Assembly: GCF_030013595.1 (NCBI RefSeq)
Contig: NZ_CP122768.1
From: Escherichia coli
Lineage (GTDB): Bacteria > Pseudomonadota > Gammaproteobacteria > Enterobacterales > Enterobacteriaceae
DNA: 64,000 nucleotides
Reading direction: 5' to 3' (one strand)
Shown: one piece after another, positions 1 to 64,000 of the stretch
Position numbering within the stretch: the stretch's first letter is position 1
Layout of the letters: each line of letters begins with the position of its first letter
Notes under the pieces: generated by a model
What the model was told of the DNA's origin: nothing
The model's database searches: none
The model's input: only the letters and a program-made list of their open reading frames with translations
Program-made: the position numbers and the translations under genes

Positions 1-2
1 GC

Positions 3-803
3 ATGAAACGAATTAACGCTCTGACGATTGCCGGTACTGATCCCAGTGGTGGTGCGGGGATTCAGGCCGATCTTAAAACCTTCTCGGCACTTGGCGCTTA
101 TGGTTGCTCAGTTATTACTGCACTGGTGGCGCAAAATACCCGTGGCGTACAGTCGGTGTATCGCATTGAGCCTGATTTTGTCGCCGCCCAGCTCGATTCG
201 GTGTTCAGCGATGTGCGAATCGACACCACTAAAATCGGTATGTTGGCGGAAACCGATATTGTTGAAGCGGTGGCAGAACGGTTGCAACGTTATCAGATCC
301 AAAACGTGGTACTCGACACCGTTATGCTGGCAAAAAGCGGCGACCCGCTGCTTTCACCTTCGGCGGTTGCTACGTTGCGCAGTCGATTATTGCCACAGGT
401 TTCATTAATAACGCCAAACTTGCCCGAAGCTGCTGCCTTGCTCGACGCGCCACACGCGCGCACCGAACAGGAAATGCTGGAACAAGGGCGATCGCTGTTG
501 GCGATGGGCTGTGGCGCAGTGCTAATGAAAGGTGGTCATCTGGATGATGAGCAAAGCCCGGACTGGCTGTTTACCCGCGAGGGTGAACAACGGTTTACCG
601 CACCGCGCATTATGACCAAAAACACCCACGGCACTGGTTGTACGCTCTCTGCGGCGTTGGCTGCACTACGCCCGCGCCATACAAACTGGGCTGACACCGT
701 ACAGGAGGCAAAAAGCTGGCTTTCATCAGCATTAGCCCAGGCCGACACGCTGGAAGTTGGTCACGGTATTGGTCCGGTTCACCACTTCCACGCCTGGTGG
801 TGA
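3..803 (+). CDS. thiD: hydroxymethylpyrimidine / phosphomethylpyrimidine kinase
   Basis: 266-aa ORF; N-terminus MKRINALTIAGTDPSGGAGIQADL recognised as ThiD; ATG at nt 3, so the upstream gene lies outside the window. Confidence 0.9.
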   Translation: MKRINALTIAGTDPSGGAGIQADLKTFSALGAYGCSVITALVAQNTRGVQSVYRIEPDFVAAQLDSVFSDVRIDTTKIGMLAETDIVEAVAERLQRYQIQNVVLDTVMLAKSGDPLLSPSAVATLRSRLLPQVSLITPNLPEAAALLDAPHARTEQEMLEQGRSLLAMGCGAVLMKGGHLDDEQSPDWLFTREGEQRFTAPRIMTKNTHGTGCTLSAALAALRPRHTNWADTVQEAKSWLSSALAQADTLEVGHGIGPVHHFHAWW

Positions 804-858
804 GCACCGTACTATAGCTGCTTTGGTTATTGTCAGCCTTTGGCACTGACATTCAGGG

Positions 859-1686
859 ATGAAACCAATGCAGCTGAGAATCACCAGTCGAAAAAAATTC
901 ACCGCTTTATTATGCGCTCTTGGGCTAATTTCCATCGTTGCAATTTGTCCACGTCAGACGGTGAATTTTTTCTATTCGACAGCAGTTCAGATTAAAGACT
1001 ACATCCACTTCTACGGTTATCGCCCGGTTAAATCTTTCGCTATTCGCATTCCTGCCAGTTACACCATTCACGGAATAGATGTTTCGCGCTGGCAGGAGCG
1101 GATCGACTGGCAGCGGGTGGCAAAAATGCGCGACAACGGTATCCGCTTACAGTTTGCTTTTATTAAGGCGACGGAAGGCGAAAAGCTGGTGGACCCCTAT
1201 TTTTCGCGTAACTGGCAACTAAGCCGCGAAAATGGCCTGCTGCGCGGGGCGTATCATTATTTCTCCCCGTCGGTAGCAGCGCCTGTTCAGGCGCGATTAT
1301 TTCTGCAAACGGTGGATTTCTCACAAGGCGATTTCCCTGCCGTGCTGGACGTAGAAGAACGGGGAAAATTATCGGCAAAAGAATTACGCAAGAGGGTAAG
1401 TCAGTGGCTAAAAATGGTCGAAAAAAGTACGGGGAAAAAGCCGATTATTTACTCAGGAGCCGTTTTTTATCACACGAATCTGGCGGGCTATTTCAATGAA
1501 TATCCGTGGTGGGTGGCTCACTACTATCAACGTCGTCCGGACAATGACGGCATGTCCTGGCGCTTCTGGCAGCATTCCGACCGTGGACAGGTAGATGGCA
1601 TCAATGGTCCGGTGGATTTTAATGTGTTTAATGGCACGGTGGAGGAGTTGCAGGCATTCGTTGATGGGATTAAAGAAACGCCTTAA
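859..1686 (+). CDS. yegX: GH25 lysozyme-like glycoside hydrolase family protein
   Basis: 275-aa ORF with an N-terminal hydrophobic segment; position after thiD and sequence recognised as YegX; true start may be a few codons downstream. Confidence 0.8.
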   Translation: MKPMQLRITSRKKFTALLCALGLISIVAICPRQTVNFFYSTAVQIKDYIHFYGYRPVKSFAIRIPASYTIHGIDVSRWQERIDWQRVAKMRDNGIRLQFAFIKATEGEKLVDPYFSRNWQLSRENGLLRGAYHYFSPSVAAPVQARLFLQTVDFSQGDFPAVLDVEERGKLSAKELRKRVSQWLKMVEKSTGKKPIIYSGAVFYHTNLAGYFNEYPWWVAHYYQRRPDNDGMSWRFWQHSDRGQVDGINGPVDFNVFNGTVEELQAFVDGIKETP

Positions 1687-1737
1687 ATAAGAAGCAGTGA
1701 TATACTCCCACCAGACTCCCTGGCAGGAAAAAGACAA

Positions 1738-2484
1738 ATGGAACAAGCGCATACCCAGCTGATTGCCCAACTGAACGAGCGTATTTTAGCGGCGGATAAC
1801 ACGCCGCTTTATATTAAGTTTGCCGAAACGGTAAAAAATGCCGTGCGCAGCGGGGTGCTGGAGCATGGCAATATTTTGCCCGGTGAGCGTGATTTAAGTC
1901 AGTTAACCGGCGTTTCGCGCATTACGGTGCGCAAGGCGATGCAGGCGCTGGAAGAAGAGGGCGTGGTGACGCGTTCGCGTGGTTACGGCACGCAGATCAA
2001 CAACATCTTCGAATACTCGTTGAAAGAAGCGCGAGGTTTTTCTCAGCAGGTGGTATTGCGCGGGAAAAAGCCCGATACGCTATGGGTTAACAAGCGTGTC
2101 GTGAAATGTCCCGAAGAAGTCGCGCAGCAGCTGGCGGTCGAAGCGGGAAGTGATGTCTTTTTGCTTAAGCGTATTCGCTATGTCGATGAAGAAGCGGTAT
2201 CGATTGAGGAATCGTGGGTTCCGGCGCATTTAATTCATGATGTTGATGCCATCGGGATTTCACTTTATGACTATTTCCGCAGCCAGCACATTTACCCACA
2301 ACGTACGCGTTCCCGCGTTAGCGCCCGGATGCCGGATGCCGAGTTTCAGTCACATATTCAGTTAGATAGCAAAATACCGGTGCTGGTGATCAAGCAAGTG
2401 GCGCTTGACCAACAGCAACGGCCTATTGAGTACAGCATTAGCCACTGTCGCAGCGATCTATACGTTTTTGTGTGCGAGGAGTAG
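1738..2484 (+). CDS. yegW: GntR/HutC-family transcriptional regulator
   Basis: 248-aa ORF; N-terminal winged-HTH region (LPGERDLSQLTGVSRITVRKAM) typical of GntR regulators; recognised as YegW. Confidence 0.85.
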   Translation: MEQAHTQLIAQLNERILAADNTPLYIKFAETVKNAVRSGVLEHGNILPGERDLSQLTGVSRITVRKAMQALEEEGVVTRSRGYGTQINNIFEYSLKEARGFSQQVVLRGKKPDTLWVNKRVVKCPEEVAQQLAVEAGSDVFLLKRIRYVDEEAVSIEESWVPAHLIHDVDAIGISLYDYFRSQHIYPQRTRSRVSARMPDAEFQSHIQLDSKIPVLVIKQVALDQQQRPIEYSISHCRSDLYVFVCEE

Positions 2485-3423
2485 TTCCTCGCGCGTTGGC
2501 GCACAATCACCGCCCCGATGCCCGACAACCCACGACGCCACTGCATTGCCCAGTAATACGGCATCCGCCAGTGGCAGACCAGAGGCCAGCCCGGCAAGTA
2601 CGCCACCGGCATGACTGTCGCCCGCCCCAATGGTGTCGACAACTTGCGTTGGAAATGCCGGAATGCAGCCAGAAGCGTCGTTGCTGAAATACCATGCGCC
2701 TTCTTTATCGAGACGAACGATCAACGGCGCGGCAAATTTCTCCTGCCATTGCTTGCCAAGTGTTGTTATCTCTGCGGATAAAGCAAAACGTTCGGCGGCA
2801 ATCTCAGCCTCTTGACGATTGAGCGACACTAAAGGTCGACAGGCCATGATCCGCGCCAGTAATGCATCCGGGATATCGCCAATACGTGGGCCAAAATCGA
2901 TAAACGGCGTCACGTCTTGCAGCTCTTCCAGCCATTCCACTAACAATTCGCCGCAGGGCGAGGCCAGTTGATAACCGGAAAAATAGAGCAGGCTGCCAGG
3001 CGCAACGGTTAATCGCGCCAGCCACTGGCGATTCCACTGATTTTCCACACCGCTGAATGACATAAAAGTGCGTTCGCCATCCGGCTCAACCAGCGCCAGA
3101 CACCAGCCGTTATCACCTTCGGCGTTATCGATCAGGCTGATTAAGCCCTCTTTTGCCATCCGGTTGCGAATAATCTCCGCCCACACGCCCTGACCGAGCG
3201 GCAAGGCATTACCCGCTTCGATGCCGAGGCGCTTTAACGCCACGGCAATATTCAGTGCGCAGCCGCCAACGTTAACGCTCTGCTGTTTCAGTTCGATATC
3301 GCACCCACGCCAGGGGAGGGCATAAGCGTCGGCGATCACGTCAATGACCGCCGCGCCGACGACCATCACCGGCTGACGCGTGGTTAATTCAGGCAGCAGC
3401 GTGTGTAATCGAGCGCCGCTCAT
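2458..3423 (-). CDS. yegV: PfkB/ribokinase-family sugar or nucleoside kinase
   Basis: 321-aa ORF; C-terminal TIGAGDSHAGG matches the PfkB signature; 3' end overlaps yegW by 27 nt (convergent). Confidence 0.85.
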   Translation of the reverse strand: MSGARLHTLLPELTTRQPVMVVGAAVIDVIADAYALPWRGCDIELKQQSVNVGGCALNIAVALKRLGIEAGNALPLGQGVWAEIIRNRMAKEGLISLIDNAEGDNGWCLALVEPDGERTFMSFSGVENQWNRQWLARLTVAPGSLLYFSGYQLASPCGELLVEWLEELQDVTPFIDFGPRIGDIPDALLARIMACRPLVSLNRQEAEIAAERFALSAEITTLGKQWQEKFAAPLIVRLDKEGAWYFSNDASGCIPAFPTQVVDTIGAGDSHAGGVLAGLASGLPLADAVLLGNAVASWVVGHRGGDCAPTREELLLAHKNV

Positions 3424-4424
3424 ACCGCCTCCCGTTGTTGACGATATTTCGCCAGCGCTGTGGCATAGCGGTTGAAATCAAGCTGATTTACCGCATCCAG
3501 TTCCGCCTTTAACGCAGGATCGATAGCGTTAACGCCATGCAACGCGCCGCAAATTGCCGTCGCCATAGCACCGATGGTGTCTGTGTCGCCGCCAAGGTTA
3601 GCGCACAGGACGGCGCAGCGATTCGGGTCGGTTTGTGCCAGTTCAACCAGCGCAATGGCGCACGGAACGGACTCAATAGTGCTGGTACCTGCGCCAACGA
3701 CCTGGTAAAGCTGTTCGCTGGCGGATTCGGTGCCGTCGGCATTGCGCACAATTTTCAGCGCAATCTCCAGCCGCGCCGCCAGTGAGGCGCTGAACGTAGT
3801 GATGCGTTTTTGCTGTGCATGTCGCGCAATTGAAGGCAGGGAATCAACAATCGCTGACCAGCTTTCTCCGTCAATGGCACGAGAAATCGCCCATGCGATG
3901 ACTACCGCGCCTGCAACCGCCAGATCGGATTTATGGGTCGGGCTGGACGCCAGCGCTACATCATCAATAAAGGAATCAACATCACGCGCCGGAAGCAAAC
4001 AACCTAATGGCGAGACGCGCATCGCTGCGCCGTTGGTCACGCCGTTGTTTTCCAGTTCAGCAACGGGTTTACCGTCGCGAATGGCGTTAAGCGCAATCTT
4101 CGAGGTCGGACCTAGCACGTTTTTGTTGAAGGCGTCGAAACGCAGCGCCCAGTCGAGGATATTACGCCCAATCAGATCCGGATCGATCTTGCCTTTACGT
4201 TCCAGCAACGCATCCGCCAGACACAGCGCCATCGAGGTATCGTCGGTGAATTCGGCGCGGTTAAAATAACAGGCCGCGTTATTCTCCTTTGGTCCAGGCA
4301 GAAAACGGTCAATCCAGCCAAAGTGTGCTTTAACGCGGCTGCGTGGCCAAAGCTCGGAGGGCATCCCCATCGCATCCCCTAACGCCTGCCCATAAAGAGC
4401 ACCGAGAATACGTTCTGTTTTCAT
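3420..4424 (-). CDS. yegU: ADP-ribosylglycohydrolase-family hydrolase
   Basis: 334-aa ORF; start overlaps the yegV region by 4 nt and its stop overlaps the yegT start (operon arrangement); recognised as YegU. Confidence 0.85.
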   Translation of the reverse strand: MKTERILGALYGQALGDAMGMPSELWPRSRVKAHFGWIDRFLPGPKENNAACYFNRAEFTDDTSMALCLADALLERKGKIDPDLIGRNILDWALRFDAFNKNVLGPTSKIALNAIRDGKPVAELENNGVTNGAAMRVSPLGCLLPARDVDSFIDDVALASSPTHKSDLAVAGAVVIAWAISRAIDGESWSAIVDSLPSIARHAQQKRITTFSASLAARLEIALKIVRNADGTESASEQLYQVVGAGTSTIESVPCAIALVELAQTDPNRCAVLCANLGGDTDTIGAMATAICGALHGVNAIDPALKAELDAVNQLDFNRYATALAKYRQQREAV

Positions 4425-5698
4425 TTAACTTCCCCTTGTGTCAACGCAATATCGCGATCATCGACCTTGATAGCCGTAATTTCGTTGTCGGATTCGCGGA
4501 AAAAAATCATGAACAGCACGGCGATAATGGCAATCATCACCGCGCCAAAAGTCCACATCCCGGACCAGTTGAAAGTCAGTCCGTTTACCGGTTCCTGATA
4601 AGCGAACATCTTTTCCATCATCACACCGCCAAGACGATAGCCGAGCAAACTGCCGAAGCCCTGGCAGCAGAGCGTGATCAGCCCCTGCGCGGCGGTACGC
4701 ATATGCACGGGGGCTTTTTTATCGACATAGATGTAAGCGGTAACGTAGTAAAAATCGTAACTTACGCCGTGAAGCAAAATACCGAGGAACAGTAACGCGT
4801 AGGTGAAATATTCATCCGCACTACCGTAAATAAAGAAGCCATAGCGGATCGCAGCGGTGACCAGACCAAGCAATAATACCTTTTTGATACCAAAGCGTTT
4901 AGTGAAAAACGGTAATGCCAGCATAAAGAATATTTCAGAGAACTGGCCGAGCGTCATCCAGCCGGTGGCATTTTTCATGCCGACTTCGGTCAGATAACCG
5001 TTGGCAAAGATGTAATAGAACGCCAGTGGCATCGCAAACAGGAATGAACAGAAGAAAAAGACGAGGAAGTTTTTATCGCGCAGCAGGATCAGCGCATCCA
5101 GGCCGAGCATGACTTTAATATCCATTTTGCCGGTGCTTTTTGGTGGCGTGTCGGGCAGGAAAAACGCAAACACACCGAGCAGAGCAGAACTTCCGGCGGT
5201 AATCAGCAGCGGGATGTTAGTCGGTGAGATATCGGCATACCCCAGTATTTGCGGCAAGAAACCACATGCCAGACCGGAGGCAATCCAGCCGATAGTGCCC
5301 ATCACACGAATGCGCGGGAAATCACGCTCCACATCCGGCACGTTGGCAAAAGCGATGCTGTTAGTCAGCGCAATGGTCGGCATATAGGTTAGAGAGTAAG
5401 CCAGCAGTAACGGAAAGAACCCGGCAAAAGTGGTCTGTTGCGCAGCGAAATACATCAGCAGCGCGCCTGCGAACATCAATACCGCCAGCACTTTTTGCGC
5501 CGAGAAAAAGCGGTCAGTGATGGAGCCAACCAGAATTGGCGACAGGATCGCCGCAATGGCGGTACAGGCATACGACCAGCCAATTTCTCCGGCACTAAAA
5601 CCGCTTTTACTTAACCACAACCACAATGGCACAAACCACGCGCCCCAGATAAACCATTCAACAAACATCATGAACGACAGCTTTGCTGTTGTTTTCAT
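4421..5698 (-). CDS. yegT: nucleoside:H+ symporter family MFS transporter
   Basis: 425-aa ORF, highly hydrophobic with multiple predicted TM segments; first gene of the yegTUV operon. Confidence 0.85.
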   Translation of the reverse strand: MKTTAKLSFMMFVEWFIWGAWFVPLWLWLSKSGFSAGEIGWSYACTAIAAILSPILVGSITDRFFSAQKVLAVLMFAGALLMYFAAQQTTFAGFFPLLLAYSLTYMPTIALTNSIAFANVPDVERDFPRIRVMGTIGWIASGLACGFLPQILGYADISPTNIPLLITAGSSALLGVFAFFLPDTPPKSTGKMDIKVMLGLDALILLRDKNFLVFFFCSFLFAMPLAFYYIFANGYLTEVGMKNATGWMTLGQFSEIFFMLALPFFTKRFGIKKVLLLGLVTAAIRYGFFIYGSADEYFTYALLFLGILLHGVSYDFYYVTAYIYVDKKAPVHMRTAAQGLITLCCQGFGSLLGYRLGGVMMEKMFAYQEPVNGLTFNWSGMWTFGAVMIAIIAVLFMIFFRESDNEITAIKVDDRDIALTQGEVK

Positions 5699-5954
5699 CT
5701 TTTAATTCCTTCATGACAGGTAATGTAAGGTACGCGATGACAATACCACTTAATAATACCTTTTAAATACCTTTACGGTGAAAACTTGACCGCGCTAACA
5801 TTTTTTCTGATGAATCGAGCCAACAGAAAACGCTGAAAAAACATCCAAAAGATGGAAAAACTCGCCCGTAACGACCAGGATTATGATTGCCCGCAAAAGG
5901 CGGGCCAGGACAATCCATAGCCGATATCCAATCGGAATTTACGGGAGCATAGTA

Positions 5955-7007
5955 ATGACAGATATTGCGCAGTTGCTTGGCAAAGACGCCGACAACCTTT
6001 TACAGCACCGTTGTATGACAATTCCTTCTGACCAGCTTTATCTCCCCGGACATGACTACGTAGACCGCGTAATGATTGACAATAATCGCCCGCCAGCGGT
6101 GTTACGTAATATGCAGACGTTGTACAACACCGGGCGTCTGGCTGGCACAGGATATCTTTCTATTCTGCCGGTTGACCAGGGCGTTGAGCACTCTGCCGGA
6201 GCTTCATTTGCTGCTAACCCGCTCTACTTTGACCCGAAAAACATTGTTGAACTGGCGATCGAAGCGGGCTGTAACTGTGTGGCATCAACTTACGGCGTGT
6301 TGGCGTCGGTATCGCGGCGCTATGCGCATCGCATTCCATTTCTCGTCAAACTTAATCACAACGAGACGCTAAGTTACCCGAATACCTACGATCAAACGCT
6401 GTATGCCAGCGTGGAGCAGGCTTTCAACATGGGCGCGGTGGCGGTTGGTGCGACTATCTATTTTGGCTCGGAAGAGTCACGTCGCCAGATTGAAGAAATT
6501 TCTGCGGCTTTTGAACGTGCGCACGAGCTGGGCATGGTGACCGTGCTGTGGGCCTATTTGCGTAACTCCGCCTTTAAGAAAGATGGCGTTGATTACCATG
6601 TTTCCGCCGACCTGACCGGTCAGGCAAACCATCTGGCGGCAACCATAGGTGCAGATATCGTCAAACAAAAAATGGCGGAAAATAACGGCGGCTATAAAGC
6701 GATTAATTACGGTTACACCGACGATCGTGTTTACAGCAAATTGACTAGCGAAAACCCGATTGATCTGGTGCGTTATCAGTTAGCTAACTGCTATATGGGC
6801 CGGGCTGGGTTGATAAACTCCGGCGGTGCTGCGGGCGGTGAAACTGACCTCAGCGATGCAGTGCGTACTGCGGTTATCAACAAACGCGCTGGCGGAATGG
6901 GGCTGATTCTTGGACGTAAGGCGTTCAAGAAATCGATGGCTGACGGCGTGAAACTGATTAACGCCGTGCAGGACGTTTATCTCGATAGCAAAATTACTAT
7001 CGCCTGA
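5955..7007 (+). CDS. fbaB: fructose-bisphosphate aldolase class I
   Basis: ORF track extends to 5883, but the internal ATG at 5955 ([19 protein letters not shown]) gives the 350-aa FbaB with a GGGAG Shine-Dalgarno 8 nt upstream. Confidence 0.88.
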
Positions 7008-7011
7008 TACG

Positions 7012-7175
7012 CCTTATACGAACAACACCACCCCGTAGGACGGATAAGGCGTTTACGCTGCATCCGGCAACCTATGCCTGATGCGACGCTGAAGCGTCTT
7101 ATCATGCCTACATAGCACTGCCACGTATGTCGGAAAAGGCGTTTACACCGCATCCGGCATAAAAACACGCGCACT
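7012..7175. repeat. REP (repetitive extragenic palindromic) elements
   Basis: Several copies of the GCCGGATGCGGCGT / CGCCTTATCCGGC-type palindromic unit between fbaB and gatY. Confidence 0.7.
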
Positions 7176-7182
7176 TTGCTAC

Positions 7183-7210
7183 GGCTTCCCTATCGGGAGG
7201 CCGTTTTTTT
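7183..7210 (+). terminator. intrinsic terminator downstream of fbaB
   Basis: GGCTTCCC-tatc-GGGAGGCC hairpin followed directly by GTTTTTTT. Confidence 0.6.
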
Positions 7211-7271
7211 GCCTTTCACACCTCGAACAATTTTCATATTGTCGTTTTGTGATCGTTATCTCGACATTTAA

Positions 7272-8196
<925 letters not shown>

Positions 8197-8197
8197 T

Positions 8198-9471
<1,274 letters not shown>

Positions 9472-9480
9472 GGACGGTAT

Positions 9481-9843
9481 ATGACTAACCTGTTTGTTCG
9501 TAGCGGAATTTCTTTTGTCGATCGTAGCGAAGTTTTAACCCATATCGGTAATGAGATGCTCGCCAAAGGTGTGGTTCATGATACCTGGCCACAGGCATTA
9601 ATTGCCAGAGAAGCAGAATTCCCTACCGGGATAATGCTTGAGCAGCACGCCATTGCAATACCGCATTGTGAGGCGATTCATGCTAAGTCGTCAGCCATTT
9701 ATCTGTTAAGGCCAACAAATAAAGTTCATTTTCAGCAAGCGGATGATGATAACGACGTGGAGGTATCGTTGGTTATTGCGTTGATTGTGGAAAATCCGCA
9801 GCAGCAATTGAAACTTTTACGCTGTTTATTTGACAAGTTATAA
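9481..9843 (+). CDS. gatA: PTS galactitol-specific EIIA component, truncated by a premature TAA
   Basis: 120-aa ORF ending at TAA 9841-9843; the same frame continues for 29 codons to a TAA at 9931-9933, giving a 150-residue product of typical EIIA size. Confidence 0.75.
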   Translation: MTNLFVRSGISFVDRSEVLTHIGNEMLAKGVVHDTWPQALIAREAEFPTGIMLEQHAIAIPHCEAIHAKSSAIYLLRPTNKVHFQQADDDNDVEVSLVIALIVENPQQQLKLLRCLFDKL

Positions 9844-9963
9844 CAGCCCGATATCGTCGAGACACTAATCACTCTTCCTGAAACCCAGTTAAAGGAATAC
9901 TTCACAAAGTATGTTTTAGATTCAGACGAATAAATCCCTCTGTAACAATAAAAAGGACTATTT

Positions 9964-10248
9964 ATGAAACGCAAGATTATTGTCGCTTGCGGAGGCGCGG
10001 TTGCGACCTCTACGATGGCGGCGGAAGAAATTAAAGAGTTGTGTCAGAATCATAATATTCCTGTTGAATTAATCCAGTGTCGGGTTAATGAAATAGAAAC
10101 CTATATGGATGGTGTGCATTTGATATGCACCACTGCCAAAGTGGATCGTAGTTTTGGCGATATTCCGTTAGTTCACGGCATGCCTTTTATTTCTGGTGTC
10201 GGTATCGAAGCATTACAAAATAAAATTCTGACTATCTTACAGGGGTGA
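9964..10248 (+). CDS. gatB: PTS galactitol-specific EIIB component
   Basis: 94-aa ORF with the cysteine-containing N-terminus ([11 protein letters not shown]) typical of EIIB. Confidence 0.9.
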
Positions 10249-10251
10249 CCT

Positions 10252-11607
10252 ATGTTTTCAGAAGTCATGCGTTATATTCTCGACCTCGGCCCTACGGTGA
10301 TGCTTCCGATTGTCATCATTATTTTTTCTAAAATATTAGGCATGAAGGCAGGCGATTGCTTTAAAGCGGGTCTGCATATCGGGATTGGCTTTGTTGGCAT
10401 TGGCCTTGTGATTGGCTTAATGCTGGATTCCATTGGTCCGGCGGCGAAAGCGATGGCGGAAAATTTCGACCTGAATCTGCATGTGGTCGATGTCGGCTGG
10501 CCGGGCTCTTCACCAATGACCTGGGCGTCGCAAATTGCGCTGGTGGCGATTCCGATTGCGATTCTGGTTAACGTGGCGATGTTACTGACCCGTATGACGC
10601 GGGTGGTAAATGTTGATATCTGGAATATCTGGCATATGACCTTCACCGGCGCGTTGCTGCATCTGGCAACCGGTTCATGGATGATAGGGATGGCAGGTGT
10701 GGTAATTCACGCGGCGTTTGTTTATAAGCTCGGCGACTGGTTTGCCCGCGATACCCGAAATTTCTTTGAGCTGGAAGGTATTGCTATTCCGCACGGTACG
10801 TCGGCGTATATGGGGCCGATTGCGGTGCTGGTCGATGCTATCATCGAGAAAATCCCAGGCGTTAACCGAATTAAATTTAGCGCCGACGATATTCAGCGCA
10901 AATTTGGTCCATTTGGCGAGCCTGTCACCGTGGGTTTTGTGATGGGGCTGATTATCGGCATCCTCGCGGGTTACGATGTCAAAGGTGTATTGCAGCTGGC
11001 GGTAAAAACGGCGGCAGTTATGCTGCTGATGCCACGGGTGATTAAACCCATCATGGATGGTTTAACGCCCATCGCTAAGCAGGCTCGTAGTCGTTTACAG
11101 GCGAAGTTCGGCGGTCAGGAGTTCCTGATTGGCCTTGATCCGGCGTTGCTGCTGGGACATACGGCGGTGGTATCGGCAAGCCTGATTTTTATCCCACTCA
11201 CCATTTTAATTGCTGTTTGTGTGCCGGGTAATCAGGTGCTGCCGTTTGGCGATCTTGCCACTATCGGCTTCTTTGTGGCGATGGCGGTCGCGGTGCATCG
11301 TGGAAATCTGTTCCGCACCTTAATCTCGGGTGTCATCATTATGAGCATCACCCTGTGGATCGCGACGCAAACTATTGGTTTGCACACCCAACTGGCGGCT
11401 AATGCTGGGGCGTTAAAAGCCGGGGGTATGGTGGCTTCAATGGATCAGGGCGGTTCTCCCATTACCTGGTTACTGATTCAGGTTTTCTCCCCGCAAAATA
11501 TTCCCGGTTTCATTATTATCGGCGCAATTTATCTTACCGGTATTTTCATGACCTGGCGTAGAGCGCGTGGTTTTATTAAACAAGAGAAAACCGTTCTCGC
11601 AGAATAA
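10252..11607 (+). CDS. gatC: PTS galactitol-specific EIIC permease
   Basis: 451-aa polytopic membrane ORF immediately after gatB. Confidence 0.9.
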   Translation: MFSEVMRYILDLGPTVMLPIVIIIFSKILGMKAGDCFKAGLHIGIGFVGIGLVIGLMLDSIGPAAKAMAENFDLNLHVVDVGWPGSSPMTWASQIALVAIPIAILVNVAMLLTRMTRVVNVDIWNIWHMTFTGALLHLATGSWMIGMAGVVIHAAFVYKLGDWFARDTRNFFELEGIAIPHGTSAYMGPIAVLVDAIIEKIPGVNRIKFSADDIQRKFGPFGEPVTVGFVMGLIIGILAGYDVKGVLQLAVKTAAVMLLMPRVIKPIMDGLTPIAKQARSRLQAKFGGQEFLIGLDPALLLGHTAVVSASLIFIPLTILIAVCVPGNQVLPFGDLATIGFFVAMAVAVHRGNLFRTLISGVIIMSITLWIATQTIGLHTQLAANAGALKAGGMVASMDQGGSPITWLLIQVFSPQNIPGFIIIGAIYLTGIFMTWRRARGFIKQEKTVLAE

Positions 11608-11654
11608 TTTTTACCTGAGGGGGAGGTTATCCCCCTTAACAATCAGGAGTTTTT

Positions 11655-12695
11655 ATGAAATCAATGGTGAATGATACTGATGGTATAGTGCGCGTTGCAG
11701 AAAGCGTCATTCCTGAAATTAAACATCAGGATGAGGTGCGGGTAAAAATTGCCAGCTCGGGCTTATGTGGTTCCGATTTACCCAGGATATTTAAAAATGG
11801 TGCACATTATTATCCAATAACGTTAGGCCATGAATTTAGCGGCTATATTGATGCGGTGGGATCCGGTGTTGATGATTTACACCCTGGCGATGCGGTTGCC
11901 TGTGTGCCGTTATTACCCTGTTTTACTTGTCCAGAGTGTTTGAAAGGGTTTTATTCCCAGTGTGCAAAATATGATTTTATTGGCTCGCGGCGTGATGGTG
12001 GATTTGCTGAATATATTGTCGTTAAGCGAAAAAATGTCTTTGCTCTACCCACGGATATGCCTATTGAGGATGGGGCTTTTATTGAGCCGATTACCGTTGG
12101 CCTGCATGCTTTTCATTTAGCGCAAGGTTGTGAGAATAAAAACGTTATTATTATTGGTGCCGGAACCATTGGCCTGCTGGCTATTCAGTGCGCTGTCGCG
12201 CTGGGAGCAAAGAGTGTGACGGCGATCGACATTAGCTCAGAAAAACTGGCACTGGCAAAATCTTTCGGTGCGATGCAAACATTTAACAGTAGCGAAATGA
12301 GCGCGCCGCAAATGCAGAGCGTTTTACGCGAACTGCGCTTTAATCAGCTTATCCTCGAGACGGCTGGCGTACCGCAAACTGTCGAACTGGCGGTAGAGAT
12401 TGCCGGTCCTCATGCCCAACTGGCGCTGGTGGGCACGTTGCATCAGGATCTGCATTTAACATCGGCAACGTTTGGCAAAATATTGCGTAAAGAGCTGACG
12501 GTTATCGGCAGTTGGATGAACTACTCCAGCCCTTGGCCGGGGCAGGAGTGGGAAACGGCGAGCCGGTTGCTGACAGAACGTAAGTTAAGCCTGGAGCCAT
12601 TAATCGCTCACCGTGGAAGCTTTGAAAGCTTCGCCCAGGCGGTGCGTGACATCGCTCGTAATGCCATGCCGGGCAAAGTGTTGCTCATTCCCTGA
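11655..12695 (+). CDS. gatD: galactitol-1-phosphate 5-dehydrogenase (zinc-dependent MDR family)
   Basis: 346-aa ORF with Zn-ADH motifs (GHEFSGY..., GAGTIGL Rossmann motif). Confidence 0.9.
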   Translation: MKSMVNDTDGIVRVAESVIPEIKHQDEVRVKIASSGLCGSDLPRIFKNGAHYYPITLGHEFSGYIDAVGSGVDDLHPGDAVACVPLLPCFTCPECLKGFYSQCAKYDFIGSRRDGGFAEYIVVKRKNVFALPTDMPIEDGAFIEPITVGLHAFHLAQGCENKNVIIIGAGTIGLLAIQCAVALGAKSVTAIDISSEKLALAKSFGAMQTFNSSEMSAPQMQSVLRELRFNQLILETAGVPQTVELAVEIAGPHAQLALVGTLHQDLHLTSATFGKILRKELTVIGSWMNYSSPWPGQEWETASRLLTERKLSLEPLIAHRGSFESFAQAVRDIARNAMPGKVLLIP

Positions 12696-12700
12696 AACCG

Positions 12701-12731
12701 CGGGCCAGCGTGATGCTGGCCCGGTATTGTG
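12701..12731 (+). terminator. candidate terminator after gatD
   Basis: Perfect 9-bp stem CGGGCCAGC / GCTGGCCCG with a 5-nt loop just after the gatD stop; weak T tract (GTATTGTG). Confidence 0.4.
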
Positions 12732-12800
12732 CAAAACAGATCATTCACCAATGGTCCCCCTTCGTTTACACTAGCCACAATTGAATATGGGTAAATGACG

Positions 12801-13574
12801 ATGAATTCATTCGAGCGAAGGAATAAGATCATCCAATTAGTGAATGAACAGGGAACCATGCTTGTTCAGGATCTGGCGGGAGTATTTGCTGCCTCGGAAG
12901 CGACAATCCGTGCCGATTTGCGCTTTCTCGAACAAAAAGGCGTGGTTACGCGCTTTCATGGCGGTGCGGCGAAAATAATGTCCGGTAATAGTGAAACCGA
13001 GACCCAGGAAGTCGGGTTTAAAGAGCGATTTCAGCTCGCCAGCGCGCCGAAAAACAGAATAGCGCAGGCGGCAGTCAAAATGATCCATGAAGGGATGACC
13101 GTTATTCTCGACAGCGGAAGTACCACAATGCTTATCGCCGAAGGATTAATGACCGCCAAAAATATCACGGTGATTACCAACAGTCTCCCGGCTGCGTTTG
13201 CCCTTTCCGAAAATAAAGACATTACTCTGGTCGTCTGCGGTGGCACGGTCCGCCATAAAACGCGATCTATGCATGGATCTATTGCTGAACGTTCCCTGCA
13301 GGATATTAATGCCGATTTAATGTTTGTCGGTGCTGATGGTATTGATGCGGTTAATGGTATTACGACCTTTAATGAGGGTTATTCCGTTAGCGGTGCGATG
13401 GTCACAGCCGCTAATAAAGTGATTGCCGTTCTCGATTCATCGAAATTTAACCGTCGCGGTTTTAATCAGGTACTGCCAATCGAAAAAATTGACATTATTA
13501 TTACCGATGATGCTGTGTCTGAGGTGGATAAACTGGCATTGCAGAAGACACGGGTGAAATTAATTACGGTGTAG
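12801..13574 (+). CDS. gatR: DeoR-family repressor of the galactitol operon (intact)
   Basis: ORF from 12795; MNSFERRNKIIQLVNEQGTMLVQDLA... is a DeoR-type HTH N-terminus; uninterrupted reading frame of about 257 aa. Confidence 0.85.
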   Translation: MNSFERRNKIIQLVNEQGTMLVQDLAGVFAASEATIRADLRFLEQKGVVTRFHGGAAKIMSGNSETETQEVGFKERFQLASAPKNRIAQAAVKMIHEGMTVILDSGSTTMLIAEGLMTAKNITVITNSLPAAFALSENKDITLVVCGGTVRHKTRSMHGSIAERSLQDINADLMFVGADGIDAVNGITTFNEGYSVSGAMVTAANKVIAVLDSSKFNRRGFNQVLPIEKIDIIITDDAVSEVDKLALQKTRVKLITV

Positions 13575-13579
13575 TATTG

Positions 13580-13640
13580 TTCTGTATGCCGGATAAGGTA
13601 TTTACACCGCATCCGGCATTACGGATTCTCCCTGGTTCAA
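13580..13640. repeat. REP element
   Basis: GCCGGATAAGG...CGCATCCGGC palindromic unit in the convergent gatR/yegS gap. Confidence 0.6.
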
Positions 13641-13655
13641 GAGAGAATAGTTTGA

Positions 13656-14555
13656 TTAACGCAATAATGGACAATCTGGTGGTAATCGACAACGCAACGC
13701 CGCCGGAAGTATTTCAATATGAAAGTTTTGTCCACTCAACGGTTCGCCATCAAGATTAAAAGTGATTTCGTGTGGGGCTTGTATATCAAACCACGACGAA
13801 GCGCCTTCGATAATATTCGGGTTATCTTCGTCAGATTTTAAGGTTGATACGAGAGCCGGAAGAATTTCATCGCCGGTAAAAATGCGCAGTTGCAGCAAGC
13901 CATCGTTAATTAACGCGTTCGGGCACAATTGTTGACCGCCACCGGCCTGACGCCCGTTACCAATACCAATGACCAGGGCGTCACCTTGCCAGTGAAAGTT
14001 TTCACCGCGGATTTCACAACGGTCCGGTTGCAGAGTATCCATACGCATTAAGCCATGAATGATGTATGAGACGCCACCCAGCGCGGCTTTTAATTTTTCC
14101 GGCGTTTCTGTGGTAATACGCGTCCCAAACCCGCCTGTCGCCATATTAATAAAACAGGTTTGTTTGTTGACCTGCGCCATATCTATCGCAATGGCATTAC
14201 CGGCAATTGCCAGTTTCAGCGCCTTATCCAGTGCCTCAGGAATCCCTACACTGGTGGCAAAATCATTGGCGGTTCCTAATGGCAAAATTCCCAGCGCGGG
14301 TATGTCATCCCCCTCACACTGAATCAACGCCGTAGAAACTTCATTAATGGTGCCATCGCCACCACCGGCAATCACCGTTGCGACGCCCAACTTCCGGGCC
14401 TCCTCTACAAATCGTGCGGCATCACCTTTCTCCCAGGTGACCCGCACATGGATCGTCATTCCTTCCTCACGCAACAGCATAATTGCTTCGCGCAAGGGTA
14501 GATTGTCAGTACTTTTGCCATTAAGAATCAGTAAGCTGGCGGGAAATTCTGCCAT
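13656..14555 (-). CDS. yegS: lipid kinase (DAGK_cat family)
   Basis: 299-aa ORF with a diacylglycerol-kinase-like catalytic region (GGDGT); recognised as YegS. Confidence 0.88.
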
Positions 14556-14960
14556 GATCGTATGTGCCTTTATGATTGGTCTGTAGATAGTGTAGAGCAG
14601 AAAAGAAAAGGTGGAGTCAGAACAGGATGAAAGTCGGAGGATAAAAAGTCAGTTCAAGTATGGAGGATTCAGTGGTTACCACCAGGAGCTTGCAATGGGA
14701 ACAGCGAATATTAACGGTAACCACCGATAAATTTCAAAAAAGAGCATATGCCTAATATTCAACTAAACAGTGGCATCTTCAATATAATATATTAAAGCCC
14801 CCATGGAGTTACCCTGAAGGGCCTCAATGTCCGTAATTCCTACTTATGTAGGAAATGTTGTACAGAACATTTATTATAATCCTATTCAATTATAATGATC
14901 ATGCCATTATTATATTTAAACACTAGAGAGTGTCGTTGGTATTTAATGGGGGAAGGTGAG

Positions 14961-15278
14961 ATGAAAAAGATAGCTGCTATATCATTAACTAGTATTTTTC
15001 TTATATCTGGTTGTGCTGTGCATAATGATGAGACAAGTATCGGTAAATTTGGTCTTGCATATAAAAGTAATATTCAGCGTAAACTCGATAACCAATACTA
15101 CACCGAAGCCGAAGCTTCTTTAGCCAGGGGTAGAATATCTGGTGCAGAAAATATAGTAAAAAATGATGCAACTCATTTCTGTGTTACTCAGGGCAAAAAA
15201 ATGCAAATAGTTGAGCTGAAGACAGAAGGTGTAGGATTACATGGTGTCGCTCGTCTGACATTCAAATGTGGAGAGTGA
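14961..15278 (+). CDS. yegR: small putative lipoprotein
   Basis: ATG at 14961 preceded by GGAAGGTGAG; product MKKIAAISLTSIFLISGC... carries a lipobox (LISGC); the ORF-track start at 14895 has no SD. Confidence 0.8.
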   Translation: MKKIAAISLTSIFLISGCAVHNDETSIGKFGLAYKSNIQRKLDNQYYTEAEASLARGRISGAENIVKNDATHFCVTQGKKMQIVELKTEGVGLHGVARLTFKCGE

Positions 15279-15427
15279 GAATATTTTTTGGTAAGCGTCA
15301 AATATGCGCGTTCTGGCTGTGCGTAGCCGGAACCTGTGGGAGCACGATGCCGATAAGTGAAAGGCATCGTGCTATGAAGGAGGATTCTATCGATGTGGTC
15401 AATGGAAGACGGTTACCAGAGATAGGG

Positions 15428-15514
15428 CTTATGCATAAAAAAATAAGCCCGTGTAAGGGAGATTACACAGGCTAAGGAGGTGGTTCCTGGTACAGCTAGC
15501 ATTTTATGGGTTAT
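15428..15514 (-). ncRNA. cyaR: Hfq-dependent small RNA CyaR (RyeE)
   Basis: Minus-strand sequence GCTGAAAAACATAACCCATAAAATGCTAGCTGTACCAGGAACCACCTCCTTAGCCTGTGTAATCTCCCTTACACGGGCTTATTTTTT matches CyaR as I recall it, including the terminator hairpin and U tract. Confidence 0.8.
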
Positions 15515-15608
15515 GTTTTTCAGCGAAACGGATGATAACCTTAATAAATGCAGCTGTATGTGATCGGTTTCTAAGAATTTTCCATCCGGGAAAAATAATC
15601 GAAATTAA

Positions 15609-16970
15609 TCACTTACCGTGGGGATTACGCGTGGTTTCCCCGGAGAAATTACGCATCAGCAGCGCGTAATTGAGCTCAAGATCCTGCGGGACCGGGAGCC
15701 ACACAGTATAACCATCGCCTGGTGCTATCGGCATAGCTTCGCCTTTGGCGTTTTCCATGTGCTCAAGGGTAAAATTAATGTTGCCTTGCGGCGTCATCAG
15801 CTCAAGGCTGTCGCCAACGGAGAATTTATTTTTCACCGCTACCGCCGCGAGGTCCCCCTTGCGCTCACCGGTAAACTCACCAACAAACTGCTGGCGGTCA
15901 GAAACTGAATAACCGTATTCGTAGTTCTGATAATCGTCGTGAGTATGACGACGCAGGAAACCTTCGGTATAGCCACGATGCGCCAGACCTTCCAGAGTTT
16001 CCAGCAGGCTGGTATCGAACGGTTTTCCCGCAGCGGCGTCATCGATAGCTTTGCGGTAAACCTGTGCGGTGCGTGCACAATAGTAGAAAGATTTGGTACG
16101 ACCTTCGATTTTCAGCGAATGCACGCCCATTTTGGTCAGGCGTTCTACATGGGCGATGGCGCGCAGATCTTTCGAGTTCATGATGTAAGTGCCGTGCTCA
16201 TCTTCAAACGCGGTCATATACTCGCCCGGACGCTGGGCCTCTTCGATCATAAACACTTTGTCGGTTGGTGCGCCGATACCCAGCGTCGGCTCAACATTTT
16301 GCACCGGAATCGGCTCGTACTTGTGTACGATGTTGCCAACATCATCTTCTTTCCCTTCCTGGACGTTGTACTCCCAGCGGCAGGCGTTGGTGCAGGTGCC
16401 CTGGTTCGGGTCGCGCTTGTTGATATAGCCAGAGAGCAGGCAGCGACCGGAGTAGGCCATGCACAGCGCGCCGTGAACGAAGATCTCGATCTCCATATCC
16501 GGCACCTGATTGCGGATCTCTTCAATCTCTTCCAGCGACAGCTCGCGAGAGAGGATCACGCGGGTCAGGCCCATTTGCTGCCAGAATTTCACCGTCGCCC
16601 AGTTCACGGCGTTAGCCTGCACCGAAAGGTGGATCGGCATTTCAGGGAAGTGCTCACGCACCAGCATAATCAGCCCTGGATCGGACATAATCAGCGCATC
16701 CGGCCCCATTTCCACCACCGGTTTCAGGTCACGGATAAAGGTTTTCAGCTTGGCGTTGTGCGGTGCAATGTTGACCACGACATAAAACTTTTTCCCCAGC
16801 GCGTGGGCTTCATTGATGCCGAGCTGAAGATTTTCGTGGTTGAATTCGTTGTTGCGCACACGCAGGGAATAACGCGGCTGGCCCGCATAAACAGCATCTG
16901 CGCCATAAGCGAAAGCGTAACGCATATTTTTCAGCGTTCCCGCCGGGGAAAGGAGTTCCGGTTTAAACAT
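15609..16970 (-). CDS. yegQ: U32-family peptidase-like protein (tRNA hydroxylation factor TrhP)
   Basis: 453-aa ORF recognised as YegQ (peptidase U32 family). Confidence 0.88.
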   Translation of the reverse strand: MFKPELLSPAGTLKNMRYAFAYGADAVYAGQPRYSLRVRNNEFNHENLQLGINEAHALGKKFYVVVNIAPHNAKLKTFIRDLKPVVEMGPDALIMSDPGLIMLVREHFPEMPIHLSVQANAVNWATVKFWQQMGLTRVILSRELSLEEIEEIRNQVPDMEIEIFVHGALCMAYSGRCLLSGYINKRDPNQGTCTNACRWEYNVQEGKEDDVGNIVHKYEPIPVQNVEPTLGIGAPTDKVFMIEEAQRPGEYMTAFEDEHGTYIMNSKDLRAIAHVERLTKMGVHSLKIEGRTKSFYYCARTAQVYRKAIDDAAAGKPFDTSLLETLEGLAHRGYTEGFLRRHTHDDYQNYEYGYSVSDRQQFVGEFTGERKGDLAAVAVKNKFSVGDSLELMTPQGNINFTLEHMENAKGEAMPIAPGDGYTVWLPVPQDLELNYALLMRNFSGETTRNPHGK

Positions 16971-17072
16971 AATTCTCTCGTTCTGATGACAGGTCAGATC
17001 CGCTTCACCTGATGAAGCGGTTAGGGGAGTGCCCCCACTTTAAGGGCGGGCATTGTAGCGCAATCGGCGGGT

Positions 17073-17369
17073 TTAGCTCCAGTGTAAATGTCTGGTGGCG
17101 TCCTGGTTTTGGTTAAGGATACGAATGACGATAATTTCCCCTGGTGATTGCAGGAAATAAATGACGTGGCGTTCAAAAGGAAGAACAAAAATACCTTCGC
17201 CTAATTCAGGTCTGGGCGTACCTATATTATTGTTACTCAGAATCTGGAGAACGTCTGAAAGATGTTCCACATATCTGTCGGCTTGTGGTTCGCCGAAATG
17301 GTGATAGCTGTAATACCAGATGCCTTCTAAATCCTCATTGGCTTTTGGCATGAGTTTAATAATACGCAC
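17073..17369 (-). CDS. ParE/RelE-superfamily type II toxin
   Basis: 98-aa ORF; pattern ...ANEDLEGIWYY...PRPELGEGIFVLPFERHVIYF...IIVIRILNQNQD fits ParE-family toxins; start is 1 nt after the upstream antitoxin stop. Confidence 0.7.
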   Translation of the reverse strand: MRIIKLMPKANEDLEGIWYYSYHHFGEPQADRYVEHLSDVLQILSNNNIGTPRPELGEGIFVLPFERHVIYFLQSPGEIIVIRILNQNQDATRHLHWS

Positions 17370-17370
17370 A

Positions 17371-17622
17371 TTATTTCCTTATCCCTGCTTTCACCTTCCG
17401 TAAGAACGCGTCCTTTTCCCACGGCTGAGCTTCACCACTACTCAACCCTTCTGCGAGCATGTCACGTAACGCTTGCAGGCGAGACTCTGCTTGCTTTTCT
17501 CGAAGTAATCGCAGTGACTCACGGATCACTTCGCTTTGGGTGCGATAGTCGCCGGATTCAATTAAGGACTCGATAAATTCACGCAACTCATCGCCGAGAT
17601 CAACCGTCATCGTTCTGGCCAT
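17371..17622 (-). CDS. ParD-family (ribbon-helix-helix, COG3609-like) antitoxin
   Basis: 83 aa from the internal ATG at 17622 (MARTMTVDLGDELREFIESLIESGDYRTQSEVIRESLRLL...); ORF track begins at 17667 but that start lacks an SD. Confidence 0.7.
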   Translation of the reverse strand: MARTMTVDLGDELREFIESLIESGDYRTQSEVIRESLRLLREKQAESRLQALRDMLAEGLSSGEAQPWEKDAFLRKVKAGIRK

Positions 17623-17875
17623 TTTACGCCCGCCTGTAAGTAAAAATCTTACATCAGTGTATGTCATAAACCGGATAGCGTCACGAAAGTATTAGAAGAT
17701 ATTTTGGCACATGAACATGTTCAGGAGGATAAGTATGGGATGGTAAACAAAGAAAGCACAACGAGTGCTCGTCAGTGCCCACTATTTTAATGGCGGCGGT
17801 TACTCTTAATTATTAATAACTAAGCGTTATTTGGATATAAAGCCGGACGCCAACAACCCACGCCCGGCATCGTAA

Positions 17876-18208
17876 TTACGTATTGTCTTTCACCGTCTGG
17901 CTTGTGCCATTGGCTTTAACGGAGGCAATTCCGGTTTCACGAGATTGCGCGGTGGCGTACATCTGGCTGGAGCCGATAATTTGATGATTAGCGGCTTTCA
18001 GATTGAAATAGAATTTGCCGTTACTTGCCGTTTTTTTCTCATAGCGTTCTTCTTGCGGGCTGTTGCTACGCACCGACGCGATGCCCTTTTCCGCAGAGGC
18101 TTTTGAGGTATACAGCTCGCTGGTGAGGATAGTCTCACCATTGCCCGCTTTTAGCACAAACCGGAACTGATTATCACTGCTCTTACTGAGTTCAAACCAA
18201 CCAGCCAT
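17876..18208 (-). CDS. yegP: UPF0339 (DUF1508 tandem repeat) protein
   Basis: 110 aa from the ATG at 18208, preceded by AAGGAG; sequence MAGWFELSKSSDNQFRFVLKAGNGE... recognised as YegP. Confidence 0.85.
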   Translation of the reverse strand: MAGWFELSKSSDNQFRFVLKAGNGETILTSELYTSKASAEKGIASVRSNSPQEERYEKKTASNGKFYFNLKAANHQIIGSSQMYATAQSRETGIASVKANGTSQTVKDNT

Positions 18209-18398
18209 AATGACTCCTTGATTGAAATTGTGTATCGAAAACAGCATCTAAAGGTGCTGTTTACCGATTAAAGTATGAGCGATTTTCTGATGCCTGCCAG
18301 GGCGGAGAGATAATGTCAGTTTGCTGACCATGCGTGGGATAATGTTGCCGGATCGGGTCTGAACGCCATCTCCGGCTAACAAAATAATGTCGCTAAAA

Positions 18399-19121
18399 CT
18401 AAACGATGCGGCAGGCGTCGGCTTCCCAGCGGTAACCGACGCCGTAAACGGCGCGGATAAATGACTGTTCGGCGTCGAGAGATTCCAGCTTGCGGCGCAG
18501 GTTTTTAATGTGGCTGTCGATGGTGCGGTCGGTTACTACGCGGTAGTCGTCATAAAGATGATTGAGCAAATGCTCGCGGGAGAACACTTTTCCTGGTTCA
18601 TGAGAGAGCGTTTTCAGCAGACGAAATTCCGCAGGCGTCAGGTCAAGCATTTTACCGCGCCATGAAGCCTGAAAACGACCTTCGTCGATAATCAACGGGC
18701 TTTCAGCATCCTGTTGCTGCAACTCGCGCTGCGGTTTGCAACGGCGCAAAATGGTTTTGACGCGCGCTACCACTTCCCGTGGGCTGTACGGCTTACAGAT
18801 ATAATCATCTGCGCCAATCTCCAGCCCCAGCAGGCGATCGATCTCTTCGATTTTTGCCGTCACCATCACGATCGGAATGTCAGAAAAACGACGAATTTCC
18901 CGGCACAGCGTCAGGCCATCGGTGCCAGGGAGCATCAGATCTAACAGGATCAGATCCGGTGGTGTCTGGCGCACATACGGCAGTACCTGATCGCCGTGGC
19001 TGATAAGCGTCGGCGCATAGCTCGCAGCACGCAGATAATCAATGAGCAACTGCCCCAGCTTCGGTTCATCTTCCACGATCAAAATACGCGGTGTGTTTTC
19101 GTCGATTGGTAACTCGGTCAT
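18399..19121 (-). CDS. baeR: OmpR-family response regulator
   Basis: 240-aa ORF with a receiver domain (ILIVEDEP...[11 protein letters not shown]) and a winged-helix C-terminus. Confidence 0.92.
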
Positions 19122-20521
19122 ACTTCTCTCTGTAAATCCCGTTCCAGCGGTAACTCTACTGTAATGCTTACCCCGCCAAAAGGCGAATGGGCAGCAATAA
19201 TGCGACCATTATGTGCTTCAACAATGTTCAGGCAAATCGCCAGCCCCAGCCCGGAACCGCCGCTGGCACGGTTGCGGGAACCTTCGGTGCGATAAAAACG
19301 TTCAAACAATTTTTGTAGCTGATCGTCACTGACACCTGGCGCACTGTCGGCAAAGGTCAGGCGCACCGTTTTGTCGCGCTGCCCGGCAGAGATTTGCAGG
19401 CTGCCGCCGCTGTCAGTGTAGCGCAGGCTGTTTTCCAGTAAGTTATTGAATAACTGCATTAAACGGTCGCGATCGCCAAATACGGTAATACTGTCTGGCA
19501 GGGAAAATTGCAGTTTCAGGCCACGACTGGCGAATCGTTCGCGAAATGCGCCGCCCGCCACTTCCAGCAGTGGGATCAAATCTACCGGTGCTTTTTGATA
19601 GGCGAGAGCGCCTTCATCAGACATCGACAACTGATGGAGATCGTCAACCAGTTTGGTCAGTGTACCGACCTCCGCCTGTAAAGACGCCACCGTCTCCGGC
19701 GTGAATTTACGCACGCCATCCTGAATGGCTTCCAGTTCACCGCGCAGCACCGCTAATGGCGTACGCAGTTCGTGAGAAATATCGGCCATAAAATCGCGCC
19801 GCATTTGCTGGTTTTTCTCCAGTGTGCTGGCAAGCTGGTTGAAGTCTTGCGCCAGTTTGCCCAGTTCATCTTCACTGGTGGGCGTTACGCGGGTAGTGAA
19901 ATCGCCCGCCGCCAGTTTGTGCGTGCCATCGACAAGTCGTTTTACCGGTGCCAGTAAACCGCGCGCCAGCAGAAAAGTGGCAAGTGCCGCGAGTAACGTT
20001 GCCAGGGCGACAATCAACCAGCTGGTTTGCCGCTGTTGTTTATCGAAATTGATATCAGTATTGCGCGTTAACCGCTCAACGGGGGAGGCGATCACCGCGC
20101 CAACTTCCGCACCGTTGACCAGAATGGGTCGCCGTGTACCGTCAGGTGGAATCGGCGCTCGCGGACCAACCAGCACTTTGTTGTTTTGATCAACCACCCA
20201 GAACTGGGTACGCCAGCCGTGCGGTGGCATACCCGGGCCGGGTTTATCTTCCGAATTATCGTGTTCAAATGAACGCAGGATCTGAAAGACAAAGCGATCA
20301 TTGTTGCGCAGGAAGCGCCAGTTGCCATGCTGCGCATACTGCTCGCCAAGCGCATCACTTAACAGTTGTAATCGCTGTTCATTACCATGCTTGATGTAAT
20401 CAATAAAGCCACGCTCAAAACTGATACGCACCGCCCAGTGCATACTGATCAGCAAGACAATGCAGGTGGCGAAAATCGCCAGAAACAGTTTGCCGGTAAT
20501 ACCGGGTCGCCAGAACTTCAT
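19118..20521 (-). CDS. baeS: envelope-stress sensor histidine kinase
   Basis: 467-aa ORF with two TM segments, HAMP, H-box ([11 protein letters not shown]) and ATPase G-boxes; 4-nt overlap with baeR. Confidence 0.92.
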
Positions 20522-21933
20522 TGCGCGCTCCTTTTTCGCCGCGAAATAGCTACATTTTGATGCGTATCGTTCGGCACTCTGGCAAAGATGAACGCCGGAA
20601 GGGCGATGATCAACGCCATGCTAAGCCAGGTGTACATAAAGACGGTTTGTGTGGTGCCGCTGTCGACGCTGACATGCTGTGAACCAAAAAGTCCCAGCAA
20701 CAGCCCGGCGATAGTGACGCCGATACTCATCGACAATTGCATAATCATCGACAGCAGGCTGTTGCCGCTGCTCGCCAGATTGTCCGGGAGATCTTTCAGC
20801 GTCAGGGTGTTCATGGAGGAGAAACGCGTCGAGTTGACCATCCCTTGTAAAAACAGGACGAACGGCAAAACGTAGTACCAGCCCAGCAGGGCGGTAGTCA
20901 TAAACAACAGGGTGACCAGCGACAGACCCAGCGTGGTCGCTACCAGTACCCGACGATAACCAAAGCGATTCACCACCTGTACCACAATTCGCTTCATTCC
21001 CATGCTGCCAAGCACCATCGGGATCATCATCAGTCCGGCATGAAACGGCGAGAAACGGAGGCCAATTTGCAGGAAAACCGGTGTCATAAAGGGCAACATG
21101 CCACTGCCAATACGTCCGGCAAAGCTCCCCGCCAGGCCCAGCGAAAAGGTACGAGTACGGAACAGTTTCAGACTGAACAGGGCACGGTTGTTATTTCTGG
21201 CGTGCAGCAGATAAAGCACCAGTGCCACCACGCCAACTGCGACCAGGCCTGCAATCGTCAGCGGCGATAAACCTGTACCTTTACTGCCGTCCAGCGCCAG
21301 GGTTAATACCGCCATGCCAACCGCCAGCAATAAAAATCCGGAGAGATCAAAGCGCCGCGTCTGCATGGTGTAGTTTGGCATTAACAGCAATGTGGCGATC
21401 GCACCGATAATCCCCACCGGAATGTTGATCAAAAAGATACAGTGCCACGATGCGTACTCCACCAGCAGACCGCCGAGCGCCGGACCGAGCAGCGGACCGA
21501 CCTGACCGGGTAACGTGACAAAGGTCATCGCCGCCATATATTGCTCGCGCGGTACGATTTTCATCACCGTCAATCTGCCGACCGGCACCATCATCGCGCC
21601 GCCAACGCCCTGTAACGCGCGTGCCAGCAACAGTTCGTTCAGCGTGCCGGAAAGCGCGCAAAACAGTGAACCGAGAGTAAACAGCACGATGGCGGTAAAG
21701 AAAATATTGCGCACGCCGACTTTGTCCGCCAGCCAGCCGCTGGCGGGCAGCATCACCGCCACGGTCAGCACATAAGAGACAATGACCATGTGCATATGCA
21801 ACGGACTTTCCCCGAGGCTTTGCGCCATTGAGGGAAGGGCGGTGTTTACGATGGTGGTGTCCAGCGACTGCATAAAGAAGCCGAAAGCCACAATCCACAA
21901 TTGCCAACGGGTGCTGTCGGGAAGATCTGTCAT
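20518..21933 (-). CDS. mdtD: MFS-type multidrug efflux transporter
   Basis: 471-aa polytopic ORF; operon position between mdtC and baeS. Confidence 0.9.
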
Positions 21934-24900
21934 TTACTCGGTTACCGTTTGTTTAGGTTTACGCGAAAAACGCAGCCGCAGACGGTCGAAAAAGAGATAC
22001 ACCACCGGCGTGGTATACAGCGTAAGGAGCTGGCTCATTACCAGTCCGCCGACAATGGTGATCCCCAGGGGTTGCCGCAGCTCCGAGCCGTCGCCGCCCG
22101 ACAATACCAGCGGCAGCGCACCAAACAGCGCCGCCAGGGTAGTCATCATAATCGGGCGAAAACGCAGCAGACAGGCCTGGAAAATAGCTTCCTGCGGCGT
22201 CAGGTTACCGTGCCGTTGGGCTTCAAGCGCAAAATCGACCATCATAATGGCGTTTTTCTTCACGATGCCGATTAATAGCATGATCCCTATCAGGGCGATT
22301 AGGCTGAACGGGGCATTGAACAGCTCCAGCGCCAACAGCGCTCCAACGCCCGCCGAGGGCAGGGTGGAGAGAATCGTCAGCGGATGTACGTAACTCTCGT
22401 AAAGGATACCCAGCACGATATACACCGTGGCGATGGCGGCGATAATCAGGATCACCTGCGAGTTCATCGTCTCCTGGAACACCTGCGCCGTGCCGGCAAA
22501 ACTGCCGCGCACCGTCGAAGGCACACCAAGCTGGGTCATTGCGCGATCGATCGCCGCACTGGCGTCCGAGAGCGATTTTCCGGTCGGCAGGTTAAACGAA
22601 ATGGTCGAGGCCGCCGATAATCCCTGATGATTCACCGATAGTGGGGCATTCGCCGGTTGCCATTTAGCGAAATACGACAGCGGGATCGCTTTGCCTTCGT
22701 TATTGATAACGAACATTTTTTCCAGCGCACTGATGTCCTGGGTATAGCGCGGATCCACTTCCATCACCACTTTATACTGGTTCATCGGCTGGTAAATGGT
22801 CGAGATTTGCCGCTGACCGAAGGCGTTATTTAACAGACTGTTGGCGGCTTGTACGTCGATTCCCAGCCGTGCCATGGTGTCGCGGTCGTAAACCAGATTC
22901 ATCTCCGCGCCGTTATCCTGCTGATCGGAGTTCACGTCCGCCAGTTCCGGCAACGTCGCCAGTTTTTTGCGGATTTTCGGCTCCCATTCTCGCAGTGCCG
23001 CCAGGTCGTCGGATAACAACGTGTACTGGTAGCTGGCGTTCGACTGACGCCCACCAACGCGAATATCCTGTACCGCCATCAGGAACAGATTCGCCCCCGG
23101 TTCTTTCGCCAGTTTTACGCGCAGACGGTCGATAATTTGCTGCGCCGTTTCGCTGCGTTCGTCGCGTGGCTTGAGGGTGATAAACATCATCCCGCTGTTC
23201 ACTCGCGAACCGCCTGTAAAGCCGGTGACATTATCCACTGCCGGATCGTCACGGATAATTTTCATGAAATCCTGCAACTTACCGCGCATCGCCTGAAACG
23301 AAATACTCTGATCCGCCTGAATCCCGCCCATCAACACGCCAGTGTCCTGCTCCGGGAAGAAGGTTTTCGGGATCGAGATATACAGCCAGATATTCAGCGC
23401 AATGGTGCCAAGCAGCACCACGCCCACCAGACGGGTATGATTGAGCACCCATTTCAGTGACTTGCCGTAGCCTTGTTGCAGGGCTACCAACATGCGACCA
23501 AAACCACGCAGTCGCTTTTGCTCGCGCGGCTTGCTGGCTTTCAGCATCCAGCCACACATCATTGGCGTTAATGTCAGAGAAACCAGCAACGATATACCAA
23601 TGGCGACAGAAAGCGTCACGGCAAATTCGCGTAACAGTCGGCCCGGCAATCCGCCCATCAACAGCAGCGGCAGGAACACCGCCACCAGTGACAGACTCAT
23701 CGACAGCACCGTAAAACCGACTTCGCGAGTACCTTGCAGTGCGGCTTGCAACGGTTTCATTCCCGCTTCCAGATGACGTGCAATGTTTTCCAGCACCACG
23801 ATGGCGTCATCCACCACGAAACCAGTAGCGATGGTGAGCGCCATTAACGAAAGGTTATTGAGACTGAATCCGCACAGGTACATCGCCGCAAACGTACCAA
23901 TCAGCGAAACCGGCACCGAAACGGCGGGAATAATAGTGGCGCGACCCGAGCGCAGGAATAAAAACACCACCAGAATCACCAGCGCCACCGAGATAATCAG
24001 CGTTTGCTCGACTTCTTCCAGCGAGGCGCGAATGGTGGGGGAGCGATCCTGGGCAATTTGCAGATCAATCGCCGCCGGAATGGTTTCCTGCAACTCCGGT
24101 AATTTTGCCCGGATGCTGTCAACCGTCTGGATAATATTGGCTTCCGGCAGTTTGCGGATCATCAGTAAAATAGCCGGTTTGGCGTTGGTCATCCCGGCGT
24201 TGCGCACATCCTGCACTGAGTCGGTCACCGTCGCCACATCGCCCAGACGAACCGCGCCGCCGTTGTTGTAGTGAATAATCAACGGCTGATATTCAGCGGC
24301 GGTTTTTAGCTCATCATTGGTCTGGATCTGCCAGCGGTGAGTGCCATCTTCCAGCGCGCCCTGCGGTTTACGCACGTTGGCATTGCTGACGGCGGTGCGT
24401 ACGTCGTCCAGCGACACGCCCTGATTAAACAGCGCCTGCGGATTCAGCCCGACGCGTACGGCGGGCAGTGAGCTGCCTCCGACATCGACATCACCAACAC
24501 CGTCGATTTGCGAAATCGTCGGAGCCAGCTGCGTCGAGGCGAAATCGTACAGTTCACCCTGCGAATAAGTATCGGACGTCAGCGTGAGGATCATAATTGG
24601 TGCATCCGACGGGTTCGCTTTGCGATAGGTCGGGCGGCTGGGCATCCCACTGGGCAGCAAACTTTGTGCAGCGTTGATCGCCGCCTGCACATCACGCGCT
24701 GCGCCGTTGATATCCCGGTCAAAATCAAACTGCAAAATAATACGCGTGCTGCCGAGCGAACTGCTGGAGGTCATTTCACTGACTCCGGCAATGCGCCCAA
24801 GTGAGCGCTCCAGCGGCGTGGCAACGGAAGACGCCATTGTTTCTGGTGACGCACCGGGCAGCGAGGCGCTGACCATAATCACCGGAAAATCGACCTGCGG

Positions 24901-25011
24901 CAGCGGGGCGACCGGCAGCATACGGAAGCCCAGTATGCCGCACAGGGTAATGGCAACCGACAGTAAAATCGTCGCCACCGGACGGTAAATGAAGAGGGCA
25001 AAAAACTTCAC
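21934..25011 (-). CDS. mdtC: RND multidrug efflux pump subunit
   Basis: 1025-aa ORF of AcrB/RND topology; recognised as MdtC. Confidence 0.92.
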
Positions 25012-28000
25012 TTACGCCTCCTCTTCATGACGGGCAAAGCGGCTTTTGGTCCACAATGCCAGGCGGTCGAACAGCAGATAAATCACCGGCGTGGTGAACA
25101 GCGTCAGCACCTGGCTGACAATCAGGCCGCCGACCATGCCGATACCTAACGGACGACGCAGTTCCGCGCCGACCCCGGTACTCAACATCAGCGGCAGCGC
25201 GCCAAGCAGAGCCGCCAGGGTGGTCATCAGGATCGGACGAAAACGCAACAGACAAGCCTGGTAGATTGCCTCGCGCGGCGACATGCCTTGCTCGCGCTCG
25301 GCAGCCAGCGCGAAGTCGATCATCATGATGGCGTTCTTCTTCACGATACCGATCAGCAAAATAATGCCGATAATCGCAATCACATCCAGTTCGCTACCAG
25401 CAATCAGCAACGCCAGCAGTGCGCCAACCCCTGCGGTGGGTAGCGTCGAGAGAATGGTGATCGGGTGAATAAAGCTCTCGTACAGAATGCCGAGCACGAT
25501 ATACATCGCCACCACCGCCGCGACAATCAGCCAGACAGTGCTGCCCAGCGCCGACTGGAAGGCGAGGGTGCTGCCCTGGAACTGCGTGGTGATATCCACC
25601 GGCAGATTCAGCGTCTTTTCGGTGTCCATAATCGCCTGCACCGCATCGCCCAGCGAATAGTTATCCGGCACGTTAAAGGAGATGGTCGTTACCGGGAACT
25701 GATCCAGATGGTTGATGGAGAGCGGCGCAAAACGCTGCTCAATTTTGGCAATTGAGCTTAGCGGCACCACGCCGCCGTCGCTGCTGGTCAGGCGAATGGT
25801 ATCCAGCGCCGCGAGGCCTGGGGTATTTTCGGTGTTGTGCTCCAGCACCACGCGATACTGGTTGGCCTGAGTATAAATAGTGGAAATCAGCCGCTGACCA
25901 AACGCGTTGTACAGGGCGTTATCGACATCCGCCATGCTGATCCCCAGACGGCTGGCGCTGTCGCGATCAACATTGACATACGCCACCAGCCCTTTGTCCT
26001 GCCAGTCGCTGGAGACATCAGAAAGCTGTGGCAGTTGCTGGAGTTTTTCCATCAACTGTGGCACCCAGGTACTGAGCGCATCCAGTGACGTGGCCTGCAA
26101 GGTAAACTGGTACTGGGTGCGGCTGACCTGAGTATCAATAGTCAGATCCTGCGTTGGTTGCAGGAAGAGATCGACGCCCGGCACTTTATCTACCGCCGTT
26201 TGCAGACGGGCGATGACTTTTTGCACCCGATCATCACGTTCATCCAACGGTTTGAGGTTGATTTGTAAACGTGCACTGTTCAGCGACGGGTTAGTGCCAT
26301 CAACGCCAACAAATGAGGTCAGGCTTTGCACTGCCGGATCCTGCAAAATCACGTCCGCGACCTGGCGTTGTCGCTGGGCCATATTGGCAAAGGAGCTGGA
26401 TTGCGGTGCCTGCAAAGTGCCCTGAATAATGCCATTGTCCTGTACCGGGAAGAAACCTTTCGGAATGAACACCCACAGCAGCACGCTAAGCAGCAGCGTG
26501 CTGAGTGCCACGCTTAAGGTCAGCCACGGATGATTCAGCACTTTCGCCAGTCCACGACCATAGGCGGCGATTATCCTGTCGAACATTTTTTCCGAGGCAC
26601 GGGAGAAGCGGTTCTGTTTACGCAACGACTCCTGGCTGAGCATCCGCGCGCACATCATCGGTGTCAGGGTCAGCGACACCACCGCTGAGATCAAAATCGC
26701 TACCGCCAGGGTAATAGCAAATTCGCGGAACAGTCGCCCGACGATATCGCCCATAAACAGCAGTGGGATCAACACCGCAATCAGCGAGAAGGTCAGCGAG
26801 ATAATGGTAAAGCCGATTTCACCTGCGCCCTTGAGCGCCGCCGCCAACGGTTTTTCGCCTTTTTCGATATAGCGGGAAATGTTTTCGATCACCACGATGG
26901 CGTCATCGACCACGAATCCGGTGGCGATAGTTAACGCCATCAGCGTCAGGTTATTGATTGAAAAATCGAGAAACACCATGACCGCGAAGGTGCCGATTAA
27001 CGACAGCGGCACTGCGAAGCCGGGAATGATGGTCGCCGGAATATTGCGCAAAAACAGGTAGATAATCATGACTACCAGCGCGATAGCCATCATCAATTCA
27101 AACTGGGTATCGTTGACCGATGCGCGGATATTGGTGGTGCGATCGGAAAGCACTGTTACCTTCACCGATTTCGGCAGACTCTCGGTGAGCTGTGGCAGCA
27201 TCTGCCGGATGCTGTCGGCGGTGGAGATAATGTTAGCACCGGGCTGGCGCTGAACATTCATCACAATGGCCTGTTCTTTGTTCGCCCATGCGCCAAGCCA
27301 GCTGTTTTCTGCACCTTGCTCTACGGTTGCGACATCGCCAAGACGAATCGGCGCGCCGTTCTGGTAGGCGATGATTAGCTGGCGATACTCTTCGGCGGAT
27401 TGCATCTGGTCGTTCGCGGAAAGCGTGACCGCACGGGAAGGGCCGTCGAGGCTACCTTTTGCCGAGTTAACGTTAGCGCCGGTAATGGCGGTGCGCACGG
27501 TTTCGCTGGTCAGGCCGAGGGCGGCAATCGCCTGAGCGTTAAGTTTGACGCGAACAGCCGGACGCTGACCGCCGGAAAGCGTCACCAGGCCGACGCCGGA
27601 AATCTGCGAGATTTTCTGCGCGACGCGGGTTTCCACCATATCTTCCACTTGCGTCATCGGCATGGCGGTTGAGGTGACGGCGAGCGTCATGATCGGCGGA
27701 TCTGCCGGGTTCACTTTGCTGTAAACCGGCGGGTTAGGCAGATCGCTCGGTAGCAGGTTAGTGGCGGCGTTAATCGCGGCCTGCACTTCCTGCTCGGCGA
27801 CATCGAGCGGTAATGTTAGCTGGAACTGTAAGGTGATAACTGACGCACCGCCGGAACTTTGCGACGACATCTGTTTCAGGCCAGACATCTGCCCGAACTG
27901 GCGTTCTAGCGGCGCGGTAACGGCAGAGGTCATGACATCCGGGCTGGCACCTGGGTAGAGCGTGACCACCTGAATGGTCGGATAGTCCACTTCCGGCAGC

Positions 28001-28134
28001 GCCGAAACGGGCAGGGCGCGATAACCGATAATCCCGGCGAGTAAGATCGCCACCATCAGCAGCGTGGTGGCCACAGGACGCATAATAAACAGGCGCGACG
28101 GGCCGCCTGTGCTGCTCGGGGGTAACACCTGCAT
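25012..28134 (-). CDS. mdtB: RND multidrug efflux pump subunit
   Basis: 1040-aa ORF ([26 protein letters not shown]...) recognised as MdtB. Confidence 0.92.
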
Positions 28135-29381
28135 CAGGAGCGTGCTCCTTTTTTCGCGTATTCGCGGCTGGTGGCTTTCTCTTCCGGAGTAGTGGCGCTC
28201 TGGGCTTCCACCACTTCCACTTTCGCCCCTTCGGTCAGGCGATCAATGCCGTCTGTCACCACGCGATCGCCCGCAGAAATACCTGCACGGATCACCACTT
28301 TCTGACTGTCCTGAATGCCCGGCGTCACCAGATGTTTGCTGACCTTGTTTTCGCTATTCAGCACCCAGACAAAATGGCCTTCATTGCCCATTTGCAGGGC
28401 GGCTGTTGGGATCACTACGGCGTTTTGTTCGGTGTCGACTAACATGCGCGCGTTAACAAACTGATTGGGAAACAGCGCATCATCCTGATTATTAAAGCGT
28501 GCTTTCACTTTAATCGTACCGGTAGTGGCATCGATTTGGTTATCTAGACTTAACAGCGTGCCTTCACTTAATTTCTTCGAGTTGGTGCGATCCCAGGCTT
28601 CTACCACCAGCGGTTTTCCGGCTTTCTGCGCCTGCACTACGGTAGCGATATCGCTTTCCGGCAGGGTAAAGACTAAATCGATAGGATGCGTCTGGGTGAT
28701 CACCACGATCCCGGTGGTATCACCACTGGAGATTTGGTTACCAACATCAACCTGCTTGAGACCAACGCGACCATCGACTGGTGCGGTAATCCGGCTCCAG
28801 TCGAGTTGCAGCTGCGCGCTGGCAACGCTTGCTTCATCAGCCTTAATGGTGCCTTCGGTTTCACTGACCAGCGCCTGTTGGGCATCCAGCTCCTGGCGGG
28901 AAACGAGATTGGTTTTTGCCAGTTGTTGATAACGCGCCAGGTCACGGCGGGCGTTGGCAAGCGTGGCTTTATCTTTTGCCAGTTGGCCCTGGGCTTGTGC
29001 TAATGCAACTTTGAACTGGCTGGGGTCAATTTCTGCCAGTAAATCGCCTGCTTTGACCTGCTGGCCTTCCTGGAAATGTAACGCTATCAGTTGGCCGTCC
29101 ACGCGGCTGCGCACCGTAACGGTATTAGCGGCGGTAATGGTGCCAAGCCCGGTGAGGTAACGCGGAACTGCCTGTTCTACGGCGGTCGCCGCCTGAACCG
29201 GGGCTAATGGGCCGGAACGCATACCACGTCGACCACCCGCTGGCGATTGCTGCGCTTGTTTCGTCGCCCCTGGGGCTGCACTCCGGGAGTCATTGCGGCC
29301 TTGCCAGAACCAGAATGCGGCGATGGCGGCGATAACCACCACGATTACGATTACCCAACGGGATTTATAACTACCTTTCAT
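28134..29381 (-). CDS. mdtA: RND efflux periplasmic adaptor (membrane fusion protein)
   Basis: ORF track extends to 29528; the internal ATG at 29381 ([23 protein letters not shown]...) gives 415 aa; stop overlaps the mdtB start. Confidence 0.88.
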
Positions 29382-29434
29382 CGTTAAGAGTTTCTCTTCC
29401 TGAAACGTTTCGCGGAATGATACTAGTGTAGCCA

Positions 29435-29452
29435 GCCAATAAGGGAGAAAAA
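29435..29452 (-). promoter_or_regulatory. candidate BaeR binding box in the mdtA promoter
   Basis: Minus-strand TTTTTCTCCCTTATTGGC, about 55-70 nt upstream of the mdtA start, closely matches the BaeR box consensus (TTTTTCTCCATDATTGGC) as I recall it. Confidence 0.5.
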
Positions 29453-29599
29453 TGGAGGAATTATGAAACACTGTCTGGAATCGTCTGAATGACGGGCACA
29501 TTTGCGAGCACGCATCCAGTAATAACACAGGAAACTATTTTATCTACGCGTTAGCGATAGACTGCTTGCATGGCGAAAGGAGGTAAGCCGACGATTTCA

Positions 29600-29740
29600 G
29601 CGGGACGCTGAAACGGGAAAGCCCCTCCCGAGGAAGGGGCCATAAATAAGGAAAGGGTCATGATGAAGCTACTCATCATCGTGGTGCTCTTAGTCATAAG
29701 CTTCCCCGCTTACTAAGACTACCAGGGCGGGGGAAACCCC
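29600..29740 (-). ncRNA. sibB: Sib-type antisense sRNA (antitoxin of ibsB); approximate bounds
   Basis: Established arrangement: Sib RNAs are transcribed antisense across ibs ORFs. A minus-strand hairpin plus T-rich tract lies near 29600-29640. Bounds not verifiable here. Confidence 0.35.
29660..29716 (+). CDS. ibsB: type I toxin, small hydrophobic peptide
   Basis: 18-codon ORF encoding MMKLLIIVVLLVISFPAY preceded by AAGGAAAGGG; matches the Ibs toxin family. Confidence 0.7.
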   Translation: MMKLLIIVVLLVISFPAY

Positions 29741-29929
29741 GCTCTACCCTCACTCCTGAAAGTATGCCTTCACGATAAGATTGTCAATCCGCAGGCTTTG
29801 TAGTCTGCGATCCTGCCAGCAAATATTCTTTGCGAGTCGTTACGCAATAATCACAGAGGAAACTATTTTATTCACGCGTTAGCGATAGACTGCATTCAGG
29901 GCGAAAGGAGGTAAGCCGATGATTTCAGC

Positions 29930-30070
29930 GGGACGCTGAAACGGGAAAGCCTCTCCCGGAGAAGAGGGCTTTTAATAAGGAAAGGGTTATGATGAAGCAC
30001 GTCATCATACTGGTGATACTCTTAGTGATTAGCTTCCAGGCTTACTAAGAACACCAGGGGGAGGGGGAAA
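29930..30070 (-). ncRNA. sibA: Sib-type antisense sRNA (antitoxin of ibsA); approximate bounds
   Basis: Second copy of the repeat unit; inferred by analogy with the first copy. Confidence 0.35.
29989..30048 (+). CDS. ibsA: type I toxin, small hydrophobic peptide
   Basis: 19-codon ORF encoding MMKHVIILVILLVISFQAY preceded by AAGGAAAGGG. Confidence 0.7.
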   Translation: MMKHVIILVILLVISFQAY

Positions 30071-30268
30071 CCTCTCCCTAACCCTCACTCCTGAAATTAT
30101 GTCACTCCGCCCTTAGTGTCAATCGACGGCTCTCCGTTCTTGCGAGGCGAATAGCAAAATTTTCTGCGCCGCCGGGCCTAATTCTGAAAGTTTCTTCGTT
30201 TGCTCTTATTTCATTATTGCAGTCGGTATGATACCGGACCTCGATAATTCTCTAAGAAAGGATTTCTT

Positions 30269-30928
30269 ATGAGCGAACAAATCACGTTTGCCACCAGCGA
30301 TTTTGCCAGTAACCCGGAACCACGTTGCCCCTGCATTTTGCTGCTGGATGTTTCTGGTTCTATGAACGGTAGACCTATTAATGAACTTAACGCCGGATTG
30401 GTTACCTTTCGTGATGAACTGCTTGCTGATCCGCTGGCTTTAAAAAGAGTGGAACTCGGCATTGTGACGTTCGGCCCGGTGCATGTGGAACAACCCTTTA
30501 CCAGCGCCGCTAATTTTTTTCCGCCCATCCTGTTTGCCCAGGGCGATACACCAATGGGTGCGGCCATTACCAAAGCCCTGGATATGGTAGAGGAGCGGAA
30601 ACGTGAGTATCGTGCAAATGGTATTTCGTATTATCGCCCGTGGATTTTCCTGATTACCGATGGTGCACCAACCGATGAGTGGCAGGCTGCAGCCAACAAA
30701 GTGTTTCGGGGGGAAGAAGATAAAAGGTTTGCTTTCTTTTCCATCGGTGTTCAGGGGGCGGATATGAAGACGCTGGCACAAATTAGCGTTCGTCAGCCTT
30801 TGCCTCTGCAAGGATTACAATTCCGTGAACTGTTTAGCTGGTTATCCAGTTCGCTGCGTTCGGTTTCCCGCTCCACGCCGGGAACGGAAGTTGTGCTGGA
30901 AGCGCCAAAAGGCTGGACGTCAGTGTGA
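30269..30928 (+). CDS. yegL: von Willebrand factor A (vWA) domain protein, TerY-like
   Basis: 219-aa ORF with a MIDAS motif (LLLDVSGSM ... ITDGAPTD); recognised as YegL. Confidence 0.88.
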
Positions 30929-31686
30929 GCTGGCGTCTGGTCTATGCATCAACCGTTGGAACGTCGCACATCAGCGCGGACTTGCCTTGTCAGGATGCCT
31001 GCCAGATGCAGATTGCCTGGTTAAATGACCAGCAGCCATTATTGTCGGTATTTGTCGCTGATGGCGCAGGCAGTGTCTCGCAGGGTGGCGAAGGCGCGAT
31101 GCTCGCCGTCAATGAAGCGATGGCTTATATGTCGCAAAAAGTGCAGGGCGGGGAATTGGGGCTTAATGATGTCCTCGCCACAAATATGGTACTGACCATT
31201 CGTCAACGACTTTTTGCCGAGGCGGAAGCCAAAGAATTAGCGGTTCGCGATTTTGCCTGCACATTTCTGGGACTGATTTCATCGCCTGACGGCACCTTGA
31301 TTATGCAGATTGGCGATGGCGGCGTGGTGGTAGATTTGGGTCACGGTCTGCAATTGCCTCTCACGCCGATGGCGGGTGAATATGCCAACATGACGCACTT
31401 CATTACCGACGAAGATGCCGTTTCCAGACTGGAAACTTTCACCAGCACTGGGCGTGCGCACAAAGTTGCAGCATTTACGGATGGTATCCAGCGACTGGCG
31501 TTAAATATGCTGGATAATTCTCCTCATGTGCCTTTCTTTACCCCGTTTTTCAATGGACTGGCGGCAGCAACGCAGGAACAACTCGATTTATTACCTGAAT
31601 TGTTAAAGCAGTTTTTGTCCAGCCCGGCGGTAAACGAGCGTACGGATGATGATAAAACGTTGGCACTGGCGCTGTGGGCAGAGTGA
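30925..31686 (+). CDS. pphC: PP2C-family Ser/Thr protein phosphatase
   Basis: 253-aa ORF (YegK); GTG start overlaps the yegL stop (GTGA), implying translational coupling; VADGAGS / IGDGG motifs fit a PP2C fold. Confidence 0.85.
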
Positions 31687-31750
31687 GTTTCTCATGGCGG
31701 TTGAAGACAACAATTCAACCGCCAGTTTAAACAATAAATATAACGGCTGA

Positions 31751-32212
31751 TTAGCGAACTAATTTTGCTCTTAGCTCGTCGGCTTCTTCTTTTGGATAGG
31801 TGACCAATAAAGGATCAATGGTATAACCGCCGTAAATTTTATCCCCGCGCGTATACATCCAGTCTGAAATATCTTCTTTCTTGATTTTCCACTCCTGGCC
31901 ATATTCTACGTTTGTAACAATACCAGGGTCATTGCTGATTACGCCAATAAACATGCCGTTAGAATAAGTGACATCCGTAAGCCAGAAATGCTCGGTTCTT
32001 CCGTGATCGGTTATCGGGGCTTTGACTGCGAAAGTATCGGCATCTTTTTTATTCATAACCTCGATGAATTTATCGGTTTCTTTCCGCGCATGTTTAATCG
32101 CGTCAGACATCGCTTGTTTATCATAACCTCCCGTCACTAACGTATCCGAAACTTCACTAAAGCCCGCGGTAGTAAAAAATAGCAGACTCAACATAAGTAA
32201 TATCTTTTTCAT
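31751..32212 (-). CDS. yegJ: secreted DUF-type protein of unknown function
   Basis: 153-aa ORF with an N-terminal signal peptide (MKKILLMLSLLFFTTAGFS); AT-rich relative to neighbours. Confidence 0.8.
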   Translation of the reverse strand: MKKILLMLSLLFFTTAGFSEVSDTLVTGGYDKQAMSDAIKHARKETDKFIEVMNKKDADTFAVKAPITDHGRTEHFWLTDVTYSNGMFIGVISNDPGIVTNVEYGQEWKIKKEDISDWMYTRGDKIYGGYTIDPLLVTYPKEEADELRAKLVR

Positions 32213-32411
32213 TTTTTCTCCAGAATCCCTTTGTAGTCAAAGTTAGCAAAAACCTGTGGAAGTTAATCATTATCAGGCCGAAATTGAATTGTATCCTGAT
32301 AAAATTGCATTATCATTTTTATTCTTGAGTGGGTTTTCCCCATATAGAAATAATTTTAATGGTTAGTTGTTATTATTCATTGAAATATAATATAACTACC
32401 CGCGAAATATT

Positions 32412-34358
32412 ATGAAAACAAATATAAAAGTATTTACATCGACAGGTGAATTGACCACTCTTGGCCGTGAACTGGGCAAAGGTGGTGAAGGCGCGGTTTA
32501 TGATATCGAGGAGTTTGTCGATAGCGTCGCCAAGATTTATCACACGCCGCCACCCGCCTTAAAACAGGACAAACTTGCCTTTATGGCTGCGACAGCTGAC
32601 GCGCAGTTGTTGAATTATGTCGCCTGGCCGCAGGCAACGCTTCACGGTGGACGAGGCGGAAAAGTTATCGGTTTTATGATGCCAAAAGTTTCTGGTAAAG
32701 AACCGATTCATATGATCTATAGCCCGGCACATCGTCGCCAGAGTTACCCTCATTGTGCGTGGGATTTTCTACTCTATGTTGCGCGCAATATTGCTTCATC
32801 TTTTGCTACGGTTCACGAGCACGGGCACGTCGTGGGTGACGTAAACCAGAACAGTTTTATGGTAGGTCGCGACAGCAAAGTGGTACTGATTGATAGCGAC
32901 TCCTTTCAGATTAACGCCAATGGCACACTGCATTTATGCGAAGTCGGCGTGTCGCATTTTACGCCGCCAGAGCTACAAACCTTGTCGTCATTTGTCGGCT
33001 TTGAACGCACAGAAAATCACGATAATTTTGGCCTTGCGTTGCTGATTTTTCACGTCTTGTTTGGTGGCCGGCATCCTTATTCTGGTGTGCCGCTTATCTC
33101 TGATGCGGGTAATGCGCTGGAGACGGATATTACCCATTTCCGTTATGCCTACGCGTCAGATAATCAGCGACGTGGTTTAAAACCGCCGCCACGATCGATT
33201 CCGCTATCGATGTTACCGAGTGATGTTGAAGCCATGTTTCAGCAGGCATTCACGGAAAGTGGCGTGGCAACCGGGCGTCCGACGGCTAAAGCGTGGGTAG
33301 CGGCACTTGATTCTCTGCGCCAACAGTTAAAGAAATGTCCCGTTTCGGCAATGCATGTTTATCCCGCTCATTTGACCGACTGCCCGTGGTGTGCGCTGGA
33401 TAATCAAGGCGTTATCTATTTTATTGATCTCGGCGAAGAGGTCATTACCACCAGCGGTGATTTTGTGCTGGCGAAAGTCTGGGCGATGGTGATGGCGTCA
33501 GTAGCACCGCCAGCATTGCAATTGCCATTACCCGATCATTTCCAACCGACTGGCAGGCCGCTTCCTTTAGGCCTGTTACGGCGCGAATACATCATTCTGA
33601 TTGAGATCGCACTGTCAGCGTTATCGCTGTTGCTTTGCGGCCTTCAGGCAGAACCGCGTTATATTATTTTGGTTCCTGTGCTGTCGGCTATCTGGATTAT
33701 TGGCAGTCTGACAAGCAAAGCGTACAAAGCAGAAGTTCAGCAACGCCGTGAGGCATTTAATCGCGCGAAAATGGACTATGACCATTTATTCAGCCAGATC
33801 CAACAGTTGGGCGGGCTGGAAGGTTTTATCGCCAAACGGACGATGCTCGAAAAAATGAAGGACGAAATGCTCGGGTTACCGGAAGAAGAAAAACGTGCTC
33901 TGGCAGCACTTCACGACACCGCAAGGGAACGGCAGAAGCAGAAGTTTCTGGAGGGATTTTTTATTGATGTTGCCTCTATTCCCGGCGTTGGCCCTGCGCG
34001 TAAAGCGGCGTTACGGTCCTTTGGTATTGAAACAGCAGCGGATGTTACCCGTCGTGGGGTTAAGCAAGTGAAAGGGTTTGGTGATCATCTGACCCAGGCA
34101 GTTATCGACTGGAAAGCAAGTTGCGAACGCCGTTTTGTGTTCAGGCCGAATGAAGCGGTAACGCCAGCAGACAGACAAGCGGTAATGGCGAAAATGACCG
34201 CCAAACGACATCGGCTGGAATCGACGTTGACTGTCGGCGCGACAGAGTTGCAGCGATTCCGCCTTCATGCTCCAGCACGGACCATGCCGTTGATGGAACC
34301 GTTACGTCAGGCGGCAGAAAAACTGGCTCAGGCGCAGGCAGATTTAAGCCGCTGCTGA
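32412..34358 (+). CDS. yegI: membrane-anchored atypical Ser/Thr protein kinase with C-terminal helix-hairpin-helix
   Basis: 648-aa ORF; kinase-like motifs (GKGGEGAVY, VAKIY, HGHVVGDVNQNS, DSDSF), two hydrophobic helices near residues 395-440, and an HhH (IPGVGPARKAALRSFGIETAADV). Confidence 0.85.
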   Translation: MKTNIKVFTSTGELTTLGRELGKGGEGAVYDIEEFVDSVAKIYHTPPPALKQDKLAFMAATADAQLLNYVAWPQATLHGGRGGKVIGFMMPKVSGKEPIHMIYSPAHRRQSYPHCAWDFLLYVARNIASSFATVHEHGHVVGDVNQNSFMVGRDSKVVLIDSDSFQINANGTLHLCEVGVSHFTPPELQTLSSFVGFERTENHDNFGLALLIFHVLFGGRHPYSGVPLISDAGNALETDITHFRYAYASDNQRRGLKPPPRSIPLSMLPSDVEAMFQQAFTESGVATGRPTAKAWVAALDSLRQQLKKCPVSAMHVYPAHLTDCPWCALDNQGVIYFIDLGEEVITTSGDFVLAKVWAMVMASVAPPALQLPLPDHFQPTGRPLPLGLLRREYIILIEIALSALSLLLCGLQAEPRYIILVPVLSAIWIIGSLTSKAYKAEVQQRREAFNRAKMDYDHLFSQIQQLGGLEGFIAKRTMLEKMKDEMLGLPEEEKRALAALHDTARERQKQKFLEGFFIDVASIPGVGPARKAALRSFGIETAADVTRRGVKQVKGFGDHLTQAVIDWKASCERRFVFRPNEAVTPADRQAVMAKMTAKRHRLESTLTVGATELQRFRLHAPARTMPLMEPLRQAAEKLAQAQADLSRC

Positions 34359-34370
34359 GCCAGTTTTCAA

Positions 34371-35723
34371 TTAACGAAACACCACTTCCGCCCAGCGTGC
34401 CAGCCCGGCGGTGACGGAGCCAAAGTCATCGCCGCCTGCAATCGGAATGCCCGGCAACTGTTCTGCCAGCGCTTTTTTAATCAGCGGCGAACGGGCGCTA
34501 CCGCCGGTCAGGTATATAACGTCCGGTTTTTCCTGGGCGTTATCCAGCGCCAGTTGCACCTGTTCCAGAATTCGCGCAAGCGGCTGGCTGAGGGCGCTTT
34601 CCAGCCCTTGCTGGCTAATCAGCGTAGCCAGTTCATCGCTGATAAACGGCAGTGAGGCGCGAGTTTCCGCAGTGCTGGAAAGAGCAATTTTGCTCTCTTC
34701 TGCGCTGCGTACCAGGCGATAGCTTAAACGCTGACGCCAGACTTTCTGTAACAGGGCCACTTTTTCCGGTTCGCGGGCATCGCGTACCAGATCGTTAAGC
34801 AGACGACCGTTGGCACTACTGTAGAAATCACTCTGCGCAGGAACGTCGTTGATGGCAACCGCATTCCACCACGGCAGAATCGGCAGGGCGATGCCTTTTT
34901 CGGTTTCGCCACCCATGCCCAGTAACGGCATCAGGTTTTTAAACGCCAGCGCGATATCCAGATCGTTACCGCCAATACGGCAACCACTGTGACCCAGCAG
35001 GCTGGCTTCACGATCGAGACGCGAACGCCACTGCGGCCCCATCAGCAGCAATGAACAGTCAGTCGTACCACCGCCGATATCCACCACCAGCACCCGTTTT
35101 TCTTCCTGCAAGGTGGCTTCGTAATCCAGCCCAGCCGCGACCGGCTCGTACTGGAATACCACGTCCCTGAATCCGGCACGCTTCGCCGCGCGTTCCAGAA
35201 TCCCTTGCGCCTGGGCGTTTGCTTCATCGCCGCCAAGCCCCTGGAAGTTGATCGGGCGACCAATCACTGCCTGAGTAATTGCCTCCGGCAGTTGAGCCTG
35301 CGCCTGTTGGCGAATGTGCAACATCATTGCGCAGACCAGATCCTCAAACAGCGCTACCTGCTGCGGTTTTAAGCCGCTGGCACCGAGGAACGATTTTGGT
35401 GATTTCACAAACCACACTTCTTCTGGATCATCAATGTACTGTGCCAGTGAGGAAAGACCGAACTGCACGCTTTTCGCCGTAACATCGATATCTTCTTCGC
35501 GGTTATAACGAATCGCCCGACGCAACAGCGCCTGCGTTTCATCGTCGTCTGCCGGAACATCATGATGGCGGTACAGCCATTCGCTTACCGCTTCACGCGT
35601 TGGCGCGCAAAGCATTGAAGGCAGCAGCGTGCTGTCGTTTTCCATTTTTAGCAAGTGCGGTTTACCGTCACGCATGACCGCCACTGAACAGTTTGCTGTA
35701 CCGTAATCAAAACCAATAAACAC
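34371..35723 (-). CDS. yegD: Hsp70/actin-fold ATPase (DnaK-like chaperone homologue)
   Basis: 450 aa from the GTG at 35723 (VFIGFDYGTANCSVAV..., Hsp70 phosphate-1 motif; VVDIGGGTTDCSLL phosphate-2); the ORF track extends 21 codons upstream without an SD. Confidence 0.82.
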   Translation of the reverse strand: MFIGFDYGTANCSVAVMRDGKPHLLKMENDSTLLPSMLCAPTREAVSEWLYRHHDVPADDDETQALLRRAIRYNREEDIDVTAKSVQFGLSSLAQYIDDPEEVWFVKSPKSFLGASGLKPQQVALFEDLVCAMMLHIRQQAQAQLPEAITQAVIGRPINFQGLGGDEANAQAQGILERAAKRAGFRDVVFQYEPVAAGLDYEATLQEEKRVLVVDIGGGTTDCSLLLMGPQWRSRLDREASLLGHSGCRIGGNDLDIALAFKNLMPLLGMGGETEKGIALPILPWWNAVAINDVPAQSDFYSSANGRLLNDLVRDAREPEKVALLQKVWRQRLSYRLVRSAEESKIALSSTAETRASLPFISDELATLISQQGLESALSQPLARILEQVQLALDNAQEKPDVIYLTGGSARSPLIKKALAEQLPGIPIAGGDDFGSVTAGLARWAEVVFR

Positions 35724-35856
35724 GAAATAATCCCCATGCCGGTGAAGAAGGGGCGTGACTTTAGCGAAATGTTGCCGTCGCGACAACCGGAATATGAAAG
35801 CAAAGCGTAGCGTCTGAATAACGTTTATGCTGAAAGCGGATTAACAAGGAGATGCG

Positions 35857-36705
35857 ATGTATACCCTGAACTGGCAGCCGCCGTATGACTGGTCGTGGAT
35901 GTTGGGATTTCTCGCCGCCCGTGCAGTGAGTGGTGTGGAAACGGTCGCGGACAGTTATTATGCCCGTAGTCTGGCGGTGGGCGAATATCGCGGCGTGGTG
36001 ACTGCTATTCCGGATATAGCCCGCCATACTCTGCACATAAATTTAAGTGCAGGTTTAGAACCCGTTGCCGCTGAGTGTCTGGCGAAAATGAGCCGCCTGC
36101 TTGATCTGCAATGTAACCCGCAGATTGTTAACGGTGCGTTGGGCAAGTTAGGCGCGGCGCGGCCCGGATTGCGTTTACCCGGCAGTGTTGATGCTTTTGA
36201 GCAGGGCGTGCGGGCGATTTTAGGCCAACTGGTGAGCGTGGCGATGGCGGCAAAATTGACCGCCAGAGTGGCACAGCTTTATGGCGAACGGCTGGATGAT
36301 TTTCCGGAGTATATCTGCTTCCCCACGCCTCAGCGGCTGGCAGCAGCCGACCCGCAGGCATTAAAAGCGTTAGGCATGCCGTTGAAACGGGCAGAGGCAC
36401 TGATTCATCTGGCAAATGTGGCGCTGGAGGGCAGCTTACCAATGACAATTCCGGGCGATGTGGAGCAGGCGATGAAAACGCTGCAAACTTTTCCGGGTAT
36501 CGGGCGCTGGACGGCGAATTATTTCGCTTTGCGTGGCTGGCAGGCGAAAGATGTTTTCCTGCCGGATGATTATCTGATTAAACAGCGATTTCCGGGAATG
36601 ACACCAGCACAAATCCGCCGTTATGCCGAACGCTGGAAGCCCTGGCGCTCTTATGCGCTGTTGCATATCTGGTATACGGAAGGCTGGCAACCAGACGAAG
36701 CATGA
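35857..36705 (+). CDS. alkA: 3-methyladenine DNA glycosylase II
   Basis: 282-aa ORF (MYTLNWQPPYDWSWMLGFLAARAVS...) recognised as AlkA. Confidence 0.92.
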   Translation: MYTLNWQPPYDWSWMLGFLAARAVSGVETVADSYYARSLAVGEYRGVVTAIPDIARHTLHINLSAGLEPVAAECLAKMSRLLDLQCNPQIVNGALGKLGAARPGLRLPGSVDAFEQGVRAILGQLVSVAMAAKLTARVAQLYGERLDDFPEYICFPTPQRLAAADPQALKALGMPLKRAEALIHLANVALEGSLPMTIPGDVEQAMKTLQTFPGIGRWTANYFALRGWQAKDVFLPDDYLIKQRFPGMTPAQIRRYAERWKPWRSYALLHIWYTEGWQPDEA

Positions 36706-36709
36706 CGTT

Positions 36710-36815
36710 GGTCGCCGGATGCGGTGCGAGCGCCTTATCCGGCCTGGAGAATGAGCGATTTGTAGATTTGTAGGCCTGATAAGACGCGTTAGCGTCGCAT
36801 CAGGCAATGGGCAAA
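36710..36815. repeat. REP elements
   Basis: GCCGGATGCGGTG...GCCTTATCCGGCC and GTAGGCCTGATAAGACGCG...CGTCGCATCAGGC palindromic units in the convergent alkA/dgcE gap. Confidence 0.7.
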
Positions 36816-36822
36816 CGCTCCC

Positions 36823-39800
36823 TCAGTTAATCGCGAAATAACTACTATTCACCAGCAAATCCAGCGGTTGGGCATCGGCAATCACATCACCATAAATCAG
36901 ATCGACGCCGATGCCCGAAAGCGTATCCATCACTAAGGGTAAAACGACTGGCCCGGCTATAGTCTTCACCCCGAGTCGCTGAGCGTGCCCCAGAATAATC
37001 GTAATCAGCATCTCATCCATCAAATTACCCTGCACGTTGGCGCATAAATCCCCATCAAGTAGCAGGTAATCTGCCATATTCGCTTTCAGCGAGTTGAAGA
37101 TTTGCAGATCGCGGCCCACCTGGCTGAGCACTATCCGACATCCCGCCAGCCGCAGTTTTTGCACGCTTTCTGCGTGATCTAAAATCGCTTCTGCCGGAAT
37201 AACCAGATGTAATAACCGTGGTGGTAGAGGGCTATTTTCCATCTGCTCAAGCAGGTCATTCACCAGCGTGGCGCTACTCAAACCGGCAACGGAAAGGGGG
37301 AGGGCGATGCTTATGCCTTTACTGGCAACCGCTTTGGCAGCCTGCTGGAAAAATTCGTGGAATACCCGTCGGTCAAGAGCATGGCTAAGTGCCGGATCGC
37401 TGCAGCTACGACGAAATGTTTGTTCATCAATAATCTCGCCTTCGCAACTCCACAGCTTAAGTGAAATCAGCCACAAATTACGCGCTTCCGGGATCCGTGG
37501 CGAAGCGACACCGTGGGCGATCATCATCAACTGATTCTCTTTAATCATCCGCCACTGTTCATCAAGCGACATCGCCGCCTGTTCGCTATGTGCGGCAGCT
37601 TGCTGCGGTTCGTAAATCGTCACCCGGCCCCGGCCACCATTTTTGGAGGCATAACAGGCGATATCAGCCTGCGACATCACTTCAGCCGCCTGATGATTGT
37701 TGTCATCAATCAAGGTAATCCCGGCACTGGCACCTACCCGATGTACACGTCCTTCCCAGATAAAGTGATAGTCATTCACAGCACTGATAATACGTGTAGC
37801 GATAAAACGCGCACTTTCGACATTGCAGTCTGGCAGCAGCAGACCAAATTCATCACCGCCGAGCCGCGCCAGCACGTCGCTGGAGCGCAGCATGCTCAGC
37901 ATCAACGACGCCAGTTCGCGCAGTAAAGCGTCGCCCGCCGCATGCCCGGCGCTGTCATTCACCGCTTTAAAGCGATCAAGATCGATAAACACCAGGGCAT
38001 GTCGCTGATGCGTACTGTTTACCGTTTGCAGCAGGATGCGTAGTTGCTTCTCAAAACTGGCGCGATTGGCGAGATGCGTCAGTGCATCATGGGAGGCGCT
38101 GTAGCTCAGCTGGCGCAGCATTTTGCGTGATTCGGTGACGTCCTGAATCACCAGAACCGAACCAATATTGCTGCCGTCCAGAGTACTTAACGGCGTAATA
38201 CTGTAATGCACGTCGTAGCTGCCGCCGCTCCGGCAGTGCAACACCACATCTTGTTCAATCGCGGAACGTGAGGTGTCGGCACTGTAAATGTTTTCCATTA
38301 ATGGTCCGTTGTCGCCAAAAGTAATATGCAACACCGTCAGGAGCGGAACACCTAATGCTTCTTCCTGCGTCCAGCCGCTCATCTTCTCCGCCACTGGATT
38401 CATAAAGGTAATTTTCATTGCCATATCAATACAGACCACGGCTTCGCCGATGGAGTCCAGCGTAATGTGCAGGCGCTCTTTTTCCTGAAACAATGCCTCG
38501 TTAAGCTGTTTAACCTCGGTCATATCCATATTAATGCCGAGCAGGCGTTCGACTTCGCCTTCTTTATTCAGTACCCGGTTGGCGAGGGCGCGGATATGGC
38601 GGATGCCATCTTTCACGGCAATGCGAAATTCCAGCTTAAAGGGCGAGCGTGATTGCAACGAATCACGAATCACTTTTTCGGCATGCTGGCGATCTTCCGG
38701 CAGCACGCACTCGTACCACACCTGCCAGTTCGGTTTGATATGCGGAGGAATTTCATACAGCTCGAACATCCGCTTATCCCAGCTAAAAATATTCGGCTTC
38801 AGCTCCCACTCCCAGATGCCAATCCCGCCCGCTTCGTTAGCCAGCGTGATGCGTTCCATCAGTTGCTGATTCACCTGTTCGGTGCGTTTTAGCTCGTTAA
38901 TGTCTTCAATCTGAGCGATAAAATAGAGCGGCGTGCCATCCGTGTGGCGCACCAGTGAGACGGCAAGCAACGCCCAGACAACATCGCCATTGCGGTTGTA
39001 GTAACGTTTTTCCATTGAATAGGTGTTTATTTCACCGCTTATCAGCTTTTCAACCTGTTGGAGATCTTTATTGAGATCCTCCGGCCAGGTCAGTTGCTGA
39101 AAGGTGAGTCCGCGCAGCTCTTCCTGACTGTAACCGAGAAACTGGCAGAGTGCTTTGTTGGATTGCAGCCATTGTCCCTCGGTGCCCACTAATGCCATGC
39201 CGATGGCGGAATATTCCATGGCGTTCCGAAAGCGGGTTTCGCTTTCGGAAATGTGTTTGCGTTCCGCACGAAAGGCATACATCACCATGGTCATGATGTT
39301 GGCGGGCAGCAGGATCAGCAAAAACGGTAGCCACGGCATATGGCTCGTCAGGTACGTACGCGGCGTAGCAAGCAGGGAGGGATCCGCGGCCATCATCAGC
39401 GACACCATCATTACCGTGGTAAGGAAGATCAAAAAGGCTTCCATTCGTGGCAGGCGCACGGCGCTCCACATCAACAGCACAATAATGAAAGTAAAAGGCC
39501 ACGGCAGATACAGCATCGAAAGCCAGCTTAACGTCAGTGTGATGGCTAACGTGAGCAGCGACTCAAAAAGCAACCGTGGGTTGCGATGGCGCAGCAGATA
39601 GTGTGGTTTAAATAACAATCCCAGCGGCACCAGTGCCAGAGCGCCGATGGATTCTGACAGTACCCATATCAAAAATGCCCTGAGAGGATCGTCTCCGGGC
39701 GTCAGCAGGACAACCAGAACACCCCCCAACAGAGGTGGAACAATGGCGCTGCCGAGTGCCAGACGCAGCCAGTCAGCCAGATTTTGCAAGGGGTTATACC

Positions 39801-40140
39801 ACGGCAGCAATTTACGTAGCAGCACTGCCCCGACCACGGCTTCAACAATATTGATGGTCGTCCAGGTCATGTTCAGCGAGCTGGTGGAAAAAAGCAGGAT
39901 GGATGCGGCGATATTTCCCAGCGAACAGCTCAGCGCAATTCCCGGCCACATGCGCCCGGCATGGCGATAAAACGCCACCATCATGATGGACGTCGGGAAC
40001 CACAGTGGGGCGAGTTGGGTGCCAAACTGCGAAAGCTCAAGCGAGAAAAGGGTAAAGATAAACGAGACTAAACCTAAACTGACCAGGTGAAGCAGCGGGT
40101 GGGGCAGGGCAATTAATACATGCTGTGATTGTTTGCTCAT
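36823..40140 (-). CDS. dgcE: multidomain diguanylate cyclase (MASE1-PAS-GGDEF with degenerate EAL)
   Basis: 1105-aa ORF with an N-terminal polytopic region, PAS repeats, an intact GGDEF motif (LARLGGDEFGLLL) and a C-terminal EAL-like region lacking the EAL motif. Confidence 0.9.
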   Translation of the reverse strand: MSKQSQHVLIALPHPLLHLVSLGLVSFIFTLFSLELSQFGTQLAPLWFPTSIMMVAFYRHAGRMWPGIALSCSLGNIAASILLFSTSSLNMTWTTINIVEAVVGAVLLRKLLPWYNPLQNLADWLRLALGSAIVPPLLGGVLVVLLTPGDDPLRAFLIWVLSESIGALALVPLGLLFKPHYLLRHRNPRLLFESLLTLAITLTLSWLSMLYLPWPFTFIIVLLMWSAVRLPRMEAFLIFLTTVMMVSLMMAADPSLLATPRTYLTSHMPWLPFLLILLPANIMTMVMYAFRAERKHISESETRFRNAMEYSAIGMALVGTEGQWLQSNKALCQFLGYSQEELRGLTFQQLTWPEDLNKDLQQVEKLISGEINTYSMEKRYYNRNGDVVWALLAVSLVRHTDGTPLYFIAQIEDINELKRTEQVNQQLMERITLANEAGGIGIWEWELKPNIFSWDKRMFELYEIPPHIKPNWQVWYECVLPEDRQHAEKVIRDSLQSRSPFKLEFRIAVKDGIRHIRALANRVLNKEGEVERLLGINMDMTEVKQLNEALFQEKERLHITLDSIGEAVVCIDMAMKITFMNPVAEKMSGWTQEEALGVPLLTVLHITFGDNGPLMENIYSADTSRSAIEQDVVLHCRSGGSYDVHYSITPLSTLDGSNIGSVLVIQDVTESRKMLRQLSYSASHDALTHLANRASFEKQLRILLQTVNSTHQRHALVFIDLDRFKAVNDSAGHAAGDALLRELASLMLSMLRSSDVLARLGGDEFGLLLPDCNVESARFIATRIISAVNDYHFIWEGRVHRVGASAGITLIDDNNHQAAEVMSQADIACYASKNGGRGRVTIYEPQQAAAHSEQAAMSLDEQWRMIKENQLMMIAHGVASPRIPEARNLWLISLKLWSCEGEIIDEQTFRRSCSDPALSHALDRRVFHEFFQQAAKAVASKGISIALPLSVAGLSSATLVNDLLEQMENSPLPPRLLHLVIPAEAILDHAESVQKLRLAGCRIVLSQVGRDLQIFNSLKANMADYLLLDGDLCANVQGNLMDEMLITIILGHAQRLGVKTIAGPVVLPLVMDTLSGIGVDLIYGDVIADAQPLDLLVNSSYFAIN

Positions 40141-40457
40141 TACCGCTTTATCCGCAAGACCTGGTCGCCAGTATTCGTTTCTGTGTTTATGCTAGTACAA
40201 AAGTTTTACATTTTATATGCGAATTGCTCATAAAGTGACGTAAAGGCGGATAATTTGCGCAACTGCGTATAACATTTTTTACCTTACATAAAACTGATCA
40301 ACGTAATTTGCCCCCGGGAATTCTTTGTCAACAATTAACTCTGAGCGCGCGGCAACGCTATTCGACTGGTATCAGACGGATGAAATCCCTATAATTGCCG
40401 CGTTTGGCGCTTCGTCGCCCCCTTCCTAACATCCAGGTTAATCAGGTCGCTAAATAT

Positions 40458-41099
40458 ATGACTGATCAGTCTCATCAGTGCGTCATTATCGGTATCGCTG
40501 GCGCATCGGCTTCCGGCAAGAGTCTTATTGCCAGTACCCTTTATCGTGAATTGCGTGAGCAAGTCGGTGATGAACACATCGGCGTAATTCCCGAAGACTG
40601 CTATTACAAAGATCAAAGCCATCTGTCGATGGAAGAACGCGTTAAGACCAACTACGACCATCCCAGCGCGATGGATCACAGTCTGCTGCTTGAGCATTTA
40701 CAAGCGTTGAAACGCGGCTCGGCAATTGACCTGCCGGTTTACAGCTATGTTGAACATACGCGTATGAAAGAAACGGTGACGGTTGAGCCGAAGAAGGTCA
40801 TCATTCTCGAAGGCATTTTGTTGCTGACGGATGCGCGTTTGCGTGACGAACTTAACTTCTCCATTTTCGTTGATACCCCGCTGGATATCTGCCTGATGCG
40901 CCGCATCAAGCGTGACGTTAACGAGCGTGGGCGTTCAATGGATTCAGTGATGGCGCAATATCAAAAAACCGTGCGCCCGATGTTCCTGCAATTCATTGAG
41001 CCTTCTAAACAATATGCGGACATTATCGTGCCGCGCGGCGGGAAAAACCGCATCGCGATCGATATATTGAAAGCGAAAATAAGTCAGTTCTTTGAATAA
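40458..41099 (+). CDS. udk: uridine/cytidine kinase
   Basis: ORF track starts at a TTG (40395); the internal ATG gives 213 aa ([26 protein letters not shown]-loop). Confidence 0.9.
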
Positions 41100-41190
41100 G
41101 CTTGATAAATTGTGTACCGTTCAGTGATAACCTGGTATGCCCTTGACGTAATTGGCGTTAAGGGAGTGATGCGCGAAAGGAGAAAATGCC

Positions 41191-41772
41191 ATGCGTCTGT
41201 GTGACCGAGATATTGAAGCCTGGCTTGATGAAGGCCGTTTGTCGATCAACCCACGTCCGCCAGTGGAGCGTATTAACGGCGCGACGGTGGATGTACGCCT
41301 GGGCAATAAATTTCGTACCTTCCGTGGTCACACGGCAGCGTTTATCGATCTGAGCGGTCCCAAAGATGAAGTGAGCGCCGCGCTTGACCGCGTGATGAGC
41401 GATGAGATCGTTCTCGACGAGGGCGAGGCGTTCTATCTTCACCCAGGAGAGCTGGCGCTGGCGGTGACGCTGGAGTCGGTGACGCTGCCAGCCGATCTGG
41501 TGGGCTGGCTGGACGGGCGTTCCTCACTGGCGCGTCTGGGGCTGATGGTGCACGTCACCGCGCACCGCATCGATCCGGGCTGGTCTGGTTGCATTGTGCT
41601 GGAGTTCTACAACTCCGGTAAGCTGCCGCTGGCGCTGCGTCCGGGCATGTTAATTGGTGCGCTGAGCTTTGAGCCGCTTTCCGGCCCGGCGGCGCGACCT
41701 TACAACCGCCGTGAAGATGCGAAATATCGCAACCAGCAGGGCGCGGTAGCCAGCCGAATCGATAAAGACTAA
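41191..41772 (+). CDS. dcd: dCTP deaminase
   Basis: 193-aa ORF ([23 protein letters not shown]...) recognised as Dcd. Confidence 0.92.
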
Positions 41773-41793
41773 TTCAGGCCCATTGAGGATACC

Positions 41794-43647
41794 ATGAGAC
41801 GATTTCTGACGACGCTGATGATACTCCTGGTCGTGCTGGTGGCCGGGTTATCTGCGTTAGTGTTGCTGGTGAATCCGAATGATTTCCGCGACTATATGGT
41901 CAAGCAAGTTGCTGCACGTAGCGGTTATCAATTGCAGCTCGACGGGCCACTGCGTTGGCACGTCTGGCCGCAGCTTAGTATCCTCTCCGGGCGAATGTCT
42001 CTCACCGCCCAGGGCGCAAGCCAGCCACTGGTTCGCGCCGACAACATGCGTCTGGACGTGGCGCTTTTACCACTACTGAGTCATCAACTGAGCGTTAAGC
42101 AGGTGATGCTAAAAGGGGCAGTGATCCAACTGACGCCGCAGACGGAAGCGGTGCGCAGTGAAGACGCTCCGGTTGCACCGCGCGACAATACCTTGCCGGA
42201 TCTGTCAGACGATCGCGGATGGTCGTTTGATATATCCAGTCTTAAGGTGGCGGACAGCGTGCTGGTGTTCCAGCATGAAGATGACGAGCAGGTGACAATC
42301 CGCAATATTCGCCTGCAAATGGAACAAGATCCCCAACATCGTGGTTCATTTGAGTTCTCCGGGCGGGTTAATCGCGATCAGCGCGATCTCACGATATCCC
42401 TTAACGGTACGGTAGATGCTTCTGATTATCCGCATGATTTAACGGCGGCTATTGAACAAATTAACTGGCAGTTGCAGGGTGCCGATTTACCAAAACAAGG
42501 TATTCAGGGGCAGGGGAGTTTCCAGGCCCAGTGGCAGGAGTCACATAAACGCCTTTCATTTAACCAAATTAGTTTGACCGCCAATGATAGTACGCTAAGC
42601 GGGCAAGCACAGGTTACGCTGACAGAGAAACCGGAATGGCAGCTGAGGCTGCAATTCCCGCAACTGAATCTTGACAACCTCATCCCGCTTAATGAAACCG
42701 CGAATGGTGAAAACGGTGCCGCGCAGCAGGGGCAGAGCCAATCAACGTTGCCGCGCCCGGTCATTTCTTCGCGTATTGATGAACCGGCCTATCAGGGACT
42801 GCAAGGCTTTACGGCTGATATTTTGTTGCAGGCCAGTAACGTGCGCTGGCGCGGAATGAATTTTACAGATGTTGCCACGCAAATGACCAACAAGTCGGGT
42901 TTGCTGGAAATTACTCAACTGCAGGGCAAACTTAACGGTGGACAGGTTTCACTGCCGGGCACGCTGGACGCGACATCAATAAATCCGCGGATAAACTTCC
43001 AGCCACGGCTGGAAAACGTTGAGATTGGTACCATTCTGAAGGCGTTTAACTATCCGATTTCGTTGACCGGAAAAATGTCACTGGCTGGTGATTTCTCCGG
43101 TGCTGACATAGATGCCGACGCATTCCGCCACAACTGGCAAGGACAGGCACATGTCGAAATGACCGACACGCGCATGGAAGGGATGAACTTCCAGCAGATG
43201 ATTCAGCAAGCGGTAGAGCGTAATGGCGGTGATGTGAAGGCCGCTGAAAACTTTGATAACGTGACGCGGCTTGACCGCTTTACCACCGATTTGACGTTGA
43301 AGGATGGCGTCGTGACGTTAAACGACATGCAAGGTCAATCGCCTGTGCTGGCGCTGACAGGGGAAGGCATGTTGAATCTGGCAGATCAAACCTGCGACAC
43401 CCAGTTTGATATTCGGGTCGTGGGTGGCTGGAACGGGGAAAGCAAACTGATTGATTTCCTGAAAGAAACGCCAGTACCGCTGCGGGTTTATGGCAACTGG
43501 CAGCAACTCAATTACAGCCTGCAAGTGGATCAGTTACTGCGCAAACATCTACAGGACGAAGCGAAACGTCGCCTGAATGACTGGGCCGAGCGGAATAAAG
43601 ATTCCCGTAATGGCAAAGATGTGAAGAAGTTGCTTGAGAAGATGTAG
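41794..43647 (+). CDS. asmA: AsmA-family outer-membrane biogenesis protein
   Basis: 617-aa ORF with an N-terminal TM anchor (LTTLMILLVVLVAGLSALVLLV); recognised as AsmA. Confidence 0.9.
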   Translation: MRRFLTTLMILLVVLVAGLSALVLLVNPNDFRDYMVKQVAARSGYQLQLDGPLRWHVWPQLSILSGRMSLTAQGASQPLVRADNMRLDVALLPLLSHQLSVKQVMLKGAVIQLTPQTEAVRSEDAPVAPRDNTLPDLSDDRGWSFDISSLKVADSVLVFQHEDDEQVTIRNIRLQMEQDPQHRGSFEFSGRVNRDQRDLTISLNGTVDASDYPHDLTAAIEQINWQLQGADLPKQGIQGQGSFQAQWQESHKRLSFNQISLTANDSTLSGQAQVTLTEKPEWQLRLQFPQLNLDNLIPLNETANGENGAAQQGQSQSTLPRPVISSRIDEPAYQGLQGFTADILLQASNVRWRGMNFTDVATQMTNKSGLLEITQLQGKLNGGQVSLPGTLDATSINPRINFQPRLENVEIGTILKAFNYPISLTGKMSLAGDFSGADIDADAFRHNWQGQAHVEMTDTRMEGMNFQQMIQQAVERNGGDVKAAENFDNVTRLDRFTTDLTLKDGVVTLNDMQGQSPVLALTGEGMLNLADQTCDTQFDIRVVGGWNGESKLIDFLKETPVPLRVYGNWQQLNYSLQVDQLLRKHLQDEAKRRLNDWAERNKDSRNGKDVKKLLEKM

Positions 43648-43659
43648 GTTACCAGGTGA

Positions 43660-43700
43660 CCAGTCCTGTAGGCCTGATAAGACGCGTAAAGCGTCGCATC
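43660..43700. repeat. REP element
   Basis: GTAGGCCTGATAAGACGCG...CGTCGCATCAGGCG unit after asmA; a further 9-bp hairpin (CCAGGGTGG...CCACCCTGG) lies near 43805-43835. Confidence 0.6.
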
Positions 43701-43939
43701 AGGCGTTCGTGGCGGCATCATTATATTCTGAATATGTAAGATCGAAGGCTGTTCCGTTCACTTGATGTTCCTCGTTACTATGGAACGCTCAAGCCGGTGA
43801 ACGTGCCAGGGTGGCTCAATCGCCACCACCCTGGCAACCCGGGCCCACACCCCCGCTGTGATGTCCATGTACCACAGACAACGCTTCATTGCTGAAGTTA
43901 TAAGGCGTTACGCAGCATCGGGTAAAATGACCGATACCA

Positions 43940-45523
43940 TCACACCTCGTACTCCATCTCGCCATCCTTACGCAGCGGTATAATCTGCACCTTCTGCACG
44001 CGATGGCTTTCTACCTGCAACGTTTTAAGCAAATAATCCCCCACCTGAACTTCTTCGCCAGGTTTTGGAATACGCTGCAAATACTCCATCAACAGCCCGG
44101 CAATGGTGTGATATTCACGTTTTTCATCCAGCGGCAGCGGCACATATTGCACCAGATCCTCCAGCGGCATATGACCATTCGCCGTCCAGGAACCGTCCGC
44201 ATTCTTCTGAATATCATGGCGGGCGTCGATCTCTTCCACTTCGTTCGGTAAGTTACCGGCAATGGTTTCAGTGACGTCACTTAATGTCACAATCCCTTCC
44301 ACCGAGCCAAACTCATCCACCACAAAAGCAAAGTGCGTGCGGGCATTACGGAACTGCTCCAGGGCAGGTAACAACGGCAAGGTTTCCGGGAACACCAGCG
44401 GCTGGCGAATCAACACCCGCAGGTTGAGCGGTTCGCCGCGCAGAGACTGTTGTAGCAGGTCGATAACGTGAACAACACCGAGCAAATCTTCTGCGTCATC
44501 ACCGTCGGTAACCACCAGCCGCGTATGCTGATTTCGCTCCAGCAACTGGTGGATCTCGTCTTCCGGCGCGTTGAGATCGATATGCTCAATATCGTGGCGC
44601 GACGTCATAATGCTGCTGACGGTACGCTGGTTAAGATTTAGTACCCGCTCAATCATCCGCCGTTCCTGCGGATTAAAGATCTGCTGGTTACCATGATCCA
44701 CCAGCATGGACGCGGTTTCGGCGTCCAGTTCCGCATCTTCTTTTTGCCCGCTAAGCAGGCGCATTACCGCTTCGGTAGTCCGCTGGCGCAGCGTCTGGTT
44801 AGCGGAAAGAAAACGTCGCCGGTTAAAGATAGCCAACTGATTGAGCGCCTCGATCATCACCGAGAAACCAATGGCAGCGTACAGGTAGCCTTTCGGAATG
44901 ACGAAGCCGAAACCTTCTGCCACCAGGCTAAAGCCAATCATCAACAGGAAGCTTAAGCAGAGAATAACGATCGTCGGGTGACTGTTAACAAATTGCGTTA
45001 ACGGCTTGCTGGCCATCAACATCAGGCTGATAGCGATAACCACGGCGGCCATCATGACCAGTAAATGGTCGACCATCCCGACGGCGGTAATCACTGAGTC
45101 GAGTGAGAAAATGGCGTCCAGTACCACAATTTGCGTCACCACGCCCCAGAACTTCGCACCTTTGCGTTGTGTGGGATTATTGCTGTCTTTCCCTTCCAGC
45201 CGTTCGTTCAGCTCCATCGTGGCTTTGAACAACAGGAAGAAACCACCAAACAGCATGATTAAGTCGCGGGCACTAAAGGTAAACGAGCGGAAGCTGAACA
45301 GCGGTTGAGTCAGGGTGACCAGCCAGGAGATTGACGCCAGCAGTAACAGGCGCATTAACATTGCCAGCAGCAGCCCGGTAACCCGTGCGCGGTCACGCTG
45401 CTTCGGCGGTAGTTTTTCGGCGAGGATGGCAATAAAGACCAGGTTATCAATGCCGAGGACCAGTTCGATCACAATCAGCGTGATTAACCCGGCCCAGATA
45501 GACGGATCGGCAATCCATTCCAT
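43940..45523 (-). CDS. yegH: TerC-family integral membrane protein with C-terminal CBS/CorC domains (UPF0053)
   Basis: 527 aa from the ATG at 45523 ([32 protein letters not shown]...); the ORF track extends 22 codons further upstream. Confidence 0.85.
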
Positions 45524-45991
45524 AGTAAGTACAAAACCTATTCGTTGTATGACAAATGTCACAATTCGATCATGGATAAATCGGGGCAAAAATGCAATGT
45601 TGCAGCACTATTTATCTCATATTATTTGAGGGTAATAACCTCACATTATCCCTGAATTAAAAGTGGTAATAATAAAACATTATTTAAGAAATATCGCATG
45701 TGGAGGCGCAATATTAAATATTGTCAACCTAAAGAAACTCCTAAAAACCATATTGAATGACACTTAATATAATTCTTAAAAATAGCCAATTGCCGAATTG
45801 TTACCTTGCCTGCTATTCCGTTAGCTGTAACACTTCCTCCTGCATTATTGGAGAGCCAATATTCAATTACCATAATGTCACCTTATATTCGGAAGTTAAT
45901 TTCCGCAATAACCCTTTCTCATCAACGATTGTATGCTGAGAGGGTGTGAAAAATTAAGCTAAATCAGTGTATTGGTAGCTAAAAAGCCAGG

Positions 45992-46003
45992 GGCGGTAGC
46001 GTG
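45992..46003 (+). promoter_or_regulatory. ops element (RfaH-dependent antitermination signal, within JUMPstart)
   Basis: Exact GGCGGTAGCGTG about 180 nt upstream of the wza start. Confidence 0.65.
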
Positions 46004-46181
46004 TCTGGATGCCTGAAAGACCAGTCTGAATTATTCTGTCAATAGCCTGCGGATGAAATCAATTTTTTTAGGACTGATGCCAGTTAAATTTTTATTCAAT
46101 TAACTGCAAGGTAAATGTGCATGGCGACATTGCTATTAATAGTGCACAGGATAATTACTCTGCCAAAGTGATAAATAAACA

Positions 46182-47321
46182 ATGATGAAATCCAAAATGA
46201 AATTGATGCCATTATTGGTGTCAGTAACCTTGATAAGCGGTTGCACAGTACTTCCGGGCAGCAATATGTCGACGATGGGCAAAGACGTCATCAAACAGCA
46301 GGACGCTGATTTCGATCTCGACAAAATGGTGAATGTTTATCCGTTGACCCCGCGCCTGATTGACCAATTACGTCCACGACCCAACGTAGCGCGCCCCAAT
46401 ATGACGCTGGAAAGCGAGATCGCGAATTACCAGTATCGCGTCGGGCCGGGCGACGTTCTGAATGTCACCGTCTGGGATCACCCGGAACTCACCACGCCAG
46501 CCGGTCAGTACCGCAGCTCCAGTGACACCGGCAACTGGGTACAGCCTGACGGCACTATGTTTTACCCGTATATCGGCAAGGTTCACGTAGTCGGGAAAAC
46601 GCTCGCTGAAATCCGCAGTGATATTACCGGGCGCTTAGCGACGTACATCGCTGACCCGCAGGTGGACGTTAATATCGCCGCCTTCCGCTCACAAAAGGCC
46701 TATATCTCCGGACAGGTGAATAAATCCGGTCAACAGGCGATCACCAACGTACCACTGACCATTCTCGACGCCATCAACGCCGCAGGTGGCCTGACCGACA
46801 CCGCTGACTGGCGCAACGTGGTGCTAACACACAATGGTCGTGAAGAACGCATTTCTTTGCAGGCGCTGATGCAAAACGGCGACCTCAATCAGAACCGACT
46901 GCTTTATCCCGGCGATATTCTCTACGTGCCGCGTAATGATGATCTGAAAGTGTTTGTGATGGGTGAAGTGAAGAAACAGAGCACCCTGAAAATGGACTTT
47001 AGCGGCATGACCCTGACTGAAGCCCTGGGCAATGCCGAAGGTATCGACATGACCACCTCCAACGCCAGCGGCATCTTTGTCATTCGTCCGCTGAAAGGCG
47101 AGGGCGGGCGTAATGGCAAGATTGCCAATATCTACCAGCTGGATATGTCCGATGCGACGTCGCTGGTGATGGCGACAGAATTCCGCCTGCAACCTTATGA
47201 CGTGGTGTATGTCACCACCGCCCCGGTTTCCCGCTGGAACCGTCTGATCAATCAGTTGCTGCCAACTATTAGCGGTGTCCGTTACATGACGGATACAGCC
47301 AGCGACATTCATAACTGGTAA
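46182..47321 (+). CDS. wza: outer-membrane polysaccharide export lipoprotein (colanic acid)
   Basis: 379-aa ORF with a lipobox (LISGC); recognised as Wza. Confidence 0.92.
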
Positions 47322-47326
47322 TCGTC

Positions 47327-47770
47327 ATGTTTAACAACATATTAGTTGTCTGTGTCGGCAATATTTGCCGTTCCCCGACGGCGGAACGCTTACTGCAACG
47401 TTATCACCCGGAGCTGAAAGTGGAGTCCGCTGGACTCGGCGCGCTGGTCGGTAAGGGCGCTGATCCTACCGCTATCAGCGTCGCCGCAGAACATCAACTG
47501 TCTCTGGAAGGTCACTGTGCCCGTCAAATCAGCCGCCGTCTGTGTCGCAACTACGACCTGATTTTGACCATGGAAAAGCGCCATATCGAACGCTTATGCG
47601 AGATGGCACCCGAGATGCGCGGCAAAGTGATGCTGTTTGGTCACTGGGATAACGAATGTGAAATCCCCGATCCGTATCGCAAAAGCCGGGAAACGTTTGC
47701 AGCGGTGTACACATTACTTGAACGGTCTGCCCGCCAGTGGGCGCAGGCATTGAACGCAGAGCAGGTATAA
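47327..47770 (+). CDS. wzb: low-molecular-weight protein-tyrosine phosphatase
   Basis: 147-aa ORF with the CVGNICRS active-site loop. Confidence 0.92.
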   Translation: MFNNILVVCVGNICRSPTAERLLQRYHPELKVESAGLGALVGKGADPTAISVAAEHQLSLEGHCARQISRRLCRNYDLILTMEKRHIERLCEMAPEMRGKVMLFGHWDNECEIPDPYRKSRETFAAVYTLLERSARQWAQALNAEQV

Positions 47771-47772
47771 GA

Positions 47773-49935
47773 ATGACAGAAAAAGTAAAACAACATGCCG
47801 CTCCGGTAACGGGCAGTGATGAAATCGATATTGGTCGCCTGGTCGGTACAGTCATTGAAGCGCGCTGGTGGGTGATTGGCATCACCGCCGTATTTGCCCT
47901 CTGTGCTGTGGTTTACACCTTCTTCGCCACGCCGATTTATAGTGCCGACGCACTGGTACAAATCGAGCAAAACAGCGGCAATTCGTTAGTGCAGGACATT
48001 GGTTCGGCATTAGCCAATAAACCGCCAGCATCGGACGCCGAGATCCAGTTGATTCGTTCGCGTCTGGTGCTTGGTAAAACGGTGGACGATCTCGACCTCG
48101 ATATTGCGGTGAGCAAAAACACGTTCCCGATTTTCGGTGCGGGTTGGGATCGCCTGATGGGACGTCAGAACGAGACGGTGAAAGTGACCACCTTTAACCG
48201 CCCGAAAGAGATGGCGGACCAGGTGTTTACGCTTAATGTGCTGGATGACAAAAACTACACCCTGAGCAGCGACGGCGGCTTTAGCGCCCGGGGGCAAGCG
48301 GGCCAGATGCTGAAAAAAGAAGGCGTCACGCTGATGGTTGAAGCCATTCACGCCAGCCCGGGCAGTGAGTTTACCGTCACCAAATACTCCACGCTGGGGA
48401 TGATCAACCAACTGCAAAACAGCCTGACGGTAACGGAGAACGGCAAAGACGCTGGCGTTTTGAGCCTGACTTATACCGGTGAAGATCGTGAACAGATCCG
48501 CGACATTCTTAACAGCATCGCCCGTAACTATCAGGAACAAAATATTGAGCGCAAATCGGCGGAAGCGTCGAAAAGCCTCGCCTTCCTCGCGCAACAGTTA
48601 CCGGAAGTACGTAGCCGCTTGGATGTTGCCGAAAACAAACTGAATGCCTTCCGTCAGGATAAAGATTCTGTTGATCTGCCGCTGGAAGCGAAAGCGGTGC
48701 TCGATTCGATGGTGAACATCGACGCCCAGTTGAACGAACTGACCTTTAAAGAGGCGGAAATCTCCAAGCTGTACACCAAAGTTCACCCGGCGTACCGCAC
48801 GCTGCTGGAGAAACGTCAGGCGCTGGAAGACGAAAAAGCCAAACTTAACGGTCGCGTAACGGCGATGCCGAAAACCCAGCAGGAGATTGTCCGTCTGACC
48901 CGCGATGTCGAGTCTGGTCAGCAGGTCTATATGCAACTGCTGAATAAAGAGCAGGAGCTGAAAATCACCGAAGCCAGCACCGTCGGCGATGTGCGCATTG
49001 TTGACCCGGCAATCACTCAGCCTGGTGTGCTAAAACCGAAGAAAGGGCTGATTATCCTTGGGGCGATTATTCTTGGCCTGATGCTCTCTATCGTGGGTGT
49101 GCTGCTGCGCTCGTTGTTTAATCGCGGCATCGAAAGCCCGCAGGTGCTGGAAGAACACGGTATCAGCGTCTATGCCAGCATCCCGTTGTCGGAATGGCAG
49201 AAAGCGCGCGATAGCGTCAAAACCATCAAAGGGATTAAACGCTATAAACAGAGCCAGCTACTGGCGGTGGGGAATCCAACCGATCTGGCGATTGAAGCCA
49301 TCCGCAGTCTGCGTACCAGTCTGCACTTCGCGATGATGCAGGCGCAGAACAATGTGTTGATGATGACCGGGGTTAGCCCGTCAATCGGTAAAACCTTTGT
49401 CTGCGCCAACCTGGCGGCGGTGATCAGCCAGACCAATAAACGCGTGTTGTTGATCGACTGCGATATGCGCAAAGGCTACACCCACGAGCTGTTGGGCACC
49501 AATAACGTCAATGGCCTGTCGGAAATTCTGATTGGTCAGGGCGATATTACTACCGCAGCTAAACCGACCTCTATTGCCAAATTTGACCTGATCCCGCGCG
49601 GTCAGGTGCCGCCAAATCCTTCTGAACTGTTGATGAGCGAACGCTTTGCCGAACTGGTGAACTGGGCGAGTAAAAACTATGACCTGGTGTTGATTGATAC
49701 GCCGCCGATTCTGGCAGTGACCGATGCGGCAATTGTTGGTCGTCACGCTGGAACCACGTTAATGGTGGCGCGTTATGCGGTCAACACCTTGAAAGAAGTG
49801 GAAACCAGTCTGAGCCGCTTTGAGCAAAACGGTATTCCGGTGAAAGGGGTGATTCTGAACTCCATCTTCCGCCGCGCCAGCGCGTATCAGGATTATGGCT
49901 ATTACGAATACGAATATAAGTCGGACGCGAAATAA
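47773..49935 (+). CDS. wzc: tyrosine autokinase / polysaccharide co-polymerase
   Basis: 720 aa from the ATG at 47773 (MTEKVKQHAAPVTGSDEIDIG...); Walker A (SPSIGKT) and a C-terminal Tyr-rich tail (YQDYGYYEYEYKSD). Confidence 0.92.
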   Translation: MTEKVKQHAAPVTGSDEIDIGRLVGTVIEARWWVIGITAVFALCAVVYTFFATPIYSADALVQIEQNSGNSLVQDIGSALANKPPASDAEIQLIRSRLVLGKTVDDLDLDIAVSKNTFPIFGAGWDRLMGRQNETVKVTTFNRPKEMADQVFTLNVLDDKNYTLSSDGGFSARGQAGQMLKKEGVTLMVEAIHASPGSEFTVTKYSTLGMINQLQNSLTVTENGKDAGVLSLTYTGEDREQIRDILNSIARNYQEQNIERKSAEASKSLAFLAQQLPEVRSRLDVAENKLNAFRQDKDSVDLPLEAKAVLDSMVNIDAQLNELTFKEAEISKLYTKVHPAYRTLLEKRQALEDEKAKLNGRVTAMPKTQQEIVRLTRDVESGQQVYMQLLNKEQELKITEASTVGDVRIVDPAITQPGVLKPKKGLIILGAIILGLMLSIVGVLLRSLFNRGIESPQVLEEHGISVYASIPLSEWQKARDSVKTIKGIKRYKQSQLLAVGNPTDLAIEAIRSLRTSLHFAMMQAQNNVLMMTGVSPSIGKTFVCANLAAVISQTNKRVLLIDCDMRKGYTHELLGTNNVNGLSEILIGQGDITTAAKPTSIAKFDLIPRGQVPPNPSELLMSERFAELVNWASKNYDLVLIDTPPILAVTDAAIVGRHAGTTLMVARYAVNTLKEVETSLSRFEQNGIPVKGVILNSIFRRASAYQDYGYYEYEYKSDAK

Positions 49936-49944
49936 CGAGATCCG

Positions 49945-50005
49945 CTGTCGGATGCGATGCTGACGCATCTTATCCGACTTACGCTCACGCCGCATCCGGC
50001 AACAG
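49945..50005. repeat. REP element
   Basis: Palindromic CGGATGCG...GCATCTTATCCGAC...CGCATCCGGCA units after wzc. Confidence 0.6.
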
Positions 50006-50063
50006 AACCCGTAAACAAGCTTATAAACCGGCAGAACATCTCGACACTCCGGGAGAACAACCT

Positions 50064-50903
50064 ATGAAAGACAATCCGCTGATCTCAATCTATATGCCGA
50101 CCTGGAACCGCCAACAACTGGCGATTCGGGCAATAAAATCGGTTTTGCGCCAGGACTACAGCAACTGGGAGATGATCATCGTGGATGATTGCTCCACCTC
50201 CTGGGAACAACTGCAACAGTACGTCACTGCCCTCAACGATCCGCGTATTACCTACATTCACAACGACATTAACAGCGGGGCGTGCGCGGTACGTAACCAG
50301 GCGATTATGCTGGCGCAAGGGGAATACATCACCGGGATCGATGATGATGATGAATGGACACCCAACCGTCTGAGCGTCTTCCTCGCCCATAAACAGCAAC
50401 TGGTCACTCACGCCTTTTTGTACGCTAACGACTACGTTTGCCAGGGCGAAGTCTATTCCCAACCAGCAAGTTTGCCGCTATATCCCAAATCGCCGTATTC
50501 ACGCCGCCTGTTCTACAAACGCAATATCATTGGCAACCAGGTCTTTACCTGGGCATGGCGTTTCAAAGAGTGTTTGTTCGATACCGAACTGAAAGCGGCA
50601 CAGGATTACGACATCTTCCTGCGGATGGTGGTGGAGTACGGCGAACCGTGGAAAGTAGAAGAGGCGACGCAGATCCTGCATATCAATCACGGTGAAATGC
50701 AGATCACCTCGTCACCGAAAAAATTCTCCGGATACTTCCACTTTTACCGCAAGCACAAAGACAAATTCGACCGTGCCAGTAAAAAATATCAGCTGTTTAC
50801 CCTCTACCAGATCCGCAATAAACGTATGACCTGGCGCACTTTGCTGACGCTGCTGTCGGTGCGTAACGGCAAACGTCTGGCTGATGGTATTCGGGGGCGC
50901 TAA
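50064..50903 (+). CDS. wcaA: colanic acid biosynthesis glycosyltransferase (GT2)
   Basis: 279-aa ORF with GT2 motifs (ISIYMPTWN, DDCS); first in the conserved wca gene order. Confidence 0.9.
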   Translation: MKDNPLISIYMPTWNRQQLAIRAIKSVLRQDYSNWEMIIVDDCSTSWEQLQQYVTALNDPRITYIHNDINSGACAVRNQAIMLAQGEYITGIDDDDEWTPNRLSVFLAHKQQLVTHAFLYANDYVCQGEVYSQPASLPLYPKSPYSRRLFYKRNIIGNQVFTWAWRFKECLFDTELKAAQDYDIFLRMVVEYGEPWKVEEATQILHINHGEMQITSSPKKFSGYFHFYRKHKDKFDRASKKYQLFTLYQIRNKRMTWRTLLTLLSVRNGKRLADGIRGR

Positions 50904-50905
50904 AG

Positions 50906-51394
50906 ATGCTGGAAGATCTACGCGCCAACAGCTGGAGTTTACGCCCGTGCTGCATGGTTCTTGCCTATCGCGTCGCTCATTTTTGTTCGGTGTGGCGCAA
51001 AAAGAACGTTCTCAACAATCTGTGGGCGGCCCCGCTGCTGGTGCTGTATCGCATTATCACCGAATGCTTTTTCGGTTATGAAATCCAGGCTGCCGCGACC
51101 ATTGGCCGCCGCTTTACTATCCATCACGGTTACGCCGTAGTGATCAATAAAAACGTGGTAGCGGGGGATGATTTCACCATTCGCCACGGCGTCACTATCG
51201 GCAATCGGGGGGCCGATAACATGGCATGTCCACACATTGGCAACGGCGTCGAACTCGGTGCCAACGTCATTATTCTTGGTGATATCACGCTTGGTAACAA
51301 CGTCACCGTGGGCGCGGGCAGCGTGGTGCTCGACTCTGTCCCGGACAACGCGCTGGTGGTGGGAGAAAAAGCGCGAGTGAAGGTAATTAAATGA
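50906..51394 (+). CDS. wcaB: colanic acid biosynthesis acetyltransferase (hexapeptide repeat)
   Basis: 162-aa ORF with left-handed beta-helix repeats. Confidence 0.9.
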   Translation: MLEDLRANSWSLRPCCMVLAYRVAHFCSVWRKKNVLNNLWAAPLLVLYRIITECFFGYEIQAAATIGRRFTIHHGYAVVINKNVVAGDDFTIRHGVTIGNRGADNMACPHIGNGVELGANVIILGDITLGNNVTVGAGSVVLDSVPDNALVVGEKARVKVIK

Positions 51395-52608
51395 ATATTT
51401 TGCAATTTAATGTGCGACTGGCGGAAGGCGGGGCAGCAGGTGTGGCGTTAGATCTCCACCAGCGTGCGCTGCAACAGGGGCTGGCGTCACATTTTGTCTA
51501 CGGTTACGGCAAAGGCGGCAAAGAGAGCGTCAGCCATCAGAACTATCCGCAGGTCATCAAACATACGCCGCGGATGACCGCGATGGCGAATATTGCTCTG
51601 TTTCGTCTGTTTAATCGCGATCTGTTTGGCAATTTCAATGAGTTATATCGCACCATTACTCGCACAGCGGGTCCGGTGGTCCTGCATTTTCATGTGCTGC
51701 ACAGCTACTGGCTAAATCTTAAGAGCGTGGTGCGCTTTTGCGAAAAAGTGAAAAACCATAAACCGGACGTCACTCTGGTCTGGACGCTGCACGACCACTG
51801 GAGTGTTACCGGACGCTGCGCCTTTACCGACGGTTGCGAAGGCTGGAAAACAGGCTGCCAGAAATGCCCGACCTTAAATAACTATCCGCCGGTGAAGATT
51901 GATCGCGCACACCAACTGGTGGCGGGCAAACGCCAGTTATTCCGTGAGATGCTGGCGCTGGGCTGTCAGTTTATTTCCCCCAGCCAGCATGTGGCTGACG
52001 CTTTCAATAGCCTGTACGGTCCAGGGCGTTGCCGGATTATCAATAATGGCATTGATATGGCAACTGAAGCGATTCTGGCGGACTTGCCTCCGGTGCGCGA
52101 AACCCAGGGCAAGCCGAAAATCGCGGTGGTGGCGCATGATCTGCGTTACGACGGCAAAACTAACCAGCAACTGGTACGCGAGATGATGGCGCTGGGCGAC
52201 AAAATTGAACTGCATACCTTTGGTAAGTTCTCGCCGTTCACCGCTGGCAACGTGGTTAATCACGGCTTTGAAACCGACAAACGTAAGCTGATGAGCGCGC
52301 TCAATCAGATGGATGCGCTGGTATTCAGTTCTCGCGTCGATAACTACCCGCTGATTTTGTGTGAGGCGCTATCGATTGGCGTGCCGGTGATTGCCACCCA
52401 TAGCGATGCGGCGCGGGAAGTGTTGCAAAAATCCGGCGGTAAAACCGTCAGCGAAGAAGAGGTGCTGCAACTGGTGCAGTTAAGCAAACCGGAAATCGCG
52501 CAGGCGATATTTGGTACCACGCTGGCTGAGTTCAGCCAACGCAGCCGTGCCGCTTACAGTGGACAACAGATGCTGGAGGAGTATGTCAACTTCTATCAGA
52601 ATCTGTAG
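51391..52608 (+). CDS. wcaC: colanic acid biosynthesis glycosyltransferase (GT4)
   Basis: 405-aa ORF; 4-nt overlap with wcaB. Confidence 0.9.
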   Translation: MNILQFNVRLAEGGAAGVALDLHQRALQQGLASHFVYGYGKGGKESVSHQNYPQVIKHTPRMTAMANIALFRLFNRDLFGNFNELYRTITRTAGPVVLHFHVLHSYWLNLKSVVRFCEKVKNHKPDVTLVWTLHDHWSVTGRCAFTDGCEGWKTGCQKCPTLNNYPPVKIDRAHQLVAGKRQLFREMLALGCQFISPSQHVADAFNSLYGPGRCRIINNGIDMATEAILADLPPVRETQGKPKIAVVAHDLRYDGKTNQQLVREMMALGDKIELHTFGKFSPFTAGNVVNHGFETDKRKLMSALNQMDALVFSSRVDNYPLILCEALSIGVPVIATHSDAAREVLQKSGGKTVSEEEVLQLVQLSKPEIAQAIFGTTLAEFSQRSRAAYSGQQMLEEYVNFYQNL

Positions 52609-53800
52609 CTACCTGCTGCTGCCGCTGATCTACCTGCTGGTTAACGTCAAAATCGCCCAGCTTGGTGAAAGTTTCCCCATCACCATCGTAACTTTTTTAC
52701 CTGTTTTGTTACTGCTGTTTTTAGAACGCATCAGCGTTAAAAAATTGATGATTGCCTTAGGGATTGGCGCGGGACTCACGGCGTTTAACTATCTGTTTGG
52801 TCAGTCGCTGGATGCCAGTAAATACGTCACTTCAACTATGCTGTTTGTCTATATCGTGATCATTATTGGTATGGTGTGGAGTATTCGCTTTAAAACGATT
52901 TCGCCACACAACCATCGCAAGATATTACGTTTCTTTTATCTGGTGGTCGGGCTGGTGGTGGCGCTGGCGGCGGTGGAGATGGCGCAAATTATCCTCACCG
53001 GCGGCAGCAGTATTATGGAGTCGATTTCGAAATATCTGATTTACAGCAACAGCTATGTGCTGAATTTCATCAAATTCGGCGGCAAGCGCACGACAGCACT
53101 TTATTTCGAACCGGCATTTTTCGCTCTGGCATTAATCTCAATTTGGCTCAGCATCAAACAGTTTGGTATCAAAACGCCTAAAACAGATGCTATGATTCTC
53201 GCAGGGATAATATTATCCGGATCGTTTTCAGGGGTTATGACCTTTATCCTGTTTTATTTGCTGGAGTGGGCATTTCAATATCTGAATAAAGAGGCGATTA
53301 AGAAAAAGTTACCGTTAGCATTGATTTCTCTGGCTGTATTCCTGGTTGGTGTGGTAATTGCATTTCCTTATATTTCCACCCGTCTGGGCGATTTAGGTAC
53401 GGAAGGATCGTCATCGTATTATCGTATTGTCGGTCCGCTGGTGATGGTCGGTTATTCTTTGACCCATATTGACGGTGTAGTCAGATTTGGCTCACTTTAT
53501 GAATATGTCGCATCATTCGGAATATTTAACGGTGCGGATGTCGGAAAAACCATAGACAATGGTTTGTATCTGCTGATTATTTATTTTTCCTGGTTCGCAG
53601 TGTTTTTATCGCTGTGGTACATGGGGAAAGTGATAAAAATGATGATCAACGCTTTTGGTGATAACCGCAATTTTCGCGTGCAATTATATCTTTTTACTCC
53701 GGTGTCGCTGTTTTTTACCGGTTCGATATTTAGCCCGGAATATGCATTTTTAATCGTCTGTCCGTTTATTTTGCGAAAAGCGTTAAATATTACGAGGTAA
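52583..53800 (+). CDS. wcaD: putative colanic acid polymerase (Wzy-like)
   Basis: 405 aa from the ATG at 52583 ([21 protein letters not shown]), polytopic; overlaps the wcaC 3' end by 26 nt; the ORF track extends to 52511. Confidence 0.82.
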
Positions 53801-53810
53801 GAATAAGAAC

Positions 53811-54557
53811 ATGTTGCTTAGCATAATCACTGTCGCGTTTCGTAACCTCGAAGGGATAGTCAAAACACATGCCTCGCTGGCGCATCTGGCGCTGGCGGAA
53901 GATATCAGCTTCGAATGGATTGTTGTCGATGGCGGTTCCAATGACGGCACCCGTGAGTATCTGGAAAATCTCAATAGTATCTATAACCTACGCTTTGTCA
54001 GCGAGCCAGATAACGGTATCTACGACGCCATGAACAAGGGCATTGCGATGGCACAAGGCAAGTTCGCGTTGTTTCTCAATTCGGGCGATATTTTTCATCA
54101 GGATGCCGCAAATTTTGTCCGTAAGTTAAAAGTGCAAAAAGATAACGTGATGATCACCGGCGATGCGCTGCTGGATTTTGGCGACGGGCATAAAATTAAA
54201 CGTAGCGCCAAACCGGGTTGGTATATTTATCACAGCCTGCCCGCCAGCCATCAGGCGATATTTTTCCCGGTATCCGGCTTGAAAAAATGGCGTTATGACC
54301 TGGAATATAAAGTTTCTTCCGATTACGCGCTGGCAGCCAAAATGTATAAAGCCGGTTATGCATTTAAAAAACTCAATGGCCTGGTGTCTGAATTTTCCAT
54401 GGGTGGGGTATCAACAACCAATAATATGGAATTGTGTGCTGACGCCAAAAAAGTCCAACGGCAAATATTACATGTGCCTGGCTTCTGGGCAGAATTATCC
54501 TGGCATTTACGCCAACGTACTACCTCAAAGACGAAAGCCTTATATAACAAAAGCTGA
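53811..54557 (+). CDS. wcaE: colanic acid biosynthesis glycosyltransferase (GT2)
   Basis: 248-aa ORF recognised as WcaE. Confidence 0.9.
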
Positions 54558-54572
54558 ATATAAGGGAAAACG

Positions 54573-55121
54573 ATGCAAGATTTAAGTGGGTTCTCGGTGC
54601 CGAAAGGGTTCCGGGGCGGCAACGCTATTAAAGTGCAATTGTGGTGGGCAGTACAGGCAACATTATTTGCCTGGTCGCCACAAGTATTGTATCGCTGGCG
54701 GGCATTTTTATTACGTTTATTCGGGGCGAAAATAGGAAAAAACGTAGTTATTCGTCCGTCAGTAAAAATTACCTATCCGTGGAAATTAACCTTAGGTGAT
54801 TACGCGTGGGTCGGCGATGAGGTCAATTTATATACCCTCGGTGAAATAACCATTGGCGCACATTCGGTGATATCGCAAAAAAGTTATTTATGCACCGGGA
54901 GCCACGACCATGCAAGTCAACATTTCACCATTAACGCCACGCCTATTGTGATTGGCGAGAAATGTTGGCTGGCAACCGATGTCTTTGTTGCCCCAGGCGT
55001 CACAATCGGCGACGGCACCGTCGTGGGGGCGCGAAGCAGTGTTTTTAAATCGCTTCCGGCAAATGTGGTTTGCCGGGGGAATCCCGCAGTGGTGATACGC
55101 GAACGCGTTGAAACTGAATAA
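54573..55121 (+). CDS. wcaF: colanic acid biosynthesis acetyltransferase (hexapeptide repeat)
   Basis: 182-aa ORF recognised as WcaF. Confidence 0.9.
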   Translation: MQDLSGFSVPKGFRGGNAIKVQLWWAVQATLFAWSPQVLYRWRAFLLRLFGAKIGKNVVIRPSVKITYPWKLTLGDYAWVGDEVNLYTLGEITIGAHSVISQKSYLCTGSHDHASQHFTINATPIVIGEKCWLATDVFVAPGVTIGDGTVVGARSSVFKSLPANVVCRGNPAVVIRERVETE

Positions 55122-55147
55122 ATTCAAAAAATACAGAGGAATAAGAC

Positions 55148-56269
55148 ATGTCAAAAGTCGCTCTCATCACCGGTGTAACCGGACAAGACGGTTCTTACCT
55201 GGCAGAGTTTCTGCTGGAAAAAGGTTACGAGGTGCATGGTATTAAGCGTCGTGCATCGTCATTCAACACCGAGCGCGTGGATCACATTTATCAGGATCCG
55301 CACACCTGCAACCCGAAATTCCATCTGCATTATGGCGACCTGAGTGATACCTCCAACCTGACGCGCATTTTACGTGAAGTGCAGCCGGATGAAGTGTACA
55401 ACCTGGGCGCAATGAGCCACGTTGCGGTCTCTTTTGAGTCACCAGAATATACCGCAGACGTTGATGCGATGGGTACGCTGCGCCTGCTGGAGGCGATCCG
55501 CTTCCTCGGTCTGGAAAAGAAAACTCGTTTCTATCAGGCTTCCACTTCTGAACTGTACGGTCTGGTGCAGGAAATTCCGCAGAAAGAAACCACGCCGTTC
55601 TACCCACGCTCTCCGTATGCGGTCGCCAAACTGTATGCCTACTGGATCACCGTTAACTACCGCGAATCCTACGGCATGTACGCTTGTAACGGTATTCTCT
55701 TCAACCATGAATCCCCGCGCCGCGGCGAAACCTTCGTTACCCGCAAAATCACCCGCGCAATCGCCAATATCGCCCAAGGGCTGGAGTCGTGCCTGTACCT
55801 CGGCAATATGGATTCCCTGCGTGACTGGGGCCATGCCAAAGACTACGTAAAAATGCAGTGGATGATGCTGCAACAGGAACAGCCGGAAGATTTCGTTATC
55901 GCGACCGGCGTTCAGTACTCCGTGCGTCAGTTCGTGGAAATGGCGGCAGCACAGCTGGGCATCAAACTGCGCTTTGAAGGCACGGGCGTTGAAGAGAAGG
56001 GCATTGTGGTTTCCGTCACCGGGCATGACGCGCCGGGCGTTAAACCGGGGGATGTGATTATCGCCGTTGACCCGCGTTACTTCCGTCCGGCAGAAGTTGA
56101 AACGCTGCTCGGCGACCCGACCAAAGCGCACGAAAAACTGGGCTGGAAACCAGAAATCACCCTCAGAGAGATGGTGTCTGAAATGGTGGCTAATGACCTC
56201 GAAGCGGCGAAAAAACACTCTCTGCTGAAATCTCACGGCTACGACGTGGCGATCGCGCTGGAGTCATAA
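55148..56269 (+). CDS. gmd: GDP-mannose 4,6-dehydratase
   Basis: 373-aa ORF ([31 protein letters not shown]...), SDR NAD-binding motif. Confidence 0.93.
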
Positions 56270-56271
56270 GC

Positions 56272-57237
56272 ATGAGTAAACAACGCATTTTTATCGCTGG
56301 CCATCGCGGAATGGTCGGTTCCGCCATCACCCGTCAGCTCGAACAGCGCGGTGATGTGGAACTGGTATTACGTACCCGCGACGAGCTGAACCTGCTGGAC
56401 AGCCGCGCGGTGCATGATTTCTTTGCCAGCGAGCGCATTGACCAGGTCTATCTGGCGGCGGCGAAAGTGGGCGGCATTGTTGCCAACAACACCTGTCCGG
56501 CGGATTTCATCTACCAGAACATGATGATTGAGAGCAACATCATTCACGCCGCGCATCAGAACGGCGTGAACAAACTGCTGTTTCTCGGATCGTCCTGTAT
56601 CTACCCGAAACTGGCAAAACAGCCGATGGCAGAAAGCGAGTTATTGCAGGGCACGCTGGAGCCGACCAACGAGCCTTACGCCATTGCCAAAATCGCCGGG
56701 ATCAAACTGTGCGAATCTTACAACCGCCAGTATGGACGCGATTACCGCTCAGTCATGCCGACCAACCTGTATGGCCCGCATGACAATTTCCACCCGAGTA
56801 ACTCGCATGTGATCCCAGCATTGCTGCGTCGCTTCCACGAGGCGACGGCACAGAATGCACCGGACGTGGTGGTGTGGGGCAGCGGTACACCGATGCGCGA
56901 ATTTCTGCACGTCGATGATATGGCGGCGGCAAGCATTCATGTGATGGAGCTGGCGCACGAAGTCTGGCTGGAAAACACCCAGCCGATGTTGTCGCACATT
57001 AACGTCGGTACGGGCGTTGACTGCACTATCCGCGAGCTGGCGCAAACCATCGCCAAAGTGGTGGGTTACAAAGGTCGGGTGGTTTTTGATGCCAGTAAAC
57101 CGGATGGTACGCCGCGCAAACTGCTGGATGTGACGCGCCTGCATCAGCTTGGCTGGTATCACGAAATCTCACTGGAAGCGGGGCTTGCCAGCACTTACCA
57201 GTGGTTCCTTGAGAATCAAGACCGCTTTCGGGGGTAA
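56272..57237 (+). CDS. fcl: GDP-L-fucose synthase
   Basis: 321-aa ORF ([19 protein letters not shown]...) recognised as Fcl/WcaG. Confidence 0.93.
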
Positions 57238-57719
57238 TGATGTTTTTACGTCAGGAAGACTTTGCCACGGTAGTGTGCTCCACACCGCTTGTCTCTCTCG
57301 ATTTTATTGTCGAGAACAGTCGCGGCGAGTTTCTGCTTGGCAAAAGAACCAACCGCCCGGCGCAGGGTTACTGGTTTGTGCCGGGAGGGCGCGTGCAGAA
57401 AGACGAAACGCTGGAAGCCGCATTTGAGCGGCTGACGATGGCGGAACTGGGGCTGCGTCTGCCTATAACAGCAGGCCAGTTTTACGGTGTCTGGCAGCAC
57501 TTTTATGACGATAACTTCTCCGGCACGGATTTCACCACTCACTATGTGGTGCTCGGTTTTCGCTTCAGAGTAGCGGAAGAAGAGCTGTTACTGCCGGATG
57601 AGCAGCATGACGATTACCGCTGGCTGACGCCGGACGCGCTGCTCGCCAGTAACGATGTTCACGCTAACAGCCGCGCCTATTTTCTCGCTGAGAAGCGTGC
57701 CGGAGTACCCGGATTATGA
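57237..57719 (+). CDS. gmm: GDP-mannose mannosyl hydrolase (Nudix)
   Basis: 160-aa ORF with a Nudix box region; start may be the second ATG at 57240. Confidence 0.9.
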
Positions 57720-58939
57720 AAATACTGGTCTACGGCATTAACTACTCGCCGGAGTTAACCGGCATCGGCAAATACACCGGCGAGATGGTGGAATGGCTGG
57801 CGGCACAAGGTCATGAGGTGCGGGTTATTACCGCACCGCCTTACTACCCGCAATGGCAGGTGGGCGAGAACTATTCCGCCTGGCGGTACAAACGAGAAGA
57901 GGGGGCCGCCACGGTGTGGCGCTGCCCGCTGTACGTGCCAAAACAGCCGAGCACCCTGAAACGCCTGTTACATCTCGGCAGTTTTGCCGTCAGCAGTTTC
58001 TTTCCTCTGATGGCGCAACGTCGCTGGAAGCCGGATCGCATTATCGGCGTGGTGCCAACGCTGTTTTGCACGCCGGGAATGCGCCTGCTGGCGAAACTCT
58101 CTGGTGCGCGTACCGTGCTGCATATTCAGGATTACGAAGTGGACGCCATGCTGGGGCTGGGCCTTGCCGGAAAAGGCAAAGGCGGCAAAGTGGCGCAGCT
58201 GGCGACGGCGTTCGAACGTAGCGGACTGCATAACGTCGATAACGTCTCCACGATTTCGCGTTCGATGATGAATAAAGCCATCGAAAAAGGCGTGGCGGCG
58301 GATAACATCATTTTCTTCCCCAACTGGTCGGAAATCGCCCGTTTTCAGCATGTTGCAGACGCCGATGTTGATGCCCTTCGTAACCAGCTTGGCCTGCCGG
58401 ATAACAAAAAAATCATTCTTTACTCCGGCAATATTGGTGAAAAGCAGGGGCTGGAAAACGTTATTGAAGCTGCCGATCTCCTGCGCGATGAACCGCTGAT
58501 TTTTGCCATTGTCGGGCAGGGCGGCGGCAAAGCGCGGCTGGAAAAAATGGCGCAACAGCGTGGTCTGCGCAACATGCAATTTTTTCCGCTGCAATCGTAT
58601 GACGCTTTACCCGCACTGCTGAAGATGGGCGATTGCCATCTGGTGGTGCAAAAACGCGGCGCGGCAGATGCCGTATTGCCGTCGAAACTGACCAATATTC
58701 TGGCGGTAGGCGGTAACGCGGTGATTACTGCAGAAGCCCACACAGAACTGGGACAGCTTTGCGAAACCTTTCCGGGCATTGCGGTTTGCGTTGAACCGGA
58801 ATCGGTCGAGGCGCTGGTGGCGGGGATTCGTCAGGCGCTCCTGCTGCCCAAACACAACACGGTGGCACGTGAATATGCCGAACGCACGCTCGATAAAGAG
58901 AACGTGTTACGTCAATTTATAAATGATATTCGGGGATAA
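57716..58939 (+). CDS. wcaI: colanic acid biosynthesis glycosyltransferase (GT4)
   Basis: 407-aa ORF; 4-nt overlap with gmm. Confidence 0.9.
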
Positions 58940-58941
58940 TT

Positions 58942-60378
58942 ATGGCGCAGTCGAAACTCTATCCAGTTGTGATGGCAGGTGGCTCCGGTAGCCGCTTATG
59001 GCCGCTTTCCCGCGTACTTTACCCCAAGCAGTTTTTATGCCTGAAAGGCGATCTCACCATGCTGCAAACCACCATCTGCCGCCTGAAAGGCGTAGAGTGC
59101 GAAAGCCCGGTGGTGATTTGCAATGAGCAGCACCGCTTTATTGTCGCGGAACAGCTGCGCCAACTGAACAAACTCACCGAGAACATTATTCTCGAACCGG
59201 CAGGGCGTAACACTGCACCAGCCATTGCGCTGGCGGCGCTGGCGGCAACACGTCATAGTCCGGAGAGCGACCCGTTAATGCTGGTGCTGGCGGCGGATCA
59301 TGTGATTGCCGATGAAGACGCGTTCCGTGCCGCCGTGCGTAATGCCATACCGTATGCCGAAGCGGGCAAGCTGGTGACCTTTGGCATTGTGCCGGATCTA
59401 CCTGAAATCGGTTATGGCTATATTCGTCGCGGTGAAGTGTCTGCGGGTGAGCAGGATACGGTGGCCTTTGAAGTGGCGCAGTTTGTCGAAAAACCGAATC
59501 TGGAAACCGCTCAGGCCTATGTGGCAAGTGGCGAATATTACTGGAACAGCGGCATGTTCCTGTTCCGCGCCGGACGCTATCTCGAAGAACTGAAAAAATA
59601 TCGCCCGGATATTCTCGATGCCTGTGAAAAAGCGATGAGCGCCGTCGATCCGGATCTCGATTTTATTCGCGTGGATGAAGAAGCGTTTCTCGCCTGCCCG
59701 GAAGAGTCGGTGGATTACGCGGTCATGGAACGTACGGCAGATGCTGTTGTGGTGCCGATGGATGCGGGCTGGAGCGATGTCGGCTCCTGGTCCTCATTAT
59801 GGGAAATTAGCGCCCACACCGCCGAGGGCAACGTTTGCCACGGCGATGTGATTAATCACAAAACCGAAAACAGCTATGTGTATGCCGAATCTGGCCTGGT
59901 CACCACCGTCGGGGTGAAAGATTTGGTGGTAGTGCAGACCAAAGATGCGGTGCTGATTGCCGACCGTAACGCGGTGCAGGATGTGAAAAAAGTGGTCGAG
60001 CAGATCAAAGCCGATGGTCGCCATGAGCATCGGGTGCATCGCGAAGTGTATCGTCCGTGGGGCAAATATGACTCTATCGACGCGGGCGACCGCTACCAGG
60101 TGAAACGCATCACCGTGAAACCGGGCGAGGGCTTGTCGGTACAGATGCACCATCACCGCGCGGAACACTGGGTAGTGGTAGCGGGAACGGCAAAAGTCAC
60201 CATTGACGGTGATATCAAACTGCTTGGTGAAAACGAGTCCATTTATATTCCGCTGGGGGCGACGCACTGCCTGGAAAACCCGGGGAAAATTCCGCTCGAT
60301 TTAATTGAAGTGCGCTCCGGCTCTTATCTCGAAGAGGATGATGTGGTGCGCTTCGCGGATCGCTACGGACGGGTGTAA
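58942..60378 (+). CDS. cpsB: mannose-1-phosphate guanylyltransferase
   Basis: 478-aa ORF ([24 protein letters not shown]...) recognised as CpsB/ManC. Confidence 0.93.
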
Positions 60379-60380
60379 AC

Positions 60381-60656
<276 letters not shown>

Positions 60657-60746
60657 AATGAATGCGAAACCGCGGTGTAAATAATGACAAAAACAAAATT
60701 GGCCGTTTCGGTCAGGGCCAACTATTGCCTGAAAAAGGGTAACGAC

Positions 60747-62117
60747 ATGAAAAAATTAACCTGCTTTAAAGCCTATGATATTCGCGGGAAATTAGGCGAA
60801 GAACTGAATGAAGATATTGCCTGGCGCATTGGTCGCGCCTATGGCGAATTTCTCAAACCGAAAACCATTGTGTTAGGCGGTGATGTCCGTCTCACCAGCG
60901 AAACCTTAAAACTGGCGCTGGCAAAAGGTTTACAGGATGCGGGCGTTGACGTGCTGGATATCGGTATGTCCGGCACCGAAGAGATCTATTTCGCCACGTT
61001 CCATCTCGGCGTGGATGGCGGCATCGAAGTTACCGCCAGCCATAACCCGATGGATTATAACGGCATGAAACTGGTGCGCGAAGGGGCTCGCCCGATCAGC
61101 GGTGATACCGGACTGCGCGATGTCCAGCGCCTGGCTGAAGCCAACGACTTTCCTCCCGTCGATGAAACCAAACGCGGTCGCTATCAGCAAATCAACCTGC
61201 GTGACGCTTACGTTGATCACCTGTTCGGTTATATCAATGTCAAAAACCTCACGCCGCTCAAGCTGGTGATTAACTCCGGGAATGGCGCAGCGGGTCCGGT
61301 GGTGGACGCCATCGAAGCCCGCTTTAAAGCCCTCGGCGCACCCGTGGAATTAATCAAAGTGCACAACACACCGGACGGCAATTTCCCCAACGGTATTCCT
61401 AACCCGCTGCTGCCGGAATGCCGCGACGACACCCGCAATGCGGTCATCAAACACGGCGCGGATATGGGCATTGCCTTTGATGGCGATTTTGACCGCTGTT
61501 TCCTGTTTGACGAAAAAGGGCAGTTTATCGAGGGCTATTACATTGTCGGCCTGCTGGCAGAAGCGTTCCTCGAAAAAAATCCCGGCGCGAAGATCATCCA
61601 CGATCCGCGTCTCTCCTGGAATACCGTTGATGTGGTGACTGCCGCAGGCGGCACCCCGGTAATGTCGAAAACCGGACACGCCTTTATTAAAGAACGTATG
61701 CGCAAGGAAGACGCCATCTACGGTGGCGAAATGAGCGCCCACCATTACTTCCGTGATTTCGCTTACTGCGACAGCGGCATGATCCCGTGGCTGCTGGTCG
61801 CCGAACTGGTGTGCCTGAAAGGAAAAACGCTGGGCGAACTGGTGCGCGACCGGATGGCTGCGTTTCCGGCAAGCGGTGAGATCAACAGCAAACTGGCGCA
61901 ACCCGTTGAGGCGATTAATCGCGTCGAACAGCATTTTAGCCGTGAGGCGCTGGCGGTGGATCGTACCGATGGCATCAGCATGACCTTTGCCGACTGGCGC
62001 TTTAACCTGCGCACCTCCAACACCGAACCGGTGGTGCGCCTGAATGTGGAATCGCGCGGTGATGTGCCGCTGATGGAAGCGCGAACGCGAACTCTGCTGA
62101 CGTTGCTGAATGAGTAA
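60747..62117 (+). CDS. cpsG: phosphomannomutase
   Basis: 456 aa from the ATG at 60747 ([29 protein letters not shown]...); the ORF-track start at 60684 runs back toward the REP array. Confidence 0.92.
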
Positions 62118-62171
62118 TGTCGGATCTTCCCTTACCCCACTGCGGGTAAGGGGCTAATAACAGGAACAACG

Positions 62172-63566
62172 ATGACAAATCTAAAAAAGCGCGAGCGAGC
62201 GAAAACCAATGCATCGTTAATCTCTATGGTGCAACGCTTTTCAGATATCACCATCATGTTTGCCGGACTATGGCTGGTTTGCGAAGTCAGCGGACTGTCA
62301 TTCCTCTACATGCACCTGTTGGTGGCGCTGATTACGCTGGTGGTGTTCCAGATGCTGGGCGGCATCACCGATTTTTATCGCTCATGGCGCGGTGTTCGGG
62401 CAGCGACAGAATTTGCCCTGTTGCTACAAAACTGGACCTTAAGCGTGATTTTCAGCGCCGGACTGGTGGCGTTCAACAATGATTTCGACACGCAACTGAA
62501 AATCTGGCTGGCGTGGTATGGGCTGACCAGTATCGGACTGGTGGTTTGCCGTTCATGTATTCGCATTGGGGCGGGCTGGCTGCGTAATCATGGCTATAAC
62601 AAGCGCATGGTCGCGGTGGCGGGGGATTTAGCCGCCGGACAAATGCTGATGGAGAGCTTCCGTAATCAGCCGTGGTTAGGGTTTGAAGTGGTGGGCGTTT
62701 ACCACGACCCGAAACCGGGCGGCGTTTCTAACGACTGGGCGGGTAACCTGCAACAGCTGGTCGAGGACGCGAAAGCGGGCAAGATTCATAACGTCTATAT
62801 CGCGATGCAAATGTGCGACGGCGCACGAGTGAAAAAACTGGTCCATCAATTGGCGGACACCACCTGTTCGGTGCTGCTGATCCCCGATGTCTTTACCTTC
62901 AACATTCTCCATTCACGTCTCGAAGAGATGAACGGCGTTCCGGTGGTGCCGCTGTATGACACGCCACTTTCCGGGGTTAACCGCCTGCTCAAACGTGCGG
63001 AAGACATTGTGCTGGCGACGCTTATTCTGCTGCTGATCTCCCCGGTGCTGTGCTGTATTGCGCTGGCGGTAAAACTCACTTCACCAGGGCCGGTTATTTT
63101 CCGCCAGACTCGCTATGGCATGGATGGCAAACCGATCAAAGTGTGGAAGTTCCGTTCGATGAAAGTGATGGAGAACGACAAAGTGGTGACTCAGGCGACG
63201 CAGAACGATCCGCGCGTCACCAAAGTGGGGAACTTTCTGCGCCGCACCTCGCTGGACGAATTGCCGCAGTTTATCAATGTGCTGACCGGGGGGATGTCGA
63301 TTGTCGGTCCACGTCCACACGCGGTGGCGCATAACGAACAATATCGCCAGCTCATTGAAGGCTACATGCTGCGCCATAAGGTGAAACCGGGCATTACCGG
63401 CTGGGCGCAGATTAATGGCTGGCGTGGCGAAACCGACACGCTGGAGAAAATGGAAAAACGCGTCGAGTTCGACCTTGAGTACATCCGCGAATGGAGCGTC
63501 TGGTTCGATATCAAAATCGTTTTCCTGACGGTATTCAAAGGCTTCGTTAACAAAGCGGCATATTGA
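62172..63566 (+). CDS. wcaJ: undecaprenyl-phosphate glucose-1-phosphate transferase (colanic acid initiating enzyme)
   Basis: 464-aa ORF with N-terminal TM helices and a C-terminal sugar-transferase region (PRVTKVGNFLRRTSLDELPQFINVL). Confidence 0.92.
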   Translation: MTNLKKRERAKTNASLISMVQRFSDITIMFAGLWLVCEVSGLSFLYMHLLVALITLVVFQMLGGITDFYRSWRGVRAATEFALLLQNWTLSVIFSAGLVAFNNDFDTQLKIWLAWYGLTSIGLVVCRSCIRIGAGWLRNHGYNKRMVAVAGDLAAGQMLMESFRNQPWLGFEVVGVYHDPKPGGVSNDWAGNLQQLVEDAKAGKIHNVYIAMQMCDGARVKKLVHQLADTTCSVLLIPDVFTFNILHSRLEEMNGVPVVPLYDTPLSGVNRLLKRAEDIVLATLILLLISPVLCCIALAVKLTSPGPVIFRQTRYGMDGKPIKVWKFRSMKVMENDKVVTQATQNDPRVTKVGNFLRRTSLDELPQFINVLTGGMSIVGPRPHAVAHNEQYRQLIEGYMLRHKVKPGITGWAQINGWRGETDTLEKMEKRVEFDLEYIREWSVWFDIKIVFLTVFKGFVNKAAY

Positions 63567-63567
63567 T

Positions 63568-64000
63568 ATGAGCTTACGTGAAAAAACCATCAGCGGCGCG
63601 AAGTGGTCGGCGATTGCTACGGTGATCATCATCGGCCTCGGGCTGGTACAGATGACCGTGCTGGCGCGGATTATCGACAACCACCAGTTCGGTTTGCTTA
63701 CCGTGTCGCTGGTGATCATCGCGCTAGCAGATACGCTTTCTGACTTCGGTATCGCTAACTCGATTATTCAGCGAAAAGAAATCAGCCACCTTGAACTCAC
63801 CACGCTGTACTGGCTGAACGTCGGGCTGGGGCTTGTGGTGTGCGTGGCGGTGTTTTTGTTGAGTGATGCCATTGGCGACGTGCTGAATAACCCGGACCTG
63901 GCACCGTTGATTAAAACATTGTCGCTGGCGTTTGTGGTGATCCCCCACGGGCAACAGTTCCGCGCGTTGATGCAGAAGGAGCTGGAGTTCAACAAAATCG
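63568..64000 (+). CDS. wzxC: colanic acid repeat-unit flippase, 5' partial (runs off the window end)
   Basis: ATG at 63568, 1 nt after the wcaJ stop; open frame to the window end encodes MSLREKTISGAKWSAIATVIIIGLGLVQ... (polytopic Wzx-like); not in the ORF track because no stop is reached. Confidence 0.85.
   Translation, partial: MSLREKTISGAKWSAIATVIIIGLGLVQMTVLARIIDNHQFGLLTVSLVIIALADTLSDFGIANSIIQRKEISHLELTTLYWLNVGLGLVVCVAVFLLSDAIGDVLNNPDLAPLIKTLSLAFVVIPHGQQFRALMQKELEFNKI

Follow-up and report, generated by a model that had tools for sequence, protein, structure and literature searches.

The pseudouridine catabolic system of E. coli combines a transporter (psuT/yeiM), a PfkB-family kinase (psuK/yeiC) and a glycosidase (psuG/yeiN); the substrate is a known C-glycoside, and the glycosidase acts on its 5'-phosphate, yielding ribose 5-phosphate and the base. 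Another close comparison is the STM4065-4067 operon of Salmonella enterica, whose GntR-type regulator we take to be STM4068. This operon encodes a permease, the aminoimidazole riboside (AIRs) kinase STM4066 (PDB 1TYY), which is a PfkB protein with proven riboside 5'-kinase activity, and the ARH-family protein STM4067, a putative ADP-ribosylglycohydrolase that contributes to gut persistence in pigs (PMC3161100).

The region described here is ggaR(yegW)-yegTUV, a known core locus of E. coli, lying in a 64-kb window (the whole stretch of DNA that was analyzed, 64,000 nt). A 9-kb query spanning the locus is covered to at least 80% in 5098 of 5426 complete E. coli genomes, and the RefSeq annotation in E. 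coli has the identical four genes. On the plus strand, yegW, now ggaR (1738-2484), encodes a 248-aa GntR/HutC-family repressor in which a wHTH at the N-terminus is followed by a C-terminal UTRA effector domain. On the minus strand the operon begins with yegT (4421-5698), encoding a 425-aa NHS-family (MFS) H+ symporter, continues with yegU (3420-4424), encoding a 334-aa hydrolase of the ADP-ribosylglycohydrolase (ARH) fold that we predict to be a glycosidase acting on the YegV product, and ends with yegV (2458-3423), encoding a 321-aa PfkB-family kinase that we predict to be a riboside 5'-kinase. Both junctions, yegT/yegU and yegU/yegV, are ATGA overlaps. The four reading frames and strands given in the first-pass annotation match the ORF list and RefSeq exactly, and all four of its family assignments were borne out by Pfam profile matches. 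Its description of the module as uncharacterized, on the other hand, is outdated: the module is already partly characterized, with YegW published in 2024 as GgaR (PMC10819704) and a crystal structure of YegT (8ZOJ) published in 2025.

We propose, with a probability of roughly 0.55, that the operon encodes a compact route by which a non-canonical riboside is imported, phosphorylated and then cleaved. YegT would import the riboside, YegV would phosphorylate the ribose 5'-OH with the aglycone still attached, and the ARH-type two-metal site of YegU would then hydrolyze the C1' bond, leaving ribose 5-phosphate and the free aglycone. The three-gene logic would be that of the pseudouridine system, namely a nucleoside-type transporter, a PfkB-family riboside 5'-kinase and a metal-dependent glycosidase. 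However, the pseudouridine system uses a PsuG-family glycosidase and a CNT transporter (a pseudouridine transporter is mentioned in PMC11241209) where yegTUV uses an ARH fold and an NHS transporter, and the kinase-first order that we infer for yegTUV has been demonstrated for pseudouridine. The parts list also resembles that of STM4065-4067, which is nevertheless a distant paralogue of yegTUV and not an orthologue: YegV matches 1TYY with E = 1e-4, and Salmonella has a separate YegU orthologue of 84% identity.

YegT matches the Pfam Nuc_H_symport profile (3.5e-184), scores above the NCBIfam TIGR00889 cut-off, and is identical in sequence to PDB 8ZOJ except for the engineered K267A. It belongs to the same family and fold as the NHS nucleoside:H+ symporters NupG and XapB, at about 27% identity, and shares with them the ribose-contact residues and the GxxxD protonation site (PMC8042404, PMC11979927). 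In our alignment the counterparts of the NupG ribose contacts (R131, T135 and E255 in YegT) are conserved, whereas the base-contact residues differ (PMC8042404). For YegT, neither binding nor uptake was detected with the canonical nucleosides (U, C, A, G), xanthosine or gemcitabine (PMC11979927, PMC11241209). The first-pass proposal that the substrate is some ribosyl compound fits the nucleoside negatives, the retained ribose contacts and the comparative genomics presented below.

The order of steps in that proposal, in which cleavage followed uptake and preceded phosphorylation, is probably reversed, as YegV resembles a riboside kinase and not a free-ribose kinase. If YegU instead acted first, cleaving the riboside to ribose and aglycone, YegV (Pfam PfkB, 2.5e-56) would be a dedicated ribokinase, and its top NCBIfam and PDB matches are indeed ribokinases, aligned over their full length. 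Gene fusions and operon adjacency are compatible with either order. However, YegV reached no NCBIfam equivalog cut-off, scoring 82 bits against the 299.65 set for ribokinase, and E. coli already has RbsK. Within the YegV family D28, G53-G54, N58, N202/E205 and D269 are invariant, and D28, G53-G54, N58 and D269 correspond to RbsK D16, G41-G42, N46 and D255, so that YegV keeps the residues with which ribokinase binds the ribose cis-diol and carries out catalysis. RbsK N14 and K43, by contrast, presumably contact the anomeric side of the ribose, and they are replaced by V/F/I and, in 51 of 55 family sequences, by Cys, much as adenosine kinase has L16 and S65 there. The N-terminal column of adenosine kinase was aligned by eye, since MAFFT misplaced it, and the residue roles assumed for RbsK, adenosine kinase and NagR are those of the published structures, with the sequences verified for RbsK and adenosine kinase. 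This pattern suggests a kinase for ribosides more than one for free ribose. To our knowledge, the ribose 5''-oxygen is phosphorylated in all ARH substrates described so far, and PnuC-type uptake, which serves some relatives of the module, works by kinase trapping of the transported molecule; together with the riboside-kinase-like residues of YegV, these points argue for phosphorylation before cleavage, and we regard the hydrolase-first order as unlikely. It should be noted that the best characterized relatives of YegV by sequence are ribokinases, an observation that leaves some weight with the hydrolase-first order.

YegU matches the Pfam ADP_ribosyl_GH profile (PF03747, 1.8e-66), and its nearest solved structures are MJ1187, itself without an assigned function, and then ARH3. 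Residues E24, T60, D61, D62, D280, D282 and T283 align with the catalytic and metal residues of ARH3; with all seven kept, YegU is predicted to be catalytically competent. ARH3, DraG, Tri1 and MJ1187 share this fold family (PF03747), and the strong profile match and intact active site would also suit a genuine ADP-ribosylhydrolase which, like DraG, Tri1 and ARH3, reverses ADP-ribosylation of a protein or nucleic acid, with its neighbors merely incidental. We consider this highly improbable. YegU scores 80 bits against a DraG cut-off of 337 and 69 bits against 490 for Tri1, and no ADP-ribosyltransferase partner was found nearby among the ORFs or in the annotation. Unlike ARH3, DraG and Tri1, YegU sits in a metabolic operon and has kinase fusions among its relatives, and the linkage to a PfkB kinase is wide and tight, with small-molecule transporters linked as well. 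Moreover, in the HMMER alignment YegU has substitutions or deletions at ARH3 F143, S148 and Y149, which we take to contact the adenosine or the diphosphate.

The extent of this linkage is apparent from genome comparison. A YegV-like gene lies on the same strand within 2.5 kb of the YegU homologue in 65 of 78 genome loci, from Vibrio to Lachnospiraceae, with an intergenic gap of at most 200 nt in 48 loci, and the ARH and PfkB domains are fused in a single polypeptide, in both orders, in 9 of the 10 long YegU relatives tested. The partner transporter is of the NHS type in 29 loci, NCS1 in 18 and PnuC-family in 15, with ECF-type transporters in others. Comparative genomics thus strengthens the idea of a riboside module. 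The neighborhood comparison found no recurrent aglycone-processing gene beside the module, and the surrounding genes thus offer no hint about the aglycone. Homologues of YegU and YegW stand without an adjoining kinase or transporter in Edwardsiella and Serratia marcescens, which does not sit well with a riboside pathway.

YegW matches Pfam GntR (3e-16) and UTRA (2e-36), the architecture of the HutC subfamily, which it shares with NagR/YvoA and DasR, the nearest solved structures. All three are local repressors of an adjoining uptake and catabolism operon. NagR/YvoA and DasR sense sugar phosphates, whereas the reported effector of GgaR is a nucleotide sugar, ADP-glucose. YegW retains an Arg pair whose NagR counterpart, we assume, binds the effector phosphate, a further point in favor of the kinase acting first. 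In the published work, which includes ChIP-chip, EMSA, Northern blotting, RT-qPCR and EMSA with ADP-glucose, GgaR is a repressor with yegTUV as its single target. A cell contains about 20-30 molecules of GgaR, which binds in the fbaB/yegT spacer and, more weakly, at a site within yegT; the 3.3-kb yegTUV mRNA that it keeps off is derepressed about 30-fold when ggaR is deleted (PMC10819704).

According to the published reading, yegTUV directly makes, imports or spares ADP-glucose, and GgaR senses ADP-glucose and sets glycogen by glucose supply. ADP-glucose at 10-100 uM releases GgaR from DNA in vitro and neither ADP nor glucose does so; a ggaR deletion contains 2-3 times more glycogen; and additional glucose increases yegTUV mRNA about 3-fold, an effect that requires GgaR (PMC10819704). 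That paper also cites a screen for low glycogen in which a yegV deletion was reported (PMC10819704). On the other hand, no proposed reaction explains how ADP-glucose could be raised by a PfkB kinase and an ARH hydrolase together with a symporter, and only three compounds were tried as effectors (PMC10819704). The NCS1, PnuC-family and ECF partners carry small uncharged vitamins, bases and ribosides, which points to uptake of a riboside and away from a nucleotide sugar of internal origin. Overexpressing a transporter 30-fold, with slower growth, could raise glycogen indirectly, and standard yegW or yegV deletions may alter the C-terminus of the partner protein because the two genes overlap by 27 nt. 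We consider a direct role in ADP-glucose metabolism unlikely. Under the riboside pathway, the true GgaR inducer would probably be a phosphorylated intermediate, with ADP-glucose a mimic or a second signal. The sole reported effector is ADP-glucose and the reported phenotypes are limited to glycogen, biofilm and starvation survival; none of these is obviously derivable from riboside catabolism, and they count against it.

GgaR may recognize GGTAT boxes that stand in tandem and overlap with the promoter of yegT. The candidate primary operator (5739-5771, minus strand) has three direct GGTAT(T) boxes at 5771, 5760 and 5747, spaced by 11 and 13 nt and located at -73 to -49 relative to the yegT ATG, with a conserved GTACC at 5733-5729 immediately outside it. 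Such direct repeats, one helical turn apart, differ from the usual short palindrome. The GGTAT-pair pattern has two matches in the window against 0.00 expected by chance, and pairs spaced 10-13 nt pick out, across all 64 kb, only the two published GgaR-binding regions. The primary operator falls within a 190-bp probe bound by GgaR (PMC10819704); its boxes are invariant in our alignment A2, and GGTAy-N6-GGTAy occurs upstream of yegT in 24 of 24 loci, from Escherichia to Vibrio. A near-copy inside yegT (4859-4891, minus strand; +808 to +840) is a candidate secondary, weaker site, within probe-5 (+571 to +869), which is bound at higher GgaR concentration (PMC10819704). It is found in 12 of 24 yegT orthologues, and its sequence is partly constrained, coding for G-I-K-K-V. 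A promoter-like site for yegTUV (5753-5782, minus strand; -35 TTCACC, 18-nt spacer, -10 TATTAT) overlaps the operator boxes, its -10 lying in the invariant second box; the consensus scan that located it is weak alone, since it found two sites in 4.4 kb where 3.6 would be expected.

The convergent layout and the 27-nt tail-to-tail overlap of yegW and yegV (2458-2484, both stop codons included), noted in the first pass, agree with the ORF coordinates. The suggestion there that convergent transcription could interfere is plausible in view of overlapping transcripts but sits less easily with the roughly constant GgaR protein. The yegV-yegW pair is listed among the RNA-seq-defined convergent excludons of E. 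coli, with overlapping transcripts in at least 50% of 58 transcriptomes (PMC12288877), and our scan found no intrinsic-terminator-like site after either gene. Since the last 27 nt are shared and no terminator lies between, induced yegTUV transcription would run antisense into ggaR. We give about even odds to a simpler account, in which the overlap is lineage-specific compaction with no regulatory role and the convergent transcripts merely end or decay. In its favor, the overlap is 4 nt in Tatumella and gives way in Providencia to a 32-nt gap that contains a hairpin, with the module otherwise the same; GgaR protein is roughly constant over media and growth phases (PMC10819704); and the operon is essentially silent in wild type, so collisions would be rare. 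The transcript overlap and the lack of terminator-like sites speak against it, as does the strict conservation of the same 27 nt in all 17 measurable Enterobacteriaceae and Pectobacterium loci, though this may reflect only conserved C-termini. Antisense transcription into ggaR could sharpen yegTUV induction. Like other convergent excludons, yegV-yegW pairs convergent genes with overlapping transcripts (PMC12288877), but here the coding sequences themselves overlap and one partner represses the other, creating a potential feedback loop.

The yegW-yegTUV region is an ordinary core locus of E. coli that has already been described. The ORF list reproduces exactly the coordinates and strands that the first-pass annotation had read from the sequence, with yegW (1738-2484, plus strand) converging on yegV (2458-3423), yegU (3420-4424) and yegT (4421-5698), all on the minus strand, and Pfam agrees with its family assignments: GntR plus UTRA (HutC subfamily) for YegW, PfkB for YegV, ADP_ribosyl_GH for YegU and Nuc_H_symport for YegT. 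The 9-kb stretch around these genes is 95-99% identical to E. coli chromosomes and at least 80% covered in 5098 of 5426 complete genomes, and the RefSeq E. coli annotation shows the same four genes flanked by thiMD-yegX and fbaB-gatYZ. Short ATGA overlaps join yegT to yegU and yegU to yegV; Shine-Dalgarno-like sequences lie just before them, a layout suggestive of translational coupling. Calling the module uncharacterised was outdated, since work on the regulator GgaR (the yegW product; PMC10819704) and on the structure of YegT (PMC11979927) had been published. Nevertheless, yegTUV belongs among the conserved operons of E. coli without an assigned function, and the interest left in the locus lies in its substrate and in the possible phosphoriboside-hydrolase role of a large clade of ADP-ribosylglycohydrolase-fold (ARH) proteins.

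A tie between the two enzymes comes from other genomes. A full-library search with YegU returned 236 representative clusters at E <= 1e-30, and among the best 150 of these were a dozen relatives of 600-760 residues; nine of the ten long relatives tested combine ARH with PfkB domains in one protein, in both domain orders. Such fusions connect YegU with YegV in the Rosetta-stone sense. A one-genome-per-species scan then gave 78 YegU loci, from Escherichia (98% identity), Vibrio, Aeromonas, Bacilli, lactobacilli, Lachnospiraceae, other Clostridia, Dialister and Parasutterella, with Chloroflexi and Streptomyces at 35-37% identity. By tblastn, a YegV-like gene lies on the same strand within 2.5 kb at 65/78 loci (within 200 nt at 48), a YegW-like GntR/UTRA gene is present at 52/78 and a transporter at 61/78. 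From the fusions and these counts, a kinase, a predicted glycosidase and a transporter are thus found together in operons at YegU loci. A literature search found no paper, beyond those cited here, linking ARH-family with PfkB-family proteins.

The type of transporter varies. NHS proteins like YegT occur at 29 loci (Enterobacterales, Vibrio), NCS1 proteins at 18, PnuC-family proteins (PF04973) at 15 (Clostridia) and ECF-type transporters at some metagenomic and other loci, while Serratia oryzae has an NCS1 gene within the operon and an NHS gene adjoining it. The NHS, NCS1, PnuC and ECF families carry ribosides, bases or vitamins, and an exchange of transporters beside an unchanged pair of enzymes would be expected for uptake of one small uncharged substrate class. 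A search of the YegU loci for a recurrent operon mate that would name the aglycone found none beyond the homologues of YegU, YegV, YegW and the transporter; the single, non-recurring neighbors were an isochorismatase, PNP_UDP_1, DeoC and a phosphopentomutase-like gene by Pfam, together with one GMP reductase and one AraC-type regulator taken from sequence reading only. Since nothing else recurs beside the module, the pathway appears complete with two enzymes, and the context does not name the aglycone. Two candidates were considered. Nicotinamide riboside was raised by the PnuC-family partners and by the isochorismatase (nicotinamidase-like) neighbor, and was not adopted because the latter occurs at one locus. 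ARH enzymes cleave alpha-linked ribosyl bonds, which brought in the alpha-ribosides of cobamide lower ligands; no cobamide genes co-occur at the YegU loci, and this candidate is speculation.

YegU itself has a single Pfam match, to the ADP-ribosylglycohydrolase family (PF03747, 1.8e-66). Its E24, T60-D61-D62 and D280-x-D282-T283 align to E41, T76-D77-D78 and D314-x-D316-T317 of ARH3; among 24 homologues D61 and D282 are invariant, T60, D62, D280 and T283 are kept in at least 90%, and E24 is kept in most, being replaced in four more distant ones. To judge from these alignments, YegU is catalytically equipped, and its near-invariant R218 is a candidate for a pocket binding the 5'-phosphate. Its membership of this family raises the reading of YegU as a true macromolecular ADP-ribosylhydrolase, which is unlikely in this genomic context. 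Furthermore, in the HMMER alignment F143 of ARH3 is replaced by N, S148 is deleted and Y149 is replaced by V; these ARH3 residues contact the adenine or the diphosphate, and their loss speaks weakly against an ADP-ribosyl substrate, ADP-binding residues being variable among ARH subfamilies. YegU also scores far below the DraG and Tri1 models (79.7 bits against a cut-off of 337, and 69.3 against 490). YegT is the only one of the four proteins to reach a curated NCBIfam cut-off (NHS subfamily, TIGR00889), whereas YegV and YegU fall far under every equivalog model, including those for ribokinase, DraG and Tri1, and are family members of undefined specificity.

YegV is a PfkB-superfamily protein (PF00294, 2.5e-56) with the GG lid hinge, the NxxE motif and the catalytic Asp of GxGD. 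We aligned 54 kinases adjoining YegU homologues and the YegV of the window (55 sequences) with E. coli ribokinase, RbsK, whose sequence was verified against 1GQT; human adenosine kinase was verified against 1BX4. G53-G54, N202/E205 and G266-A-G-D269 of YegV are kept in 53-55 of the 55 family members. D28, G53-G54, N58 and the catalytic D269 correspond to D16, G41-G42, N46 and D255 of RbsK, with D28 and N58 present in the family without exception; D16, G41-G42 and N46 hold the 2',3'-diol of ribose. RbsK N14 and K43 cover free ribose on its anomeric side; the YegV family has V, F or I in place of N14 and, in 51/55 members, Cys in place of K43. Adenosine kinase has Leu and Ser at these two positions (its N-terminus was misplaced by MAFFT, and this segment, including the D-2 position, was compared by eye, anchored on the conserved Asp), and the conserved aromatic Y151 of the YegV family aligns with F170 of adenosine kinase, its adenine-stacking residue. 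With 82.1 bits against a cut-off of 299.65 for the ribokinase equivalog TIGR02152, and with N14 and K43 replaced, YegV is probably not a ribokinase proper. Because the ribose-diol and catalytic residues are kept while N14 and K43 are replaced as in adenosine kinase, YegV looks like a riboside kinase.

For the import step, YegT has what is expected of an NHS transporter: a 12-TM MFS architecture, a profile score above the cut-off (654.9 bits against 446.1 for TIGR00889; PF03825, 3.5e-184), the ribose-contact residues and the TM10 GxxxD site, with a structure available (8ZOJ). The ribose-contact residues of NupG are identical in YegT and the base contacts differ (PMC8042404); on the window sequence we found R131, T135 and E255 of YegT at the positions of NupG R136, T140 and E264. 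In the study that solved this structure (Xiao et al., 2025, PMC11979927), ITC gave no signal with uridine, adenosine, cytidine or guanosine, and YegT was negative in uptake assays with uridine, cytidine, xanthosine and gemcitabine (PMC11241209).

The first-pass annotation had proposed uptake, cleavage and then phosphorylation of a ribosyl compound, and this is partly supported: the idea of a module for a ribosyl compound is strengthened, whereas the order of its two enzymatic steps is probably reversed, since YegV looks like a riboside kinase. Uptake of the PnuC type operates by kinase trapping, and in every known ARH substrate the 5''-oxygen of the ribose bears a phosphoryl group. Together with the YegV residues, these two points lead us to favor import, 5'-phosphorylation and then cleavage, and we infer that YegU acts on the 5'-phosphate. 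The closest known system in how the module works is the PsuT/PsuK/PsuG pathway of pseudouridine catabolism, which follows the order favored here, import, 5'-phosphorylation and cleavage; however, YegU matches PF03747 only and is not of the PsuG/YeiN family, so the likeness lies in the working and not in membership. In parts list, the closest system is the Salmonella STM4065-4067 operon, a paralogous ARH-kinase operon in which a PfkB kinase phosphorylates aminoimidazole riboside and the ARH gene affects persistence in the gut of pigs (PMC3161100), although YegV is only distantly related to the Salmonella kinase (1TYY, E = 1e-4).

With a probability that we put at roughly 0.4, the YegU-clade ARH proteins may not be ADP-ribosyl hydrolases; they would instead provide the glycosidase step in a riboside salvage pathway of two enzymes, widespread and so far overlooked. 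A PfkB riboside kinase would act first and an ARH-type phosphoriboside hydrolase second, fed by interchangeable NHS, NCS1, PnuC or ECF transporters, in Enterobacterales, Vibrio, gut Lachnospiraceae, lactobacilli and Actinobacteria; as substrate we would expect a non-canonical riboside present in the gut, perhaps an alpha-linked or modified one. Its identity would give a large ARH-fold clade its first metabolic, rather than ADP-ribosyl-removing, function, would show the cargo of YegT-type NHS transporters and would clarify whether the link to ADP-glucose and glycogen is direct. The analysis leads to specific tests, through a kinase-first order, a defined candidate operator, an enzyme pair backed by fusions and a list of excluded substrates.

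The published reading is that yegTUV has a role connected with ADP-glucose and glycogen. GgaR repression was established by ChIP-chip, EMSA, Northern analysis and EMSA with ADP-glucose (PMC10819704). YegW has a single genomic target by ChIP-chip (Saito et al., 2024, PMC10819704), binding the fbaB/yegT spacer and, with less strength, the +571 to +869 part of yegT; yegTUV is one 3.3-kb mRNA, undetectable in the wild type and derepressed about 30-fold without YegW; ADP-glucose at 10-100 uM frees YegW from DNA, which neither ADP nor glucose does; and a yegW mutant accumulates more glycogen (PMC10819704). That reading, for all that it draws on the inducer and the mutant phenotype, proposes no chemistry for YegT, YegU or YegV and sits awkwardly with the swapping of transporter types, and we regard it as improbable. 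Under riboside salvage, the change in glycogen seen in E. coli when ggaR is mutated would be a secondary effect. In our follow-up literature search on GgaR and yegTUV we found nothing newer on the enzymes YegU and YegV.

The regulator itself is consistent with either inducer. Residues 29-87 of YegW form a GntR winged-helix DNA-binding domain (PF00392, 3.1e-16) and residues 108-242 a UTRA effector domain of chorismate-lyase fold (PF07702, 2.3e-36), the top PDB matches being NagR/YvoA (the nearest) and DasR. In the alignment to NagR/YvoA, R145 and R147 match the Arg pair that in NagR binds the effector phosphate; its retention fits a phosphorylated GgaR inducer, whether ADP-glucose or the YegV product.

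We identified a candidate primary GgaR operator at 5739-5771 (minus strand), with three GGTAT(T) boxes at 5771, 5760 and 5747 (-73, -62 and -49 on the yegT strand), and a candidate site inside yegT at 4891-4859 (minus strand; +808), which is the near-copy GGTATCAAAAAGGTATTATTGCTTGGTCTGGTC with boxes at 4891 and 4880. Both elements fall within the two fragments bound by GgaR in the published gel shifts (PMC10819704). GGTAT pairs spaced 10-13 nt occur only at these two places on both strands of the 64-kb window, and a degenerate 33-nt pattern built from both copies gives 2 matches against 0.00 expected from shuffles. GGTAy-N6-GGTAy is found upstream of yegT in all 24 loci having this gene and the internal copy in 12; an alignment of 13 genera, from Escherichia to Vibrio, shows no variation in the two GGTATT boxes or in a GTACC lying downstream of them (5733-5729). 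A promoter-like site of yegTUV (-35 at 5782-5777, -10 at 5758-5753, minus strand), from a consensus scan that alone does no better than chance, overlaps the boxes, as expected for a repressor. The motif was not defined in PMC10819704 and is a small addition to that work. No GgaR box that would point to autoregulation lies near yegW in the window.

Several further features of regulatory regions were seen. Just upstream of the GGTAT boxes, a conserved block AaATGTTA-N4-GnTCA (5787-5804, minus strand) is kept across Enterobacterales and partly in Vibrio in the alignment of fbaB/yegT spacers, and could be the true -35 region or the site of another factor. In three Bacilli loci (L048, L050 and L055; Oceanobacillus, Paenibacillus and Virgibacillus), the YegU-NCS1-YegV operons are preceded by perfect or near-perfect palindromes, for example ACTCATACGTATGAGT, with no GGTAT repeats; these are probably the local operator of a YegW-like regulator. 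The longest fbaB ORF (5883-7007, 374 aa) exceeds the 350-aa RefSeq protein, which starts at window position 5955; the upstream extension would cut into the shared fbaB/yegT spacer and is probably not translated.

At the other end of the operon, the 27-nt overlap of yegW and yegV on which the first-pass annotation had remarked is real, the two frames sharing 2458-2484 including both stop codons. Seventeen Enterobacteriaceae and Pectobacterium loci share the overlap and the C-termini ...LYVFVCEE and ...LLLAHK(N/D)V. In Tatumella the overlap is 4 nt, and Providencia has a 32-nt spacer with a symmetrical hairpin, so the 27-nt overlap is lineage-specific and not part of the definition of the module. 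No terminator was found between or after the convergent genes. A 7-bp hairpin (2474-2492, GCGAGGA-gtagt-TCCTCGC) spans the yegW stop, with no U-tract on either strand and only partial conservation in other genera; compared with shuffles, the minus-strand fold of 2440-2520 is modestly more stable (z = -2.97), whereas that of the plus strand is not (z = -0.84).

As the coding sequences share 27 nt, full-length yegW and yegV mRNAs must overlap. Consistent with this, yegV-yegW is among 165 listed convergent excludons, pairs whose transcripts overlapped in at least half (50%) of the 58 E. coli transcriptomes examined (PMC12288877), so that overlapping transcripts follow from the coding sequences and have been seen by RNA-seq. 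The GgaR protein level was reported as constant (PMC10819704), in conditions where the operon is nearly silent. Once the operon is induced, antisense transcription into ggaR could produce a positive feedback. It should also be noted that a deletion of yegW or yegV keeping only the last 21 nt of the gene, which would be the Keio design, would remove the stop codon and last codon of its partner. With deletions of this kind, published yegW and yegV deletion phenotypes (glycogen) may be confounded by the shared 27 nt.

Some YegU loci depart from the usual arrangement. In L036, L038, L039 and L047 (Edwardsiella, Serratia marcescens and Serratia bockelmannii), a YegU homologue stands together with a YegW homologue (63-65% identity in the three full-length loci) without an adjoining kinase or transporter. 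The flanking genes, read from sequence and gene order, are phoPQ on the upstream side and purB beyond the YegW homologue on the downstream side, and yegU is still preceded by GGTAy boxes in Serratia marcescens (L038) and Edwardsiella ictaluri (L039). In the Firmicute loci L085 and L074, a protein of 700-850 aa precedes the YegV-YegU pair; as read from its sequence, it has an ARH-like N-terminal part and a long extra C-terminal region, which would give the cluster a second ARH paralogue of divergent sequence. Finally, yegX (859-1686, GH25-family) sits between thiD and yegW in E. coli, whereas in Citrobacter, Enterobacter, Kluyvera and others thiD-thiM adjoins yegW directly; with a G+C content of 0.484, under that of its neighbors, yegX looks as if it had been inserted in the lineage of Escherichia.

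Follow-up and report, generated by a model that had tools for sequence, protein, structure and literature searches.

The window analysed here, a stretch of 64,000 nucleotides of Escherichia coli DNA, contains the galactitol operon in the order gatYZABCD-gatR, flanked by fbaB and yegS. The coordinates of the genes and of the features within them are collected in Table 1. Translated comparison (tblastn) with the proteins of E. coli strain YJ4 covered 34 genes in positions 1-45,600, and gatA alone among these carries an in-frame stop. The repressor gene gatR is unbroken by insertion sequences (IS) here, unlike that of K-12 MG1655, which is disrupted by an IS (PMC5850726).

Table 1. Features of the gat operon in the window (positions are those of the window).
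Feature	Coordinates	Strand	Basis
gatY, tagatose-bisphosphate aldolase subunit, intact, 284 aa	7326..8180	+	tblastn against YJ4 protein: full length, 98.6% identity, no stops
gatZ, intact, 420 aa	8209..9471	+	full length, 99.8% identity to YJ4 GatZ
gatA, truncated ORF, 120 aa	9481..9843	+	ORF list; ATG at 9481
Codon 118, GAC (Asp), rare G118D	9832..9834	+	9833 is A here, G in YJ4 and L001 (strain 503025)
Premature ochre stop TAA, codon 121, from CAA (Gln) via C to T at 9841	9841..9843	+	sequence and comparison with relatives
Untranslated remnant, gatA codons 122-150 and original TAA (9931-9933)	9844..9933	+	sequence same as intact alleles
gatB ribosome-binding site AAGGA (putative), 6 nt upstream of ATG	9953..9957	+	read from sequence; assignment as binding site presumed
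gatB (EIIB), intact, 94 aa	9964..10248	+	ORF list and tblastn against YJ4
gatC (EIIC), intact, 451 aa	10252..11607	+	ORF list and tblastn against YJ4
gatD, galactitol-1-phosphate 5-dehydrogenase, intact, 346 aa	11655..12695	+	ORF list and tblastn against YJ4
gatR, DeoR-type repressor, intact, 257 aa as annotated in relatives	12801..13574	+	full-length match, 99.2% identity to YJ4 protein

The gatA frame terminates after 120 codons and then stays open for 29 more (QPDIVETLITLPETQLKEYFTKYVLDSDE) before its second TAA, as the first-pass annotation of this DNA had read it and as both the sequence and the list of open reading frames bear out. An open run of 29 codons would arise by chance with a probability of (61/64)^29, about 0.25 by our own arithmetic, and is unremarkable alone. 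It is counted as decisive not for its length but because its residues are identical to the C-terminus of the annotated 150-aa GatA of E. coli. The size of 150 aa given in that annotation agrees with the 453-nt CDS of full-length E. coli GatA in RefSeq. When GatA of YJ4 was used as tblastn query, residues 1-150 were aligned to 9481-9930 with exactly one stop. The spacing within the operon is altered as well: 120 nt lie untranslated between the gatA stop and the gatB ATG, where the usual gatA-gatB spacer in E. coli relatives is 30 nt. This gap had been remarked on as unlike the spacing of under 50 nt elsewhere in the window, and the other gat junctions indeed range from 3 to 47 nt (gatY-gatZ 28 nt, gatZ-gatA 9 nt, gatB-gatC 3 nt, gatC-gatD 47 nt). 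Compared with full-length E. coli GatA, the window gene has the same identity and operon position, its product is 98-99% identical over residues 1-120 and its tail codons are identical; it differs in the rare G118D and in the absence of residues 121-150, which hold helices 123-131 and 134-146. Judged by these comparisons, gatA is here a lineage-specific pseudogene produced by a nonsense mutation, Q121*, and annotation should mark it as an internal-stop pseudogene instead of calling a 120-aa protein.

The segment beyond the stop is a conserved part of the family. Alignment with GatA orthologues, which had been proposed as a check, covered 23 proteins from at least 10 genera (Escherichia, Citrobacter, Klebsiella, Leclercia, Kluyvera, Kosakonia, Buttiauxella, Phytobacter, Scandinavium, Pseudescherichia and Pseudocitrobacter). 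The tail beyond residue 120 is conserved and all 23 are 149-155 aa long; orthologues ending at about residue 120, named beforehand as evidence against a premature stop, number 0 of 23. Residues L120, Q121, L129, L137, F141 and L146, in or bordering the lost segment, are invariant in these orthologues, as are P61, H62, C63 and E64 of the AIPHCE motif, which is kept in the truncated ORF. By UniProt annotation, His62 is the phospho-acceptor of GatA. The Pfam profile PF00359 (PTS_EIIA_2; cutoff 27) gives 67.7 bits for the truncated ORF, over positions 12-117 of its 144, and 79.1 bits for the read-through, over positions 12-136. As a member of the PTS EIIA-2 family, the truncated ORF has the profile match, the histidine motif and the location between gatZ and gatB/gatC, and lacks a complete domain.

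An AlphaFold2 model of full-length GatA, built from the orthologue alignment, has a mean pLDDT of 93.1 and a pTM of 0.89. It places helices at 106-120, 123-131 and 134-146, so that the stop falls right after the first and leaves out both of the others, whereas the truncated ORF still encodes helix 106-120, His62 and all of the beta-sheet. The full-length model superposes on the solved EIIA-2 structures 1XIZ (a putative EIIA from Salmonella), 1A3A and 2FEW (E. coli EIIA-Mtl) and 1A6J (EIIA-Ntr), over 140-156 alignment columns with TM-scores of 0.71-0.90, at just 20-24% sequence identity. All four possess C-terminal helices like those of the model, and these matches indicate that the deleted helices are part of a conserved fold; the window product would lack these last two helices.

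The closest complete genomes over 601 nt differ from the window at two positions only, 9833 and 9841. Across gatZ-gatA the closest complete genome is YJ4, with five differing sites there including these two (haplotype table for gatZ-gatC). In YJ4, position 9833 is G and position 9841 is C, its codon 121 being CAA (Gln), and the protein allele E94/G118/Q121 is very common (37,239 index blocks). Because YJ4 has CAA and this allele is so common, the stop is attributed to a transition in a Gln codon, at its first position; a single C to T change turned codon 121 from CAA into TAA. Lys (AAA) was considered as the ancestral codon and rejected. It is found in strain 503025 (L001), the closest complete genome within gatA alone, but many gatZ sites distinguish that strain from the window, and YJ4 has CAA. 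No difference from YJ4, L001 or L016 is seen in 9844-9933. Since gatR and the remaining gat genes are intact and nothing else has changed in the dead tail, the stop is judged to have arisen recently, and one base change could revert it.

The window allele combines D118 with TAA on the E94 haplotype and is specific to its own clone. G118D, three codons upstream of the stop, is rare, occurring in 7 complete genomes (the ETEC O25 group), and column 118 is Gly or Ser in all 22 other sequences of the orthologue alignment. D118 is also found with an intact 150-aa gatA in L016 (ETEC O25:H16, strain F5505-C1) and L020 (run ERR1937376), on which ground two ideas find no support: that G118D and the stop arose as one multi-nucleotide event, and that G118D represents decay after inactivation. 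L020 encodes the same read-through protein as the window at a DNA identity of just 98.5% and does not qualify as the intact sister lineage of the window allele, which was sought and not found. With the window, the ETEC O25 group and L020, the backgrounds that carry G118D number at least three, so that it is either recurrent or moved by recombination; its base change also converts TTGGCA to TTGACA, a perfect -35-like hexamer.

The stop is genuine and is inherited in one E. coli lineage. At least 24 recorded contigs encode exactly this 120-aa product. Eight loci (L003-L010) from independent samples and different submitters, comprising two NCBI assemblies (GCA_008326365.1 and GCA_021649405.1) and six SRA runs (SRR14865750, ERR4899784, ERR4421132, ERR4421134, ERR14362488 and ERR13758408), have gatA DNA identical to that of the window, including T at 9841, with 99.7-100% identity over 3-12 kb. 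The first-pass annotation had offered a nonsense mutation or a sequencing error as its explanation. The former is upheld as CAA to TAA, while the latter fails against at least eight independent samples that share the DNA. A sequencing or assembly error, with CAA as the real codon 121 and a 150-aa GatA intact, is suggested by the fact that only a single base differs and that, of 5426 complete RefSeq E. coli genomes, none is listed as matching the 61-mer around the stop exactly over its full length; set against the eight loci, and with 9841 not within a homopolymer, such an error is extremely unlikely. The highest 20-kb identity of any of these complete genomes to the window is 99.5%, which together with the missing 61-mer indicates that the lineage is simply not represented in the set. 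One carrier of the stop, L006 (ERR4899784), shows about 22 differences patched near yegR (window 14897-15437), consistent with recombination inside the clade, and this extra patch implies that the stop allele has been passed on for some time. Two other loci, L004 and L007, part from the window sequence after 14037, within yegS.

Three further readings accept the stop and dispute its effect. That the 120-aa GatA still works, the last two helices being dispensable and the strain galactitol-positive, would fit the retention of His62, the beta-sheet and helix 106-120, the Pfam score of 67.7 bits, and the survival of the allele for long enough that one carrier gained a recombination patch. Yet every orthologue has the tail, with L129, L137, F141 and L146 invariant in it, the tail lies within the conserved fold of all the matched EIIA-2 structures, and persistence is equally expected of a neutral loss; we regard a functional short form as unlikely. 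Even less probable, to the point of being barely credible, is a bypass of the stop by programmed read-through, recoding or an ochre suppressor tRNA, by which full-length GatA would still be made. UAA followed by C, as here, is not the strongest termination context, and the downstream frame is perfectly preserved, but this preservation is explained by the recency of the mutation. A stop at the equivalent position occurs in none of the 23 orthologues, no complete genome is listed with the stop allele (61-mer, 5426 genomes), and no tRNA gene is present in the window. The downstream RNA structure is ordinary, with a minimum free energy of -17.2 kcal/mol against -14.5 +/- 2.7 for shuffled sequences (z = -0.99). 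The third reading takes the substitutions at 9833 (G to A, giving the perfect TTGACA) and 9841 (C to T, giving TATAAC) as regulatory changes that jointly give gatBCD an internal promoter. At 9830-9857, TTGACA and TATCGT separated by 16 nt match 10 of 12 promoter positions, and G118D improves the -35 element. However, two promoter-like sites were found where shuffled sequences lead to an expectation of 2.3 +/- 1.2, the TATAAC made by the stop is just 3 nt from TTGACA so that the two cannot serve one promoter together, and D118 is found elsewhere without the stop. A regulatory role for the pair is accordingly given hardly any weight.

The explanation preferred as a whole, with a probability of about 0.88, is a Q121* nonsense mutation with a presumed loss of GatA function, one more natural galactitol-utilisation allele. 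Nobelmann and Lengeler in 1996 reportedly described galactitol uptake and phosphorylation as passing from HPr~P to GatA, GatB and GatC, followed by GatD and GatYZ. A summary of the pathway is given in PMC3945185. On this explanation, C to T at 9841 changed CAA (Gln121) to TAA and translation ends after residue 120, leaving a product that lacks the last two alpha-helices of the PTS EIIA-2 fold and keeps His62. Truncated EIIA(Gat), to judge from how conserved its tail is and from the structure model, is probably unstable or inactive. With gatA inactive, the phosphoryl relay from HPr~P through GatA and GatB to galactitol (through GatC) would be broken, and neither uptake nor fermentation of galactitol would be expected; on the same two lines of evidence the lineage is predicted to be galactitol-negative. 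With 120 nt instead of 30 left untranslated ahead of gatB, expression of gatBCD might also suffer mild polarity. Rho-dependent polarity over this stretch, in which C exceeds G (27 vs 17), is possible, and a scan of the new untranslated stretch found no terminator. A restart that makes a separate C-terminal peptide was also considered and set aside, as no in-frame ATG, GTG or TTG is encountered after the stop up to 9933.

Lesions of gatA and of its neighbours are widespread in natural E. coli. TAA at codon 121 is found on two other, unrelated haplotypes (L011/L012 and L013), with 98.3-99.3% identity to the window. Other natural truncations of GatA end after residues 106, 109 and 115, a frameshift lies near residue 100, and the truncated-GatA sequence cluster has 462 members. 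Truncated forms of 70, 103 and 106 aa occur in more contigs (179, 143 and 94, respectively). Only 66 one-step nonsense mutations are possible in gatA and very many E. coli have been sequenced, so that recurrence of the codon-121 stop is expected; as other truncation points are found in more contigs, codon 121 was rejected as a special hotspot. Strain 203740 has IS1 inserted in gatA, strain 503025 an internal stop in gatZ, and the gatA region has no match at all in 422 of the 5426 complete genomes. These natural lesions resemble the window allele in that the same operon was independently inactivated, and differ from it in position or genetic background.

Position 9841 is tri-allelic in E. coli: C (CAA, Gln) is common, T (TAA) occurs on three haplotypes, and A gives AAA (Lys). 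Lys121, carried by strain 503025 and by allele P0016 (40 contigs), could have arisen either directly or by pseudo-reversion from the stop (TAA to AAA). The stop on at least three haplotypes, with Lys121 as a possible pseudo-revertant, might be taken to suggest that 9841 is a natural on/off toggle for galactitol use, which we consider very unlikely. If true, it would be a counterpart of the 'recurrent reverse evolution' at gat in the mouse gut, and the truncation would be under fluctuating selection rather than simple decay. Part of the count for a second 120-aa protein (P0006) is an artefact, as the contigs L014 and L015 end at codon 121 with C. The ends of these two metagenome-like Logan contigs suggest an assembly-graph branch from mixed C/T or C/A strains.

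Among adaptive or neutral losses in E. coli, inactivation of gat is one of the best documented, from experimental evolution in the gut as well as from natural isolates. Knock-outs affecting gatA, gatC, gatZ or the regulatory region of gatY were found to arise within days in mice treated with streptomycin, with an advantage of about 7% (Barroso-Batista 2014, PMC3945185), and such knock-outs, including those in gatA, gave a gat-negative phenotype and swept in the mouse gut (PMC3945185). The forward rate to the gat-negative state is about 1e-5 per generation, and revertants arise too (Sousa 2017, PMC5850726). Enterobacteria of this phenotype are common in human and mouse faeces and reach a frequency above 90% in some healthy humans (PMC5850726). 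Selection for gat loss was confined to K-12 with gatR disrupted and the operon constitutive, and was gone once gatR had been restored (PMC5850726). The window allele is like the mouse-gut mutants, whose gat loss-of-function lesions, including those in gatA, abolished galactitol use, and the trait is polymorphic in natural enterobacteria of humans and mice (PMC3945185, PMC5850726). It differs in kind and setting, since the mouse-gut lesions are mostly IS insertions and small indels in K-12 with gatR disrupted, whereas a point nonsense mutation is found here in a natural lineage whose gatR is intact. Because selection for loss was not seen when gatR was functional, an adaptive origin has no support here; neutral drift is an equally likely origin of the stop. 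Use of galactitol (dulcitol) is a classical biotyping character, and its effect on how well E. coli fares in the gut is known. No paper on the Q121* allele of gatA turned up in literature searches; this is one more natural allele of a well-known galactitol-utilisation polymorphism, and it raises no new question.

Several other features were observed in the window. Repeats of the naRNA4/REP type are located at 7038-7108 and 60448-60606, and the first of these coincides with the break point of several short-read contigs from carrier strains. The CyaR sRNA lies between yegR and yegQ (15441-15526). Between yegQ and yegP, a RelE/ParE-type toxin and a ParD-type antitoxin (17076-17667) are 100% identical in protein to the pair in YJ4. 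Two copies of the SIB antitoxin RNA (type I ibs/sib toxin-antitoxin) are present at 29645-30122, upstream of mdtA, and YJ4 is annotated with four ibs toxin genes there. The genes yegI (648-aa ORF, 32412-34358) and dgcE (1105-aa ORF, 36823-40140) are intact, and both are annotated as frameshifted pseudogenes in YJ4. Beyond about 45.6 kb the window and YJ4 are not collinear. After yegH, many plus-strand ORFs follow one another in the window (46182-63566), preceded by a JUMPstart element at 45965-46003 and read as a putative colanic-acid-type polysaccharide cluster; past yegH, YJ4 (compared as L019) instead carries galF, an integrase fragment and a cluster whose annotation includes Wzi, polysaccharide export and WbaP genes.

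Follow-up and report, generated by a model that had tools for sequence, protein, structure and literature searches.

In laboratory strains of Escherichia coli K-12, the insertion of an IS element into gatR renders expression of the gat genes constitutive (PMC5850726; bioRxiv 10.64898/2026.01.05.697630; PMC10878103), which raises the question of what can be learnt when the same repressor gene is found uninterrupted in another E. coli genome. The window analysed here, a stretch of 64,000 nucleotides, carries a complete gat locus on the plus strand, where the structural genes regulated by GatR, gatYZABCD (7326..12695, +), precede gatR and the convergent yegS. A preliminary description of this DNA had presented the intact gatR as a contrast to K-12 and, together with a stop codon in gatA, as a sign of a different selective history. 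Here we ask whether the gene encodes a working repressor, whether its intactness sets this genome apart, and what a working repressor would mean for an operon in which gatA is truncated.

gatR is a single uninterrupted frame with the domains of a DeoR-type repressor

The gatR coding sequence occupies positions 12801..13574 (+) as a single uninterrupted frame of 257 codons plus stop, and the ORF listing of the window reveals neither an insertion nor a frameshift within it. The listed ORF runs from 12795 to 13574 (+) and counts 259 aa from its first ATG, which lies in frame at 12795, two codons 5' of 12801, and gives rise to the 259-aa form reported by some gene callers. The ATG at 12801, from which the protein counts 257 aa, is the RefSeq start for the identical gatR sequence in strain 2014C-3011. 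The N-terminal DeoR-type winged helix-turn-helix (HTH), the DNA-binding domain, is encoded at 12816..12974 (+) and matches HTH_DeoR (PF08220) over the full length of the Pfam model (aa 8-60, numbered on the 259-aa frame; E 1.8e-16; 60 bits, with the cut-off at 21). The C-terminal DeoRC sensor (effector-binding) domain, encoded at 13047..13508 (+), is likewise a full-length Pfam match (PF00455, aa 85-238; E 1.8e-51; 174.7 bits, with the cut-off at 31.8) and aligns to 7l6l, the solved structure of the DeoR C-terminal domain. With both the N-terminal HTH and the C-terminal DeoRC domain present, GatR belongs to the DeoR/GlpR family. The same two-domain architecture is found in the paralogues AgaR and SrlR, which are the best NCBIfam matches; however, GatR scores below the curated cut-offs of both (230.8 against 260 for AgaR, 227.5 against 350 for SrlR) and is thus neither AgaR nor SrlR.

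Orthologues of the same length, 257 aa, from other Enterobacteriaceae, Citrobacter, Enterobacter and Kosakonia among them, can be aligned to the window protein without a gap. It shares 255 of its 257 residues, again gap-free, with the GatR of E. coli HS and with the GatR reconstructed from K-12. In addition, the gene is located directly 3' of gatYZABCD and is convergent with yegS, and the frame is consistent across at least eight independent assemblies. The length of the frame, the two full family domains and the conserved synteny gatYZABCD-gatR-yegS argue against a chance frame, and the gene at 12801-13574 is, as judged by domain content, near-identity and synteny, the GatR orthologue. No structured RNAs or other features overlapping gatR were found on either strand, and we take the minus-strand ORFs inside gatR, which are short, to be mere shadows of its coding sequence. 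The preliminary description of gatR as a continuous gene of about 257 aa without an insertion was therefore right in both coordinates and length, as borne out by the ORF listing, Pfam and the gapless alignments. GatR of Salmonella Typhimurium is described, as cited in PMC7972205, as a DeoR-type repressor of the gat promoters for which the HTH is needed for repression; it comes from another species with another organisation of the gat cluster, and is set beside the window GatR by that description only.

Disruption of gatR is a peculiarity of K-12

The annotation of an MG1655 genome splits gatR into a 300-nt and a 477-nt fragment, with an IS3-family element between them. BLAST, together with inspection of the junction sequences, defines the insertion as a 1,258-bp IS3 with a 3-bp GAC target duplication, placed after codon ~100 of a gene whose two fragments jointly code for a protein identical to that of HS and which is, despite its pseudogene state, orthologous to that of the window. 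In contrast to K-12, where gat is constitutive, the window gatR is without the insertion: the GAC triplet that serves as the insertion and target-duplication site in K-12 is found uninterrupted at 13097..13099 (+), and the window GatR aligns end to end and without gaps to both K-12 fragments. Alignment to the MG1655 gatR region, which the preliminary description had named as a check, was run and revealed a continuous sequence over the K-12 IS site, with no insertion or frameshift. The K-12 element is given as IS3 (IS3E) in a 2026 preprint (bioRxiv 10.64898/2026.01.05.697630), in agreement with the genome annotation; one passage of Sousa et al. 2017 (PMC5850726) names IS1 as the K-12 gatR insertion.

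Identity between the window and K-12 is 99.1% to the left of the IS3 site (7000-13099) and 95.7% to its right (13097-13800; the 3' half of gatR and yegS), and nucleotides 438-498 of gatR contain a dense run of synonymous differences. This drop in identity within gatR resembles an old recombination mosaic, and is common to the commonest E. coli allele.

Of 5,426 complete E. coli genomes, 5,109 contain matches to a 1,005-bp query spanning gatR, and in 4,756 the region is found as one contiguous place, a test that senses large insertions or deletions only and not point lesions. A 120-bp probe for the K-12 gatR/IS3 junction matched in full in 344 of the 5,426 genomes, and the 40 genomes among the matches listed were all K-12 or laboratory-type strains, for example MG1655, C600, J53, DH5alpha and NEB 5-alpha. 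Of the 5,109 genomes having the gatR locus, 5,100 fall into either the contiguous or the K-12-junction class. At the resolution of large indels, disrupted gatR is confined to K-12, and intact gatR is the ancestral, near-universal wild-type state, of which the IS3 copy of K-12 is a peculiar exception. The window gatR is intact because this is the ancestral, near-universal state, and an intact gene, being the wild-type condition, therefore says nothing particular about this genome. While the K-12 side of the original contrast holds, in that gatR of the MG1655 type carries an IS (IS3) and three papers report gat to be constitutive there, the distinctiveness implied for the intact gene is not supported by the population counts.

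The regulatory regions of the gat operon match those of a relative with an intact operon

Upstream of gatR, ORFs and family assignments identify gatY (7326-8180, +), gatZ (8209-9471, +), a truncated gatA (9481-9843, +), gatB (9964-10248, +), gatC (10252-11607, +) and gatD (11655-12695, +). The closest relative found, referred to here as L014 (GCA_047657765.1), stands for 23 similar contigs with an intact gatA. The gatD-gatR intergenic region (12696..12800, +) is 100% identical in K-12, HS, CFSAN004176 and L014, and the region upstream of gatY (7208..7325, +), which contains the promoter, exhibits three small differences to K-12 and HS, all of which are present in L014. We rejected damage to the regulatory regions on these grounds, the gatD-gatR intergenic region being that of K-12 and HS and the variants upstream of gatY all occurring in a relative with an intact operon. 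A search for operators by repeats recovered REP-type and short AT-rich inverted repeats only, none of them common to both regulatory regions, and the literature searched described neither the operator nor the effector of E. coli GatR. A consensus scan for promoters and terminators gave no more hits than expected from shuffled sequence, and did not place a promoter 5' of gatR.

Just 3' of the gatD stop, a GC-rich hairpin with 9 bp (12701-12723; -21.1 kcal/mol, z = -2.8, no U-run) is identical in K-12 and HS and could act as an mRNA stabiliser or as a partial terminator before gatR. At the other end of the operon, a 12-bp insertion relative to K-12 and HS (7129-7140), which is also present in L014, lies in a REP-type repeat of the fbaB-gatY intergenic region, and the adjoining REP copy (7038-7108) matches Rfam naRNA4. 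Beyond yegS, the gene for the CyaR (RyeE) sRNA (15441-15526, -; Rfam 100.7 bits) is found at its expected location between yegR and yegQ, and the P2-remnant/ogrK segment that K-12 carries between these two genes is absent from the window. Two 98-aa ORFs between yegQ and yegP (17073-17667, -) correspond to a ParE/ParD toxin-antitoxin pair annotated in 2014C-3011 and L014, and this pair is absent from K-12 and HS.

A recent nonsense codon in gatA would lock the operon off

A premature TAA stop in gatA (9841..9843, +), which is present in the window sequence and in independent assemblies, replaces a codon 121 that is CAA in K-12 and in close relatives (CAA->TAA, Q121*). It removes the last 30 of the 150 residues of EIIA-Gat and leaves a 120-aa product, which is encoded in about two dozen contigs; the eight loci examined are 99.7-100% identical to the window. 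The stop is genuine and a feature of the lineage, not an artefact. The best complete-genome match to the window is only 99.7% identical across the operon, and 99.2% across 24 kb; the lineage itself is seen as draft assemblies only, at 99.97-100% identity. The match of the truncated GatA to the Pfam EIIA-2 model breaks off at position 117 of 144, and the solved homologue 1xiz can be aligned to GatA as far as residue 138. The truncation therefore takes away part of the conserved EIIA-2 fold, and the shortened protein is probably inactive.

GatR, as a DeoR-family repressor, would be expected to shut off gatYZABCD when no inducer is present. With the nonsense codon in gatA (EIIA-Gat), PTS uptake and phosphorylation of galactitol would probably be lost, and the intact GatR would then hold the remaining gat genes off, whatever the galactitol supply. 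By the general logic of DeoR-family repressors and the PTS, truncation of gatA therefore makes an operon that is locked off and uninducible more likely than one that is normally regulated; the operon is likely to be repressible, as had been proposed, and probably not inducible.

The window and L014 differ at four positions in 14,774 bp, all of which lie inside the gat structural genes and none in gatR or the flanks. In gatY the difference is A145V (7759), gatA carries G118D (GGC->GAC, 9833) and Q121* (9841), and the difference in gatD (11963) is synonymous. Each of the four is a G:C->A:T transition, and three of them affect the protein sequence. With only these four differences to a relative that has an intact gatA, the gatA stop is, on sequence divergence, very recent and arose in a gatR+ background. 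The placement of four out of four differences within the 5.37-kb gatY-gatD span has a P of 0.017 under uniformity, and a P of about 0.08, a rough estimate, given relaxed constraint after gatA inactivation; the clustering is suggestive, not compelling.

Constitutive expression in K-12 selects for loss of gat (PMC5850726; PMC10878103), and a strain in which gatR had been restored kept gat during 19 days in mice (PMC5850726). The proposal of a different selective history is supported only loosely: the stop did arise recently in a gatR+ background, unlike the constitutive route of K-12, whereas selection and drift are not separable here.

The V20M substitution is probably tolerated

The HS gatR allele restored gat regulation when placed in MG1655 (Sousa et al. 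2017, PMC5850726), and HS GatR (WP_001295426.1) is identical to the protein reconstructed from the K-12 fragments. The window and HS genes are the same gene at the same locus, with the same length and an identical upstream intergenic region, and differ by V20M and I196V among 23 nucleotide differences, the majority of them synonymous, with the highest density in the 3' half. Indeed, 20 of the 22 differing codons are synonymous, indicative of long-term purifying selection. The commonest E. coli GatR, WP_001367074.1 (CFSAN004176, LD27-1), differs from the window by a single residue (Val20 in place of Met20) and a single nucleotide in 774; I196V is of no concern, because V196 sits in this commonest allele. 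V20M is thus left as the sole lineage-restricted substitution in GatR. It is located in the winged HTH, where alignments place an ATG (Met) at codon 20 (12858..12860, +) instead of the GTG (Val) of K-12, HS and the commonest allele. The M20 allele, WP_057109781.1, is a minority form, with 203 index blocks compared with 12,073 for the common allele (~60-fold fewer).

Might V20M weaken DNA binding, such that a leaky GatR and partly constitutive gat expression have selected for loss of the pathway, including the gatA stop and the other gat changes? Position 20 is Val in 115 of 119 representatives of GatR orthologue clusters and Met in none, all four differences to L014 fall in gatYZABCD, and loss of gat is a known outcome of selection under constitutive expression, as for K-12 in the mouse gut. 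One M20 carrier, the complete genome of 2014C-3011, which has the identical gatR, has indeed suffered an IS1 insertion between gatC and gatD that truncates gatD, as well as a frameshift in gatZ. However, all seven gat genes are full length in 24 of the 25 M20-encoding contigs read, and gat lesions also accompany the V20 allele, as with IS2 and ISEc60 insertions, which are found within the gat operon of other close genomes, and with Q121* itself in the three loci L027-L029. Moreover, V to M is a conservative hydrophobic change, and across 143 diverse DeoR-family representatives the equivalent position (V 80, I 17, A 17, L 13, M 7) appears as a generic hydrophobic site at which Met occurs naturally; clustering of the four mutations is also expected from relaxed constraint once gatA had died. 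We consider leakiness through V20M to be improbable, and reject it as the main explanation for operon decay, given the intact operons of 24 of 25 carriers and the tolerance of Met in the wider family. V20M is unusual but probably tolerated, and could nevertheless have some effect on function. Near-identity to the HS allele, the identical upstream region, a probably tolerated M20 and the intact operons of its carriers make a functional repressor the best reading of the window GatR, and a likely one.

Two further accounts bear on what the intact gene signifies. One is that gatR is intact merely for lack of time, the operon being dead and the repressor free of selection, so that its intactness would be uninformative. 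The stop is indeed very recent, with zero of the four differences falling in gatR, and the remaining gat genes are still full length. This account is compatible with, rather than contrary to, intactness as the ancestral state, and the allele is common to many genomes with working-looking operons, which implies that it was under selection until recently; as an explanation in its own right it is decidedly improbable. The other account starts from the conversion of GTG to ATG by V20M: were the new ATG used as an internal start, a 238-aa GatR lacking HTH helix 1 could interfere with the full-length repressor. Gene callers have chosen this start in several assemblies (238-aa calls, annotated in L006-L010), and a weak AGGGA lies just 5' of codon 20. 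Yet this Shine-Dalgarno-like motif is not only weak but ~3 nt from the ATG, the GTG that other alleles have here would be an equally possible start, and most M20 carriers keep intact operons. Based on gene callers and sequence, codon 20 is a candidate start, and interference by a shortened GatR is very improbable. Start calls at codon 20 could also affect the mix of ATG and non-ATG starts reported for gatR (PMC11445065).

Changes at gatA codons 118-121 recur on unrelated haplotypes

The same CAA->TAA stop in gatA is found on three haplotypes: in addition to that of the window lineage, one is HS-like and another is of a third type. The HS-like carriers L027 (L027:5361) and L028 are 99.9% identical to HS and 98.6-98.8% identical to the window, and L029, which represents the third haplotype, is about 97.9% identical to both. 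All three loci have an intact gatR with V20. Flanking SNPs restrict any shared recombination patch around the stop to at most 131 bp, and recombination is with a patch of this size unlikely to explain the stop on three backgrounds. The stop was found in no complete genome searched. G118D without the stop is present, independently, in seven complete genomes, of which the one examined, ETEC O25:H16 F5505-C1 (L031), carries it on an HS-like haplotype. Other truncated forms of GatA (70, 103, 106, 109 and 115 aa) occur on hundreds of contigs, and such a number of truncations fits the gat+/gat- polymorphism discussed in the literature. The G118D change, 8 bp from the stop, also creates a perfect TTGACA in the window, followed 16 nt later by TATCGT (9830-9857); nowhere else in the operon is the resemblance to a promoter as close, and it may be due to chance.

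The presence of the stop on three haplotypes and of G118D on two, together with four recent mutations in gat genes and an untouched gatR, raises the idea that in wild E. coli with an intact gatR, selection acts in parallel on the C-terminal end of GatA, so as to shut down or alter the uptake of galactitol. We put this forward tentatively, as a rather unlikely reading, to which a mutational hotspot at codons 118-121 could be an alternative. If true, it would mean that loss of gat is favoured in regulated strains too, unlike in the 19-day mouse experiment with restored gatR.

Discussion

That wild E. coli have an intact and functional gatR and that the K-12 IS makes gat constitutive is established, and has been used experimentally. 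The observation of an intact gatR in this window is thus correct but ordinary, and carries little weight as a discovery; its value is interpretive. K-12 is the outlier, and a wild genome should not be singled out for lacking its IS. For the strain itself, the prediction is a galactitol-negative phenotype that arises through gatA and not gatR, with a repressor that is probably still working. The recurrent gatA changes in unrelated backgrounds offer a modest lead on the gat+/gat- polymorphism of gut E. coli.

Follow-up and report, generated by a model that had tools for sequence, protein, structure and literature searches.

The divergent Escherichia coli genes yegS and yegR are separated by a gap that contains a short palindrome upstream of yegR, which raises the question of whether this palindrome is a regulatory site and, if so, which protein recognizes it. 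We addressed the question in a 64-kb stretch of E. coli DNA (here called the window), in which the ORF map places the following genes around the gap:

11655-12695, plus strand: gatD
12795-13574, plus strand: gatR, intact
13656-14555, minus strand: yegS
14961-15278, plus strand: yegR (ATG at 14961, stop at 15278)
15609-16970, minus strand: trhP/yegQ

The identities of yegS and yegR agree with the RefSeq annotation of near-identical loci. The gap between them (14556-14960) measures 405 bp and is AT-rich, with 37.5% GC compared to 52% in the window; the stretch from the palindrome to the yegR ATG has 30.6%. The palindrome itself, TTCCTACTTATGTAGGAA, lies at 14837-14854 and consists of perfect 7-nt arms around a 4-nt spacer (TTCCTAC-TTAT-GTAGGAA). 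Its right end is 107 nt from the ATG of yegR, and its center is 115.5 nt away. The initial annotation had described an AT-rich gap of about 400 bp holding a perfect 7-bp dyad with a short spacer about 105 nt upstream of yegR, and the measurements bear this description out.

When the 405-bp gap was shuffled 1,000 times with dinucleotide composition preserved, 26% of the shuffles contained one or more perfect 7-bp dyads with a spacer of 0 to 10 nt, and the window contains 83 such dyads (1.3 per kb). The 7-bp symmetry by itself is within chance expectation. The weight of the dyad comes instead from its motif match, its conservation, and the literature, with symmetry contributing none.

The EvgS/EvgA two-component system senses acid, and its response regulator, EvgA, is of the NarL/FixJ type; the published EvgA motif is an 18-bp inverted repeat of TTCPyTACA. 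We used this motif as a lead and then tested it directly by searching the K-12 regions that contain the other reported direct EvgA targets with TTCYTACNNNNGTARGAA. Across 26 kb of K-12 DNA, every match with two or fewer mismatches fell within the emrK/evgA, frc, yfdX, safA, or ydeP promoter regions, and the pattern common to these promoters is TTCYTACA-NN-TGTARGAA (18 bp). The boxes, with coordinates on K-12 sequences L009 and L010, are as follows:

L009 3514-3531, plus-strand match: emrK/evgA promoter box, TTCTTACGCCTGTAGGAT
L009 13507-13524, plus-strand match: frc promoter box, TTCTTACAACTGTAAGAA
L009 14539-14556, plus-strand match: yfdX promoter box, GTCTTACAATTGTAGGAA
L009 14501-14518: second, weaker box of yfdX
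L010 4072-4089, plus-strand match: safA promoter box, TTCTTACAGCTGTAGGCA
L010 6731-6748, plus-strand match: ydeP promoter box, TTCTTACAGGTGTAGGCT

Like the boxes of emrK/evgA, frc (yfdW), yfdX, safA-ydeO, and ydeP, the yegR dyad forms an 18-bp inverted repeat. It is better read as two half-sites of 8 nt separated by 2 nt (TTCCTACt-TA-TGTAGGAA), although the left half is imperfect at position 8, which is T in yegR and A in all five other sites. Counting both half-sites, 15 of the 16 specified positions agree with the consensus from the EvgA targets. The initial annotation had suggested comparing the palindrome with known regulator sites, and the comparison shows that it matches the inverted repeat of every other reported direct EvgA target promoter. 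The yegR site nevertheless has features of its own. Both of its half-sites are of the CCTAC/GTAGG variant, whereas the other EvgA boxes carry TGTAAGAA on the gene-facing side, and TA fills its two central positions, at least one of which is G or C in each of the other sites. There is one box at yegR, compared to two boxes 38 bp apart at yfdX, and two consensus TATAAT hexamers lie near the yegR box that are absent from the other EvgA promoters.

For a quantitative comparison, we built a symmetrized weight matrix from the five K-12 sites, leaving yegR out. With the two central positions ignored, the yegR dyad scored 20.7 bits and ranked first in the 64-kb window, far ahead of the runner-up (11.17) and close to the training sites themselves (21.9 to 27.0 bits). 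Only 1 of 25.6 million simulated positions reached this score, corresponding to one hit in 400 simulated 64-kb sequences. When the two central positions were included, the dyad still ranked first, with 13.97 bits against 8.37 for the runner-up. No other sequence in the gap scored above about 5 on the EvgA matrix.

Previous studies had already connected yegR with EvgA. A review lists yegR among the promoters that EvgA strongly binds, without giving binding coordinates (PMC8147483), and in a transcriptome study yegR was induced 11.9-fold along with ydeO, yfdX, ypdI, and emrK, a group that the authors attribute to evgA control (PMC5811628). Because the literature reports both binding and coinduction, yegR belongs among the EvgA-responsive genes, which corrects the statement in the initial annotation that no regulator of yegR was known. 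Taken with the motif match, these reports make it very probable that EvgA recognizes the dyad at 14837-14854 as its box in the yegR promoter. Regulation of yegR by EvgA is thus already on record, and the finding of the dyad is correct but ordinary. What is gained here is the placement of the likely operator at 14837-14854 in the present strain, at a site nearly fixed within the species; since yegR had already been assigned to the EvgA acid resistance regulon, the relevance beyond annotation is slight.

We investigated the conservation of the site in 5,426 complete E. coli genomes. The gap was found in 5,423 of them at 90 to 99% identity, and the wider region around the box was present in 5,395 to 5,417. 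With a 32-nt query that includes the box, 5,036 genomes gave a match of at least 99% identity, so that conservation of the palindrome within E. coli, which the initial annotation had left to be checked, was found. The evgA gene, which lies with evgS outside the window, is present in 5,398 of the genomes. We also compared first 8 and then 14 copies of the gap, picked to span the divergence of the species. In both sets, GTAATTCCTACTTATGTAGGAAATGTTGTACA was invariant apart from single-strain changes. One base of the box was changed in 1 of the 14 copies (strain GmM077, T to C at box position 2), and the base at 14860, just past the box, is T in one O157 strain. The 13 bp directly upstream of the box, on the other hand, are hypervariable, with at least 7 positions varying among the 14 diverged copies. 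Variation in the gap is highest across 14660-14833, where a 9-bp indel lies after 14785, about 50 bp upstream of the box. On the downstream side, within-species conservation continues across the whole core promoter, and the box is therefore not singled out from that direction.

The other end of the gap is conserved as well. Next to the yegS start codon, the first 100 bp of the gap (14556-14655) are almost invariant among copies that differ by up to 9% over the remainder, and constraint on a leader or promoter of yegS could account for this. We found nothing that points to control of the divergent yegS gene by the dyad, which lies about 290 bp from the yegS ATG. Of the proposal in the initial annotation that the palindrome is a dimeric regulator site in a divergent control region, the regulator site upstream of yegR is supported by the motif match and by near-invariance beside a variable flank, and the notion of an element shared with yegS is not.

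To place the box relative to the core promoter, we aligned the promoters on the box, each in the direction of its gene. The elements discussed below are the following:

14764-14793, plus strand: sigma-70-like upstream promoter TAAACA-18-TATATT from the promoter scan, spanning the 9-bp indel that is polymorphic among strains
14837-14854, unstranded: very probable EvgA box, an 18-bp inverted repeat (TTCCTACT-TA-TGTAGGAA), assigned from the sequence, the K-12 promoter pattern, the matrix, conservation, and the literature
14853-14872, unstranded: second perfect dyad, AAATGTT-GTACAG-AACATTT, between the box and the candidate -10 hexamers
14873-14880 and 14889-14896: two copies of the self-palindromic octamer ATTATAAT, within 14873-14896
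14875-14880, plus strand: TATAAT, alternative -10 hexamer at +21 to +26 after the box, within the first ATTATAAT octamer
14880-14885, plus strand: TCCTAT, candidate -10 hexamer of the EvgA-dependent promoter at +26 to +31 after the box, identical to that of safA
14891-14896, plus strand: second TATAAT, further alternative -10 hexamer in the second ATTATAAT copy

Downstream of the box, the 6 nt best conserved among the five known EvgA promoters are those at +26 to +31. The hexamers at +26 are TCCTAT at safA, TCTTAT at ydeP, TCTGAT at frc and the proximal yfdX box, and TCCTCT at emrK; a TCYKAT-like block 26 to 31 nt downstream of the box is therefore common to yegR and the other EvgA promoters. 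The second base of all of these hexamers is C, which is unfavorable in a -10 element, so the geometry identifies a common block whose role as the -10 is only a candidate one. Depending on the choice of -10, the center of the yegR box would lie near -41.5 (TATAAT at 14875-14880), -46.5 (TCCTAT), or -57.5 (second TATAAT), and nothing in the geometry of the other EvgA promoters supports the last of these. The yegR promoter has no good -35 hexamer. The block at +26 to +31, present in all six EvgA promoters, could help define their architecture and predict new members of the regulon. A second pattern, C-A-n-A-A at +9 to +13 after the box (14863-14867 at yegR), is also common to the six box-anchored promoters and may be part of the EvgA-dependent promoter architecture. 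Farther upstream, TAAACA-18-TATATT is given as a "constitutive" promoter for yegRZ in a genomic SELEX table, in which H-NS is also marked in the yegR-yegS spacer (PMC3946193).

The arrangement suggests a likely activation mechanism. Activation of EvgS would lead to phosphorylation of EvgA, and a phosphorylated EvgA dimer would occupy 14837-14854, with one helix-turn-helix per TTCCTAC(A) half-site. The promoter-side edge of the box is 20 to 25 bp upstream of the candidate -10 hexamers at 14875-14880 and 14880-14885, which would put the dimer on or directly beside the -35 position. Class II activators usually bind in this arrangement, and EvgA may likewise recruit or stabilize RNA polymerase by contacting it at the yegR promoter, which lacks a good -35 element. 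EvgA probably also counteracts H-NS on the AT-rich DNA and could plausibly relieve silencing in this way. The lipoprotein gene yegR would in this way be turned on in parallel with ydeP, safA-ydeO, yfdX, frc, and emrKY. We infer the start site, the class II contact, and the H-NS relief from the arrangement of elements, and these details are less secure than the assignment of the box to EvgA.

The closest characterized homologue of EvgA, BvgA of Bordetella, offers a parallel, although in another organism and another regulon. BvgA is a NarL/FixJ-type dimer that binds inverted TTTCCTA-like heptads upstream of and overlapping the -35 region and activates sigma-70 promoters, and the half-site core TTCCTA is the same in its heptads and in the yegR dyad. 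BvgA promoters usually carry, besides a high-affinity site, several secondary sites of low affinity that extend toward the core promoter, whereas no such array was found at yegR.

The sequence between the box and yegR contains further symmetry. The second dyad (14853-14872) and both ATTATAAT octamers follow the box without a gap and are conserved across diverged E. coli: in the 14 diverged copies, the arms of the second dyad are invariant except for the T at 14860 in the single strain, and its spacer is G or A at 14865. Perfect dyads are more frequent in the gap than expected, with 4 counted, the box included, against 0.39 expected (P = 0.006). The yegR promoter may conceivably integrate regulators beyond EvgA, with the second dyad serving as the operator of another protein that gates EvgA activation, for instance a repressor binding between -35 and -10. 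We consider this extension unlikely. The second dyad has no counterpart in the other EvgA promoters. By eye, the second dyad is like the outer arms of a CRP site with a spacing 2 bp too short, and the ATTATAAT region weakly resembles a Fur box; we claim neither CRP nor Fur.

The same downstream dyads bear on whether a dimeric regulator other than EvgA, such as RcsB, NarL, GadE, UhpA, or a repressor of another kind, replaces EvgA at the box or competes with it. Conserved dyads at 14853-14872 and 14873-14896 mean that more than one protein may bind here. Related short inverted repeats are recognized by other NarL/FixJ-family proteins, and the left half-site does deviate from the EvgA sites at position 8. 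The half-sites are nonetheless those of EvgA targets at all but one of the specified positions. The NarL 7-2-7 site, TACYYMT-NN-AKRRGTA, resembles the yegR site in that a dimer of the same family binds two inverted heptamers spaced 2 bp apart, but it differs in heptamer sequence and polarity, with TAC at the outer ends. The yegR dyad (TTCCTAC..GTAGGAA) has TAC/GTA at the inner ends, and it was rejected as a NarL site on this ground. The RcsAB box has the opposite order of half-sites. Within the literature that we searched, H-NS is the only regulator besides EvgA that is tied to the gap (PMC3946193). Binding of another dimeric regulator in place of EvgA, or in competition with it, is accordingly improbable.

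Nac was a further candidate, as a Nac ChIP-seq peak has been assigned to yegR at 2,165,875 on U00096.2. On U00096.3, yegR occupies 2,167,989-2,168,306 and yegS starts at 2,168,712. With the offset of about 1,976 bp between the two versions, the peak falls downstream of yegR, beside yegZ; without the offset, it falls inside trhP. Either way it maps outside the yegS-yegR gap, and Nac binding at the gap was rejected. Expression of yegR did fall upon Nac induction, a decrease that may be indirect because evgA also fell (0.288-fold).

Could the palindrome be a chance occurrence without function, with EvgA acting on yegR through another sequence in the gap or indirectly? The frequency of such dyads among the gap shuffles and in the window would allow it, and the review that reports EvgA binding names no coordinates within the promoter (PMC8147483). 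However, the dyad is the best site in 64 kb on a matrix trained on other EvgA targets and is almost never equaled in simulation, and the rest of the gap scores too low to supply a replacement. Its downstream geometry is like that of the other EvgA promoters, and it stays near-invariant beside a hypervariable flank. Chance is therefore a highly improbable explanation.

Least credible is a role at the RNA level, in which a long yegR leader would start from TAAACA-18-TATATT, a promoter both predicted here and listed in PMC3946193, and the dyad would form a hairpin in this leader that affects stability, termination, or translation. A 28-nt segment does fold as a 7-bp hairpin (-9 kcal/mol; z = -4.3), and a 161-nt leader folds the three dyads as three successive hairpins, but such a fold is expected of any perfect dyad, the z score of the whole leader is only -1.8, and 13 of 200 shuffles fold as well. 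An intrinsic terminator or structured RNA was rejected on that z score and on the gap scans, which returned no T-run after the stem, no terminator-like site, and no Rfam match. As the stem is invariant across copies, covariation gives no information on pairing. The primary sequence, by contrast, recurs at five unlinked promoters, including the A and T positions that would close the loop, and this is the pattern of protein recognition.

With the dyad very probably an EvgA box, we investigated how far the site extends beyond E. coli. An exact scan of 100,044 species genomes with the 18-mer gave seven matches; it returned no record named E. coli and is therefore uninformative on other Escherichia species. 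Six of the matches come from unrelated phyla, and chance alone would give roughly that many. The seventh is a metagenome-assembled genome labeled "Citrobacter sp." (L012; DXKH01000116.1), in which gatR, yegS, and yegR form an E. coli-type locus and the box is intact. This contig is probably misbinned E. coli DNA. A P4-type integrase-like ORF adjoins yegR on it.

Homologues of YegR outside E. coli were also compared. Upstream of five of them, with 47 to 83% identity, there was no EvgA-like box (best score, 7.25, compared to 20.7 at yegR). These homologues (L024, L025, L027, L028, and L029) sit in unrelated neighborhoods: that of Enterobacter sp. BIDMC 29 is flanked by IS elements, and others neighbor a glutaminase gene or an Ivy gene (two metagenome contigs) or a MerR gene (another). 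With homologues that lack the box and lie in unrelated contexts, deep conservation of the site could not be demonstrated. The absence of the box from these homologues suggests that the EvgA wiring arose at the E. coli yegS-yegR locus and was not inherited with the gene family.

The family itself is narrow. YegR is a 105-aa lipoprotein with a signal peptide and the lipobox LISGC, and RefSeq names it "lipoprotein YegR." The precomputed annotation of all homologues carries PF27694 ("YegR"); our local Pfam copy gave no family for YegR (14961-15275) and evidently predates this entry.

The surroundings of the gap differ in part from those in K-12. The gap at 15279-15608 holds the minus-strand gene of the small RNA CyaR (RyeE; 15441-15526), which Rfam matches with 100.7 bits. 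The cryptic P2 remnant PR-X (ogrK and yegZ), which lies between yegR and cyaR in K-12, is absent from the present strain. In the gatR-yegS gap, 13587-13622 gives a subthreshold Rfam match to naRNA4 (30.1 bits, compared to a gathering score of 59.5) and is probably a REP-type repeat. The adjacent gatR gene is interrupted by IS3E in K-12 and is intact in the present strain.

Follow-up and report, generated by a model that had tools for sequence, protein, structure and literature searches.

Does the interval between yegR and yegQ in this Escherichia coli strain hold an unoccupied attachment site for phages of the P2 type, and what are the sequences that lie beside it? We addressed this within a 64-kb stretch of E. 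coli DNA (64,000 nucleotides, hereafter the window, with positions counted from its first letter), in which positions 15279-15608 coincide exactly with the spacer between yegR and yegQ (trhP). Comparison with phage and bacterial sequences indicates that this interval is almost certainly the preferred attB of P2 and its close relatives, and that it is empty in this strain. An empty P2 attB at cyaR is a feature already known from the literature. The site carries no recent element and probably borders a far older one, and a perfect 11-bp stem lies between yegR and cyaR. For the explanation as a whole, comprising the attB, the old remnant and the stem, we estimate a probability of roughly 0.85.

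The features on which the identification of the site depends are the following.

15438-15464, + strand: 27-bp attB core, 27/27 to P2 attP; about 850 E. coli genomes are broken at both of its ends.
15441-15526, - strand: cyaR (ryeE) sRNA, Rfam RF00112 CyaR_RyeE, 100.7 bits, E = 4.8e-20.
15446-15473, - strand: intrinsic terminator hairpin of cyaR, 11 pairs and a 6-nt loop, then TATTTTTTT, from the terminator scan and the Rfam structure line.
15609-16970, - strand: yegQ / trhP, the host gene flanking on the cyaR side, from the ORF list and the annotation of matching genomes.

The 27-nt P2 core, AAAAAATAAGCCCGTGTAAGGGAGATT, is present as a single copy in the 64-kb window, at 15438-15464. It is identical at 27 of 27 positions to nucleotides 24356-24382 of P2 (AF063097), which are annotated as attP / Int core. 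When 50,697 phage records were searched with the locus, 27/27 core matches were found in P2 (AF063097 / NC_001895) and in five other Peduovirus genomes. In the P2 record, one side of the core carries the Int P-arm site, an IHF site and the ogr / F-operon terminator, and the opposite side carries the Cox sites, the P' arm and int. A preliminary description of this DNA had placed a P2 attachment core at the 3' end of cyaR, and both the alignment to the annotated P2 attP and the overlap with cyaR bear this out. The sequence had been identified correctly; the position given for it, about 15427-15453, was wrong, and the core lies 11 nt further to the right. Judging from the P2 record and from established biology, P2 Int, a tyrosine recombinase, would exchange strands inside the 27-bp core together with IHF, and excision would additionally need Cox.

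We take this attachment site to be the 'locI' of the P2 literature. The P2 attB locI of E. coli C and the ogr-D' locus of K-12 share with the window the same yegR / cyaR / yegQ locus and the same 27-nt core; we see no essential difference from them, and the window represents the unoccupied allele. The 'cyaR RNA' has been listed among the P2 insertion sites (Archer et al. 2011, PMC3032704), with Wphi2 as the occupant in strain W, ogr-D' in K-12 and none in Crooks (PMC3032704).

The sRNA that overlaps the core was recovered at full length (model positions 1-85), with a covariance-model score of 100.7 bits against a gathering score of 47, and an Rfam scan of 13000-18000 found no RNA other than cyaR. 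Read on the cyaR strand, the core is AATCTCCCTTACACGGGCTTATTTTTT and comprises the terminator loop, the descending (3') stem and the U-run. In K-12 Term-seq data (supplement of PMC7815308), the cyaR 3' end falls within the T-run of the core. Since an incoming phage brings the identical 27 bp, cyaR would be restored intact at the ogr-proximal junction; such rebuilding of the gene on integration is what the geometry of the site predicts. Temperate elements are found at the 3' ends of other RNA genes: ssrA hosts Fels-2 and SopE-phi, a tRNA-Ile gene hosts phage 186 (PMC3448106) and rybB hosts P2-type elements (PMC3032704), and the sdsR locus in Salmonella is a further example of integration at an sRNA (PMC3333887). 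As in these cases of integration at the 3' ends of tRNA, tmRNA and sRNA genes, the att core takes in the terminator end of the gene, which would be made whole again by the copy that the phage brings. The present site differs from them in having a short core, of 27 bp, limited to the terminator loop, the 3' stem and the U-run, and in having extra homology downstream of cyaR, beyond the logic of gene restoration, which we attribute to the relic arm described below.

To what extent the site is used within the species is evident from a survey of the 5,423 E. coli genomes containing the locus.

Site contiguous around the core: about 4,217 genomes, ~78% (4,573 contiguous or short-gap genomes minus the 356 of K-12 type).
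K-12-type junction: 356 genomes, ~7%.
Split exactly at window positions 15438 and 15464: about 850 genomes, ~16%.

In many E. coli genomes, a stretch of 241 nt around the core is uninterrupted and matches the window at 100% identity. Strain ERL04-3476 has a complete 32-kb P2-like prophage here, with a core copy at each end and oriented so that int adjoins yegR and D-ogr adjoins cyaR. The K-12-like genome CM56 equals the window plus 629 bp at the core, and both sides align at 100%. These extra 629 bp contain an 18-nt duplicated partial core, a fragment of gene D, ogrK and a P2 P arm, and the arrangement recurs in K-12 derivatives such as BW25113. The cryptic P2 remnant that the preliminary description had named for K-12 is thus indeed present, with its gene-D fragment and ogrK at exactly the core; the ogr-D' remnant was described by Barreiro & Haggard-Ljungquist (1992, J Bacteriol 174:4086, as cited in PMC3091744).

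In the window, no phage ORFs and no D'-ogr remnant were found in the yegR-yegQ interval and the 629-bp K-12 insert is missing, in agreement with the earlier statement that no prophage genes lie between the two genes. Whether prophage remnants are detectable in the interval has a divided answer: those of a recent element are not, and in a limited sense remnants do exist, as non-coding att-arm relics around a 795-bp insert. Outside the core, the yegR-cyaR spacer is matched by two phage records only, AY639599 and ON470606. We rejected both as phage homologues of the spacer, as each simply takes in host flank; AY639599 ('Phage TP') covers the K-12 remnant region.

The probable older element lies on the yegR side of the core, and its parts are listed here from left to right.

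14643-14669, + strand: degenerate att core (attL relic) at the left edge of the insert, AAAAAGTCAGTTCAAGTATGGAGGATT, sharing 18 of 27 positions with the P2 core.
14670-14750, + strand: P'-like relic (the P2 side between the core and the int stop), from alignment to P2 24383-24475.
14961-15278, + strand: yegR, encoding a 105-aa predicted lipoprotein (signal peptide, lipobox LISGC), from the annotation in matching genomes.
15385-15437, + strand: P2-type P-arm relic, with one intact Int arm repeat, a decayed second repeat and an ACCAGA.ATA motif.

Window positions 14643-15437 (~795 bp, including yegR and the 11-bp stem) are absent from E. albertii, from Escherichia E69 and E1V33, and from Klebsiella, and the boundary of this absence falls precisely at the core. 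In E69, E1V33, E. albertii, K. oxytoca and ESNIH1, homology to the window ends at 14647 (or within yegS) and resumes at 15437/15438. Parsimony over these few lineages favours an insertion of 14643-15437 over its loss elsewhere, and the right boundary of the inserted segment is the left end of the core. In Klebsiella oxytoca and ESNIH1, yegS lies ~80-95 bp from cyaR with no yegR between them, and the element-free genomes, including E69 and E1V33, have a common, conserved flank that differs from that of the window. The GC content of the segment is 33-40%, compared to 50-57% in the flanking genes. Within E. coli the spacer of the segment is nearly universal, being found in 5,417 of the 5,426 genomes searched.

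Both edges of the segment resemble parts of a P2 attachment site. At the left edge, the 18/27 score of AAAAAGTCAGTTCAAGTATGGAGGATT was equalled in 4 of 2000 shuffles, and its position is where insert-free genomes hold an intact core beside the yegS-side flank. This degenerate edge is identical across 12 E. coli alleles, and its decay is therefore older than the diversification of E. coli. At the right edge, the relic P arm has an intact arm-type Int repeat, TGTGGTCA, at 15394-15401 (Int arm-repeat consensus tgTGGaCa; PMC3448106). Within the same arm, TCGATGTGGTCAATG is identical to the P2 P-arm Int site over 15 of 15 nt, and TATCGATGTGGTCAATG to the arms of Citrobacter P2-family prophages over 17 of 17. 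Relative to P2, ~15 nt of the IHF-site region are gone and the ACCAGA.ATA motif lies that much nearer to the core.

Local alignment of the relic P arm to P2 gave 71% identity (z = 8.8, 0/2000 shuffles), and the P'-like relic aligned with 66% identity over 73 columns (z = 4.0, 12/2000 shuffles). Profiles of ten P2-family P arms and of five P' arms, from which the core was excluded, were also run over both strands of the whole 64-kb window. The best window-wide hit of the P-arm profile was 15385-15423, with a modest E value of 0.039, and that of the P'-arm profile was 14675-14699, with an E value of 1.8 that is weak alone. Each of these top hits is weak singly, yet position and orientation are as predicted for both. 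A tblastx comparison of the insert with a complete P2-like prophage revealed no recognisable phage gene and matched in the att regions only.

Taken at the level of sequence, these data suggest that 14643-15437 is probably an ancient, decayed remnant of the P2 family, and that the 'B arm' of the E. coli site is the right end of this remnant. The old insertion, made up of yegR, the AT-rich sequence upstream of it, two hairpins and the relic P arm, would have entered at the same site, with the decayed core and P'-like sequence as its left limit and the live core as its right one. The D'-ogr of K-12 would then be a second, younger remnant laid over the old one. We regard this reading of the yegR segment as a moderately well-supported refinement of a known site. 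No description of the yegR flank as an older att-bounded remnant was found in the literature searched, the scope of which did not include the original P2 att papers, and an earlier description is possible.

P2-family elements occupy the same site in other genera and in E. albertii. A scan for the cyaR pattern in one genome per species gave 120 loci, and P2-family prophage arms directly adjoin cyaR in Citrobacter, Trabulsiella, Buttiauxella, Enterobacter and E. albertii. The order at those right ends is the last gene, a GC hairpin with a T-run, (T)ATCGATGTGGTCAATGTGTGGAC, an IHF-like region and the core, and the core variant in other Enterobacteriaceae matches each host's own cyaR terminator. 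Between Ogr and the last terminator / P arm, the intact or partial prophages at cyaR in the other genera have a variable stretch, a cargo slot in which we found a T5orf172 protein, a C5 DNA methylase, a YafO toxin or a small lipoprotein. Separately, an alternative arm sequence beside cyaR, in L031, has no match in the 5,426 E. coli genomes.

A parallel is an insert of 3.3 kb in the E. albertii type strain, located at the same site and enclosed by two well-kept copies of the core. P' sequence lies towards yegS and part of a P arm towards cyaR, and no genes other than cdtA, cdtB and cdtC can be recognised in it. Like the E. coli segment, it is a short, core-flanked insert at the yegS-cyaR site, with P' sequence, a partial P arm and nothing but cargo. 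The two differ in size (3.3 kb versus ~0.8 kb), in the state of the cores (both well preserved in E. albertii, the left one at 18/27 in E. coli) and in content (a toxin operon versus yegR only). P2-like prophages with cdt-V have been described in E. coli O157 (Svab et al. 2013, as cited in PMC5136569).

What, then, is yegR? The gene lies inside the ~795-bp insert (the mechanical ORF list starts it at 14895), and its position and orientation correspond to the P2-family cargo slot, which has ogr on one side and the last terminator / P arm on the other. The YegR family is nearly restricted to E. coli and Shigella, and yegR is missing at the syntenic site in E. albertii, Escherichia E69, E1V33 and Klebsiella. 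By analogy with the cargo slot, yegR may be retained phage cargo, a reading that fits its position. Distant YegR relatives, at 47-66% identity, stand in unrelated, non-phage chromosomal contexts, and a tblastn search of YegR against phages returned just the two host-flank records (AY639599 and ON470606) and no independent phage homologue. Three apparent links to phages were rejected. The match to phrog_21109 (E = 7e-70) is YegR itself at an identity of at least 94%, a prophage-boundary artefact. The 80 IMG/VR loci are also at least 94% identical, lie nearly all within ~2 kb of a predicted prophage end, and are boundary artefacts as well. The Trabulsiella prophage encodes a small lipoprotein in its cargo slot, and this protein shows no homology to YegR (E = 31). 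In glucose chemostats, knocking out yegR produced no phenotype (PMC3708739).

Two hairpins follow the yegR coding sequence.

15310-15333, + strand: a further hairpin 3' of yegR with 10 pairs, two of them G.U pairs that can form in + strand RNA only.
15341-15373, + strand: perfect 11-bp stem with an 11-nt loop, from the fold; proposed hairpin at the end of the yegR transcript.

The perfect stem had been noticed before and is located where it was said to be: its arms AGCACGATGCC (15341-15351) and GGCATCGTGCT (15363-15373) are complementary at 11 of 11 positions and enclose an 11-nt loop. Folded in a 56-nt context, it reaches -24.3 kcal/mol (z = -6.65), and none of 200 shuffles was as stable. The hairpin at 15310-15333 appears in the MFE and centroid folds of 15291-15440, which have z = -4.07 on the + strand. 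The stem is not the only one of its kind: the window contains four perfect inverted repeats whose arms reach at least 11 bp and whose loops span 3-20 nt, compared to 0.53 expected from shuffles. As regards the earlier suggestion that it may terminate yegR, the stem is no canonical intrinsic terminator: it has an 11-nt loop and the tail ATGAAGGAGG, with no U-tract, and the terminator scan made no call at it. Our tentative reading, to which we give somewhat less than even odds, is that the stem is the 3'-end hairpin of the yegR transcript and limits read-through antisense to cyaR. It may act as a barrier or stabiliser after factor-dependent termination, or may be a decayed terminator. The K-12 Term-seq tables examined (PMC7815308) list no yegR 3' end, and yegR is possibly poorly expressed.

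The main alternative for the stem is that it descends from the last terminator of the old phage, as a decayed rho-independent terminator and counterpart of the P2 ogr / F-operon terminator, and has no function today. All P2-family right ends that we examined have a GC-rich hairpin and a T-run 3-8 nt before the first arm repeat, and the stem, 14 nt upstream of the relic P-arm repeat, is at roughly the same position relative to an arm-type Int repeat as these late-operon terminators. The correspondence ends with position: the distance is 14 nt and not 3-8 nt, no T-run is left, the stem composition differs, and the loop has 11 nt as opposed to 3-4 nt in the P2-family phage terminators. Nor is there sequence similarity to P2-family terminators; the stem region showed no homology to the P2 ogr 3' end / terminator (z = 0.3), and no phage homologue of the stem was found. 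In addition, the stem has kept its 11/11 pairing while the neighbouring core copy fell to 18/27, which argues for maintenance and not decay. Among 11 E. coli alleles, the stem arms show 1-2 singleton changes and the loop varies at 2-3 positions; this rate is indistinguishable from that of the spacer as a whole, and diversity is too low for an assessment of selection or covariation on the stem. We consider a mere relic of a terminator doubtful, and retain the yegR 3'-end hairpin as our working interpretation of the stem.

The origin of the left flank as a whole can also be explained differently. It could be ordinary ancestral host DNA, its likeness to the P2 arms being due to chance or to a phage having copied host sequence, with yegR lost in the other lineages. 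Temperate phages do carry host-derived sequence at att sites, the segment is without a detectable phage gene, YegR relatives elsewhere are not associated with phages, and the P' match, at E = 1.8 window-wide, is weak. Ancestral host DNA does not account well for a presence/absence pattern with limits exactly at the core, for a core-like 27-mer at the other boundary, or for a GC content ~15 points below that of the flanks. The common arm motif is the Int arm-binding repeat, which P2-family phages from several genera have conserved; its location is beyond the 3' end of cyaR, on the downstream side, where there is no gene to restore. Klebsiella and ESNIH1, moreover, have only the ~80-95 bp between their yegS and cyaR homology blocks. 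We consider an ancestral flank unlikely, and it is already disfavoured relative to the old P2-family remnant.

Besides these RNA-level interpretations of the 11-bp inverted repeat, it might act at the level of DNA, as a palindrome bound by a protein such as a regulator or a recombination accessory factor. The palindrome is perfect, has a spacer of 11 bp and lies near a recombination site, and it is equally stable on either strand. Such a role seems improbable to us, as the repeat is single-copy in E. coli genomes and no known P2 Int, IHF or Cox site is similar to it. The sole arm variant seen, a checked C>T change in the 5' arm, breaks the symmetry of the DNA and keeps G.U pairing on the + strand only, in the RNA.

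That the site is unusable as attB despite its perfect core, for instance through interference by the relic arm or the local context, is scarcely credible: nothing direct speaks for it, although a relic arm repeat beside attB is unusual for a tyrosine-recombinase attB, and lysogens with a left spacer that is 92-96% identical and has the relic repeat intact hold P2-like prophages at the core.

In conclusion, the interval is best read as an empty P2 attB that borders an old P2-family remnant, and the empty site means that P2 should be able to lysogenise this strain there, at the site that it prefers. The main finding, a textbook attachment site, brings nothing new, and the modest added value is evolutionary. 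A more speculative extension, which we think has little chance of being correct, is that the preferred site of P2 is the attR of a fixed ancient remnant that donated yegR, and that the surviving Int repeat, located 36 bp away from the core, still has an effect. If this were true, the attL of today's lysogens (relic P arm - core - P') would resemble attP, and the relic Int repeat would influence the site preference of P2, or the excision of prophages or their decay into remnants like the ogr-D' of K-12. The locus presents layers of reuse, with the old yegR remnant, the ogr-D' of K-12, live prophages in ~16% of strains and the cdtABC remnant of E. albertii. It is a clean example of how att sites at sRNA terminators gather cargo genes while the phage decays, and the old-remnant reading suggests an origin for the orphan lipoprotein gene yegR.

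We observed that, in some E. coli lineages, the yegR stop codon is directly followed by an additional AT-rich stretch of ~170 bp. Neither the window nor K-12 has this segment, and in one record a 41-aa hypothetical ORF is annotated within it. Its occurrences are as follows.

Post-yegR AT-rich segment: positions 2497-2667 of locus L004 (host flank in ON470606)
Post-yegR AT-rich segment: also H16, H17 and H125-H136

Downstream of yegR (window 14961-15278, +), a strong Shine-Dalgarno-like AAGGAGGA is followed after 8 nt by a 10-codon ORF that overlaps the relic P arm.

Window 15377-15425 (+): Shine-Dalgarno-like run and ORF, reading ATG TGG TCA ATG GAA GAC GGT TAC CAG AGA TAG
Window 15385-15437 (+): relic P arm, resembling the P arm of P2 attP

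The purine run preceding the ORF is AAGGGAGA in most alleles, and the combination of run and ORF probably arose by chance. Elsewhere, the window contains three further short-looped inverted repeats with perfect 11-bp arms, at 31695-31724, 39224-39250 and 43804-43836. Upstream of yegS, the DeoR-family ORF gatR (window 12795-13574, +) is intact at 259 aa; its counterpart in the K-12-like strain CM56 is annotated as an incomplete pseudogene.

Host flank from this region contaminates several database entries described as phage, namely AY639599.1 (L002), ON470606.1 (L004), phrog_21109 and the IMG/VR loci L143-L222. 'Phage TP' (AY639599.1) consists of the K-12 ogr-D' remnant, the 3' end of yegR and yegQ, the last of these labelled 'putative protease'. 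YegR has a PHROG of its own (phrog_21109) and lies at or near the ends of ~80 IMG/VR prophage contigs (L143-L222); in IMGVR_UViG_2565956724_000008, yegR is present at both contig ends. We also found that a 9,688-nt contig of a MAG labelled Collinsella sp. (L118) closes with the right end of P2, comprising the 3' end of ogr, the terminator, the P arm and the core, joined to an E. coli-type cyaR at 100% identity. Contamination by Escherichia DNA is the probable explanation for this MAG.

In other genera, the stretch that separates Ogr from the last terminator or P arm in P2-family prophages at cyaR serves as a variable cargo slot. Genes for a T5orf172-domain protein, a C5 cytosine methylase, a YafO toxin and a small lipoprotein were seen there.

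Cargo-slot examples: loci L022, L028, L081, L005 and L085, 0-2.5 kb left of the core

In the E. albertii type strain NBRC 107761, the yegS-cyaR att site holds a 3.3-kb insert (L006 4957-8303) with a core copy on each side, as well as P' sequence and part of a P arm. No genes are recognisable in this insert other than cdtA, cdtB and cdtC, encoding cytolethal distending toxin.

A different P2-family-like arm adjoins cyaR in SCPM-O-B-8794, an 'E. coli' that is a separate GTDB species representative (L031 1-223). Its IHF-like region is conserved, its arm repeats differ, and its core matches at 26/27 positions; a search of 5,426 E. coli genomes gave no match to the arm sequence. A 20-nt match to window 15319-15338 lies about 110 nt to the left of it. 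The core is also polymorphic within E. coli, with strain 510016 (L129) reading AAGCCTGCGTAAGG at the equivalent of window 15450-15452. The same variant, which exchanges which cyaR terminator pair is a G.U wobble, is present in cyaR of E. albertii and Citrobacter and in their prophages. The allele in strain 510016 may be the trace of a core exchange with a phage.

Follow-up and report, generated by a model that had tools for sequence, protein, structure and literature searches.

The stretch of Escherichia coli DNA analysed here (contig NZ_CP122768.1; 64,000 nucleotides, hereafter the window) carries two small genes between yegP (17876-18208) and yegQ, now named trhP (15609-16970). The neighbours are baeR, baeS and mdtDCBA on the yegP side, and CyaR and yegR on the yegQ side. 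An apparent third ibs copy belongs to a comparison genome and lies outside the window. The original prediction described an antitoxin ORF followed by a toxin ORF on the minus strand, 1 nt apart and located between yegP and yegQ, and this arrangement was confirmed by the ORF list, the sequence itself and the RefSeq coding sequences. The TAA stop codon of the antitoxin gene parD occupies 17373-17371 and is separated by one base from the GTG start codon of the toxin gene parE at 17369. A Shine-Dalgarno-like AAGGAA is present 6-11 nt upstream of this GTG. Both coding sequences occur with the same coordinates in a RefSeq/PGAP genome that is 100% identical over window positions 16900-18000. The genes and the elements around them are as follows.

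17052-17057, minus strand: -10 box (TACAAT) of the yegQ/trhP promoter; its -35 partner is split, with only TTTA left at 17841-17838 beyond the cassette
17073-17837, minus strand: the whole cassette of ~765 bp, standing where the K-12-type site has the 5 nt CCAGA; each boundary is accurate to within a few nt
17073-17369, minus strand: parE toxin gene as given in the ORF list, 98 aa, GTG start (PGAP CDS WP_001220181.1, named type II toxin-antitoxin system RelE/ParE family toxin)
17371-17622, minus strand: parD antitoxin gene, revised to 83 aa; the longest and annotated ORF is 17371-17667, ATG start, 98 aa (WP_001307279.1, named ParD family antitoxin)
17635-17653, no strand assigned: palindrome TGTAAG-N7-CTTACA, the predicted ParD operator, directly downstream of the -10 box and around the transcription start expected near 17649
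17656-17684, minus strand: predicted parDE promoter, with -35 GTGACG at 17684-17679, a 17-nt spacer and -10 TACACT at 17661-17656
17754-17770, minus strand: terminator-like hairpin found by scanning, inside the cassette and upstream of the parDE promoter; kept in E. whittamii

The two genes are adjacent and co-oriented, with the antitoxin first, a spacing of 1 nt and a putative operator at the promoter, which is the layout of a type II operon. The locus most probably represents a type II toxin-antitoxin cassette that is of the ParE/ParD (PF05016/PF03693) kind, compact and intact, and fixed in the chromosome.

Pfam, solved structures and a confident structural model agree in identifying the downstream product as a ParE-family toxin of full length. 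Residues 4-90 match positions 1-88 of the 89 positions of PF05016 (ParE_toxin) with an E-value of 2e-13, and 1966 representative relatives were found at E ≤ 1e-3. No NCBIfam family was matched at E ≤ 0.01, and the assignment therefore rests on Pfam, the PDB and the fold. All five matches to PDB sequences at E ≤ 0.01 are ParE toxins, namely PrpT from Pseudoalteromonas rubra (7YCS; the best, at 2.3e-12), MtParE1, CcParE1, VcParE2 and a Mesorhizobium ParE. The eight nearly invariant positions of the family (A10, D13, I17, A30, Y33, H68, R83 and L85) are all kept. An AlphaFold2 model calculated from 112 diverse relatives (pLDDT 93.6) shows an α-hairpin formed by helices 8-25 and 27-46, followed by strands 60-65, 68-74 and 78-86.

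The fold also bears on the activity that may be expected. Both PF05016 and the PGAP designation "RelE/ParE family" cover ribosome-dependent mRNA endonucleases of the RelE type as well as ParE-type gyrase poisons, and the RNases RelE, YoeB and YafQ were detectable with Foldseek when the model was used as query (TM 0.5-0.66). However, solved ParE structures superposed much better (TM 0.74-0.88), and the long N-terminal α-hairpin of the model is typical of ParE. With every sequence match to a solved structure being a ParE and with a partner antitoxin that is a ParD (PF03693) and not a RelB, it is very improbable that the toxin is a RelE-like RNase.

The upstream product scored 87.6 bits against TIGR02606, for which the cutoff is 46.2, and matched PF03693 with an E-value of 8.6e-19; a weak match to RHH_1 (0.0049) was also observed. 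The closest solved structure is PrpA (7YCS_D, 1.9e-27), with ~61% identity over 77 residues (2-78) that include the ribbon-helix-helix and the toxin-binding C-terminal half. The protein also aligns with the ParD proteins of 7B22, 3KXE and 8C24. From these alignments, ParD is predicted to consist of an N-terminal ribbon-helix-helix DNA-binding domain and a C-terminal toxin-binding segment. The original prediction, which had called for HMM searches, is thus borne out for both products: the ParD-like character of the upstream one by PF03693, TIGR02606 and solved structures, the ParE/RelE-like character of the downstream one by PF05016, solved ParE structures and the predicted fold, and both proteins match their families far beyond chance.

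The family matches of ParD begin only at residue 16 (PF03693) or 19 (TIGR02606) of the 98-aa form. In every ParD homologue compared MARTMTV are the first residues; these homologues are from IncF plasmids of Klebsiella, Pantoea, Citrobacter and Enterobacter, from Yersinia mollaretii, from the chromosome of another enterobacterial genus and from E. whittamii. The upstream ATG of E. whittamii lies 46 nt away instead of 45 and is not in frame, and an independent gene caller reports an 83-aa ParD in two metagenomic loci (L012 and L013). In view of the homologue starts, the E. whittamii frame and the independent gene calls, ParD probably starts at the ATG at 17622 and comprises 83 aa, rather than starting at the annotated position 17667 with 98 aa. 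The ORF 17371-17667 given originally for the antitoxin does exist, but its start codon is probably located 45 nt further downstream. The RefSeq protein model would accordingly be 15 codons too long, and it takes in the putative operator and the -10 box of its own gene, as these control elements occupy the 45 nt annotated in RefSeq as additional N-terminal codons of ParD.

One of these elements is the palindrome. The 64-kb window contains a single GTAAG-N7-CTTAC, where 0.01 would be expected, and the motif is present in 24 of the 29 loci that were collected, just upstream of parD in each locus whose positions were compared. Loci from Providencia, Erwinia, Rahnella and Ewingella, in which ParD identity goes down to ~64%, are among those that carry it. 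It is missing from one ParD-bearing locus of Providencia alcalifaciens (L018) and reads GTAAA in the E. coli IncFIA/FIB plasmid copy (L005). The predicted promoter agrees with the consensus at 8 of 12 positions, which is below the scan threshold of 9 of 12. Both of its hexamers, -35 and -10, recur without change in E. whittamii and the distant locus L013, with a different spacer between them, and the -10 box aligns with TATAAT or TATAGT of the plasmid homologues. The palindrome is likely the ParD operator of an autoregulated type II operon with the classical layout. A scan of the cassette against Rfam gave nothing meaningful, the best hit having E = 0.89.

Among systems with solved structures, PrpT/PrpA of the P. 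rubra plasmid pMBL6842 (7YCS, 7YCU; PMC7848731, PMC9731233) is the best match for both proteins. PrpT shares 33% identity with ParE (2.3e-12, TM 0.88), and the strand RTMTVD of the PrpA ribbon-helix-helix is identical in ParD. The two systems have the pairing of a ParE with a PF03693 antitoxin and the antitoxin-first order in common, and PrpT, like ParE here, has a Phe (FG) at the position of Trp25 of VcParE2. There are also clear differences. PrpTA is plasmid-borne, whereas the cassette described here is chromosomal; prpA and prpT overlap by 8 nt, whereas parD and parE are 1 nt apart; and PrpT keeps the His of the "LHQ" motif that is replaced by Asn in ParE. PrpA furthermore binds the iterons of the plasmid origin and sets plasmid copy number. 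A copy-number controller of this type was considered for the present pair and rejected, in view of the chromosomal locus, the absence of a replicon nearby and the lack of RTTTGWAATR, the PrpA motif, upstream of parD: no match to it was found in 17600-17850 with at most one mismatch, and only the TGTAA core is common to both.

The closest relatives overall are ParE/ParD pairs of enterobacterial IncF plasmids, such as K. pneumoniae pINF078-VP, Pantoea stewartii pDSJ09 and plasmids of Citrobacter and Enterobacter. Nucleotide identity to these is ~70%, and at the protein level they share 91% identity for ParD and 63-65% for ParE. They have the same operator palindrome and also encode a 98-aa toxin with a GTG start, but their ParD is 88 aa long and overlaps parE by 14 nt, as compared to 83 aa for the chromosomal ParD. 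We found none of these IncF pairs to be experimentally characterised. A RelE/ParE toxin that is encoded beside a ribbon-helix-helix gene on the same IncF plasmid has no pairwise similarity to ParE here; our guess is that this second pair is ParDE^I. ParDE^I of IncI/IncF plasmids (Kamruzzaman and Iredell 2019) was itself set aside as a counterpart, since the antitoxin there belongs to COG3905.

More distant are C. crescentus ParDE1 (3KXE), V. cholerae ParDE2 (7R5A) and M. tuberculosis ParDE1 (8C24), of which the toxins have the same fold (TM 0.83-0.84) at 26-31% identity and the antitoxins also belong to PF03693. CcParE1, VcParE2 and MtParE1 are reported to inhibit DNA gyrase. They keep the Trp of the α1-α2 loop and the His of "LHQ", where ParE here has Phe25 and Asn86. 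The toxins of RK2 ParDE, PaaR2-PaaA2-ParE2 and ParDE^I are likewise members of the ParE superfamily. The RK2 antitoxin belongs to PF09386, unlike the PF03693 ParD described here, and PaaR2-PaaA2-ParE2 of E. coli O157:H7 is a three-component system located on a prophage, with a toxin that is 16-17% identical to ParE.

Alignment of the yegP-yegQ interval to a K-12-like genome revealed an empty site, which confirms the original expectation that the pair is absent from K-12. As judged from this alignment and the junction sequences, the window is again unambiguously identical to K-12 from 17061 and 17842 outwards. An intact yegQ promoter, TTTACC-17-TACAAT, is found in the K-12-like genome (L001) and in Citrobacter (L031), and in Klebsiella it reads TTTACT-17-TACAAT. 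Comparison with these promoters indicates that the ~765-bp cassette is inserted between the -35 and -10 boxes of yegQ/trhP. Because this promoter geometry is common to the outgroups, the empty allele looks ancestral; the cassette is an insertion. Between parE and yegQ, a scan of the minus strand of the window detected nothing that resembles a promoter or a terminator. In the absence of a terminator after parE, yegQ is probably transcribed in part by read-through from the predicted parDE promoter.

A stronger proposal would be that transcription of trhP in strains carrying the cassette depends on, or is regulated by, the ParD/ParDE-autoregulated promoter. The split trhP promoter and the missing terminator suggest this, but we regard it as a distinctly unlikely outcome. 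If true, a tRNA modification enzyme (tRNA uridine-34 hydroxylase, trhP) would be coupled to the state of a toxin-antitoxin system in a third of E. coli.

Of 5426 complete E. coli genomes, 1845 (about a third) contain cassette DNA, in one copy each and always on the chromosome. At least 99% identity to the window was found for 1517 copies and 95-99% for another 327, with alleles going down to ~97%; K-12 MG1655 and O157:H7 do not have the cassette. Outside E. coli it occurs at the same place in E. whittamii, with ParE 96% and ParD 99% identical. It is also found between baeR and yegQ on the chromosome of another enterobacterial genus, with the same downstream junction, where ParE is 80% and ParD 92% identical, the flanks show 77-82% nucleotide identity and yegP is absent. 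In Citrobacter and Klebsiella baeR adjoins yegQ with nothing in between.

A second insertion provides further information on the age of the cassette. A 5-kb island encoding a PcfJ-domain protein, DUF1266 and DUF4034 proteins and one hypothetical protein replaces the cassette in 298 E. coli genomes, among them NRG 857C and the type strain. Both cassette ends are left beside it, namely the final 19 nt of parE, reaching window position 17091, and the segment corresponding to 17780-17841, from which it follows that the island overwrote a pre-existing parDE. Related island genes lie directly after baeR in Salmonella. A partial match in strain BS-04 that could have been a deletion intermediate was rejected, as it falls in a poly-A-rich assembly stretch of low quality. 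The shared position in E. whittamii, the shared junction in another genus and the overwriting by the island argue for an old insertion that is now a presence/absence polymorphism in Escherichia. The original suggestion of strain-specific accessory content is correct in that the cassette is variable, but it is not strain-specific: it is a common, old allele that also occurs in another species and another genus.

Hundreds of enterobacterial plasmids, for the most part IncF, carry relatives of ~70% identity. In E. coli, the IncFIA/FIB copy mentioned above has decayed into a pseudogene, and in many further plasmid copies the match to the toxin is broken into two separate fragments.

The surroundings also bear on a possible function in defence against phages, for which there is the general precedent of some toxin-antitoxin systems acting against phage. 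A distant relative in Yersinia mollaretii adjoins phage holin and lysozyme genes. The genes that flank the E. coli cassette, however, are housekeeping genes (mdtABCD-baeSR, yegP and yegQ) and do not form a defence island. Neither protein matched a model of PADLOC-DB 2.0, and the only PHROG matches were to generic antitoxin families or to families without a known function. It is extremely improbable, in our view, that the pair is an abortive-infection or other anti-phage module.

Both genes are under purifying selection. The comparison with E. whittamii gives a dN/dS of 0.023 (parD) and 0.105 (parE), and against the plasmid homologues pN is 0.05 and 0.21, respectively, with pS of ~0.8, at which synonymous sites are saturated. 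These low values show that selection maintains both genes. Conservation is much higher for the antitoxin than for the toxin, with amino-acid identities to the plasmid homologues of 91% for ParD and 65% for ParE. This higher conservation would also fit a role of ParD beyond neutralisation.

A mechanism can be proposed by analogy with PrpT/PrpA, CcParDE1, VcParDE2 and MtParDE1. ParD would dimerise through its N-terminal ribbon-helix-helix domain, bind TGTAAG-N7-CTTACA at the promoter and repress parDE, while its C-terminal half would wrap around ParE and neutralise it. Upon depletion of ParD, free ParE could poison DNA gyrase, which would lead to the SOS response, filamentation and growth arrest or death. 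PrpT, the nearest relative with a solved structure, was reported to be a potent toxin in E. coli that causes filamentation and is neutralised by PrpA (PMC7848731). The word "gyrase" is absent from both PrpTA papers (PMC7848731, PMC9731233), and PrpT is without a demonstrated target. As neither paper mentions gyrase, its assignment as the target of ParE here is extrapolated from the more distant relatives. The roles named in the original prediction, namely gyrase poisoning, stabilisation of a region and abortive infection, would be expected of the family as a whole.

The residues that have been linked to toxicity make this last step less certain. In VcParE2 the mutation W25F weakens toxicity, and H88A, which changes an exposed residue, weakens it further in combination with F20A (bioRxiv 10.1101/2025.07.24.666505). 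The position of Trp25 is occupied by Phe25 in ParE, as in 43 of 116 representative relatives. The position of His88 is occupied by Asn86; it is Ser in the plasmid clade and His in 96 of the 116. ParE here thus has neither of the toxicity-linked surface residues of VcParE2 (Trp/Tyr25 and His88), although the family is not defined by them. The combination of Phe25 and Asn86 lowers our confidence in strong gyrase poisoning by ParE. There are also chromosomal ParE toxins that show no toxicity when assayed in E. coli (PMC6813445).

In view of the above, a domesticated module should be considered, in which the genes are intact but ParE is weak or inactive against the gyrase of the host and the cassette is kept for another reason. 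ParD could be retained as a transcription factor, low levels of ParE could protect gyrase, or the cassette could supply a promoter for yegQ/trhP. Asn86 instead of the usual His, and Phe25 instead of the Trp needed for full VcParE2 toxicity, would be consistent with such attenuation, as would the far stronger conservation of the antitoxin. The cassette has long been chromosomal, at one site and without mobile-element neighbours, and the split yegQ promoter without a terminator after parE would agree with a role in promoter supply. Besides the non-toxic chromosomal ParE proteins, a P. aeruginosa ParE that is protective against anti-gyrase antibiotics may serve as a precedent. On the other hand, many members of the family have Phe at position 25, among them PrpT, which is potent in E. 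coli. Clear purifying selection on parE (dN/dS of 0.105) and an operator-promoter arrangement typical of a classical autoregulated toxin-antitoxin system also speak against attenuation, which we consider unlikely. Separately, the enterobacterial ParE clade that lacks the His might have a target other than gyrase or might act only weakly on gyrase, a proposal to which we give as little weight as to the regulation of trhP by the parDE promoter. An intact toxin-antitoxin cassette of the ParE/ParD kind is still the preferred reading of the locus.

The pair is not novel, because over 1800 RefSeq genomes already have it annotated and its family is very large and well studied. What the present analysis adds is the corrected ParD start, the conserved putative operator, the insertion inside the yegQ/trhP promoter, and the history of an old polymorphism that was later overwritten by an island. 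The locus illustrates clearly how a minimal toxin-antitoxin cassette can lie inside a housekeeping promoter. As a common ParDE of E. coli, it may also be of interest in relation to ParE toxins, which bear on tolerance to gyrase-targeting drugs. That a first reading of the raw sequence alone recognised the pair correctly is mainly a sanity check. Literature searches returned no experiment on this parDE pair, and those directed at a yegP/yegQ toxin-antitoxin locus and the WP accessions gave nothing specific. Fraikin et al. 2020 (PMC7167474) present TAfinder predictions for reference strains in which unvalidated systems are marked, and a 2025 review of E. coli type II systems gives ParDE only as a plasmid locus.

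The yegP–yegQ gap is a hot spot that exists in three states: empty, as in K-12 and O157:H7, occupied by the parDE cassette (1845 of the 5426 complete E. coli genomes), or occupied by a 5-kb island (298 genomes). The island was read in the locus of E. coli NRG 857C.

L003 (NRG 857C locus) 800-6000, 5-kb island with genes for a PcfJ-domain protein, DUF1266, DUF4034 and one hypothetical protein

Both ends of the cassette are retained in the island allele, corresponding to window positions 17062-17091 and 17780-17841. In Salmonella, genes related to those of the island are located directly 3' of baeR.

Two elements were found in the 180-bp upstream part of the cassette.

17712-17723, perfect 12-nt palindrome TGAACATGTTCA
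17754-17770, hairpin GAGCACTCGTTGTGCTT resembling a terminator, with a T-rich tail after it

Both are present in E. whittamii, and neither was found in the plasmid relatives of the cassette or in L013, a distant enterobacterial chromosomal locus with parDE. The hairpin may insulate the cassette against read-through from yegP.

Decay is frequent among the plasmid relatives, with a broken toxin and an antitoxin cut to 59-60 aa in an E. coli IncFIA/FIB plasmid (L005) and a K. pneumoniae plasmid (L010). The operator palindrome, the predicted ParD site upstream of parD, persists in these decayed relatives.

L005 (IncFIA/FIB plasmid) 3000-3590, decayed cassette remnant

The IncFIB repB gene lies about 1.3 kb from this remnant, an arrangement that recalls prpAT, which is itself origin-proximal.

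On the yegQ side of the cassette, the transcript leader is strongly conserved in Escherichia, Citrobacter, Klebsiella and one further genus (five sequences compared).

16971-17051, minus strand, yegQ/trhP 5' leader, about 80 nt from the TACAAT -10 box to the yegQ start codon

It contains a hairpin formed by CCGCTTCA and TGAAGCGG, in which compensatory changes in three pairs preserve pairing among the five sequences. The leader matched no Rfam family.

Further along, at 15280-15608, a K-12-like genome carries P2-remnant genes, namely ogrK and a fragment of yegZ, that are missing from the window; only about 160 bp separate CyaR from yegR here.

15441-15526, CyaR sRNA

In the K-12-like genome the DeoR/GlpR regulator of the gat operon is truncated and adjoins IS3; the intact regulator at 12793-13566 is an annotation of a collinear comparison genome, not a reading of the window.

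Rfam matches included the following.

29645-30122, two tandem Sib antisense RNA/ibs type I toxin-antitoxin repeats between mdtA and yegL (RF00113, 142 and 149.5 bits)
Upstream of wza in the colanic acid cluster, JUMPstart element
Three copies of naRNA4 (REP-derived)
algC RNA motif

The last three kinds are routine and as a group span 45965-46003, 60448-60742 and 7038-7108. The closely related genome NZ_AP022215.1 carries three Sib/ibs copies against two in the window, so that copy number differs among strains.
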